Shown here: one piece after another, positions 1 to 32,000 of the stretch | Layout: each line of letters opens with the position of its first letter | Position numbering within the stretch: the first letter of the stretch is position 1 | Source: Nitrososphaeraceae archaeon | GTDB lineage: Archaea; Thermoproteota; Nitrososphaeria; Nitrososphaerales; Nitrososphaeraceae | Length of the DNA: 32,000 bases | Assembly (NCBI GenBank): GCA_023251115.1 | Contig: JAHEZK010000011.1 | Location: 1 to 32,000, forward strand | Direction: 5' to 3' | Position numbers and translations under genes: made by a program | Notes under the pieces: model-generated | The model's database searches: none | Told to the model about the DNA's origin: nothing | What the model saw: the letters and a program-made list of their open reading frames with translations, nothing else

Positions 1-97
1 TTTTTATTTTTTGATACCAATTATGATAAGGAAAAAATGTAAAGGGCCTTAATGTTCGGCATGAGTCAAGGTCAGAGTTAATGGAGAGGAAAAAGTA

Positions 98-1048
98 TTA
101 CTCCATGGGGTTTTTGCTGACTATCTCATCTAAACAATTTATTATATCCTGCTTGGTAACTTCAATTGGGTTATTATCAAGATGACCCCTATCAGGCATT
201 ATTACATCTGCTGCTTCATCAAGGGATTGCTTCAGTGTTAGCTTTTCAAACTTTAGCTTTTGACATACCTTTTTGAATCTCTCGTAGTAAATTGACTTGT
301 TAAATTTGTGTGCCACTGTTGTACAAGAAGAAAGTGAATAACCATGAGGTACCCCCTCATTAGAAAATACATATGAAAGCGCATGTCCCAAAGTGGTTGA
401 AGAATTCCCAAATCCTATACCAGATAGCATTGCACCGTATGGTAATAGATCATGCTTTTCATTCATGATTGCATCTTCAAGTATATCGAAGGCTTCTTTG
501 CAAAATAACTTTGTGAGTGGATTTGCCAATCTGCTATCGTATCCCTCAGATGCTTGTGCTAATGCATCACATGCAGAATTTCTCATAATATTAAATGGGG
601 TTCCAGGCAGAAAATACGGATCCACTATTGCTGCATCTGCCAAAAAGGCTTCATCTTGTAGTAGTTTTTTCTTGTGCTCAAAACTAACTACGGCATAAGT
701 CGTCATTTCAGCACCTGTTCCGAAAGTAGTTGGAATCAAAATTTTTGGAATTCCTGTCAATTTTCCAAGGTATTTGCATACGTCCATTGAGCTTCCTCCA
801 CCAAGTCCGATATACGAAGAAATTTCTTTGCCTTCAAATCTTTTCTTAATTTCTTCAATTTTCTCTATTGCGGGATCTGGTGTTACCTTGTCATATATCT
901 CGTATTTCTTAATTCCCATATAGTTTAACCATTTTTCATAGATATCCGGAGTTGTCGTAGTTATTACCAGACTATTTTCTGGGTACTGAAACTCGCTTGC
1001 AGCATTAGCCCCGTACACTATCTTCCTTGGCATCATTACTTTCCACAT
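98..1048 (-). CDS. Iron-containing (group III) alcohol dehydrogenase family oxidoreductase, short form
   Basis: 316-aa ORF. GLGGGSSMDVCK glycine-rich motif, TTFGTGAEMT segment and C-terminal LGHALS...VPHG region are Fe-ADH fold signatures. The usual DAxxHAxE His reads DALAQASE. Substrate not assignable; true start may be the internal MMPRK Met. Confidence 0.7.
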   Translation of the reverse strand: MWKVMMPRKIVYGANAASEFQYPENSLVITTTTPDIYEKWLNYMGIKKYEIYDKVTPDPAIEKIEEIKKRFEGKEISSYIGLGGGSSMDVCKYLGKLTGIPKILIPTTFGTGAEMTTYAVVSFEHKKKLLQDEAFLADAAIVDPYFLPGTPFNIMRNSACDALAQASEGYDSRLANPLTKLFCKEAFDILEDAIMNEKHDLLPYGAMLSGIGFGNSSTTLGHALSYVFSNEGVPHGYSLSSCTTVAHKFNKSIYYERFKKVCQKLKFEKLTLKQSLDEAADVIMPDRGHLDNNPIEVTKQDIINCLDEIVSKNPME

Positions 1049-1400
1049 ACCACTTGTGCCATGTCAATTGGTATTATGTTTTACGCGAAGAACTTTTCGA
1101 TTAATTCATGCCGTGACTAATATTGATTTTCGGGGATATTTGTAACATTACTTGTTATTCACTAGATTAAATTTGGATTTACCTAATTTGGAGCTTAGTG
1201 TAGACTTCATAGGAAAGAATATTATTGATATTGAGTTCCAAAACAATCGCCTGAACTATTTTTGAGTGCGGGTACAGTAAAGAGTCGTCTCAGAAATCAT
1301 GTAAAAAATATAGGTCGATATTCGTAATTTCTATGGTTTTGTCCAAATGAAACGGCTTTTGGAGCTGAAACCATTTTTTTACATCAAAATATGACGGCTT

Positions 1401-1850
1401 TTATATTTGAACCGGCTTTTGGAGCCGGGTTTTTGAAATTTGATTTACGTCCAGCGTTACTGTAAGTATCATGAGAAATAGGATTAATCCCATTCCCAGG
1501 TGTACCGTCACAAGTACTGCGTGTAATTTTTCAACTATAACAAACGCCCCCAGAGTAATTTGGCCCACTACTAATGCCGCTGCAATCATTGATGCAATTT
1601 TTGTAGATCTTTTAGTTTCTTGTGATCTTAAAGTAAAAAACATGGTGACAAATACCATTATGCCGGTCGTAGCAGCAACAGTTCTATGAAAATATTCAAT
1701 AATAAATTCTCTCATTGGCACAAGACCTGCAGGACATAAAGGCCACTCAGGACAGCTCAATCCTACTCCCGACGAACTAACGTAACCTCCAATAAAGATT
1801 AGAGCAAATAATATGGATAGTGTAGAAAAGGAAAGTCTTGTTAGGAGCAT
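1401..1850 (-). CDS. ctaA: Compact four-helix heme A synthase (CtaA/COX15 family)
   Basis: 149 aa with four predicted TM helices. GGYVSSSGVGLSCPEWPLC matches the CtaA N-terminal cysteine-pair motif. His residues in YFHR and HAVLVTVH. Lies at the distal end of the oxidase cluster. Size matches the compact archaeal CtaA type known from Aeropyrum pernix. Confidence 0.75.
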   Translation of the reverse strand: MLLTRLSFSTLSILFALIFIGGYVSSSGVGLSCPEWPLCPAGLVPMREFIIEYFHRTVAATTGIMVFVTMFFTLRSQETKRSTKIASMIAAALVVGQITLGAFVIVEKLHAVLVTVHLGMGLILFLMILTVTLDVNQISKTRLQKPVQI

Positions 1851-1920
1851 TTCAGATAATACTATCGCTGCACTTTTATCATGGCGTTATATGGAATAAA
1901 TCCGACTTTCAATTTCATGA

Positions 1921-2228
1921 CTACTGCACTACAAGTTTTCCAGTCATGTATGGATGAACAGCACAGTAAAATGGATAGTCTCCGGGGGTAAGGTTGGTAG
2001 TCTCAATGTCTGCTGTTGCTGCAGGTTCTATAATGCTTGTATCAAATTGTTTTGCACTATTTGGATCAGTTGGTCCTGTTCCACTTGTAACGGTATGTGG
2101 TAAAGTATCTTTATTAGTTACTGTTATCTTGTCGCCTTTCTTTACTGTAAGTGTATCTGGATCAAAGTCTGGACTTCCTTGCACTGATGCTCCTTGTAGT
2201 ATTGTCAGTGGGGCTCCAGGTGGACCGG
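1921..2228. repeat. Plastocyanin-module duplication, copy A (pairs with 4153-4460)
   Basis: Manual alignment: 308 bp, no indels, about 46 mismatches (~85% nt identity). Encoded 101-aa domains differ at 11 positions (~89% aa identity). Confidence 0.9.
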
Positions 2229-2565
2229 TTGTAGCGTTAGTGGTACCAGCCGGAGGACTGGTAGTTGCAGGGCTACTTGGAGTAGGAGCGGTGCTTACAT
2301 TGGCACTGGTTTTTGGTTGCTGCTTCGTAACTCCATCAACTGTTCCGATACTAGTTTGAGTACCGGTCGCTATCTCTGGAGCTTCTTCGTGTTTAAGCGT
2401 TGATGCTGCTGGCGGATTATGAATCATTGTCTGCCAGAACGGTACTATGATAGCAGCGCCCACGGCAAGGGTAATTACTACTATGAGGATGCCTTTGGCC
2501 ATCCTCTTAGAACTAGTTCTAATGATGGGGCTCTCGTCGTGTGTAGTCATAATATTCTTCTCCAA
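1921..2565 (-). CDS. Membrane-anchored plastocyanin/amicyanin-like type-1 copper protein
   Basis: N-terminal TM helix (GILIVVITLAVGAAIIV), Pro/Thr/Ser-rich linker, C-terminal cupredoxin with T1Cu ligands H (LPHTVTSG) and C-x2-H-x2-M (FYCAVHPYM). The listed start overlaps ctaD by 47 bp; Met22 (start 2502) is an alternative. Confidence 0.85.
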   Translation of the reverse strand: MEKNIMTTHDESPIIRTSSKRMAKGILIVVITLAVGAAIIVPFWQTMIHNPPAASTLKHEEAPEIATGTQTSIGTVDGVTKQQPKTSANVSTAPTPSSPATTSPPAGTTNATTGPPGAPLTILQGASVQGSPDFDPDTLTVKKGDKITVTNKDTLPHTVTSGTGPTDPNSAKQFDTSIIEPAATADIETTNLTPGDYPFYCAVHPYMTGKLVVQ

Positions 2566-4045
2566 TTTGGAACGGATCTTTTACATCTGCTTCCTTGCCG
2601 CTTCCTGCAGATTTTATCAAGTTAACCAACATAATAACATAAGACAAGCCGGCCACCCATGCCCCTATCGTTGCAATCTGATTCATTATAAGCCATCCGG
2701 GTATGGTTCCATCATAGTCTGCTATTCTTCTAGGCATACCATGCAATCCTAGCAAATGTTGAGTCATAAAGACAAATATTACACCCACAAATGCCAACAC
2801 AAAGTGTACCTGTGCTGCCCTTTCATTATACATTCTGCCTGTAATCAATGGGAACAAATAGTAAATGAATCCGGTGAATGTGAGTGAGACGGTTCCCATT
2901 AGTATAAGGTGGAAGTGACCTACAACCCAGTAACTATCGTGAGTAATGAAATCTAGCGGTAGTGCTGTATTTACTACTCCACCAGCTCCTGAAGCAAAGA
3001 ACAACATGATTCCACCTACTCCAAATAACATTGGAGCTCCAAACTTTATCCTACCTCCCCACATTGTTGCAATCCAGTTAAACACATGCATCGATGAAGC
3101 CGGAACTGCAGCCAGAGTTCCAACCATAAATACTGTCTTTTCTGTGAAGCTCATGCCGGTTGCAAACATATGATGTGCCCATGATGCAAATCCTATTAAT
3201 GCAAGTAACACGAAAGCCGCGACCCCAGACTGATAGCTGAACAGCGGTTTTCTGGAGAACTTGGGTATTATTTCATATAGCATACCCACAGCTGGCAGCA
3301 AGAAAATGTATACCTCCGGATGGAATGTAAACCAGAAAAGATGCTGATAAGCAATTGGATCTCCACCCATGGCAGGATTAAAGAACCCTGAGATGCCTAG
3401 TCTATCAGTATAAAGCATAATTAAGGATGCTGCAAATGTTGGGACCGCAACTATTGTCATGAATGATATTGAAAGTATAGACCATGCGAAAAGAGACATC
3501 TTCATGATAGACAAGTCAGGATGTCTGCACTTTAGAATTGTCACAATAAAGTTTATCGAACCAAGTATCGATGATATTCCTAGTATCTTTAAACCAAAGA
3601 TCCACATTTCGGCGGCCGGACCAGGTGCCCTTATAATTGAGTAGGGTGGATAAGCTGTCCATCCAGTATCAGAGAATCCGAGCCATACAAGAGCCGCCCC
3701 TACAGGTATCATCCAAAAGGCAACAGCGTTTAGTTTGGGCCATGCCATGTCCTTGTACCTTACCATGAGTGGGATAAGGTAATTTCCTACACCAGCAGCA
3801 AATGGAATAGCCCATAAAAAGAGCATTGTGGTTCCGTGAACAGTAAAGAATCTGTTAAAAGATGTAGGATCCGGCATAATTTGTAAACCGGGAAGGAAAA
3901 GTTCTGCACGTAATGCAAGTGCAAGTGCCCCACCCATCATCAATGCTGTTATTGAGGTTATCATGTACAACAAGCCAATATCAGTATGATGTGTGGAAAA
4001 TAATATCTCCCACATAGGACGTGGTTGTTTAACTTCTAGAACCAA
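2519..4045 (-). CDS. ctaD: Heme-copper oxidase subunit I, A-type
   Basis: 508 aa, about 12 TM helices. HHTDIGLLYM N-terminal motif; FWFTFHPEVYIFLLP (CuB His, cross-link Tyr and the HPEVY Glu of A1-type oxidases); HHMF CuB histidine pair; VVGHFHLIL heme ligands. Listed start is TTG at 4045; ATG at 4015 is an alternative. Confidence 0.95.
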   Translation of the reverse strand: MVLEVKQPRPMWEILFSTHHTDIGLLYMITSITALMMGGALALALRAELFLPGLQIMPDPTSFNRFFTVHGTTMLFLWAIPFAAGVGNYLIPLMVRYKDMAWPKLNAVAFWMIPVGAALVWLGFSDTGWTAYPPYSIIRAPGPAAEMWIFGLKILGISSILGSINFIVTILKCRHPDLSIMKMSLFAWSILSISFMTIVAVPTFAASLIMLYTDRLGISGFFNPAMGGDPIAYQHLFWFTFHPEVYIFLLPAVGMLYEIIPKFSRKPLFSYQSGVAAFVLLALIGFASWAHHMFATGMSFTEKTVFMVGTLAAVPASSMHVFNWIATMWGGRIKFGAPMLFGVGGIMLFFASGAGGVVNTALPLDFITHDSYWVVGHFHLILMGTVSLTFTGFIYYLFPLITGRMYNERAAQVHFVLAFVGVIFVFMTQHLLGLHGMPRRIADYDGTIPGWLIMNQIATIGAWVAGLSYVIMLVNLIKSAGSGKEADVKDPFQIGEEYYDYTRREPHH

Positions 4046-4152
4046 TCTTTCTAACTACCTCTATTAGTTGAACTTACTTCAAACATTCTATCAATAAAAG
4101 CATTTTGGCCGTATTTATTAGAACCGGAAATAAAATTTGTCATGGCTGTAAA

Positions 4153-4460
4153 CTATTGTACTATTAGCTTCCCTGTCATGTATGGATGAACGGTGCAATA
4201 GAATGGATATTGCCCTGGATTAAGGTTGGTAGTCTGAATGTCTGCTGTTGCTCCAGCTTCTATGATGCTTGTATCGAATTGCTTTGCATTATTTGGATCT
4301 GTTGGTCCTGTTCCACTAGTAACTGTATGTGGTAAAGTGTCTTTGTTGGTTACTGTTATTTTGTCCCCTTTCTTTACAGTAATTGTGTCTGGATCAAAGT
4401 CTGGACTTCCCTGTACTGAAGCTCCTTCAAGTATTGTCAGCGGCATTCCAGGTGGACCGG
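4153..4460. repeat. Plastocyanin-module duplication, copy B (pairs with 1921-2228)
   Basis: See copy A. Same length and frame, ending at the conserved GPPG codons. Confidence 0.9.
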
Positions 4461-4947
4461 CTGATTGAACTGGGGCTTGTGCTGGGGCTTGTGCTGTTGC
4501 ATTTTGACCCTCAGCTGCTGCTTCGGCAGTCTGTGGTTCAACAAATAATTTTGCTTTCATAGTTGAATGTCCAAATCCACAATATTCTCTGCATTGGATT
4601 CGAAATTCACCTGGTTGGTCAAATAGATTCCAGACTACATTTACCCTTCCCGGTACTGCGTCCATCAATATCGTATAATCTGGCACATTAAAGTCATGAA
4701 TAACATCCTTTGAAACAAGTTCAAATTTGTATGGAACTCCTTGTTTTACATGAAGCTGGCCTGTCTCCTTTTTACCGTCCTCATGTTCAAAGGTCCAAAA
4801 CCATTGTTGACCTATTACCTTGATTGTTTCTGCTTCCGCTGGAACATGCTCAACTAACCTTTCAACATTCCAAGATTCGGCTCCCACCCACGTAAGCAAA
4901 GCTATAACAACACCAACGTAAACCCATTCGATTGTTGCATGTCCCAT
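4153..4947 (-). CDS. ctaC: Heme-copper oxidase subunit II (CuA cupredoxin) fused to a C-terminal plastocyanin-like domain
   Basis: One N-terminal TM helix. CuA ligands VIHDF ... CREYCGFGHSTM (H, C-x3-C-x3-H-x2-M). Ala/Gln/Pro linker, then a second cupredoxin with T1Cu ligands LPHTVTSG and FYCTVHPYM in the same ORF. Confidence 0.9.
   Translation of the reverse strand: MGHATIEWVYVGVVIALLTWVGAESWNVERLVEHVPAEAETIKVIGQQWFWTFEHEDGKKETGQLHVKQGVPYKFELVSKDVIHDFNVPDYTILMDAVPGRVNVVWNLFDQPGEFRIQCREYCGFGHSTMKAKLFVEPQTAEAAAEGQNATAQAPAQAPVQSAGPPGMPLTILEGASVQGSPDFDPDTITVKKGDKITVTNKDTLPHTVTSGTGPTDPNNAKQFDTSIIEAGATADIQTTNLNPGQYPFYCTVHPYMTGKLIVQ
4470..4493. repeat. 12-bp tandem duplication (ctggggcttgtg x2) in the subunit II linker
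   Basis: Read directly. Encodes AQAPAQAP on the minus strand, between the CuA and plastocyanin domains. Confidence 0.9.
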
Positions 4948-4948
4948 T

Positions 4949-5215
4949 TCATACGCCCTCTATTTCTCTTAACCTATTTTTCTTGTGTGATTCTCTAAAC
5001 CGCCAGCATACGTAGACTATGGCACCTTGAACAACAGCTCCAACGACAAAAGCTGCAACCATTAACCTATAAAATAAAGCCCAAATTTCCACTCTTCTGA
5101 TAACAAATTCTTCTGATTCTTGTGCAAAAACATTGTCAAATGATGAAAGAACTATAACAACGAGTGGTGAAAACAACAAAAGGATTAACCATATATTTGA
5201 TCTTGGTGACATCAA
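4949..5215 (-). CDS. Small membrane protein, first gene of the oxidase cluster (possible subunit II helix-1 / subunit IIa analogue)
   Basis: 88 aa with two hydrophobic segments (IWLILLLFSPLVVIVLSSF; ALFYRLMVAAFVVGAVVQGAIVYVCW followed by RFRESHKK). Its TGA stop is 1 nt from the ctaC ATG (gtaTGAaATGgga). No recognisable family motif. Confidence 0.5.
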   Translation of the reverse strand: MMSPRSNIWLILLLFSPLVVIVLSSFDNVFAQESEEFVIRRVEIWALFYRLMVAAFVVGAVVQGAIVYVCWRFRESHKKNRLREIEGV

Positions 5216-5278
5216 ATTTCCTTGTCGGAAATCATTACTCCATCTAATTTAAGGTTTTTGCAAGAATTCAAATCAAAT

Positions 5279-5902
5279 TCATTCCTCGATATATCTATGA
5301 AATCCCATTACATTAACCCCTGAAAGTGAAAGGGTATTATTTTCATGTTTTAGAACAGTCATTGATGCATTTCGGATGTGCCAACCATACAGGCTTTCTG
5401 GAGGAAGACCCAACATTATTGATATTGCTGCTTTGATTGGATCCAAGTGAGTTACAAATAGCAGATTTTTGTCCGGATAGTTTTTCATTGAATCATCTAG
5501 TAAACTCTTGATTCTTTTTTTGACCGCTGAAAAACTTTCTATACCATAACTGTCAAGAATTGGATCGTCGCCAGTATAGAATTTCAAAAATAGATTACCG
5601 TGCTTTTCTATAACGTCATCATAATTCATGCCAACTAAATCTCCTAATTCAATTTCGTATAACCTTTCGTCAGTTTCATATTCTAAATGGTTTATCTCAC
5701 AAATTATTTTTGCAGTTTCAACGGCTCTTGTTACCGGACTAACATATACTTTATCGATTTTCAATTTTTTCAAGTGTTGGCCAGTGTCTTTAACCTGTTG
5801 TATTCCACATTCTGTGAGATGGGATTCTATGTGTCTACCTACAAGTAGCCGTTTGACATTATTGTCTGCTTCTCCGTGACGTACAAAAACTATAAGTGGC
5901 AA
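5279..5902 (-). CDS. Histidine phosphatase superfamily protein (phosphoglycerate mutase-like)
   Basis: 207 aa. N-terminal VRHGEADNN (the RHG catalytic motif) and a later THLDPI His. TTG start required to retain the RHG motif. Confidence 0.8.
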   Translation of the reverse strand: MPLIVFVRHGEADNNVKRLLVGRHIESHLTECGIQQVKDTGQHLKKLKIDKVYVSPVTRAVETAKIICEINHLEYETDERLYEIELGDLVGMNYDDVIEKHGNLFLKFYTGDDPILDSYGIESFSAVKKRIKSLLDDSMKNYPDKNLLFVTHLDPIKAAISIMLGLPPESLYGWHIRNASMTVLKHENNTLSLSGVNVMGFHRYIEE

Positions 5903-6087
5903 AACAATTCAAATAAATATATAAAGTCTTAAATTTGTTTTTCCATTTTTTTGTTCTTTAATCTGTAATTTGTCTCTCATAGATCAATTCATTAATTTAT
6001 AGTACCTTGGAAAAATCAACGAATTTGTTCAATCAAGTATCAATTATAACCTTAATTAGGATGCTCCGACACTTTATGACAGATTAT

Positions 6088-6759
6088 ATGAAAATTTCAA
6101 TAATCGGTGGCACCGGTGGAATGGGAGAAGGTTTTGCTCTTCGATGGGTCGTAAATCACGATATTACTATTGGTTCCCGCGATGCCCAAAAAGCTGTCAA
6201 TTCAGCGGAACAGTACATGAATACAGCATTAGCGTCTTATGGAAATAGTATGAGAGGTACCATAAAAGGAGCTGACTACATTTCTTCGTCAAGAGATTCG
6301 GACATATTGATACTATCGATACCCTATGAATCGATAAAATTAACTTGTGATTCTATTTCTAACGAAATAAAGAGTGATTGTATAATAGTTTCCCCAATTG
6401 TTCCTATGGAAAGAAATGATTCCGGTTTTACATACATTCCATTCGAAAAAACTATGAAATCTGCAGCACATATTTTGGCGGAAAATCTTCCTGGCAAGAA
6501 AATAGTTTCTGCATTTCATACAATATCAGAAGTCAAGTTAAAAAATATCACAGAAAGTCTTGATTCGGATACATTTGTTTGTGGTGACGATCAGGAAGCC
6601 GTTGCAAAACTAAATCAGTTGATAGCGGAAATAAAAGGTCTAAGACCACTTTACCTTGGATCACTGTCCCTTAGTTATCAAGCAGAAGTTCTTACTCCAA
6701 TGTTATTAAATGCATCCAAAAAGAACAAGATCAAGCATCCTGGAATAAAGCTTACTTGA
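6088..6759 (+). CDS. npdG: NADPH-dependent F420 reductase-like oxidoreductase
   Basis: MKISIIGGTGGMGEGFALRW...ITIGSRDAQKA Rossmann N-terminus typical of the NpdG/F420-dependent NADP oxidoreductase family. The ORF track starts at TTG 6007, but ATG 6088 sits directly before the GxGxxG motif. Confidence 0.7.
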   Translation: MKISIIGGTGGMGEGFALRWVVNHDITIGSRDAQKAVNSAEQYMNTALASYGNSMRGTIKGADYISSSRDSDILILSIPYESIKLTCDSISNEIKSDCIIVSPIVPMERNDSGFTYIPFEKTMKSAAHILAENLPGKKIVSAFHTISEVKLKNITESLDSDTFVCGDDQEAVAKLNQLIAEIKGLRPLYLGSLSLSYQAEVLTPMLLNASKKNKIKHPGIKLT

Positions 6760-7043
6760 ATCCGTTCCAAATTAGAAATGCAGATGATAAGCACGACAAG
6801 AATTGGATGTACGGAATGGGAATATTATTTATAGTGATGGCTACAGTTATTGCATTAAGGAACTTCTATCTTTATTCAACAGAATTGTCAGTTGGTTTCT
6901 ATCTTGATAACTACACAAATAATTCGGTGACAAACGAAAAATTTGTAGTAGCAATGTTGATTGGTGGGGGAGTATTACTATATTGGAGTAAATTTAGAAG
7001 TAGGATGGATGCCAATTATGATGATGTAAGGATGTCAGGATGA
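6756..7043 (+). CDS. Hypothetical small membrane protein
   Basis: 95-aa ORF with two hydrophobic segments. TTG start overlaps the npdG stop (cTTGA). No family motif; coding status uncertain. Confidence 0.35.
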   Translation: MNPFQIRNADDKHDKNWMYGMGILFIVMATVIALRNFYLYSTELSVGFYLDNYTNNSVTNEKFVVAMLIGGGVLLYWSKFRSRMDANYDDVRMSG

Positions 7044-7101
7044 TCTAAGAATGATGAAAGTAAGGAATGGTTAATTTGATATAATAACAATTAAGATTTA
7101 A

Positions 7102-8286
7102 TTAATTTCTGTTGCGAGTGTTAACAAAACCAGCAAGCTTGTCCATTGCTTGTTCAAGTACTTGTTCATTTGGAAGATAAACTATCCTAAAATGACCTTT
7201 ACCCAATTCCCCGAAACCAGAACCATGCACAGTGAGAATACCAGTTTTGTCTAATAAATCGAGAACAAAATCTTTGTCATCCTTCCAGCCATTATGAAGT
7301 ATTTTCGGAAAAGTGTAGAATGCACCGTTTGGTAATTTACAGGAAATTCCATCTATCTCATTTAGTCTTTTGACTACCAAATCCCTTCTTTTCTTTAATT
7401 TAGTTACAGTTTGGGCAATGTATCCTTGGGGACCTTCCAGAGCAGCAACTGCAGCTTTTTGTACTGGTAGATTAGTAGCAATTCGAACCCTAGCAAGTTT
7501 AGGAATATTGTTCCTGATATTCTCTAATTTCTGACAATCACTATTCATACATATGTATCCGCAACGCCATCCTGTCATAAGATAAACTTTTGAAAATCCA
7601 TTTAGTAGTATCACCGGTGCGTCTTTTGCAACTTTACCAATCCCGGTAAATTCCTTATCAAATACCAATCGATCGTAAATTTCATCACATATTATGTAGA
7701 GATCATGTTCGCTAGCCACGTCAATTAGCTGTTTAAGGCTCTTGCTGTCAAACACCTCGCCAGTAGGATTATTAGGATTAATAACACATAATGCTCTTGT
7801 CTTTGGTGTAATCTTTGATTTAATATCGTCAAGATCGGGTGTTCCATCTTCTGTAATTTTAAATTCAATAGGCTTACCCCCGTAAAATCTTACATATGAG
7901 GCGTAGGGTGGATAGTAGGGCCCTGGCATCAAAATCTCTGAATTTGGTTCCACTATAGATGCGGTTACCATGTCGAGTCCTTCAGAAATACCATTGGTCA
8001 CAAGAACATCTTCAACAGTGATGGATAATCCTTTTTGCGATTCTTTCTTTACTATGGCCTGTCTTAATTCCAAAATGCCTTCAGAATCCGCATAATAATT
8101 AAAATTGCTAGCGACTGCATCAATCAATGCCTTTTTTATATGGTTTGGAGTGGGAAAATCGTATTTTACTGGATCTCCAATGTTTAGGTAAATTATTTTT
8201 TTTCCAGCTTTTTCATATTGTCTTGCATGTAGTGTTATGTCCCTGATAGCATATTCTACATTGGATATTCTGTTGGATACCTTCAA
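7102..8286 (-). CDS. Class I/II pyridoxal-phosphate-dependent aminotransferase (aspartate/alanine aminotransferase-like)
   Basis: 394 aa. NPNNPTG, DEIY and the PLP-lysine context FSKVYLMTGWRCGY are canonical fold-type I aminotransferase motifs. Confidence 0.9.
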   Translation of the reverse strand: MKVSNRISNVEYAIRDITLHARQYEKAGKKIIYLNIGDPVKYDFPTPNHIKKALIDAVASNFNYYADSEGILELRQAIVKKESQKGLSITVEDVLVTNGISEGLDMVTASIVEPNSEILMPGPYYPPYASYVRFYGGKPIEFKITEDGTPDLDDIKSKITPKTRALCVINPNNPTGEVFDSKSLKQLIDVASEHDLYIICDEIYDRLVFDKEFTGIGKVAKDAPVILLNGFSKVYLMTGWRCGYICMNSDCQKLENIRNNIPKLARVRIATNLPVQKAAVAALEGPQGYIAQTVTKLKKRRDLVVKRLNEIDGISCKLPNGAFYTFPKILHNGWKDDKDFVLDLLDKTGILTVHGSGFGELGKGHFRIVYLPNEQVLEQAMDKLAGFVNTRNRN

Positions 8287-8426
8287 CTAATTACAATTAC
8301 TCAGAAATATTTGAGATAATAAATTGATTGTTATTCAGTGATTTTATGTATTATTCGAAATATTGAATATTAATTAGCTCAATTGATATAGAAGCTTGAA
8401 TCTAATTTTAAAAGTTACAAACAAAA

Positions 8427-8501
8427 GGGTCCGTAGCGTAGCCAGGATATCGCGGTGGTCTTCGGAACCACAGATCGAGGGATCGAAGCCCTCCGGGCCC
8501 G
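8427..8501 (+). tRNA. tRNA-Arg (anticodon TCG)
   Basis: Manual cloverleaf. Acceptor GGGUCCG/CGGGCCC (one G-U pair). Anticodon stem GUGGU/ACCAC with loop CU-UCG-GA. T arm GAGGG-AUCGAAG-CCCUC. Discriminator G. 75 nt, no encoded CCA. Confidence 0.9.
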
Positions 8502-8619
8502 TTAATCCATATGTAGATTTTATTAATTTGCTTTGGATATATTGAAACTTTATCGAAAAAGAAATTTCAAGTCAAGACTTGATCCCGTTGGCACTAACAT
8601 TCAAAAGCTATAGTAAAAT

Positions 8620-9318
8620 TTATTTAATTGAAAAACTTGTTTCCGCTGTGTTAATGCCTGAATTTACTGATGCTGAATAATTTCCCGACGGTGCTTGATT
8701 TCCGTCAATACCTATTTGATCCCATTGAAGGGATTTTGAATCACCTGGACCGAGAATCGTTATCACCTGCGAAGATAGAATCGGATATAATTCATTTGAT
8801 GCCAAGTTTCTTATCTTAAGCCCCAACGCAGAGTTTGGAAATGTTAATTGTTCTGATCCCAAGTACTTTATCGAAATGCTAACAATCTCTCCAGGATTGT
8901 AAATTTGCTTATCAGTTGTAATGCTTATCATATCACTTATTGAATTTTTGATTTCTCCATCAACTAATGTATCATTAGCCAAGTTAGTTTCATTTTGAAC
9001 AATGTTTGAATTATTAACTATTAAACCAGTGCCGCCGATTGAACCTTGTCCATTTTCAGTTTTTCCCGCAGCTGGGACGTTCACAGTCATATTATGAGCA
9101 TCCGTTTGATTTTCATTCTGTCTATCACATTCAGATTCAAGTGGACAAATCTGTCCACCTTCAGACAACGCATTTTCAACCCAAGCATCAGATGCAAATA
9201 TCTTGAAGTTGTTTAGTTGAATCGACGATAAAACAGAAACCAACACTAGAGAATAACTGAAAAGCAAAATAGTAAAGTTGCCATCGCCTCTTACTCTTCG
9301 ATTATTGTGTTCGATCAT
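8620..9318 (-). CDS. Hypothetical secreted/cell-surface protein
   Basis: 232 aa. N-terminal hydrophobic anchor (FTILLFSYSLVLVSVLSSI), Asn/Thr-rich middle with several N-x-S/T sequons, beta-rich C-terminal domain. No diagnostic motif. Confidence 0.55.
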   Translation of the reverse strand: MIEHNNRRVRGDGNFTILLFSYSLVLVSVLSSIQLNNFKIFASDAWVENALSEGGQICPLESECDRQNENQTDAHNMTVNVPAAGKTENGQGSIGGTGLIVNNSNIVQNETNLANDTLVDGEIKNSISDMISITTDKQIYNPGEIVSISIKYLGSEQLTFPNSALGLKIRNLASNELYPILSSQVITILGPGDSKSLQWDQIGIDGNQAPSGNYSASVNSGINTAETSFSIK

Positions 9319-9449
9319 GATAAATTCTAGTAAACATCATTTTTAATCGTTGCTTAACTTCAAATTGGTTTTTTGTCGTTTCTAAATTCTGCTTATTTCC
9401 ACTTAATTTTATAAAGTTTATAACAAATGCAGTTCATTATCGCTTTGTT

Positions 9450-9671
9450 ATGACTCATCATGTTGCAAAGATAATCGAAATAATAGGAAGCTCCGATAAA
9501 GGATGGGAAGATGCTGCACAAGTTGCAGTTGATGAAGCAAAGAAGACCTTGCATGGAATTCATGGTCTCGAAGTTGTCGATATGACTGCGAATGTGGATC
9601 CTGGCTCAGGAAAAATATCGAAATATCGAACCTGCGTAAAGGTATCATTTGCTGTTGATAGTTCCCCTTAG
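9450..9671 (+). CDS. Dodecin family flavin-binding protein
   Basis: 73 aa. HVAKIIEIIGSSDKGWEDAAQVAVDEAKKTLHGIHGLEVVD...KYRTCVKVSF follows the dodecin consensus (YKxxEIxGSS..WEDA...A.KT....EV...G.I..Y....KV.F). Confidence 0.85.
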   Translation: MTHHVAKIIEIIGSSDKGWEDAAQVAVDEAKKTLHGIHGLEVVDMTANVDPGSGKISKYRTCVKVSFAVDSSP

Positions 9672-9699
9672 CTAGCGCGCCTGATGAAAATCACTGGAG

Positions 9700-9894
9700 T
9701 TGGTCAGATATGGAGAGGACCATATAGACAAACGTAAATTCTTAATCCAGATGACTTTGTATTATCAGGTTCAAATAGAAATGGAACATGAGAATGATGA
9801 ACCGGTTATGTGTAGTAAATGTAATAAAACATTTGAAAGTGAATCTGAATATCTAGAGCACTATAATGAAAAGCATAAACCCGAAAATACTTGA
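9700..9894 (+). CDS. Small C2H2 zinc-finger protein
   Basis: C-terminal CSKCNKTFESESEYLEHYNEKH fits C-x2-C-x12-H-x4-H with the conserved F and L. Listed start is TTG 9700; in-frame ATG at 9751 would give 47 aa. Confidence 0.5.
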   Translation: MVRYGEDHIDKRKFLIQMTLYYQVQIEMEHENDEPVMCSKCNKTFESESEYLEHYNEKHKPENT

Positions 9895-9941
9895 TGGCAT
9901 TATTTTCCCTAGACAAATTATAAAAAAATAAAAAAATTGTG

Positions 9942-11207
9942 TTATTCTTTTTTGGATTTTTTGCCCTCATCTAGATTATCGGCTCCCTTCTCATTGACGG
10001 TAAATCTTACTTCACTATATGGATGATATGGGGAGTCAATCATTTTTGCTATTCTATTTTCGCCGGATTTTCTCAGGTATACTCTATAAGTTGAAGCATG
10101 GCCAATTACATTTCCACCAGTAGGTTTTGTTGGGTCACCAAAGAATGTGTCTGGAGTAGATTGCACTTGGTTTGTAACAATTATTGCAATGTTATAAATT
10201 TCTGAAATTCTAAGAAGTTTATGCATAATAGAATTAAGTCTTTGTTGTCTATCGGCAAGTGTTCCTCTACCAGAGAATTCTGCTCTATGTAATGAGATTA
10301 TACTATCGACAATTACTAATTTTGCTTTGTAATCATCTATATATTTGCCAAGATTTTTAACGATTAACTCTAGATGTGCACTATTATAGACTTTACACAC
10401 GGCTACATTTTGCAGTGCTTGCACTGGATCTATATTTCTATTGCTAGATATTTGCTCCAGTCTTTCAGGTCTAAATGTTCCTTCAGTATCAATGTAAATA
10501 ACGCCGCTATTTAATCCACCCAATTCAGTTGGTTGTCCAGCAGTAATACACATAGTGTGACATATCTGAGACTTGCCTGAGCCAAATTCGCCATAAAGTT
10601 CAGTAACTGCCTGTGTTTCGATACCGCCAAGGAATAGATCATCAAGCATACTTGAACCAGTAGAACATCGTAACAAAGATCTTCTTTTCTGAAGTGCAGT
10701 ATCAGCAGTAATGAATTCTTTATTGAGAACATCTGATTCTCTTAGGAGTTTTTGGGCTGCCATTATAAATGAAGCTGCACTATCTTTGGATGCATTAATA
10801 TCTACAGCTAGATCTTCAACGCCGGCTACAGCAAGATCCATCACAGAAAAAATTCCTGCTTCTCTCAGTTTTTTAGCAGTTGTAGGACCTATTCCTTCAA
10901 TATCCTGAATTTCAAGATTAGTTAGATCGGTAATCTGAGATTGTTCTGATAATGTACTTAATGATGCTTCACTATTCATAACGGTATTTTCATTATCTTC
11001 TTTTACTGGTTGTTCGGCTTCGTTTACAATATTTTCGGCATAATCATTAGAAATATTTTCAGTATTGTCTTTTTTTTCTTCCTGCATGTGAGAATTTGAA
11101 TAAGTCGGTTTTTTGTTTCTCATTCTATACATCATGTAGCGAATTACATTTAAGGCTTGACACACTAGTAGGAGGGTGGGTGGGTGGTACGCTCTTACAA
11201 AATCCAT
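9942..11207 (-). CDS. radA: DNA repair and recombination protein RadA
   Basis: HhH module IEGIGPTTAKKLREAGI, Walker A GEFGSGKSQ, Walker B KLVIVDS, and TNQV. The first ~95 aa of the listed ORF are not RadA-like; Met77 (start 10979) gives a typical ~345-aa RadA. Confidence 0.95.
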   Translation of the reverse strand: MDFVRAYHPPTLLLVCQALNVIRYMMYRMRNKKPTYSNSHMQEEKKDNTENISNDYAENIVNEAEQPVKEDNENTVMNSEASLSTLSEQSQITDLTNLEIQDIEGIGPTTAKKLREAGIFSVMDLAVAGVEDLAVDINASKDSAASFIMAAQKLLRESDVLNKEFITADTALQKRRSLLRCSTGSSMLDDLFLGGIETQAVTELYGEFGSGKSQICHTMCITAGQPTELGGLNSGVIYIDTEGTFRPERLEQISSNRNIDPVQALQNVAVCKVYNSAHLELIVKNLGKYIDDYKAKLVIVDSIISLHRAEFSGRGTLADRQQRLNSIMHKLLRISEIYNIAIIVTNQVQSTPDTFFGDPTKPTGGNVIGHASTYRVYLRKSGENRIAKMIDSPYHPYSEVRFTVNEKGADNLDEGKKSKKE

Positions 11208-11323
11208 TCAATTTGAACTAATATTGTAGATCGTATTGGATTTCAAGCACTCTAAAATGAAAAATTATTAAGGTGAGATGATTTAAATCTACTCATTATC
11301 GCTACAAGAGGTAAAAATTGTAA

Positions 11324-13183
11324 ATGTTCCCAATTGAGCTACTAAGAGTGCAGATTTCAAGTAAGAAGAATCAAATAAAGCCAGTATTTATTGACTGTGA
11401 AAAAGATAACCAACCATCCTTACCATCAAAAATTATTAAAATGTATGAAGATATGGCAGATAGGAAATTATTAAAGTCAAATGTAGATCAAAATCTTTCA
11501 GAGATAGAAGCAAAAAACCTAGACTATAAACTTGTTAGGGCCATATGTCATCTTTTAGAACAGAGATGCGAGTATGCATCGCAAAGCGGATTTTCTAATG
11601 CAAGGAACAATGATACAATCAATGCCATACACCTTAGAAGGCAAATATTCGAAATAGCTTCTCTGCTGGGTTATCCTGTAACAGAAAACGAAAGAGAGAA
11701 TATTCTTCAAGAAATTGCTTCAAAAAATAATCTATCTGTAAATGATGTGGAAATGGCAATGTGGGATGACCTTGAGAAAAATAAATATTTGAAAAATTTT
11801 GATTCATTGACTTCATTACAATTGGTTGCATGGTACAATGTTTCCGCTCTTCAAACCCTTTTGCTAAACAGTGTAAAAATGGAATTTAGTATCTATGGTG
11901 GTTTCAGTTGGAAGAAAATCTTGCGCAAGATAAAACAACTTGGACTGATGTACTCTTTGTACCGTGAATCCAATTACGGATCAGAATCAAATGCTCATCC
12001 AAAAAAGGAGGAAATGTTATTGAAAAATAAAAAGGAAAACAAAGTTATATGCACAGTTAATGGTCCGCTTAGCATTGTAAGATTGACTGATAGATACGGT
12101 ATGGCAATGGCTAAATTAATTCCTTCAATAATCTTTAGTGAAAATTGGTCCATTAATGCAACAATATTAAGAAAATCTATCTCCGGTATGAAAAAGACCT
12201 ATGATTTTGAGCTCTCAAGTACAGACAAGGATATACCTCTATTTGATGCGTCAACTTTTCACATTCAATCAGAGCAAAAGTCAGGACCAAGATTATCATA
12301 TGACAACTACGGCATGGAGTACTTTGATAGCAGTGTTGAAAAAAAATTTATGGATAAATTTCTCAAGTTTTCTATTGGATGGCACCTGGTCAGAGAACCG
12401 GATCCATTGATACTTTCGAACGGTAAAGCATTCATACCTGATTTTGTATTTGAAAAATATGGCGTTAAAGTCTATTTAGAGATAGTAGGTTTCTGGACTG
12501 AGGACTACTTGAAAAGGAAATTAGAAAAGATAAAAGACTTGACCAGTAAATCTGAAACTGGAACTTCAACCGGTCCTGATTTGTTAATTGTTGCAAATAT
12601 GGATAATTGTATTTCTGAAAACGGTAAAAAGATTCCCATCGATTCTGTGTTTTCTAAATTTGTGAATAAAAAACATTTAATTTTTTATAGAAAAGACGAA
12701 ATTCCATTTGGTCCAATAATTAGCTATCTAAAGGATATCGATTACAAAATCATTGACAAGATATCGGTCAATCTACATGATACGATTGCTTTAGAAATGG
12801 ATAAGGAAATTCATGACAGGCAAAGAAATAGTGTTATATCACTTAAAGAAATCTCAGACAGGTGCAAGATTCCAATTGAATCAGTGGTAAAGACCATTAG
12901 AAACCTTCAATTAAATACTGACAATTCAGAAAAAGTGATGACAGATAAACTGAGGGAATTCTTATTAGTTGACAATTATTTGATTTCTAATAATAAAATT
13001 AGCGAATTGTTACCAGAGCTTGATAAAATTGGCAAGCTACAGGATGCAGTTAGACTGTTGCGTCAAAGTAATATACCTGAAGAATGTGTTACCTTACTTA
13101 TTACAAAAATGGGTTATGAAATTATTTGGAACGGTATTGATTCAAATAACGCGCAAGTTCAACGACAAACTATGAATACCTAA
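11324..13183 (+). CDS. DUF790 / Bax1-like endonuclease family protein, long form
   Basis: 619 aa. The central segment FIPDFVFEKYGVKVYLEIVGFWTEDYLKRKLEKIK matches my recollection of the DUF790 nuclease core (PD...E-x-V-GFWT..YL..K). About 150 extra C-terminal residues. Family call needs an HMM check. Confidence 0.6.
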   Translation: MFPIELLRVQISSKKNQIKPVFIDCEKDNQPSLPSKIIKMYEDMADRKLLKSNVDQNLSEIEAKNLDYKLVRAICHLLEQRCEYASQSGFSNARNNDTINAIHLRRQIFEIASLLGYPVTENERENILQEIASKNNLSVNDVEMAMWDDLEKNKYLKNFDSLTSLQLVAWYNVSALQTLLLNSVKMEFSIYGGFSWKKILRKIKQLGLMYSLYRESNYGSESNAHPKKEEMLLKNKKENKVICTVNGPLSIVRLTDRYGMAMAKLIPSIIFSENWSINATILRKSISGMKKTYDFELSSTDKDIPLFDASTFHIQSEQKSGPRLSYDNYGMEYFDSSVEKKFMDKFLKFSIGWHLVREPDPLILSNGKAFIPDFVFEKYGVKVYLEIVGFWTEDYLKRKLEKIKDLTSKSETGTSTGPDLLIVANMDNCISENGKKIPIDSVFSKFVNKKHLIFYRKDEIPFGPIISYLKDIDYKIIDKISVNLHDTIALEMDKEIHDRQRNSVISLKEISDRCKIPIESVVKTIRNLQLNTDNSEKVMTDKLREFLLVDNYLISNNKISELLPELDKIGKLQDAVRLLRQSNIPEECVTLLITKMGYEIIWNGIDSNNAQVQRQTMNT

Positions 13184-13273
13184 CAAACTTGCTTGAAATC
13201 AGCTACACTGTAAGTGAAATTTTGTTAAAAGAGAAATAGTATATATGTTGAGGATGTATTACAAATTGAGATA

Positions 13274-13591
13274 TTGCAATCAACTGACAGAGAGGATATA
13301 TGGCTTAAAAACATCAAAGGAAATTGGAGAGATTCATCATGCCCGTGTGGCAGTAATTTTCATTTTAATGGAAATATCGATGAGTTATTTTCCTGGGAAC
13401 GCATACACCTGAGACACATGACATCTGATCCTGAAAATCATGCAATGCTGTCGCTTTATCCAACAGATATGGTTATTTTTTATCATTCTACGAGTGGATA
13501 TACAGTCGAGATTAGAAAACATAAACCTCATGAGATCAAGGATTTGCAAAACGCATGTCTTTATGGAAATGTCAAGCTTGCAGGAGTATGA
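13274..13591 (+). CDS. Hypothetical protein (weak call)
   Basis: 105-aa ORF with TTG start in a 540-bp region where three overlapping ORFs on both strands compete. No motif recognised. Confidence 0.25.
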   Translation: MQSTDREDIWLKNIKGNWRDSSCPCGSNFHFNGNIDELFSWERIHLRHMTSDPENHAMLSLYPTDMVIFYHSTSGYTVEIRKHKPHEIKDLQNACLYGNVKLAGV

Positions 13592-13721
13592 CTTCTGTAG
13601 ACTGGCACGGGCAGAATTCATTTAATATGAAATTATCAATACTTTGGAAATACTCTGCAATCCTATTCTAATTAGACAACTTACATAAAAGCAAATATCA
13701 GTAAAAGTATGAATAAAAGCT

Positions 13722-14279
13722 ATGAATCTACCGACTGGATGGACTCTCGAATCATCACGGAAAATATACTCCAACAAATATATCGAACTGTATGAGGACG
13801 TACTGGACATTAATAACAAAAAGAAGATCTATACAAGAGCAAGAAGAAAAGACTATTCTACGATAGTACCGTTTGTTTCAGATAATGAGATTCTCGCAAT
13901 CAAAAGTTACAGACATTTGGTCAATTCATATCAAATTGAAGCCCCTTCTGGCTATATTGACCCAGGCGAGACACCATTACAGGCAGCGATGAGAGAATTA
14001 AAAGAGGAAACAGGCTACAGAGCAAATAATATTATCGACCTGGGTTCATACACATTGGATTATACCATGTTTGAACAGACAGGCAATTTGTTTGTGGGTT
14101 ACGATTTGGTTAATGAGAGGAAACAGAATTTGGGTATGATGGAGATAATAGAGACGGCGATTCTGCCAATTGATGAAATTAAAATGTTACTATATGATGG
14201 AAAAATATTAAATGCATCTTCGATTGTTGCTTTTTACAAATCATTGGACTTTCATCTAAATTACAAAAATAAAAAATGA
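13722..14279 (+). CDS. NUDIX hydrolase (ADP-ribose pyrophosphatase-like)
   Basis: 185 aa. Nudix box GYIDPGETPLQAAMRELKEETGY (G-x5-E-x7-REUxEExGU). Confidence 0.9.
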   Translation: MNLPTGWTLESSRKIYSNKYIELYEDVLDINNKKKIYTRARRKDYSTIVPFVSDNEILAIKSYRHLVNSYQIEAPSGYIDPGETPLQAAMRELKEETGYRANNIIDLGSYTLDYTMFEQTGNLFVGYDLVNERKQNLGMMEIIETAILPIDEIKMLLYDGKILNASSIVAFYKSLDFHLNYKNKK

Positions 14280-14334
14280 AATGGTATTGTAATTGAAGGA
14301 CTTTGATAAATAATGATATTATTGCAAATGCGAA

Positions 14335-15663
14335 TTGATCAAGCAAAGAGATGAAAATAATTTGCGCGACAATTATGATGTATTGATCATTGGTGGTGGC
14401 ATATTAGGCTGTTCCATTGCTTATTTCCTTTCCATCATGACAAATTCCTCAATTATGCTAATGGAAAAGGAAAAAAACGTTGGTCTGCATACAAGCAGCA
14501 GGAATACTGGAAAAGTTCATGCGCCCTTTTACTATGACCCAGAAAAAAAACCGTCCACTGCAGCCTACACAATAAGGGGATATGAAATGATAAAGCGTTA
14601 TTGCGCGTTTCATAGTTTACCGTTTAAAGAAGATGGAGTTGTTGAAGTTGCAACAGATGACAGGGAAATTGATGTCTTGATCAAACACGTTGAATGGGCA
14701 CGCAGGAACGGACTGAATAATGAGGAAATAAAATTTTTAAGTAAAAATGAAATGCTTGAGATTGAGCCTAATGTAAAGTGTGAATCTGGACTTGTGTGTT
14801 TCCGGGACGCCTCAACTGATTATGGTCTCATAAATCAAAAACTAAAGGAAGACGCAGTCAAATTTGGCTGTAATACATCATTTAAAAATAAATTCAGAGA
14901 AATTTGTTCCAATACAAATACAGGAGCAAAGAGAAGAATGACAATAATTGGAACTGCTAAAAATATAACTTCAGATTATGTAATAAATGCAGCTGGGGGT
15001 AATTCGCTAGATATTGCGCATAGTGTTGATCTTGCCAAGGAATTTACTGACCTACATTTTAGAGGAGAATATTTAACAGCGCCACCAAAATATAGTAACC
15101 TTACCAAAAGAAGTATCTACTCGGTTCCGCGATATACAGATTATCCTTTTTTGGATCCCCACTGGATTAGGAGAGCCGATGGAAGATGCGAAATAGGACC
15201 AAATGCGGTTCCTGTATTTAGTCCGTACTCATATAACTTGGCTGATAACTTGAAAAATGTAGTTCCAAAAATTTTTAAATCCTCTAAATTAGGAGTAGTA
15301 AAATTGTTTTTAAATAAAGAGTTTATACGATTGGTATCGAATGAATTATCTAGTTCTTTATCCAAAACAAACATGATAAATAGGGTAAAGAGATTTTTGC
15401 CCTCATTGAATTCATCTGATTTTAAACAAAGAGGTATGTCTGGTATTAGATCATTGTTAATCGATAAAAATGGAAACTTTGCAGCTGAGAGTCTACTTGT
15501 GGAAAATGAATCTTCGTTGCATATATTGAATTACAATTCGCCTGGTGCGACTGGAGCACTGCCTTTTGCGGCAAATATTGTAAGACAATTGGTTCAAAAG
15601 AATATAGTAAATCCAACATCAAGAAGAGTTGTTGATTCTCCATTTACAGATGAATATATGTAA
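14335..15663 (+). CDS. FAD-dependent oxidoreductase, L-2-hydroxyglutarate oxidase/dehydrogenase-like
   Basis: 442 aa. N-terminal dinucleotide fold YDVLIIGGGILGCSIA. FRGEY...GPNAV and NYNSPGATGALP blocks parallel the E. coli LhgO sequence as I recall it. A TTG start is needed to include the GxGxxG motif. Confidence 0.75.
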   Translation: MIKQRDENNLRDNYDVLIIGGGILGCSIAYFLSIMTNSSIMLMEKEKNVGLHTSSRNTGKVHAPFYYDPEKKPSTAAYTIRGYEMIKRYCAFHSLPFKEDGVVEVATDDREIDVLIKHVEWARRNGLNNEEIKFLSKNEMLEIEPNVKCESGLVCFRDASTDYGLINQKLKEDAVKFGCNTSFKNKFREICSNTNTGAKRRMTIIGTAKNITSDYVINAAGGNSLDIAHSVDLAKEFTDLHFRGEYLTAPPKYSNLTKRSIYSVPRYTDYPFLDPHWIRRADGRCEIGPNAVPVFSPYSYNLADNLKNVVPKIFKSSKLGVVKLFLNKEFIRLVSNELSSSLSKTNMINRVKRFLPSLNSSDFKQRGMSGIRSLLIDKNGNFAAESLLVENESSLHILNYNSPGATGALPFAANIVRQLVQKNIVNPTSRRVVDSPFTDEYM

Positions 15664-15755
15664 TTGTAAGTGTCTCCTGAAAGCATTCTATGATATCTAA
15701 TCTGCATCTAATATTATATTATAGTATATTAAGGGAATTTTGAAATAACTATTGA

Positions 15756-15829
15756 GGGGTTGTTGTCTAGCTTGGTATGATGCCAGCCTCGGGCGCTGGA
15801 GGTCGTCGGTTCAAATCCGACCAGCCCCA
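15756..15829 (+). tRNA. tRNA-Pro (anticodon CGG)
   Basis: Manual cloverleaf. Acceptor GGGGUUG/CAGCCCC. Anticodon stem CCAGC/GCUGG with loop CU-CGG-GC (G37). T arm GUCGG-UUCAAAU-CCGAC. Discriminator A. 74 nt. Confidence 0.9.
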
Positions 15830-15858
15830 TGACTCTAGTAGTTCTCTAATTGGGTTCA
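15808..15858 (+). repeat. attL-like direct repeat (3' part of tRNA-Pro plus 29 nt downstream)
   Basis: Core 15818-15858 matches 30047-30087 at 38/41. The extended repeat 15808-15858 matches 30037-30087 at 45/51. Confidence 0.85.
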
Positions 15859-16650
15859 GTTGAAATAAGAGTGAATAAAATGCAGCAACAAAAACAACAA
15901 AGTCAAGAGGTATCTCTTACCAGTGCATATTCCTTATTTGTATATGCTATAAGAACTCAAATAACAAGGGATTACTATCTTAGAAGATTAAGAGCGTTCT
16001 TTGATTTTATCAAATTACTTCCAAATGCAAAGATAGAACATAGATGCAACCATTTTGCTGCAATTGCTATAAAAGATAATGGATGGACATTTAGTAAAAT
16101 TATTGCTTTTTTACAATTTCAAAAAGAAAGAGTGGAAAGAGAAGAAATTACAGCAGCAACACTCTATAACTTTGTAAAAGCACTCAAGTTATTTTGTGAA
16201 ATGTCTGATGTTCCTGTTTCATGGAAAAAAATAACAAGAGGGCTACCAAAAGTCAGAAGGTTTGCTGATGACAGGCCCCCAACTATAGAGGAAATTCGTA
16301 AAATGATTGAATATCCCGATAGAAGAATGAAGCTAATTATATACACTATGGCTTCTTCTGGAATCAGGCTTTGAGCATGGGATTACTTACGTTGGAAGGA
16401 TGTAGAACGTATTGAAATAATTGCAGTTGCTATGAACTATGATAAAATTTATAGATATTATACCCTTAACAGACAAGAATTAGCACCTGGAGAGGCTCTA
16501 AATCTTTTGAATAATAAGGAACAATTCATTGTATCCTTTGACGGTAAATCATATGAATTGGATGAAAGTTTTTTTAATATTAACTATGGTGACTTATCTA
16601 AAACAAATAGAGATATAATTGATCGCTTGCCGAATAGGCATAAAAATTAA
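15850..16650 (+). pseudogene. Tyrosine recombinase/integrase, decayed
   Basis: N-terminal SAM-like region and the first catalytic-Arg box (IIYTMASSGIRL-stop-AWDYLRWKDV). In-frame TGA at 16372-16374 sits where related integrases carry Gly. The same frame continues to 16650 but contains no HxxR or catalytic Tyr segment. Probable original start is ATG 15880. Confidence 0.7.
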
Positions 16651-16829
16651 TGTTTTATCTTTGTCTAATGAGATTGATATTCATTCGATAAGAAATTATT
16701 AATTATAATCTTGTATTTTGGATTCTATAATCTGAAAATTGTTCATTAGTATCATTATGCGTTGCAGTTGAATAAATCCAAGATATGTTGATACTAGCCT
16801 TTGTACTTCACATTCTTGGTATTCCAGAA

Positions 16830-16858
16830 TGTGGATGTTCTCTCTCTATATGAGATTG
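16830..16858 (+). repeat. 29-bp perfect direct repeat, left copy (pairs with 27953-27981)
   Basis: tgtggatgttctctctctatatgagattg read at both sites. Here it is non-genic: the VDVLSLYEI frame stops after 5 more codons. Confidence 0.9.
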
Positions 16859-16982
16859 CTAGGATATATTAAAAGACATTCATAGCTAAAGCTTTAACTC
16901 ATTAAGTTGACAGATCCGTCTATGCATCAGAAAACTTTTATACAATACTTTCATAGGCCTAATAAAAGGGTTCATTTCAAGA

Positions 16983-18845
16983 ATGCCAGATATTAGATGG
17001 CGAGAAAAAAGTGTGTTCATAGCAATTTTGACGATCATATCATTATCACCTTTAAGTTATTCTTTTTTTTCTTATGCACAAAACAGTACAAATACAAATA
17101 GTATAGGCATAAATATTACTGACGTGTCAGTAACATCTGAAACACTGATAAAGACTGGTAACGATACGATCAAAGTCTTTGTAGCAAAAAAAGTTATTAC
17201 AATGGATCCTGGTTGGCCTAATGCCACAGCTATCGCTGTGAAAGATGGCAAGATATTGTCTGTTGGATCTTTACAGGATCTCAAGCCTTGGCTGGATCAC
17301 TATCCTCATGTGATTATTGATACTTTTAAGGATAAGGTGATAATGCCCGGATTCATTGAACCGCATGGACATCCTATCATTGGAGGTATCACACTTACTC
17401 GGCCTCTGCTGGTTTATCGTGACACTTTGAATCCATACGGACCAGCGTTTGATGGCTTGAAATCCAAATCAGAAGCAATAGTCAAACTTCAGGAATACGA
17501 AGCAAATATGGGACAGAATGGGACAAATCAGACCCTTTTTGTATGGGGATATGACCCAACTACGATGGGTGAAAGATTATCAGTTGATGACTTAGATTCA
17601 GTCTCAAAAGATCGTCCTATCGTGGTTTGGGATGCTTCAGAACATGAAGCATATGCAAACACTGCAGCAATGAAGAAACACAATATAACAAGCGAATCAA
17701 CCAGGATAAATGGAGTAGGAGCAGACGCAAATGGTGAACCTAATGGTCAATTCATTGGAGCCAAGGCCGCATCCTTGATACTTGCGCCAGAGATTGAGGA
17801 TATAGCTACACCAGAGAGTTTGCAAGAGATCTTGCATTATATTGTGGATCTTAGCCGCCAAGGAGGAATTACCACAACCTCAGAACTTGCTATGGGTATA
17901 GTTCTCGGCGTCGAAGAAGAAGCAAAAATCCTTAAACAATTTTTTGATGATCCCACAACTCCAATGCGTGTTGTAGCAGTGGTAGATGGATTGTCAGCTG
18001 GTATTGAAAAGAAAAGTGAAGCCATCAACTATTCGCTTTCTCTACATAATAATAATAGTAGTGATAAGACTATATTTAATGGAGTCAAGTTTTTTAGCGA
18101 TGATTCATTTCTGAGCCTTAAAATGCAACCAAACTACCCAGGATATATTGATAATCATACTGGATTATGGAATAATGCTCCTGGTGAAGACTTCGTTAAA
18201 CTCATCTTACCATGGTGGCTTTCGGGATTCCAAATTCATATCCACACAAATGGGGGTGCTTCTCAGGATTCGGTGTTGCATTCCCTGGCTGCATTACAGA
18301 ATGAGAAGCCTAGGTTTGATCACAGATTTACGTTTGATCACTACGGTTTATCAACGTCTTCTCAGGCCTTAAAATTAAAGGCTCTGGGTGCAGTTGCTAG
18401 TGTGAATCCATATTATGTATATCTTCGTGGTGAGCTAAACGAAAAGTTTATTGGAACAGATGTTGCTGAAAAGGCCGCAAGATTAGGAACCCTTACCAAT
18501 GCTAGCGTTCCAACTACCTTACACTCTGATACTCCTATTGGAGAACCTAGACCATTGGAATGGGTTTGGATTGCAGTGAACAGGTTGGGGCTCTCCGGAG
18601 AAGTGTTGGCTCCAAGTGAAAGAGTAACAGTCGATGACGCACTCAAGATGATCACAGTTAATGCTGCTTTCGCATTAGGAATGGATGACAAAATCGGAAG
18701 TATAGAACCTGGCAAGTTTGCTGACTTTGTGATCTTAGATCAAGATCCGTACGAAGTTCAGCCAGGGAAGATTAGAGATATTGGAGTATGGGGCACAGTT
18801 GTAGAAGGGCAGATCTATCCTGCTAGCGAAATTAAACCTCAATAA
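16983..18845 (+). CDS. Secreted Amidohydro_3 (YtcJ/AepA-like) metal-dependent hydrolase, paralog 1
   Basis: 620 aa. Signal-like N-terminus MPDIRWREKSVFIAILTIISLSPLSYSFFSYA. PGFIEPHGHP (HxH metal motif). C-terminal GSIEPGKFADFVILDQDP typical of the amidohydrolase 3 family. Confidence 0.85.
   Translation: MPDIRWREKSVFIAILTIISLSPLSYSFFSYAQNSTNTNSIGINITDVSVTSETLIKTGNDTIKVFVAKKVITMDPGWPNATAIAVKDGKILSVGSLQDLKPWLDHYPHVIIDTFKDKVIMPGFIEPHGHPIIGGITLTRPLLVYRDTLNPYGPAFDGLKSKSEAIVKLQEYEANMGQNGTNQTLFVWGYDPTTMGERLSVDDLDSVSKDRPIVVWDASEHEAYANTAAMKKHNITSESTRINGVGADANGEPNGQFIGAKAASLILAPEIEDIATPESLQEILHYIVDLSRQGGITTTSELAMGIVLGVEEEAKILKQFFDDPTTPMRVVAVVDGLSAGIEKKSEAINYSLSLHNNNSSDKTIFNGVKFFSDDSFLSLKMQPNYPGYIDNHTGLWNNAPGEDFVKLILPWWLSGFQIHIHTNGGASQDSVLHSLAALQNEKPRFDHRFTFDHYGLSTSSQALKLKALGAVASVNPYYVYLRGELNEKFIGTDVAEKAARLGTLTNASVPTTLHSDTPIGEPRPLEWVWIAVNRLGLSGEVLAPSERVTVDDALKMITVNAAFALGMDDKIGSIEPGKFADFVILDQDPYEVQPGKIRDIGVWGTVVEGQIYPASEIKPQ
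17063..17070 (+). other. T8 homopolymer in the signal-peptide codons of paralog 1
   Basis: Counted directly. The homologous tract in paralog 2 (22404-22410) is T7. Confidence 0.9.
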
Positions 18846-19134
18846 AAATGTTTTTTCTCGACTCGGAATAGCTACTAAGCGTTAACAAATGAACTATCAT
18901 AAATTAATCGATAGAGGCTTAACGACAAGAGATATAGAGAATAGTATTTATCACAGATATGGGCAGAATCCGAATGTTGTGCATAAATTTCACGTACTCA
19001 GGTTTCGTTAACAAGAGATAGAAAGAGTAGGACATATTTTCGAGATAGTAGTATCTGTCAAATAGATTGCAACAAAAAATATTAATGACAAAATCGGGTT
19101 GGTTATTTTTATTTGCTCTCAAACCTAAATCGGT

Positions 19135-21042
19135 TTAGTTAATAGTATGTATAGGTTCAATTTGACCTTTAAATCCCGGTGCTAGCATACCGGATAAAGA
19201 GATAGTTTGTATGTTGGTTGAGTTTAGTTCGGGGAACACATTGGCCACAGCTGTTGCAAATTGGGCTCCTCTTGGGATTATGACCCCCACATCTTCAGCA
19301 AATTTCCCATAAACCTCCTTCATAGTTTGTACAATATCTGGATGCAAATCTGCCACGTTTATGCTTTCTCCAAGGTCAACTGCGAGATCATACAATTTCC
19401 ATTCATTTGGCTTATCTGATGAGTCATGAATCCCTTTCCAATCACCCATGATCACAGTTGTCTGGTTAAAGAGTTCTGCTGGGACAGGTTCATTGTCTGC
19501 ATAGACATTCTGAGCTGTTCCATTAAGAACTGCTTTAAAAGATTTTCCCATAGGTGGATGAATGTCACGTCCTTGATAGGTTGTTGGATATGAAACATCT
19601 GCGAAGTCTAAAATTGTAGGGGTTATATCTGTCACATATACAAAACTTTTGATAATGTTGTTTGTAGCGTTTGAAGTTGGCAGCGGTTCCTTGATTAGAA
19701 ACGGTACTCTTGTTCCACCTTCATAAAAGCTTCCCTTGAAGCCTGAAAATGGGGCGACTGCCACATAAGTACCCCATGAACCGTAATTGAAGTCGGAATC
19801 TGCGTTACCAAGATTTGAAAAACTATTATTTATTCCAGCTATAAATTGTGCCGCTTGAGTTGCGTTGTATGCGCTACTATATTTGAATTTAGCCAGTTCC
19901 ACTGGCTCGCTTGTACCGTTGTCAGAAGTAAATAGAATTAATGTATTATCATATTGTCCAGTATCTTTTAGATATTGTATCACTCTACCCACATTCTTGT
20001 CCATATCCCCTATCATGGCTGCATGTACTGCCAATACTTTTGCTGCATAGTCTTTTTGATCATTGGTAAGACTCTCCCATGATTGATTTGGAGGAAGTCT
20101 TTGCGGGATGGTCATATTCGAAGGCCATATTCCTAATTGTTTCTGCTTTTCAAATATCTGCTCTCTTATCTTATCCCATCCTATGCTTCTATAGATTTTA
20201 TAGTATTTTTCTATGTTATCTGGTGGGGCCTGGAATGGCGTGTGGGCGACCTGAAAAGAAAGGTACGCAAAGAAGGGCTTATCATCTGCCTCTGTTTTTT
20301 TAAGGTATTCTAATATTTTGTCGGTATACAGGTCAGCCGCGTAAACTGTATTATTGCCAGGTCTTGGAACAACAGTATCATTTTCTACAAATGTTACTGT
20401 ATAGCCAGGTACGTATGTGTTATTATTGAAGTGATTAGCTCCATCCTGCAACAGAGTAAAGACATTCTCAAAACCTCTATCATAAGGCTTCGTTCCTGGC
20501 TGACCTTCTTTTCCAGATCCGGAGAGATGCCACTTGCCAGAAAGCATAGTGTTGTATCCTGCATCCCTTAATAGTTCTGCTACTGTTACTACTCTGTCGT
20601 TTATGTAAGTTTCATAACCCGGTTGGCCCACTTGATTTTCAGCTATTAGCTCATACATTGTTCCTATTCCACCTATATGCCAGTCAACGCCCGTGAGCAA
20701 TGACAGCCTGGCGGGAGAACACGTAGGAGCAGTATGGTAGTTAGTTAAAACTTTTCCTTCTTTTGCTAAAGTGTCTAAGTTTGGAGTTGAAATCTCACTG
20801 CCAAATGATCCAATGTCTGCGTATCCAAAGTCATCACCCAGTATTACCAAAAAGTTTGGGCGCTGACTCTGTGCTGAAGCGCCAGAAGTTTCAGAAAAAG
20901 CTTGATAAAAATTTGAATTTAAGGGTAATGATGACGCAGATATTGATGATATAATTGGTGGTAACCCAATGATTCCGCTAAGAATCATCCCCAACATCAC
21001 GAAGATAGAGAAACCCCGATTAATTTTCACTTCAACTGCCAT
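19135..21042 (-). CDS. Cys-type (formylglycine-dependent) sulfatase, secreted
   Basis: 635 aa. N-terminal hydrophobic segment. LVILGDDFGYADIGSFGSE and APTCSPARLSLLTG (C-x-P-x-R FGly motif followed by LTG). Confidence 0.9.
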   Translation of the reverse strand: MAVEVKINRGFSIFVMLGMILSGIIGLPPIISSISASSLPLNSNFYQAFSETSGASAQSQRPNFLVILGDDFGYADIGSFGSEISTPNLDTLAKEGKVLTNYHTAPTCSPARLSLLTGVDWHIGGIGTMYELIAENQVGQPGYETYINDRVVTVAELLRDAGYNTMLSGKWHLSGSGKEGQPGTKPYDRGFENVFTLLQDGANHFNNNTYVPGYTVTFVENDTVVPRPGNNTVYAADLYTDKILEYLKKTEADDKPFFAYLSFQVAHTPFQAPPDNIEKYYKIYRSIGWDKIREQIFEKQKQLGIWPSNMTIPQRLPPNQSWESLTNDQKDYAAKVLAVHAAMIGDMDKNVGRVIQYLKDTGQYDNTLILFTSDNGTSEPVELAKFKYSSAYNATQAAQFIAGINNSFSNLGNADSDFNYGSWGTYVAVAPFSGFKGSFYEGGTRVPFLIKEPLPTSNATNNIIKSFVYVTDITPTILDFADVSYPTTYQGRDIHPPMGKSFKAVLNGTAQNVYADNEPVPAELFNQTTVIMGDWKGIHDSSDKPNEWKLYDLAVDLGESINVADLHPDIVQTMKEVYGKFAEDVGVIIPRGAQFATAVANVFPELNSTNIQTISLSGMLAPGFKGQIEPIHTIN

Positions 21043-21321
21043 TACGTGATGTTTATAATAAAGATTTCTGGAATGATAGTAATCATCATAATTCTCTGCA
21101 TTCTTGCTGAATATTTCAGCTACTGATAATTGGGAATATTATGGAAGAATTGGTCTGTTGTTTCTAAGGCTATATTCATGAGCCAAAAAAGTTTGTTCTC
21201 TTGTTAGGTCCCAATTTAAATCATCTATGCTTTTATACAGTGCCACAAATACATAGATTTTGCTCAAGGAGGAGGTCTGTGGCTATTGACTCATTTATTA
21301 GAAATATCCTGATGATTATCA

Positions 21322-21960
21322 CTATATGCCCCTTCTTACATCCTTGCTGTATGCAATAACCATAATCAAACTTGTGGAACAAGTGGCCCAGTCAATAATT
21401 GGACGACCATATAATAAGTTTGATTTAAAGTCATTCTCGATATTAAAGTAAATTAAGGCCTGTACGATGAACAAGGCAAGAAAAATGATCCTAATCCAGT
21501 GAGACGCAATCCAGCCTCTCATGACTTTTAGGTGCGATTGTGGATCTGTTCTTGGTCTGGTAACAGACTTGTACAATGATATGTCATATACTATATCCCA
21601 GAGAAGAATAAATACAAAAATCATAGGGAGTAACATAATGATAATAGAAAAAAATCCTACGGAATTAACTAGATACCAATAAAGAAATAGTATGACTAAA
21701 TCTATAAAAAATATATATGGATTAATATCTGGCCGTTTCTTTATGATGAAATGGTACCCAATCCAACCTGCCACTACTGTCACATATACTAGAAGAAGTG
21801 TAAAAGCTTCGAACTTAAACGTATTAGGATCAAACAGTATTGCTTTATTATTATTCCAGCTAGTAGCAATGATCATGCCAAAAATAACATCTAGCAGTAA
21901 TTCGTATAATTCTGATGAATTCTTGTCGCTATATTTTTTTGTGTTACTGTCCTCCCGCAT
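21322..21960 (-). CDS. Hypothetical polytopic membrane protein
   Basis: 212 aa, about 5-6 hydrophobic helices, no recognisable motif. Confidence 0.5.
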   Translation of the reverse strand: MREDSNTKKYSDKNSSELYELLLDVIFGMIIATSWNNNKAILFDPNTFKFEAFTLLLVYVTVVAGWIGYHFIIKKRPDINPYIFFIDLVILFLYWYLVNSVGFFSIIIMLLPMIFVFILLWDIVYDISLYKSVTRPRTDPQSHLKVMRGWIASHWIRIIFLALFIVQALIYFNIENDFKSNLLYGRPIIDWATCSTSLIMVIAYSKDVRRGI

Positions 21961-22337
21961 CCTGCTTCTGTAGTAATATCGTGCTAGTATATTAGAATAT
22001 TCAGTTTGCAGTACGCTTGGTGCCTCATAGAATGGTGGTACGGTAACCGGCTAAGTAAATGTGTTCCATCTTTACAATTAATCTTATTAAGAAAGCAGAA
22101 ACTCGATATACTTAGAAAAAGGGAACAAACACATCAGCTCCACCTGTCAATCCTCATCTGCAGGATTTAGTTGAAAGAACAAATGCAAGCGCAGCTAGAT
22201 GATCTTGTCTCGTTAAAATAAGATGACTATCTGTTTTATTTGCTTTATTAGATGTCGTACTTACAGACATAGGTAACAAATTCACTTACAGACATAGGCC
22301 TAGTAAAAGGGTTCATTTCAAGAATGCCAAATATTAG

Positions 22338-24179
22338 ATGGCGAGAAAAAAGCGCGTTCATAGCAATTTTGACGATCATATCATTATCACCTTTGAGTTA
22401 TTCTTTTTTTCTTATGCACAAAACAGTACAAATACAAATAGTACAGGCACAAATATTACTGATGTGTCAGTAACATCTGAAAAACTGATAAAGACTGGTA
22501 AGGATATGATCAAAGTCTTTGTAGCAAAGAAAGTTATTACAATGGATCCTGGTTGGCCTAAAGGTACTGCGATTGCGGTAAAAGATGGAAAGATAGTTTC
22601 TGTTGGATCACTAGAAGATCTCAAGCCTTGGCTGGATCACTATCCTCATGAAATTATTGATACTTTTAAAGATAATATAATAATGCCCGGATTCATTGAA
22701 CCACACGGACATCTTATAATTGGAAGTATAACTATTACTCGTCCCCTGCTGAGTTATTTTGATATTTTAAATCCTTATGGTCCATCTTTTCATGGTCTCA
22801 AGACCAATGCCGAAGTTCTGGCCCAACTACGCGAATATGATAAAAGTATGGATTCAAACCAAACTCTTCTGGCATGGGGATATGATCCTAGTGCGATAGG
22901 TGAAAAAAGCTTGACGGTTCATGATCTAGATGGAATATCCATGGTTCGTCCTATCATCGTCTGGGACGCTTCAGAACATAAGGCTTTTACAAACACTGCA
23001 GCAATGAAGAAACACAATATAACAAGCGAATCAACCAGGATAAATGGAGTAGGAACAGACGCAAATGGTCAACCTAATGGTCAGTTCATTGGAGTCAAGG
23101 CAGCATCCCTTATTCTTGCCCCAGAATTAAAGAATCTACTTACACCTGAAAGTTTGCAAAAAACCACACGTTACCTTGTTGACTTGAGCCGCCAAGGAGG
23201 AATTACCACAAGTTCAGAACTTGCCTTAGGTGTTAGTTCTGGGAGTGTGGAATTTGAATCAAAATTTTTAAAAAAATTTTTTGATAACTCTTCAACTCCA
23301 ATGCGCGTTGTAGCAGTGGTCGACGGATTGTCAGTTCAAAAAGAAAAGAAGGATAACGCCATCGATTATACTCTTTCTTTACATAATAATAGTAGTGATA
23401 AGACTATATTTAATGGAGTCAAGTTCTTCAATGATGATGCGTTAATAGGCCAGTCAATGCAGGTAAGATATCCAGGATATATTGACGGTCATACGGGATT
23501 GTGGAATAATGCTCCTGGTGAGGGCTTTGTTAAACTCATGCTACCATGGTGGCTTTCAGGATTCCAGATCCATGTTCACAGTAGCGGGAGCGCTGCTCAG
23601 GAGTCACTCCTAAATGTGTTGGCTGCTTTACAGGATGAGAAACCTAGATTTGATCACAGATTTACATTTGATCACTATGGTTTGTCTACTCCTGCTCAGG
23701 CTTTGAAACTAAAGGCTCTTGGAGGAGTTGCAAGTGTTAATCCATATTTTGTGTACTATTATGGCGAGATAGATGAAAAGTATATAGGAACAGATGTTGC
23801 ACATACCGCTTCAAGATTAGGAACCCTTACCAATGCTAGCGTTCCAACTACTTTGCATTCGGATACTCCGTTGGGAAAGCCGAGGCCACTTGAATGGGTG
23901 TGGATTGCAGTAAATAGGTTTGGACAGTCTGGAAACGTCCTTGCGCCTAGTGAACGGGTATCAGTAGATGAGGCTTTTAAAATGATCACAGTTAATGCTG
24001 CTTACGCATTAGGAATGGATGACAAAATCGGAAGTATAGAACCTGGCAAGTTTGCTGACTTTGTGATCTTAGATCAAGATCCGTACGAAGTTCAGCCAGG
24101 GAAGATTAGAGATATTGGAGTATGGGGCACAGTTGTAGAAGGGCAGATCTATCCTGCCAGTGAAATAAAACTTCGATGA
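22338..24179 (+). CDS. Amidohydro_3 hydrolase, paralog 2 (signal peptide out of frame)
   Basis: 613 aa, collinear with paralog 1 (PGFIEPHGHL; identical GSIEPGKFADFVILDQDP). The homologous signal-peptide ATG is at 22324 in another frame (50-codon ORF 22324-22473) because the T tract is one nt shorter. The in-frame N-terminus MARKKRVHSNFDDHIIITFE is not signal-like. Confidence 0.75.
   Translation: MARKKRVHSNFDDHIIITFELFFFSYAQNSTNTNSTGTNITDVSVTSEKLIKTGKDMIKVFVAKKVITMDPGWPKGTAIAVKDGKIVSVGSLEDLKPWLDHYPHEIIDTFKDNIIMPGFIEPHGHLIIGSITITRPLLSYFDILNPYGPSFHGLKTNAEVLAQLREYDKSMDSNQTLLAWGYDPSAIGEKSLTVHDLDGISMVRPIIVWDASEHKAFTNTAAMKKHNITSESTRINGVGTDANGQPNGQFIGVKAASLILAPELKNLLTPESLQKTTRYLVDLSRQGGITTSSELALGVSSGSVEFESKFLKKFFDNSSTPMRVVAVVDGLSVQKEKKDNAIDYTLSLHNNSSDKTIFNGVKFFNDDALIGQSMQVRYPGYIDGHTGLWNNAPGEGFVKLMLPWWLSGFQIHVHSSGSAAQESLLNVLAALQDEKPRFDHRFTFDHYGLSTPAQALKLKALGGVASVNPYFVYYYGEIDEKYIGTDVAHTASRLGTLTNASVPTTLHSDTPLGKPRPLEWVWIAVNRFGQSGNVLAPSERVSVDEAFKMITVNAAYALGMDDKIGSIEPGKFADFVILDQDPYEVQPGKIRDIGVWGTVVEGQIYPASEIKLR
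22404..22410 (+). other. T7 homopolymer: frameshift site relative to paralog 1
   Basis: 80 nt separate the upstream ATG from the tract in both copies. The only length difference in that stretch is T8 versus T7. Confidence 0.9.
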
Positions 24180-24318
24180 AAATATCTTTTTGTCGGATTG
24201 ACGGAATGTAGAAGGGCGGTAACAACCAGAGACGATGCTAGAATAAGAATAAAGGTGAATCTTAAGAGATTCAACAATTAGCTATAAGTGCCCTCAGATC
24301 CTAACTAAATCATCTAGA

Positions 24319-24891
24319 ATGTCAGATCCAAGTTGGCTTATCGAATATTACAGGAGATTACAAGGAGATTATCAATCTTCCTTTGTACGAAGGGATAATG
24401 TAACTAATCGGACATATACTTTGCTTTTAGCTTTCTTAGCAGTTTATTTTGGTTTTTTTAGTGCAAATCTTCTTGCTCAACCGTTATGGAGATATTCCTT
24501 CGTCGTAGGAATCTTAGTTATAATGATTAGGTTTTTCTTTCAATCAATGATCATATATGGCTTCATACTAAGATATAGATACTTGAAGATGCGAATCGAA
24601 AGTCACTGGCTAGAAGACGGCCCTACTGTAGATGAAATTAAGAAGGATATGCTTAGGTATGATCATGGTGGGATTTTTCCTCCAACGGGTAGAAGTCGCC
24701 TATGGGATGGACAGATTCGTTCTGGCTTTATTCTCAACCTCATTATTCCGCTCATTCTCATTGCGAACGAATTGAACTTGGTCTCAGGAGCGACTCCAAA
24801 TATCTATTTGTGGATAATGATATTCCTAATAATTTATGTAATCACGGAAGTAATTAATTTCATAACCTTTGATCGAGTGAAAAAATCGTGA
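24319..24891 (+). CDS. Hypothetical membrane protein
   Basis: 190 aa. Soluble N-terminal ~35 aa, two central helices, a basic loop and two C-terminal helices. No family recognised. Confidence 0.5.
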   Translation: MSDPSWLIEYYRRLQGDYQSSFVRRDNVTNRTYTLLLAFLAVYFGFFSANLLAQPLWRYSFVVGILVIMIRFFFQSMIIYGFILRYRYLKMRIESHWLEDGPTVDEIKKDMLRYDHGGIFPPTGRSRLWDGQIRSGFILNLIIPLILIANELNLVSGATPNIYLWIMIFLIIYVITEVINFITFDRVKKS

Positions 24892-25968
24892 TGTTGCAAT
24901 CTTTTAGAAGCAGTCAAGACATATTAATTCTTTTTACACTCTCTGATGCTCAATTCATCGATAGAGTCTATCTTAAATTCAAATTTTGGTTCTTGCATAT
25001 CCGATCTCAACCTTGTAATTCATTAAGAATGCTAAATTGATTCATGCGTGTTTACTATCTCTATTCCTGATAAATGTGTTCTATAGCCTTGCTAAAACGA
25101 TCATGCAAGTCTGGGCTGGTTTACAACATATGCAAGTATCCCTGAGGTCTCTCAAGAGTCCTTTATATCACACATAAACTGATAACTGCCTTCCCTAGCT
25201 CTAACGCGGTAATAGCGGAAAAAGTATTCTTGATATACTCTTGCTTTTGTGCCTTTACCATCTCATCTTGTTGTTTACTCCAACTTCCTCTGGTATATTC
25301 AATTGAAAGTCGTCAAGTCCTTCTTCAAGTTCTTTTTTTGTTACGTCTGACTTCTATGTGTCGATTATAGCTTCATCTATTTCATCTAATAATTCTTGTT
25401 TTGAAACTTTTGGCCCTATCTCCAACCGGTTATTGTACAATATGTAAAAACTTATAATAGATTTACAGGACCTATAGCATCCAGAATTATTTCATTTAAT
25501 AGATAAAATCTCAAAAAAACAAAATGCTGATTCGCTTTAAGGAAAAAAGGTTCTCAAATTGGCCATGTAGTATTCATACAGTTAAAAGGTCATAACATCA
25601 TGTATGGATCAGTCGAGTCTTGAGATAGTAGGGAAATAGCCCGAATAATACAGGCAAAGTGCAGAATCAAGTTCTTCTATGGGCAAAGAATCAGGATCAG
25701 AAGATAACATTAACCCTGTGCTGGATCCAAATACCATGGCAAATAAGGCTTTTTGAATATTTTGGATAACCCTTAACTGCATAAAAAATATCTCGAGATT
25801 TCAAGTGGTCTATAATCTGTTCCTCTGGAAGGACATGGTGTTCGATTAGTCATAAATAACAATAAAACAAAATGAGTTGGTACTTTGACATACAAGCTCA
25901 AGTAGCAAGATGTCGATATCTCTTCCATTATGATTATTTCGAAAGAAAATAGAGCATGGATAGCATAG

Positions 25969-27510
25969 TCACCAGAGCACAGTTCCATTAAAAGGATCCA
26001 CCAACACTTTTTCTGCATAGTGACCTGAAGTAAAGTCAAACAGGTTTAAAATTGGACCAGCAATTGAGTCAAAAGATTGATCTCCGATTTGCCCAAGATT
26101 CCAATTATCTTCTATAAATCGCAGTATTGAAGCTTGGTCTATTATTTGGTGATCAACATAATTGATCTTTGCAAACGGCGAGATCACTAGAAATGGAAGA
26201 CGGGGACCATAGCCACACCGGTCGTCGTAGCGATCAGGAGCGGGTTTGCCGCATAAACCTAGACCAAGCAATCTATCATTTTCAGGGTCATCAGACTGGC
26301 TCACTATTGGAGGCATAACATGATCATACCAGCCGTCAGAATCATCATACGCTATTATGACTGCTGTGTGATTCCATTCAGGAAGGTTCTGAAGACGGTT
26401 TATAGTTTCTACGAGAAACGTCTGTTCGTCTAATGGGTTAGAATACCCTGCGTGTCCATCTTGGAAGGCTGCAGCCTTTAGGAAGCTCACAGCAGGGAGG
26501 TTCCCCAATTCAGCAGCGTCCCAGAAATCTATTAGATCATATTGATGATTTGCTTGGTCATTACTACCGATCATATGAACTGAGGTTGGAGCCAAATGGT
26601 GTGGATTAGCTGTTGTTTTGTAAAATTGAAATGGTTCATGGTGGGGAAGATAATCAAATAAAGATGCGTTCTCGTAGCTTCCATGAGTTGAACCGCAGAT
26701 TGGAGTTCTATTAGCAGTCCAATTAGTTGGTTTGAATCCACCTTGGAACCATCCCCAGGTAACATTAGCTCTGTTCAACAGATCTCCTACGTTAGTTCCA
26801 GCAAGAGAAACTAGTGGATATGATTTTGTGGCTGGGTTAAAACAATCATCATATAAAGGATTGGGATCACTTATCATGGTACCGTTTACTATAACATTTA
26901 TCACAGATCCATGAGAAAGCTTTTCAACATTAGTGGGTTCCACACCATGTGTTTGTCCTGAAACCAAGTTAATATGTCCGGGTGTTGAAGGACCAAAAAT
27001 AGAACCAAAGAAGCTGTCACTCATGGCATAGTGTTGTGCGTAGTTCCAGAGAGCAGTCACGGTATTTCCGTCAAAATAACCCATGGTTATGATTGGATCG
27101 CAACCTTTTGAAATTTGTTTGTTTGATTGAACAAATTTGTCCATGATACCACCATTATAAGCTTCTTGAAGCCTGCTATATTCATGATCGTTGTCACAAG
27201 TAGACGTTTGAGATCTAGGGATGCGAAACGGGTTGACCAGATTAGGATTATATGTCAAAAGCGTGCCAGAGAGGCCATTCACTGATGGTGTATTTGGTAA
27301 CTGACTGAAAGATGGTTCACCGGGTGGATTAACGGCATTAGGGTAAGTACCAAAGTAATGATCAAAAGAAACATTTTCCTGATATATAATAATTAAATGA
27401 TCTATCGGAGTAGCTATTTTAGCAATGGCATAAGTATCTATCAATGAAGTGCCAGACATCAAAATGAGCAATGAAAACAATAAGAATTTGACTCCTGTCA
27501 TTAGTTCCAC
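25969..27510 (-). CDS. Secreted phosphoesterase family protein (acid phosphatase AcpA / phospholipase C-like)
   Basis: 513 aa. Signal-like MTGVKFLLFSLLILMSGTSLIDTYAIA. HLIIIYQENVSFDHYFGTYP is the N-terminal signature of the PF04185-type phosphoesterases. Length is close to AcpA-type enzymes. Listed start is GTG 27510; ATG at 27501. Confidence 0.85.
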   Translation of the reverse strand: MELMTGVKFLLFSLLILMSGTSLIDTYAIAKIATPIDHLIIIYQENVSFDHYFGTYPNAVNPPGEPSFSQLPNTPSVNGLSGTLLTYNPNLVNPFRIPRSQTSTCDNDHEYSRLQEAYNGGIMDKFVQSNKQISKGCDPIITMGYFDGNTVTALWNYAQHYAMSDSFFGSIFGPSTPGHINLVSGQTHGVEPTNVEKLSHGSVINVIVNGTMISDPNPLYDDCFNPATKSYPLVSLAGTNVGDLLNRANVTWGWFQGGFKPTNWTANRTPICGSTHGSYENASLFDYLPHHEPFQFYKTTANPHHLAPTSVHMIGSNDQANHQYDLIDFWDAAELGNLPAVSFLKAAAFQDGHAGYSNPLDEQTFLVETINRLQNLPEWNHTAVIIAYDDSDGWYDHVMPPIVSQSDDPENDRLLGLGLCGKPAPDRYDDRCGYGPRLPFLVISPFAKINYVDHQIIDQASILRFIEDNWNLGQIGDQSFDSIAGPILNLFDFTSGHYAEKVLVDPFNGTVLW

Positions 27511-27941
27511 TAGTTTACTTCTCAGTTTAAAGATATTAAGTTGTCTGATGCGTAGACAGGGCTTGTTAACTTAAGAACCATCCCCTCCGATCATTTCAAC
27601 TAACCCACCAAACTTGATGTATCCAATTTTGTTATGCATGAATTCAAACAATTGAATCCACTTCTATACATGTACAGATCACACTGTTTTTTTAATACAC
27701 GTTCCAAGAACAGTTCTGTTGATAGGTTCTATCGCTATCCAGAGTCATGCTACATCATTACCAATCTGTATCATGGTTTCATCTATTGCAAACACACTCA
27801 CTCTCTTTCTAACATAGATTCTATTAGGCATAAATCGTAGAACGTACTTCTAAACAGTAACATGACTACTTTACATATGGTTGTAATGCCGTCGATGTAT
27901 TTCGAAAGCTCAACCCTAGAAAGTATAAGTAAAGTGCATAT

Positions 27942-28331
27942 ATGATATACAGTGTGGATGTTCTCTCTCTATATGAGATTGATAGTTTCGATCGCTTCAA
28001 GAGTAAAGCGGAGCAGGAGATTCCGAATTTACCTGAAAATCTTCAGTCAGCTGCCAAAGAGGCAATTAATGATAAAACTTTTAAGAAGGAATACCTATCC
28101 CTAATAAATGCATATAAACTACTAGCAAAGGATCCCGAAGTAAAAATCTCCAGTGGTGATGACTTTTACTCAGATAACACAGTGAAAAAAGTGGCGGATA
28201 ATTTGAAGACTAGAGGGTTGGACGTCGTTTATAAAAAAGATGGTGACAAAAAGGAATTTCGTCTAAAAATTGATAGCAGTTTCCTTAAGGCATTAGGAGC
28301 ATTAATATCAAAAATTGCAGGACTATTCTAA
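27942..28331 (+). CDS. Hypothetical protein
   Basis: 129 aa, helical/charged, no motif. Its codons 4-13 are the right copy of the 29-bp repeat. Confidence 0.5.
   Translation: MIYSVDVLSLYEIDSFDRFKSKAEQEIPNLPENLQSAAKEAINDKTFKKEYLSLINAYKLLAKDPEVKISSGDDFYSDNTVKKVADNLKTRGLDVVYKKDGDKKEFRLKIDSSFLKALGALISKIAGLF
27953..27981 (+). repeat. 29-bp perfect direct repeat, right copy (pairs with 16830-16858)
   Basis: Identical 29-mer, here inside the 5' end of the 129-aa ORF. Confidence 0.9.
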
Positions 28332-28461
28332 GATTATGCGTGACATCTTTTTCTCGTCTTAGATTAAGTAAAATATTGGCTTCGTAAGCGGAAACATTAA
28401 CTTCAAGCAATTTAATAATATACTATATGAAGTCACACAAAATAGGAACACGAACTGAGGC

Positions 28462-28481
28462 TTCAAATCCGACAAACCCCA
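28462..28481 (+). repeat. Degenerate internal copy of the tRNA-Pro 3' end (att-like)
   Basis: ttcaaatccgacaaacccca versus tRNA-Pro 15810-15829 ttcaaatccgaccagcccca: 18/20, same orientation. Confidence 0.65.
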
Positions 28482-28523
28482 GATAACTATGATTTTAGAG
28501 TCTTGTGATGATAAGTTGGTATA

Positions 28524-28862
28524 CTATCGAGGCCCATAAAATATTATGACTGCTCCTAAAACTGCTACCATAGAGCCTATTATTTCAAATTTATCTGGTC
28601 TCTTTTTGTCTACCACCATTCCCCATAATATTGAAGAAATAATAAAAAATCCACCATACGCGGCATATACCCTTCCAAAATTTGAAGGCTGTAATGTAGG
28701 AATTATTCCGTAAGTAAAGAGTATGATTCCCCCAACTAAACCAAAGATTATTTTCTTTTTCTGTCTTATCCATAACCATACTAAATATCCTCCACCAATT
28801 TCAGCTAGTGCTGCTAAGAGAAACAGTCCTACTGAAGTAATAGAAGTAGTAATTTCATTCAT
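28524..28862 (-). CDS. YnfA/UPF0060 family small membrane protein (SMR-like), paralog B
   Basis: 112 aa, 4 TM. AEIGGGYLVWLWIRQKK and GRVYAAYGGFFI parallel E. coli YnfA (CEIIGCFLPWLWLKR; GRVYAAYGGVYV). Confidence 0.8.
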   Translation of the reverse strand: MNEITTSITSVGLFLLAALAEIGGGYLVWLWIRQKKKIIFGLVGGIILFTYGIIPTLQPSNFGRVYAAYGGFFIISSILWGMVVDKKRPDKFEIIGSMVAVLGAVIIFYGPR

Positions 28863-29242
28863 TTACGTTCACTTGATATCAACTTGTTTTTTCTGGGCAT
28901 ATAGAAAATAATCATGACTCCAATTAGTGATATAATGGCACCAATTATGTCAAACATATCTGGTCTTATTCCCTGTATAACCCAACCCCATAACAAAGCC
29001 ATTACAATGAAGATGCCCCCATAAGCCGAGTATATCCTATGAAAATGATGCGGTTGGAATGTTGGAATTATGCCATAGGTGAAAAGAACAAAACCGCCCA
29101 GGACACCAAGTATCCAACTCATGTCTTCTCTAAGCCAAAGCCAAACTAGGTAACCACCACCAATCTCACAAAATCCGGCTGAAAGGAAGAAGAATACTGA
29201 GATTAGTATTTTGTTCCAGCTAATTCTATCTCTATTTACCAA
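28859..29242 (-). CDS. YnfA/UPF0060 family small membrane protein (SMR-like), paralog A
   Basis: 127 aa, 4 TM. CEIGGGYLVWLWLRED and HRIYSAYGGIFIV. Its stop overlaps the start of paralog B by 4 nt. Confidence 0.8.
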   Translation of the reverse strand: MVNRDRISWNKILISVFFFLSAGFCEIGGGYLVWLWLREDMSWILGVLGGFVLFTYGIIPTFQPHHFHRIYSAYGGIFIVMALLWGWVIQGIRPDMFDIIGAIISLIGVMIIFYMPRKNKLISSERK

Positions 29243-29855
29243 CAGTCATTCCTTTGATGTATATTTTGCCAAATAGAATATACAATGAAATAGCAATTAT
29301 CGCGATTTGAACCCCCGCTACAATAGCATCCAATAAACCAATAGGTTCTGTTCCTAGACTAGAAATCCCTACCGTTCTAGAAGTAAAATAAATTCCTAAT
29401 AATACTAATGAACCGACTATGGCTATTATGTAAGGAACTTTACTGTTCCTTTTATCTAGTATCATCCATAATCCTATTGCAGCATAGCCAATTCCAGCAA
29501 TAATTGAAAGTGGAAATTCTAAAACCCTGCGTTGATTTTCAGATGTTTCTTGATGTAAGGTTTCTTCTGTTTCTTTGAGTTCGAGGTGTTTAGATTCGTT
29601 GGTGTTCTGTTCTGGTGCCTGCTCTTCTTGTAGACGCTGTACCGACGATTCACCAGATTCATTGTGAATTTCTAGTGTTTTCTCTTGATTCTCATTGTGG
29701 GCAGACTCCGTAGTTTCATCCTCTTGTCCTTCAACTAGCTGCAATCCGTGAGCTTCACTACTTTCAATACTTTCACCAAATATTGCAACTAAAAAGTATA
29801 GAGAGGATGTTGAGAACATCAAGAATGTTATAATGTAGACTAAAAATGATTTCAA
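29232..29855 (-). CDS. Membrane protein with acidic Glu/Gln/His-rich extracytoplasmic region
   Basis: 207 aa. N-terminal TM helix, an ~85-aa low-complexity stretch (EAHGLQLVEGQEDETTESAHNENQEKTLEIHNESGE...), then three TM helices. Overlaps the downstream ynfA-like gene by 11 nt. Confidence 0.55.
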   Translation of the reverse strand: MKSFLVYIITFLMFSTSSLYFLVAIFGESIESSEAHGLQLVEGQEDETTESAHNENQEKTLEIHNESGESSVQRLQEEQAPEQNTNESKHLELKETEETLHQETSENQRRVLEFPLSIIAGIGYAAIGLWMILDKRNSKVPYIIAIVGSLVLLGIYFTSRTVGISSLGTEPIGLLDAIVAGVQIAIIAISLYILFGKIYIKGMTVGK

Positions 29856-30036
29856 CTAACGTGAATTACTAGGCTTTATTCATAAACATTATGAAAAATC
29901 AAAATACCAAGGCGCGGTAGAATCCTATTATAGGAAGGATACTAGTCACAACGGCTCCAAACCTATGAATTAAAACATCGGTGTTCATTTGTCATAAATA
30001 ACATTTGATATTTGAATCTAAAAATCATGTCAATTT

Positions 30037-30087
30037 TGGTTCACAAACGACCAGCCCCATGCCTTTAGTAGTTCTCTAATTGGATTC
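30037..30087 (+). repeat. attR-like direct repeat
   Basis: ggttcacaaacgaccagccccatgcctttagtagttctctaattggattca. See attL for identities. Confidence 0.85.
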
Positions 30088-30104
30088 ATATTGTAAACAA
30101 TGTG

Positions 30105-30120
30105 CATCCGACCAGCCCCA
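30105..30120 (+). repeat. Second right-hand copy of the tRNA-Pro 3' end
   Basis: atccgaccagccccat is identical to 15815-15830. It is followed directly by tgggtt, which in attL occurs 20 nt further downstream. Confidence 0.8.
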
Positions 30121-30219
30121 TTGGGTTATTAGTTCCGCAATTTTAATCGTATGTTAAATAAAAAAGAATTGAATCGCTAATTTTATGACTAACTTTATGA
30201 CGCTGTGTCTTTCTTATTT

Positions 30220-31077
30220 TCAACCAGCGTTACCGCTACTGTATACAACAATGGGGTTTCCAAATGTTTCACCATTATCATTGCTCGACCTAAACATAAC
30301 TTGTTTTTCTCCGGGGTTAATATCAATCCAAGAAATGTATAAATTATTTCCTTGAGCAGCCATCCTTGCACCTATTGACCGGGCATCTGAAGAATTACTT
30401 ATATTTACAGTCTCGCCGAAGGTCTTTCCACCATCTGTACTTTTTGCCCATGATACTTCCCAGTTTCCTGTTGTGTTGTCCCACCAGAGCAGGTATTCGT
30501 TTTTATTACTAGATGCAGTAACAATCGTATCAACTGATATTGTGGATGGTGGGGGCGCTTTTAGCGTTTTGACTGGAGAACTACCGATATTTTTTAGCAT
30601 AACTGCATCGTCAAATGTCTTTCCATTGTCACTGCTTGCCCTCGAAAATACTTGCCAATCCCCGGTTTTATTATCCCACCATGAAACAAATACATTATTT
30701 CCCTCCGCAGCGATTTGACTATCAGCAGAAGCTCCCTTAGCATTGCTTAAGTTAATAGGATTACCGAATGTTTTCCCTCCGTCATTACTTGCAGCTGTAT
30801 ATACTTCATTGTTTCCTGTTTTGTTATCCCACCATGTAAGATAGATATTAGTGTCAGATACAGCCATTGATGCCCTTGGTCCAGAATATAGTTTGTCAGC
30901 ACCAACACGATCAATACCAGCAGCATATACTGATTGAAGTAAAGGAGCTGTTGCAATACTAATAGTTAGTATTATAGCTGTAATAATTCCTGACTGTAAC
31001 GAATTTCTTACAACCATTAATTTCACCTCGAAGAAGGTATTATACAAGAGTTTGTAATTTGGGGCTAGAGTGTACAC
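30220..31077 (-). CDS. Secreted BNR/Asp-box repeat protein (sialidase-like beta-propeller repeats)
   Basis: Four ~58-aa repeats, each with WWDNKTG-like and S-x-D-x-G-x-T-F boxes (SNDGGKTFG, SSDNGKTFD, STDGGKTFG, SNDNGETFG). Signal-like MVVRNSLQSGIITAIILTISIATAPLLQSVYA. Probable start ATG 31017 rather than the listed GTG 31077. Confidence 0.75.
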   Translation of the reverse strand: MYTLAPNYKLLYNTFFEVKLMVVRNSLQSGIITAIILTISIATAPLLQSVYAAGIDRVGADKLYSGPRASMAVSDTNIYLTWWDNKTGNNEVYTAASNDGGKTFGNPINLSNAKGASADSQIAAEGNNVFVSWWDNKTGDWQVFSRASSDNGKTFDDAVMLKNIGSSPVKTLKAPPPSTISVDTIVTASSNKNEYLLWWDNTTGNWEVSWAKSTDGGKTFGETVNISNSSDARSIGARMAAQGNNLYISWIDINPGEKQVMFRSSNDNGETFGNPIVVYSSGNAG

Positions 31078-31575
31078 AACTTTGTAATTAACTCCAAGTA
31101 ATATTGTAAATAAGAATCAGACTACGAGTTTTATTGTCCTATCCTAATATTAGCAGACCTCACTTATCCGCAAGGTTCAAATCCCGCCGGTCTAATGACC
31201 TTCAAGTTTCGTTTATGTGATTCTTATTTTTAGATAACTTCAATTTATTATCAAGAACTATAACTCAAAAGTTGATATATCAAGAAGGTTAGTATAGCTA
31301 TAATCTTATTAATGGTACAATGAATCAATAATTTTTTAATATTAGGAATTTCACGCGTCTACGGACTCTGCTCTACGAAGTCTATTTTTAACTCAACTGC
31401 ATTCATTCAAATTGCAGGTGATTTAGCTTATTGATATTAATATTAGTAAAGGCAATCTATGCCCAAATCAGGTTAAGTTATGACCATCAGTTGACTTATA
31501 ATATGCAGTTTCCGGAAAACACTTTACTAACGATAGAAATCAGCTAGTCAAAATTTGTGTATAAATTAAGACTAT

Positions 31576-32000
31576 TTATGGATTTAACTTAATTGAGCCT
31601 TTGACAATCTTTTCATTGAATGGTCCTTCGGATCCATCAGGCATATTCCCTTGGATACCATCACCGTTTACATCAGTAGTAAGTATAAGTGTGCCATTGC
31701 TACCGCTACCATCTTTCAAGCTTGGCTGTGCTGCTATTGCTTCGAACGTACCTGTTCCTTTTCCAAAGCCTGTCACTACTGCTGGTCCACTTATAGTTGC
31801 AGAAGTTCCATTAGCTGATTTTGTAACATTTGTAACCGTACCCTTCACATACATGGTATTACCATCTGGCATAACTGCGAAACACTCAAAATTGCCAGAT
31901 ACAGTCCCATCTTGCTTTATGGCTTTAAAGCTAAACAGCGTAGGAACATCACCTGGAAGCACAGATTGGCCCCAACCAGAAATATTTTGCGGTACCTGCA
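31576..32000 (-). CDS. Hypothetical Gly/Thr-rich beta protein, 5' end probably beyond the window
   Basis: The frame of the 128-aa ORF stays open from the listed GTG (31962) to position 31996 at the window edge (…QVPQNISGWGQS-VLPGDV…). No motif recognised. Confidence 0.45.
   Translation of the reverse strand, partial: QVPQNISGWGQSVLPGDVPTLFSFKAIKQDGTVSGNFECFAVMPDGNTMYVKGTVTNVTKSANGTSATISGPAVVTGFGKGTGTFEAIAAQPSLKDGSGSNGTLILTTDVNGDGIQGNMPDGSEGPFNEKIVKGSIKLNP

Follow-up and report, generated by a model that had tools for sequence, protein, structure and literature searches.

A probable eroded array of stacked integrated elements at the tRNA-Pro(CGG) gene of a Nitrososphaeraceae archaeon

Tandem genomic islands form at bacterial tRNA genes. 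For Thaumarchaeota, cryptic integrated elements (CIE) at tRNA genes, to which an earlier note on this DNA had rightly referred, were described by Krupovic et al. in 2019 with a median size of 17 kb and a median att core of 17 bp, their reported targets including tRNA-Pro and tRNA-Arg(TCG) (PMC6563490). Tandem integration at one target is also on record there, namely for the NitGar-E1/E2 proviruses and for tandem casposons (PMC6563490). The window analysed here, by which we mean the whole stretch of 32,000 nt, comes from a Nitrososphaeraceae archaeon, the host being a soil ammonia-oxidising archaeon. Its tRNA-Pro(CGG) locus is a genomic island of the known kind represented by the thaumarchaeal CIE and involves no new mechanism. 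We consider it, with a probability of roughly 70%, to be an eroded array of stacked tRNA-Pro-integrated elements, for which the following features are relevant.

15756-15829, plus strand: tRNA-Pro(CGG), intact, the integration target (attB); ARAGORN and Rfam (RF00005, 58.5 bits)
15808-15858, plus strand: junction J1 (attL type) with tRNA T-loop and acceptor end, 13-nt core and P' arm; from repeat alignment and other loci
15880-16428, plus strand: tyrosine-recombinase (integrase, int) pseudogene; homologue alignment, in-frame stop
16830-16862, plus strand: 33-bp direct repeat with sharp edges (32/33 identity), left copy; repeat search
16983-18845, plus strand: amidohydrolase (Amidohydro_3) copy 1 with hydrophobic N-terminus, paralogue of 22338-24179; Pfam, E=2.7e-55
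19135-21042, minus strand: arylsulfatase-family protein; Pfam Sulfatase, E=2.6e-51
21322-21960, minus strand: 212-aa hydrophobic protein without family match
22338-24179, plus strand: amidohydrolase (Amidohydro_3) copy 2; Pfam, E=6.8e-55
24319-24891, plus strand: 190-aa hydrophobic protein without family match
25969-27510, minus strand: phosphoesterase-family protein (phospholipase C/acid phosphatase type); Pfam PF04185, E=9.7e-84
27942-28331, plus strand: 129-aa ORF, codons 4-15 of which are the right 33-bp repeat copy
28427-28482, plus strand: junction J2, proposed attR of element A, with type-1 P arm and decayed core; arm match to locus L094
28524-28862, 28859-29242 and 29232-29855, minus strand: two YnfA/UPF0060 genes and a 207-aa membrane protein, proposed cargo of element B; Pfam, NCBIfam
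30016-30105, plus strand: junction J3, including the second 41-bp repeat, with type-2 P arm, core, P' arm and leader; alignment to other loci
30106-30149, plus strand: junction J4, a 16-nt exact copy of the tRNA 3' end and a decayed P'-like arm; repeat alignment
30220-31017 or 31077, minus strand: BNR/Asp-box-like secreted protein
31576-31962, minus strand: 128-aa ORF

The 41-mer at 15818-15858, i.e., the 3' end of tRNA-Pro and 28 further nt, recurs in direct orientation at 30048-30088 with 38/41 identity, and an extended repeat starting from 15808 and 30038 reaches 45/51. The earlier note had described this repeat, and also its left copy, correctly, whereas the right copy, placed at 30047-30087, was 1 nt off. 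The 13-mer CGACCAGCCCCAT is present three times in the window, always on the plus strand (15818, 30048 and 30109; chance expectation 0.2), and a fourth tRNA-3'-like copy was found at 28460-28482 (19/23, including the 12-nt exact match TTCAAATCCGAC), for which 300 shuffles yielded zero matches at four or five mismatches or fewer. All copies of the core, at 15818, 28460 (decayed), 30048 and 30106, have direct orientation and flank inserted DNA. The insertion is located at the 3'-distal end of tRNA-Pro and keeps the tRNA intact, relatives diverging at 15830/31. Both ends of the array are real and not assembly artefacts, because independent assemblies from other samples reproduce the left end (15460-18321) at 99.9% and the right end (27488-30409) at 99.76%. 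A possible missed tRNA at 31174 was ruled out by the lack of any Rfam match and a fold z-score of 0.04.

Assigned from motifs of 25-55 nt, the junctions revealed a composite organization. At J1, the core CGACCAGCCCCAT (15818-15830) is followed by the arm GACTCTAGTAGTTCTCTAATTGGGTTCA (15831-15858), which also occurs between tRNA-Pro and int in three other loci (L011, L012 and L096) and after an attP-like site in L094. On this sequence comparison, the 28 nt past the tRNA core are to be regarded as an element-side P' arm that accompanies the same integrase in other genomes. Thus, the 41-bp repeat is not a duplicated tRNA end over its whole length, as had been claimed: the shared core comprises 13 nt only, and the other 28 nt belong to the element-borne arm. 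J2 displays a type-1 P arm (ATGAAGTC..AAATAGGAACACGAACTGAGGCTTCAAATCCGAC) and the decayed core CGACAAACCCCAG, with 84% identity over 55 nt to the arm that in L094 directly precedes core, P' arm and int. The near-full-length int of L094, which contains a frameshift, is the closest relative of the window integrase (82.5% at the nucleotide level); L094 is possibly a tandem junction itself and not a true attP. The P' remnant at J2 is weak, as 27 of 1000 shuffles score equally well. In J3, a type-2 P arm ending in TGTCAATTTTGGTTCACAAA (30016-30047) leads into CGACCAGCCCCAT as core (30048-30060), after which come a P' arm of canonical type (30061-30088) and about 17 nt (30089-30105) resembling the leader 5' of int. 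The type-2 P arm is also present in L005, L006, L020, L022 and L036, and is followed by P' arm and int in L006. In J4, the 16 nt identical to the tRNA are ATCCGACCAGCCCCAT, and the P'-like arm begins with TATTAGTTC, its assignment being weak (9/9 match to the L095 arm). An exact search of IMG/VR with P arm, P' arm and the 33-mer gave no match.

The integrase-like ORF at 15850-16374 has a TTG start, with a conserved ATG at 15880; its start lies within the left repeat or immediately past it, and the ORF reads inward as stated in the earlier note. The int fragment starts 22 nt past the P' arm, placing the integrase at one end of the island, adjoining att, and the duplication of a tRNA 3' end together with int as the signature of tyrosine-recombinase integration is supported. 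The window carries only the N-terminal ~45% of the protein (residues ~1-187 of ~370-470 aa). Homology ends at about residue 187, and a tblastn search of the window found the C-terminal part nowhere. An in-frame stop at 16372-16374 replaces the conserved Gly of box I (SSGIRL*AWDYLRW), and the box I Arg (SSGIR) is the only catalytic residue present. Due to the in-frame stop and the absence of HxxR, His and Tyr, the window integrase is a pseudogene and not a working member of the family. Truncation points vary among genomes, and a near-identical strain shows another lesion, a 1-nt indel; a domesticated N-terminal fragment was ruled out by these different disabling lesions in near-identical strains. 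Since no intact integrase remains, the array is fixed and its elements are immobile.

The fragment has 1044 homologues, and the integrase family is common in Nitrososphaeraceae and divergent. Full-length members (370-470 aa) contain SSGIR, HGFRKFF, LMGH and YYRP, hence the R...HxxR...H...Y catalytic set, and a coiled C-terminal tail. Three of them matched PF00589 (Phage_integrase) over model positions ~5-166 of 172 (E~1e-5) with 24-25 bits, just under the gathering score of 27.1 bits. A 25-member profile hit XerA 5hxy (E=1.6e-5) and 4a8e (0.0026) in the PDB, and further matches were obtained with NCBIfam recomb_XerA_Arch (E=1e-7) and a PHROG integrase (E=3e-5). The proposed membership of the ORF in the tyrosine-recombinase family is therefore borne out by the Pfam, PDB-profile and NCBIfam similarity of its homologues. 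An alignment search of IMG/VR retrieved no relatives of the family, and Pfam and PHROG searches of the window identified no replication, conjugation or virion genes; a provirus was ruled out on the basis of the missing capsid, terminase or other virion hallmarks and the absence of the integrase family from IMG/VR.

The repeats, the break in synteny, the family and truncated state of the integrase and the arm motifs that also occur in other genomes were observed here; the order of events and the element boundaries in the array are what we infer from them. tRNA-Pro(CGG) would be a hot spot for an element family encoding a divergent tyrosine recombinase, the attP of each element being composed of a P and a P' arm around a core that copies the final ~13-16 nt of the tRNA, with int following directly after the P' arm. 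Recombination in the core would insert the element, whose copy would restore the tRNA 3' end, while the old 3' end would be displaced to the far side of the inserted element. Repeated integration by related elements would then result in a head-to-tail array with the newest one next to the tRNA. Element A (15831-28482) would comprise the truncated integrase and the 11-kb block of hydrolases, which are probably secreted, and element B (28483-30060) the YnfA/UPF0060 membrane-protein operon. Element C would be reduced to about 45 bp, the leader at J3 (30089-30105) being its sole remnant, and element D would probably run to the window end. The 41-bp repeat would accordingly represent the core and P' arms of two elements of the same type, A and C. 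Decay has gone further in the core of J2 than in J3 and J4, contrary to what one would expect with A as the newest element.

Judging from its arms, the int-bearing element A most likely ends at 28427-28482, and the junctions at 30016-30105 and 30106-30149 follow, so the 41-bp repeats are not the two ends of a single element. The three-gene UPF0060 block assigned to element B adjoins a type-2 P arm in L020/L022 as well and has a degenerate form in L039. Next to the UPF0060 block of L020/L022/L026/L039, and adjacent to int or att-like sites of L036, L041 and L020/L022, there are homologues of the proteins encoded at 30220-31962; this part is probably a further element remnant (D) and not the native right flank. 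While the idea of an array starting at tRNA-Pro was upheld with respect to stacked elements, its right limit at 30120 was not: the array probably extends beyond it to the window end, so that the native right flank of the chromosome lies outside the window.

The hydrolases, which would have arrived as element cargo, raise the question of a separate origin. The two amidohydrolases derive from a duplication (22293-24179 versus 16952-18845; repeat families D1-D4, D6 and D7, 77-96% identity). For the sulfatase, the NCBIfam arylsulfatase match (E=4e-39) reached 134 bits against a cut-off of 481 bits and hence holds at family level only; the named database matches are from Nitrososphaeraceae. The phosphoesterase matched NCBIfam acid_phos_Burk and PC_PLC, both under cut-off. 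Copies of the 33-bp repeat TGTGGATGTTCTCTCTCTATATGAGATTG, the right one at 27953-27985, flank the 11.1-kb hydrolase block (16863-27952), and in L092 the similarity to a homologue of the 129-aa ORF sets in with the second base of that right copy (27954). It is possible, though doubtful, that only the int remnant and the short junctions were mobile and that this block is a separate later entry or grew through local duplication within a variable region. The sharp edges of the 33-bp repeat, the internal amidohydrolase duplication, the native codon usage and sulfatase homologues located elsewhere in unrelated contexts point in this direction, as does the fact that element A without the block would be a remnant of ~1.5 kb. 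However, the block has neither a recombinase nor terminal inverted repeats, and the 33-mer is absent from every fetched locus and from viral contigs; either way, the block is part of the island and is missing from relatives at the same locus.

The block has sharp 33-bp direct repeats at its limits, one lying within the 5'-terminal part of a small ORF. A mobile cassette of its own that lacks a recombinase, or an element nested here with the 5' end of a protein gene as att, was also considered; we regard both as improbable. If true, enzymes of soil ammonia-oxidising archaea for scavenging organic S, P and N would ride inside tRNA-integrated elements and have a second, undescribed route of exchange. 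A search for terminal inverted repeats gave an alignment score of 18, no better than what shuffled sequences reach (mean 16.5, maximum 26), and domain searches of the block found no transposase or Cas1; a transposon or casposon was ruled out on these grounds.

That a single element of ~14.2 kb extends between 15818-15858 and 30048-30088, with the copies at 28460 and 30106 being incidental, which would be the earlier note's model in its simplest form, is unlikely. Such an element would fit the 38/41 identity of the two repeats, the int at the left end and the typical size of thaumarchaeal CIE (median 17 kb; PMC6563490), but the 28 nt past the tRNA represent no duplicated target: they are the arm of an element, and int accompanies them in every case. 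Moreover, L094, with the closest int relative, has an attP-like site that is matched by the arm left of 28482, the arm left of 30048 is of the other type, linked elsewhere to the UPF0060 block, and a third copy of the core follows 61 nt further right.

tRNA-Pro(CGG) with the same left flank was found in 14 related genomes, where the similarity ends at the tRNA 3' end or just inside an integrase remnant. The limit is 15830/15831 in nine syntenic genomes and 15846, a short way into the P' arm, in two more, and in L011, L012 and L096 the similarity runs on into a homologous int remnant. Four genomes (L001-L004) with 93-96% identity over the left flank diverge within a base or two of the tRNA end. 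Because at least five unrelated types of sequence follow the tRNA in these 14 relatives, tRNA-Pro(CGG) is, by this comparison, to be seen as an integration hot spot. L096 agrees in flank, tRNA and P' arm and has an int of 81% identity, followed by different cargo, namely GMC oxidoreductases, and L012 has proteasome, SPFH and USP genes 3 kb past the tRNA that are absent from the window and every other locus. The window cargo genes were not found within up to 10 kb downstream of the tRNA in any of the 14 relatives, nor did related loci and homologue searches reveal element A, with this cargo, a second time. Neither a gene order conserved among relatives without repeat-bounded presence/absence polymorphism nor a dispersed repeat unrelated to the tRNA was observed, the two outcomes that the earlier note had named as speaking against integration.

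No empty tRNA-Pro site was present in 18 loci from a genome-contig scan with the left-flank DAO protein: other DNA follows the tRNA in 14/14 syntenic loci, and no locus joins the tRNA to the right side of the window, the window and most contigs ending too early. Nitrososphaeraceae MAG contigs often break at tRNA-Pro. A metagenome scan with the right-side BNR protein (70 loci) gave no tRNA in the 42 loci scanned for it and the core 12-mer in 0/70, and exact-protein look-ups for contig extension yielded mostly nothing or short contigs of the same population. Sulfatase homologues gave no sign of cargo mobility, the best one being 66% identical and the contexts unrelated; best homologues of the flank genes are 94-95% identical.

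Atypical composition is a supportive but not strictly defining feature of islands. The comparison of GC, tetranucleotide and codon usage that the earlier note had proposed for 15859-30046 showed no difference from the flank. GC is 0.374 in the island versus 0.363 in the flank, GC3 is 0.314 versus 0.301, the codon-usage correlation between island and flank (0.96) equals the within-flank value, and the tetranucleotide profile is not distinct. With regard to the claim that 15.86-30.05 kb was horizontally acquired, the synteny break and the absence of the cargo from 14 relatives are in favor, while composition and the lack of an empty site give no support.

These last two points, together with the Nitrososphaeraceae origin of the named cargo homologues, would also suit an ancestral region whose synteny break reflects loss or replacement in other lineages, with genes that were not horizontally acquired. 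Yet this is very improbable considering the abrupt divergence of the four genomes with 93-96% flank identity at the tRNA end, the int remnant with its oriented att junctions, the 66% of the sulfatase against the 94-95% of the flank genes, and relatives with different cargo after the same tRNA and int. The idea that the repeats match by chance, or are a dispersed genomic repeat that has nothing to do with the tRNA, can practically be dismissed, as nothing but the shortness of the core speaks for it, and against it stand the three 13-mers for 0.2 expected, the lack of 23-mer matches in shuffles, the single orientation of all copies and the occurrence of the motifs elsewhere next to tRNA-Pro or int or as arm remnants in related islands.

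The genes of the array have the character of strain-specific accessory genes. In annotation, this label, and not that of core metabolism, should be given to both amidohydrolases, the arylsulfatase, the phosphoesterase and the YnfA pair, and the contig right of the tRNA is unsuitable for synteny-based orthology. Islands of this type in Nitrososphaeraceae MAGs can be searched for with the arm motifs and with the integrase family missed by Pfam, both defined here, and the locus illustrates in detail how a short att core of Thaumarchaeota can mimic a long repeat when elements of the same type stack.

Among known recombinases, the non-split (pNOB8-type) archaeal integrases and the XerA-like enzymes resemble the family described here: its full-length members have the R...HxxR...H...Y set and match XerA by profile, and att lies 5' of the int start codon, which leaves the gene whole upon integration. 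The family is putatively pNOB8-type. Unlike both, it is very divergent, falls below the Pfam gathering score, and has 370-470 aa with a coiled C-terminal tail. With SSV-type ('suicidal') integrases, the locus has in common an archaeal tyrosine integrase beside a tRNA-derived att and the presence of an int fragment only; however, in SSV-type elements the int ORF itself contains att and is split into int(N) and int(C), one at either end of the element, whereas here att lies 22-50 nt 5' of the natural start codon common to the homologues. An SSV-type split integrase was ruled out by this upstream att and by the lack of an int(C) in the window (tblastn).

Similar to CIE, integration took place in the 3'-distal part of a tRNA gene, with a core of 13-16 bp compared to the median of 17 bp, the integrase is the only recognisable mobile-element gene, metabolic and membrane-protein genes form the cargo, and the size is comparable. 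In contrast to CIE, there is a decayed tandem array of several stacked elements with a truncated integrase pseudogene, and the host is an uncultured Nitrososphaeraceae MAG outside the survey of Krupovic et al.; the tRNA-Pro targets seen in the supplement of that survey are TGG and not CGG as here (PMC6563490). Known tandem integrations share the regenerated target leading to head-to-tail elements, with junctions made up of the newer P arm, the core and the older P' arm, while the elements of this locus are heavily eroded, one of them down to ~45 bp, and display at least two arm types.

The 41-mer at 15818-15858, which begins in the 3' end of the intact tRNA-Pro(CGG), has a direct-orientation second copy with an identity of 38/41, as the earlier note described, located at 30048-30088 and therefore one base to the right of its coordinates; the looser similarity of 45/51 also holds for the pair extended to start at 15808, with the right copy starting at 30038. 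The 13-mer CGACCAGCCCCAT has three + strand copies in the window (15818, 30048, and 30109), with 0.2 copies expected, and relaxing the search, with the final 23 nt of the tRNA as query, revealed a fourth copy at 28460-28482 (19/23, with the exact 12-mer TTCAAATCCGAC), while 300 shuffles gave no match to this 23-mer at 4 or 5 mismatches or fewer. Both ends are real, since assemblies from other samples reproduce them, matching 15460-18321 at 99.9% and 27488-30409 at 99.76%. We propose the following stack of elements (A to D) and tRNA-3'-like junctions (J1 to J4), where P arm, core, and P' arm are the parts of a proposed attP and the core is a copy of the tRNA 3' end:

15756-15829, + strand: intact tRNA-Pro(CGG) (ARAGORN, Rfam)
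15808-15858: J1, tRNA, core, and canonical P' arm
15831-28482: proposed element A, dead integrase and hydrolase block
28427-28482: J2, type-1 P arm and decayed core
28483-30060: proposed element B, two YnfA/UPF0060 genes and a 207-aa membrane protein
30016-30105: J3, type-2 P arm, perfect core, canonical P' arm, and about 17 nt resembling the leader upstream of the integrase gene (int)
30106-30149: J4, 16 nt matching the tRNA end exactly, followed by a weak P'-like sequence

Genomes were scanned with the DAO protein of the left flank as query, which yielded 18 Nitrososphaeraceae loci; 13 of them share the order tRNA-Arg...RadA-DUF790-NUDIX-DAO-tRNA-Pro, with a DNA similarity to the window of 93-96% in L001-L004 and 88% in L005. 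This similarity ends at 15830/15831 in nine loci, runs a few bases into the arm in two, and goes on into a homologous integrase remnant in L011 and L012. At least five unrelated sequence types follow tRNA-Pro among the syntenic loci, with integrase remnants in L001, L003, L009, L011, and L012; L096 displays flank, tRNA, and arm as in the window and an integrase fragment 81% identical, but different cargo, namely two GMC oxidoreductases. The cargo genes of the window were absent from every one of these syntenic loci over up to 10 kb after the tRNA, and the comparison proposed earlier found no unoccupied tRNA-Pro site among them. Neither a gene order shared by relatives across the island nor a dispersed 41-bp motif unrelated to tRNA-Pro, each of which would speak against integration, was observed. 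On these comparisons, the tRNA-Pro locus appears to be an integration hot spot. The MAG contigs of L002, L003, L007, L010, and L018 stop within about 1.5 kb past tRNA-Pro (L010 at the tRNA itself), consistent with assemblies breaking at a variable hot spot that carries repeats.

The ORF 15850-16374 indeed starts at the inner edge of the left repeat, with an ATG at 15880 common to homologues, and homologue profiles confirmed its integrase-like character. A Pfam search of the 174-aa ORF gave no match; its 1044 homologues include several with a JGI integrase label and several in Nitrososphaeraceae MAGs, and an exhaustive search with a longer homologue as query revealed full-length members of 370-470 aa. 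Their alignment shows the catalytic set of tyrosine recombinases (SSGIR, HGFRKFF, LMGH, and YYRP), three members match nearly the whole Pfam model Phage_integrase (E~1e-5, slightly below the gathering score), a 25-member profile matches archaeal XerA structures (E=1.6e-5), and the NCBIfam archaeal XerA model gives E=1e-7; the family is one of divergent tyrosine recombinases. The window copy spans residues ~14-187 only, and no C-terminal part was found anywhere in the window. Readthrough of the stop at 16372-16374 gives SSGIRL*AWDYLRWKDV where homologues have the conserved box SSGIRLGAWDYLRW, and in another sample a near-identical strain has the gene disabled in a different way, by a 1-nt indel; the gene drifts as a pseudogene.

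The int copies adjoining tRNA-Pro or att sites in L001, L003, L009, L011, L012, L041, and L096 are all 5' fragments with truncation points varying from residue ~47 to ~300, only that of L094 being near full length, and all 19 close homologues of the 174-aa ORF on contigs of at least 10 kb are shorter than 305 aa. No relatives of the family were found in IMG/VR. In L041 (1240-1740), a same-family integrase lies beside CCCTCCGGGCCCG, directly after a gene for a BNR protein; CCCTCCGGGCCCG exactly copies the 3' end of the window tRNA-Arg(TCG) (8427-8501), so the family apparently targets tRNA-Arg too.

The 28 nt after the tRNA (GACTCTAGTAGTTCTCTAATTGGGTTCA) belong to the element side and not to the host, and were named the P' arm; their motif TAGTAGTTCTCTAATTGGATTCA stands after tRNA-Pro and before int in L011, L012, and L096, and is also present in L006 and L094. 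The sequence to the left of the second repeat, TGTCAATTTTGGTTCACAAA, imperfectly mimics the tRNA T-arm (type-2 P arm) and also occurs in L005, L006, L020, L022, and L036; in L006, 2.7 kb downstream of tRNA-Pro, core, P' arm, and int start come after it. The closest relative of the window integrase, that of L094 (82.5% nucleotide identity), is full length except for one frameshift, with LMGH and YYR present, and upstream of it lie P' arm, core, and a type-1 P arm, ATGAAGTC..AAATAGGAACACGAAC.G.GGCTTC.AATCCGAC. Among all fetched loci, this arm has a match only at window 28427-28481 (84% identity over 55 nt), so that the int-bearing element most likely has its attR in the decayed copy at 28427-28482 and not in the repeat at 30048, contrary to a reading of the two repeats as bounds of one element. 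The decayed core CGACAAACCCCAG (28460-28482) has the A68 acceptor variant CGACCAACCCC, as in tRNA-Pro of L002, L006, and L008, and may derive from the tRNA end of another lineage.

The 41-bp repeat would then consist of the core and the P' arms of A and C, two elements of one type, with the int-leader remnant in J3 as the putative sole remainder of C. In L020/L022 the three-gene block of element B directly adjoins a type-2 P arm, and in L039 a degenerate arm of this kind; the block is a conserved right-end module of its element type. A short stretch after the J2 core agrees with the L022 arm at 13/14 aligned positions (as good in 27/1000 shuffles) and is tentatively an arm of that kind. At J4, ATCC before the core fits the type-1 and not the type-2 arm. 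Homologues of the BNR/Asp-box-like secreted protein (30220-31017) and of a 128-aa ORF adjoin att-like sites or the same integrase family in L036, L041, and L020/L022, and are also found, in other arrangements, a few kb or less from the UPF0060 block in L020/L022/L026/L039; because of these contexts and the P'-like sequence at J4, we infer with moderate confidence that the DNA from J4 to the window end belongs to another remnant, D, rather than to native flank. GGTTCAAATCCCGCCGGTCTAAT at 31174-31196 resembles the T-loop and 3' end of a different tRNA, showed no tRNA call, Rfam match, or stable fold, and may be an att scar from an element that targeted another tRNA. An array-like locus, L095, has two identical tRNA-like 23-mers (GGTTCAAATCCCACTGGCCCCAC) 9.3 kb apart around a P-core-P'-int site (features at 6064-6086, 9898-9966, 15384-15406, and 16236-16275), with no complete tRNA in 20 kb.

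The cargo of element A comprises two paralogous Amidohydro_3 proteins, an arylsulfatase-family protein, a phosphoesterase of the phospholipase C/acid phosphatase family, two hydrophobic proteins, and a 129-aa ORF. On either side of the hydrolase block, 11.1 kb in all, lies one copy of a 33-bp direct repeat with sharp edges (16830-16862 and 27953-27985, 32/33); the right copy forms codons 4-15, at the 5' end, of the 129-aa ORF, and in L092 similarity to a homologous gene sets in at base 1 or 2 of the repeat. A separate event may have brought the block into what was left of element A. The sulfatase has a best database homologue only 66% identical, named matches being Nitrososphaeraceae, and its homologues occupy unrelated contexts, whereas flank genes have 94-95% matches. 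GC, codon usage, and tetranucleotide profiles, proposed earlier as a check, did not distinguish island from flank, nor did GC3; this speaks against a recent arrival from a distant donor and for exchange within the family or a long residence.

The duplicated amidohydrolase gene (16952-18845 and 22293-24179) is 96% identical over 118 nt around the start (16952-17069) and 77-90% in the coding body, which suggests gene conversion or a conserved promoter for the start region; the N-terminus of copy 2 differs. Between the membrane-protein and phosphoesterase genes, 24892-25969 (~1 kb) has no ORF of at least 60 aa except one of 88 aa that extends across its right edge, and resembles none of the fetched loci.

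A transposon was rejected, the hydrolase block having neither terminal inverted repeats nor a recombinase inside, as was a provirus, with no replication, conjugation, or virion genes found in the window, and an SSV-type split integrase, no C-terminal part being present. The core idea of the earlier note, an integrated array at tRNA-Pro, stands, with revised boundaries, meaning of the 41-bp repeat, integrase state, and extent. The array matches the cryptic integrated elements described for Thaumarchaeota, where 39 of the 68 mapped elements occupy tRNA genes, almost always the 3' end, with the integrase as the only signature gene, metabolic cargo usual, and tandem integrations known (PMC6563490). 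Their att cores are short (median 17 bp; PMC6563490), and the 41-bp repeat is far longer because it would combine the core with the P' arms of A and C.

Follow-up and report, generated by a model that had tools for sequence, protein, structure and literature searches.

Integrated elements of Thaumarchaeota carry auxiliary metabolic genes, and those classed as cryptic integrated elements have a median length of 17 kb (Krupovic et al. 2019, PMC6563490); a text search of that survey's main text found no mention of arylsulfatase, AcpA-type phosphatase or YtcJ-like amidohydrolase cargo. For these enzymes the closest described relatives are the S1 formylglycine sulfatase AtsA of Pseudomonas aeruginosa (PDB 1HDH), the acid phosphatase AcpA of Francisella tularensis (PDB 2D1G, PF04185) and two YtcJ-like/COG1574 Amidohydro_3 proteins from Pyrococcus (PDB 3ICJ and 3IGH), the last two having no assigned function and hence giving no guide to substrate.

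Here, we describe a 14.3 kb island from a low-GC soil Nitrososphaeraceae ammonia oxidiser, within a window of 32,000 nt (the whole stretch of DNA analysed). The region 15830-30088, which adjoins the 3' end of tRNA-Pro(CGG), is probably an integrated element that has decayed and can no longer move, and its cargo consists mainly of predicted exported hydrolases (Table 1). It fits the thaumarchaeal cryptic integrated elements, as a genomic island, in its size, in the tyrosine-recombinase gene beside an att site, in its flanking direct repeats and tRNA-gene integration, and in having accessory metabolic genes and no viral or conjugative hallmark genes, but differs from them in that its integrase is an N-terminal stump only, which leaves it fixed in place, and in its tandem att remnants.

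Table 1. Features of the island and its borders, in window coordinates.
Feature	Position	Strand	Remarks
tRNA-Pro(CGG), intact, integration target	15756..15829	+	ARAGORN; Rfam tRNA 58.5 bits
attL-like repeat	15808..15858	+	last 22 nt of tRNA and 29 nt downstream
Tyrosine recombinase pseudogene	15850..16420	+	N-terminal ~40% only
33-nt copy of 5' end of ORF 27942-28331	16830..16862	+	left bracket of hydrolase module
Shared upstream element, AH1 copy	16899..16937	+	followed by TATA-like box
AH1, YtcJ-like Amidohydro_3 metallohydrolase, predicted exported	16983..18845	+	620 aa; PF07969 E 2.7e-55
Cys-type S1 arylsulfatase, AtsA-like, predicted exported	19135..21042	-	635 aa; PF00884 E 2.6e-51
212-aa membrane protein	21322..21960	-	4 predicted TM segments; upstream of sulfatase, co-oriented
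AH2, AH1 paralogue, signal-peptide region frameshifted	22324..24179	+	T7 vs T8 at about 22401-22407
190-aa membrane protein	24319..24891	+	4 predicted TM segments
1.08 kb without long ORF	24892..25968		
AcpA-type phosphoesterase (acid phosphatase/phospholipase C family), predicted exported	25969..27501	-	510 aa from ATG 27501
Shared upstream element, AcpA copy	27538..27577	-	followed by TATA-like box
129-aa ORF	27942..28331	+	no family match (Pfam, NCBIfam, PHROG)
Remnant resembling tRNA-Pro 3' end	28462..28481	+	18/20
Distal island segment	28524..29855	-	2 tandem YnfA/UPF0060 genes and a 207-aa membrane protein
attR-like repeat (30038-30088), then weaker second remnant (30099-30149)	30038..30149	+	

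Boundaries and recombinase remnant

The left edge of the island lies exactly at the 3' end of the tRNA gene, and the 51-nt direct repeat (15808-15858 and 30038-30088) is 88% identical between its two copies (self-BLAST E 1.2e-11). The short stretch resembling the tRNA-Pro 3' end within the island is a probable internal att left by stepwise accretion, and the island was probably assembled in two or more steps. An empty site was not recovered, and no relative yielded a match to the right flank of the window; the right boundary is therefore placed by the att-like repeat only.

The recombinase pseudogene has an in-frame stop at 16372-16374 and its homology ends after ~16420; it matches NCBIfam XerA over profile positions 14-128 of 263 (E 9.6e-07) and a PHROG integrase with E 0.002. 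Its full-length relatives, of 380-470 aa, match over only their first ~170 residues, two of them having sub-threshold PF00589 matches; the pseudogene stems from a divergent tyrosine recombinase. Two results speak against the integrated-element reading: neither the stump nor any of the three hydrolases has a relative in IMG/VR, and beyond the stump no element backbone was recognisable in the island, which lacks genes for replication, conjugation or capsids and has no PHROG matches.

Across 13 related Nitrososphaeraceae contigs the upstream gene order is kept, similarity is lost at 15830/15831 and the island is absent; in three of the 13, similarity runs on past the tRNA end into either the remains of an integrase or a brief att stretch. 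Integrase remnants occur at the same site in L009, L011 and L012, and the site holds different cargo in L004 (GH5, ferritin, LigD), L009 (Vgb-lyase-like) and L011 (CDF, GSDH). Whereas identity of the flanking core proteins to those of L001-L004 is as high as 91-98%, the best non-self database matches of the hydrolases reach only 66-72% (71% for AH, 67% for the sulfatase and 72% for AcpA), with no close orthologues anywhere in the database. The sequence-only reading of this DNA had placed the hydrolases on a mobile element as acquired genes, and both points are borne out, the hydrolases lying in a non-core island that has the tRNA-Pro end, the att-like repeats and the integrase remnant and is missing from these relatives.

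The predicted exported hydrolases

Four large genes with signal-like N-termini had been assigned to PF07969, PF00884 and PF04185. Their reading frames are real and all of these families were matched, with E-values of 2.7e-55 (AH1), 6.8e-55 (AH2 as called, 22338-24179), 2.6e-51 (sulfatase) and 9.7e-84 (AcpA, 25969-27510); three of the four carry the basic and hydrophobic N-terminal segment, AH2 having lost it by frameshift. Export was judged by a hydropathy heuristic (Kyte-Doolittle over 15 residues) that treats cleaved signals and N-terminal anchors alike. In every intact enzyme the only hydrophobic segment is at the N-terminus, with a mean of 2.2-2.55 over 15 residues, K/R ahead of it and no twin-arginine motif, and such a segment is also found in 79-92% of the top 120 homologues per family; the density of N-x-S/T sequons is high, at 1.6-1.9 per 100 aa. 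On these features the hydrolases are probably exported, Sec-dependent and N-glycosylated, and they look catalytically intact. Their place of action would be beyond the membrane, either in the pseudo-periplasm or in the medium, where organic esters would be hydrolysed to free sulfate and phosphate and an unspecified C-N or related bond would be cleaved.

The AlphaFold model of AH1 (pLDDT 85.9) has residues 1-58 unstructured, ahead of the folded enzyme, and the structures that it matches best are 3IGH and 3ICJ, both uncharacterised, with which it has the TIM-barrel metallohydrolase fold in common (target-normalised TM-score 0.80-0.81) at an identity of only 21%. The invariant HxH...K...H...H...D set is also common to both, and H128, H130, K369, H421, H453, H514 and D516 of AH1 are invariant in 38 homologues; unlike the Pyrococcus proteins, the window protein is predicted to be exported and is duplicated. 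The amidohydrolases match only uncharacterised YtcJ-like hydrolases, and their earlier description as N-releasing is unproven.

A duplicated 1.9 kb segment (22293-24195 matching 16952-18860 at 82% nucleotide identity) and a dN/dS of 0.22 between the two copies suggest that AH2 arose by in-place duplication of AH1; dS is 0.56 overall and 0.086 over the first 40 codons. AH2 matches AH1 through the signal-peptide codons save for a few substitutions, with seven Ts where AH1 has eight. This difference puts the ATG at 22324 out of frame, so that an ORF finder starts instead at ATG 22338 of a different frame, as does the gene call in ENA contig ERZ27301951 (from the equivalent position), and restoring one T yields MPNIRWREKSAFIAILTIISLSPLSYSFFSYAQ... 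The ancestral start at 22324 proposed for the second amidohydrolase was thus right, and its export was probably disabled recently by a 1-nt deletion in the T-run.

The sulfatase contains TCSPARLSLLTG and aligns end to end with AtsA (E 5.3e-112, residues 59-588); CSPAR as well as DD, KxH, H, DN and K coincide in the alignment, so that metal and catalytic residues are kept. It differs in being archaeal and in a 58-aa N-terminal extension that holds the hydrophobic export segment; its maturation partner is not in view, there being no gene in the window for the formylglycine-generating enzyme that it needs.

The phosphoesterase, probably of broad specificity and more likely to start at ATG 27501 (MTGVKF...) than at GTG 27510, contains QENVSFDHYFG and aligns end to end with Francisella AcpA (E 4.8e-148, residues 28-512), keeping the ENxSFDHYFG, GPSTPG and YDDSDG motifs and differing in a 19-residue insertion (residues ~409-427). 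Francisella AcpA is likewise an exported enzyme. The window protein reaches the NCBIfam cut-off of neither acid_phos_Burk (Burkholderia-type) nor PC_PLC, and its putative specificity could therefore be that of a phosphatase or of a phospholipase C.

Origin and assembly of the cargo

The four hydrolase genes are separate transcription units in mixed orientation, and among 27 loci from elsewhere, each with a homologue from one family, not one has a member of another within ~10 kb; homologues elsewhere are single and in unrelated contexts. The island is an ordinary accessory island and not a conserved nutrient-scavenging package, contrary to the linked package suggested earlier, a reading that is supported only in part. 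Nor are the genes unexpected in this host, AtsA-like sulfatases being abundant, along with AcpA-like phosphoesterases and like them bearing signal peptides, in Nitrososphaeraceae, where a chromosomal malic enzyme/AcpA/TPP-enzyme context is conserved in four other contigs. The island genes have a GC3 of 0.31-0.33, which matches that of the host and makes an accessory pool within the lineage itself their probable source. In a neighbour-joining tree the AH copies fall with P0003-P0006, the retrieved contigs of these relatives (P0003, P0006) are low-GC, and one of these contigs, L043, shares genes with Nitrososphaeraceae contigs; no donor lineage outside the family is indicated. The genes may have been gathered piecemeal from the Nitrososphaeraceae accessory pool rather than moved as a functional unit. 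Absence of co-occurrence elsewhere had been named beforehand as refuting the package reading.

Alternative readings of the locus

The integrase remnant is common to more distant relatives, at 81% nucleotide identity to those that L011 and L012 have at this site (DAO protein ~73% identical to the window's), and is missing from the closest ones, L001-L005; because of this distribution it may predate the hydrolase cargo, which could have come by recombination other than through this integrase. The pattern also favours a hypervariable recombination hot spot, in which stump and att remnants are relics of old, unrelated integrations and the module at 16863-27952 came later, for example by homologous or illegitimate recombination, landing beside the 129-aa gene. 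A 33-nt direct repeat (16830-16862 and 27953-27985, 32/33 identical) exactly brackets the module inside the att-bounded island, several att remnants are present, and site content differs in every relative. Nevertheless, the module is still flanked by att-like repeats and shows no second recombinase or transposase, and the practical outcome would be the same, the DNA still being acquired and accessory; we regard a hot spot as unlikely, though not negligibly so. Very improbable is a composite transposon-like unit moved as one piece, its ends being the imperfect ~40-nt repeats at 16899-16937 and 27538-27577. These are inverted at the two ends of the module, inside the 33-nt direct repeats, and their 20-mer core occurs in the window only in the AH1 copy and at 27538-27557 on the other strand (0 expected by chance), but there is no transposase inside, the direct repeats lie 36 nt and 375 nt away rather than adjoining, and none of 45 loci retrieved from elsewhere has the motif. 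Since both copies are at promoter distance from inward-facing start codons and run into a TATA-like box, a duplicated promoter or operator fits better than transposon ends, and this element upstream of AH1 and AcpA, the only hint of linkage, may reflect shared regulation.

A further alternative is that the enzymes serve the cell envelope or detoxification rather than nutrient scavenging, for instance by remodelling glycans or lipids, sulfated or phosphorylated, on the cell's own surface or by degrading xenobiotic amides, the mix of families then being coincidental. The nearest characterised structural neighbours of AH include triazine, atrazine and molinate hydrolases (at low identity), PF04185 also takes in phospholipases C, two membrane proteins without known family are interleaved with the enzymes, and a study surveying the viruses and mobile elements found in this class of archaea grouped transferred sulfatases under glycan metabolism (bioRxiv 10.1101/2025.08.23.671958). 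Such roles nonetheless seem to us quite unlikely, as the closest experimentally characterised relatives are the nutrient-type AtsA and the broad acid phosphatase AcpA, and in another Nitrososphaeraceae contig a sulfatase homologue stands beside a sulfate-type symporter, a molybdenum oxidoreductase and an alkylsulfatase, neighbours that suggest sulfur acquisition.

Other reading frames of the island

The 212-aa and 190-aa membrane proteins are unrelated to each other and neither has a Pfam, NCBIfam or PHROG match. The stretch at 24892-25968 has ORFs of at most 57 aa, except for an 88-aa ORF mostly overlapping the end of AcpA, and no Pfam family in six stop-masked frames, and is probably decayed or non-coding. 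The right copy of the 33-nt repeat is included in the first ~44 nt of the 129-aa ORF. In the distal segment, the YnfA/UPF0060 genes match PF02694 (E 3.9e-41 and 4.8e-39) and also NCBIfam YnfA, and the gene for the 212-aa protein adjoins the sulfatase in two further assemblies from this population.

Host and setting of the hydrolase genes

The left half of the window, which has a GC content of ~35% over its 32 kb, is occupied by core genes for an Fe-alcohol dehydrogenase, haem-copper oxidase subunits I and II with cupredoxins, CtaA, RadA, an aminotransferase, a DUF790 protein, a NUDIX protein and an FAD oxidoreductase; two tRNA genes, for tRNA-Arg and tRNA-Pro(CGG), are also present. A genome scan with the FAD oxidoreductase as the query returned 18 contigs, nearly all labelled as Nitrososphaeraceae or Nitrososphaerales MAGs, which makes the host a soil-type ammonia-oxidising archaeon, in keeping with the assumption of the sequence-only reading. 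Among the core genes, a 312-nt direct repeat (85% identity) links the C-terminal cupredoxin parts of two ORFs, one of them COX2-like, and these paralogous domains lie one on each side of COX1.

The genes of interest lie on an island that begins at the 3' end of tRNA-Pro (see table), where a direct repeat comprising the last 22 nt of the tRNA and 29 nt beyond it recurs at the far end of the island (45/51 identical, self-BLAST E 1.2e-11), accompanied by two weaker att-like remnants. Directly 3' of the tRNA, an ORF of 174 codons runs up to an in-frame stop; its matches are archaeal XerA (E 9.6e-07) and, among the PHROGs, an integrase (E 0.002), and it has none among PDB sequences. An exhaustive search recovered 1,796 relatives of this integrase stump. 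The full-length ones, of 380-470 aa, are alignable to it only over the first ~170 residues, and two of them give sub-threshold PF00589 hits spanning the catalytic domain, which indicates that the window keeps only the predicted N-terminal 40% (~170 of ~420 aa) of a divergent tyrosine recombinase, without its catalytic domain. The closest relatives of the stump (hit list P0368-P0517, from a library of 1.8 billion proteins) are for the most part only 80-250 aa long; truncation may be common in this recombinase family, or many of these may be contig-end fragments.

Coordinates of the features discussed
Feature	Position	Strand	Remark
Cupredoxin ORF	1921-2565		
COX2-like ORF	4153-4947		
312-nt direct repeat	1920-2231; 4152-4463		
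tRNA-Pro(CGG)	15756-15829		
Island	15830-30088		
Direct repeat including tRNA 3' end	15808-15858; 30038-30088		
Weaker att-like remnants	28462-28481; 30099-30149		
Integrase stump	15850-16420		recombinase pseudogene
33-nt direct repeat	16830-16862; 27953-27985		
Shared upstream element	16899-16937; 27538-27577	+; -	upstream of AH1; of AcpA
Duplicated 1.9-kb segment	16952-18860; 22293-24195		
AH1	16983-18845	+	PF07969 Amidohydro_3, E 2.7e-55
T8 run in AH1	17060-17067		
Sulfatase	19135-21042	-	PF00884 Sulfatase, E 2.6e-51
AH2, open enzyme frame	22338-24179	+	PF07969 Amidohydro_3, E 6.8e-55
T7 run in AH2	22401-22407		
Stretch with no long ORF	24892-25968		1.08 kb
AcpA	25969-27510	-	PF04185 Phosphoesterase, E 9.7e-84; ATG 27501 a likelier start than GTG 27510
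129-aa ORF	27942-28331		
YnfA/UPF0060 gene pair	28524-29242		
tRNA-3'-end-like sequence	31174-31195		

The gene order upstream of the island is kept in 13 related contigs (L001-L012, L018), with identities of the core proteins reaching 91-98% in L001-L004. Nucleotide similarity to these relatives stops at 15830/15831, save for integrase-remnant or short att stretches in three of them; L011 and L012 have an integrase remnant at the same site (81% identical) and L009 a more distant one. In none of the 13 do the hydrolases lie downstream of tRNA-Pro, and a clean empty site with the right flank of the window was not recovered among them. Other cargo is found there instead: an exported GH5-family protein, ferritin and LigD in L004, a cation-efflux protein and a GSDH in L011, and a Vgb-lyase-like protein in L009. 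The large enzymes among these are the GH5 cellulase-family protein (L004 14304-15965), the Vgb-lyase-like beta-propeller (L009 17322-19040) and the GSDH (L011 12551-14077). Of these three, at least the GH5 protein and the beta-propeller look exported, having N-terminal hydrophobic segments, and across the clade the tRNA-Pro site seems to collect extracytoplasmic enzymes.

Identity of the four enzymes

Pfam searches confirmed that the four large ORFs are real and belong to the families first named for them, two being amidohydrolases (AH1 and its paralogue AH2), one a sulfatase and one a phosphoesterase, here AcpA. The whole-domain PF07969 bit scores of AH1 and AH2, 189.1 and 187.8, compare with a gathering threshold of 29.7. 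Seven residues of AH1 (H128, H130, K369, H421, H453, H514 and D516) are invariant among 38 homologues, and the HxH, Lys, His, His, Asp set that they form would supply the metal ligands, the role of each residue being our inference. The structure model of AH1 (pLDDT 85.9) matches amidohydrolase structures with a (beta/alpha)8 barrel, and the enzyme looks active as judged from its sequence. By sequence it matches the uncharacterised YtcJ-like protein 3ICJ (E 6.6e-11), and its fold matches are 3IGH and 3ICJ (target-normalised TM-score 0.80-0.81, 21% identity). As these best structural matches are both uncharacterised, assignment of a substrate from structure was ruled out, and none of the NCBIfam equivalog models reaches its cut-off. 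The proposal that the amidohydrolases release nitrogen finds no support in these matches, which are only to uncharacterised YtcJ-like hydrolases.

The sulfatase aligns end to end with the Pseudomonas aeruginosa arylsulfatase AtsA (1HDH; E 5.3e-112), contains the CSPAR motif and conserves the metal and catalytic residues of AtsA; its DD, KWH, H, DN and K align with what we take to be D13/D14, K113/H115, H211, D317/N318 and K375 of that enzyme. A sulfatase maturation enzyme, either FGE or anSME, was found neither within the 32-kb window nor beside the homologues on contigs L024 and L042. AcpA likewise aligns end to end with the Francisella acid phosphatase AcpA (2D1G; E 4.8e-148 over 485 residues). 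It scores 282 bits against PF04185 (cut-off 23) and falls below the NCBIfam equivalog cut-offs for both acid_phos_Burk (167 vs 363 bits) and PC_PLC (154 vs 580 bits), so that the predicted protein is a member of the PF04185 family that is assigned to neither the acid-phosphatase nor the PC-PLC equivalog.

Predicted export

Export was judged by a hydropathy heuristic only. It shows a single hydrophobic segment in each of AH1, the sulfatase and AcpA, located at the N-terminus behind basic residues, and none at the N-terminus of AH2 as encoded. No twin-arginine motif occurs in the three positive proteins. N-glycosylation sequons number 1.6-1.9 per 100 aa in the hydrolases vs 0-1 in most cytoplasmic proteins of the window, an N-terminal hydrophobic segment is also present in 79-92% of the top 120 homologues per family, and in the AlphaFold model residues 1-58 of AH1 are unstructured before the folded enzyme. 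The suggestion that the enzymes are acquired and exported is supported, export being a prediction from these N-terminal segments.

Duplication and frameshift of the amidohydrolase

AH1 and AH2, which are sisters in a neighbour-joining tree, lie in two copies of a 1.9-kb segment with 82% nt identity, which comprises the gene with 31 nt of upstream and some 15 nt of downstream sequence. AH2 has a run of T7 in place of the T8 of AH1 and, therefore, the signal-peptide frame that starts at ATG 22324 runs out of frame, leaving only the downstream enzyme frame open; adding back one T restores an intact signal peptide. Over the whole gene, a dN/dS of 0.22 with a dS of 0.56 implies that purifying selection acted on both copies during most of their divergence. 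Over the first 40 codons, where the copies are nearly identical, dS is just 0.086, which suggests a recent gene conversion at the 5' end and a very recent frameshift. The frameshift is probably not an assembly error, because AH2 is called from the position equivalent to 22338 in ENA assembly ERZ27301951, which has an identical sulfatase.

Origin of the cargo

The best non-self matches of the hydrolases are far more distant than those of the core genome, at 71% for the amidohydrolase, 67% for the sulfatase and 72% for AcpA. Named relatives of the sulfatase are Nitrososphaeraceae or Nitrososphaerota (56-65%), those of AcpA are Nitrososphaeraceae (68%), and those of the amidohydrolase are only bacteria (51-54%). 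The occurrence of Nitrososphaeraceae among the named sulfatase and AcpA relatives does not support the view that such genes are unexpected for this lineage.

A recent bacterial donor was rejected on several grounds: the GC3 of the hydrolase genes (0.31-0.33) is host-like, inside the core range of 0.23-0.38; AH1 and AH2 group in the neighbour-joining tree with the homologues P0003-P0006, away from the named bacterial sequences; and the contigs of P0003 (L019) and P0006 (L043) are of low GC, ~39%, with L043 having several genes in common with Nitrososphaeraceae contigs. The simplest reading is that the cargo would have come from the accessory pool of the same family, by way of a more distant member, with no recent bacterial transfer, an ancient bacterial origin being possible for the archaeal amidohydrolase clade. 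A viral or proviral origin was also considered and set aside: the sulfatase, AcpA, AH1 and the integrase stump have no IMG/VR match, and PHROGs match the integrase only, weakly.

A functional package or a chance set

The sequence-only reading had likened the four genes to an acquired organic-nutrient scavenging package. The hydrolase genes have mixed orientation and separate upstream regions, and in a tblastn search with all window proteins, covering 27 loci from metagenomes and genomes that bear amidohydrolase, sulfatase or AcpA homologues, no locus held two of the three families together. The homologues sit alone in unrelated contexts, those of AcpA flanked in four contigs by genes for a malic enzyme and a TPP enzyme, those of the sulfatase adjoining HemolysinCabind proteins and those of the amidohydrolase near a GSDH. 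The set thus recurs nowhere else in the sample, an outcome that the sequence-only reading had itself listed as counting against it, and the package is not supported; it looks to have been assembled locally, probably by chance accretion. A more convincing organosulfur-scavenging cluster than that of the window is found at 1895-15481 of L024, a Nitrososphaeraceae MAG contig, where a sulfatase homologue (59% identical) occurs with a sulfite-oxidase-like molybdenum enzyme, a Na/sulfate-type symporter and an alkylsulfatase.

The sole hint of a link among the hydrolase genes is between AH1 and AcpA, which have in common an upstream element of ~40 nt, TTAAGTTRACA...GTCTAYGCATCAGAMAACTT, with a TATA-like box directly after it at both sites. 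Its 20-mer core, GTCTAYGCATCAGAMAACTT, occurs at these two sites only in the window, with 0 matches expected by chance, and is absent from 45 loci fetched from elsewhere. We favour a duplicated promoter/operator, which would mean co-regulation of AH1 and AcpA, because both copies are at promoter distance from the start codon. The AH2 duplication starts at -31 and lacks the element. The copies could alternatively be transposon-like ends, given that they are inverted at the two ends of the hydrolase module with a 33-nt direct repeat (32/33 identical) outside them that brackets the module; this is the weaker explanation, as there is no transposase and the direct repeats are not contiguous with the inverted ones. 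The right 33-nt copy is the 5' end of the 129-aa ORF, so the left one is an orphan gene-start fragment, and the repeat may be a scar from insertion or recombination. No significant secondary structure was found in the shared motif, and a bacterial promoter/terminator scan gave counts at or below those of shuffled controls, its bacterial models being uninformative for an archaeon.

Relation to known systems and possible roles

Integrated elements in Thaumarchaeota are mostly 'cryptic integrated elements', with a median of 17 kb and defined only by an integrase, and they carry auxiliary metabolic genes such as those for multicopper oxidases and AmoC (Krupovic et al. 2019, PMC6563490). The island fits this class as a decayed member; its types of cargo are not mentioned in the main text of that paper. 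Whether ammonia-oxidising archaea use organic N is a subject of active interest, as a 2025 study shows (PMC12625717). The amidohydrolase families treated in that study are other ones, and its text contains neither 'signal peptide' nor 'extracellular'. A literature search for sulfatase, formylglycine or acid phosphatase in ammonia-oxidising archaea returned nothing specific. No new system is revealed here, as the families, the island type and the type of integration site have all been described before and the set is not conserved as a unit. It is rather a concrete example of two known points, that Nitrososphaeraceae accessory genomes are large and fluid and that organic N is a possible resource for nitrifiers (PMC12625717).

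Should the enzymes prove active and exported, this soil ammonia oxidiser could use organic matter as a source of sulfate, phosphate and perhaps nitrogen, an ability that would vary among strains because the genes sit on an island at a tRNA hot spot. A bolder reading, which we consider very unlikely, is that the duplicated, exported YtcJ-like amidohydrolases split an amide or N-acyl compound abundant in soil and free its ammonia on the outer side of the membrane, where archaeal ammonia monooxygenase probably acts. Were this reading true, the amidohydrolases would feed energy metabolism, supplying the ammonia oxidiser's energy substrate and going beyond mere nutrient provision. The trait would be strain-specific and island-borne, and the ~40-nt operator-like element would tie its regulation to that of phosphate scavenging.

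Other features of the island and its right flank

The 1.08-kb stretch at 24892-25968, which has no long ORF, contains no Pfam family in six stop-masked frames, and a hidden transposase or integrase there was rejected on that basis. The two unknown membrane proteins, considered as paralogues, proved to be unrelated. Two tandem, overlapping genes for YnfA/UPF0060 small membrane proteins, together with a 207-aa membrane protein with an acidic centre, form a separate small accreted segment between the remnants at 28462 and 30038. Further right, the sequence GGTTCAAATCCCGCCGGTCTAA resembles the 3' end (T-arm and acceptor) of a different tRNA, with no tRNA called at this position by ARAGORN or Rfam; it may be another att remnant, and the variable region may then reach beyond 30149.
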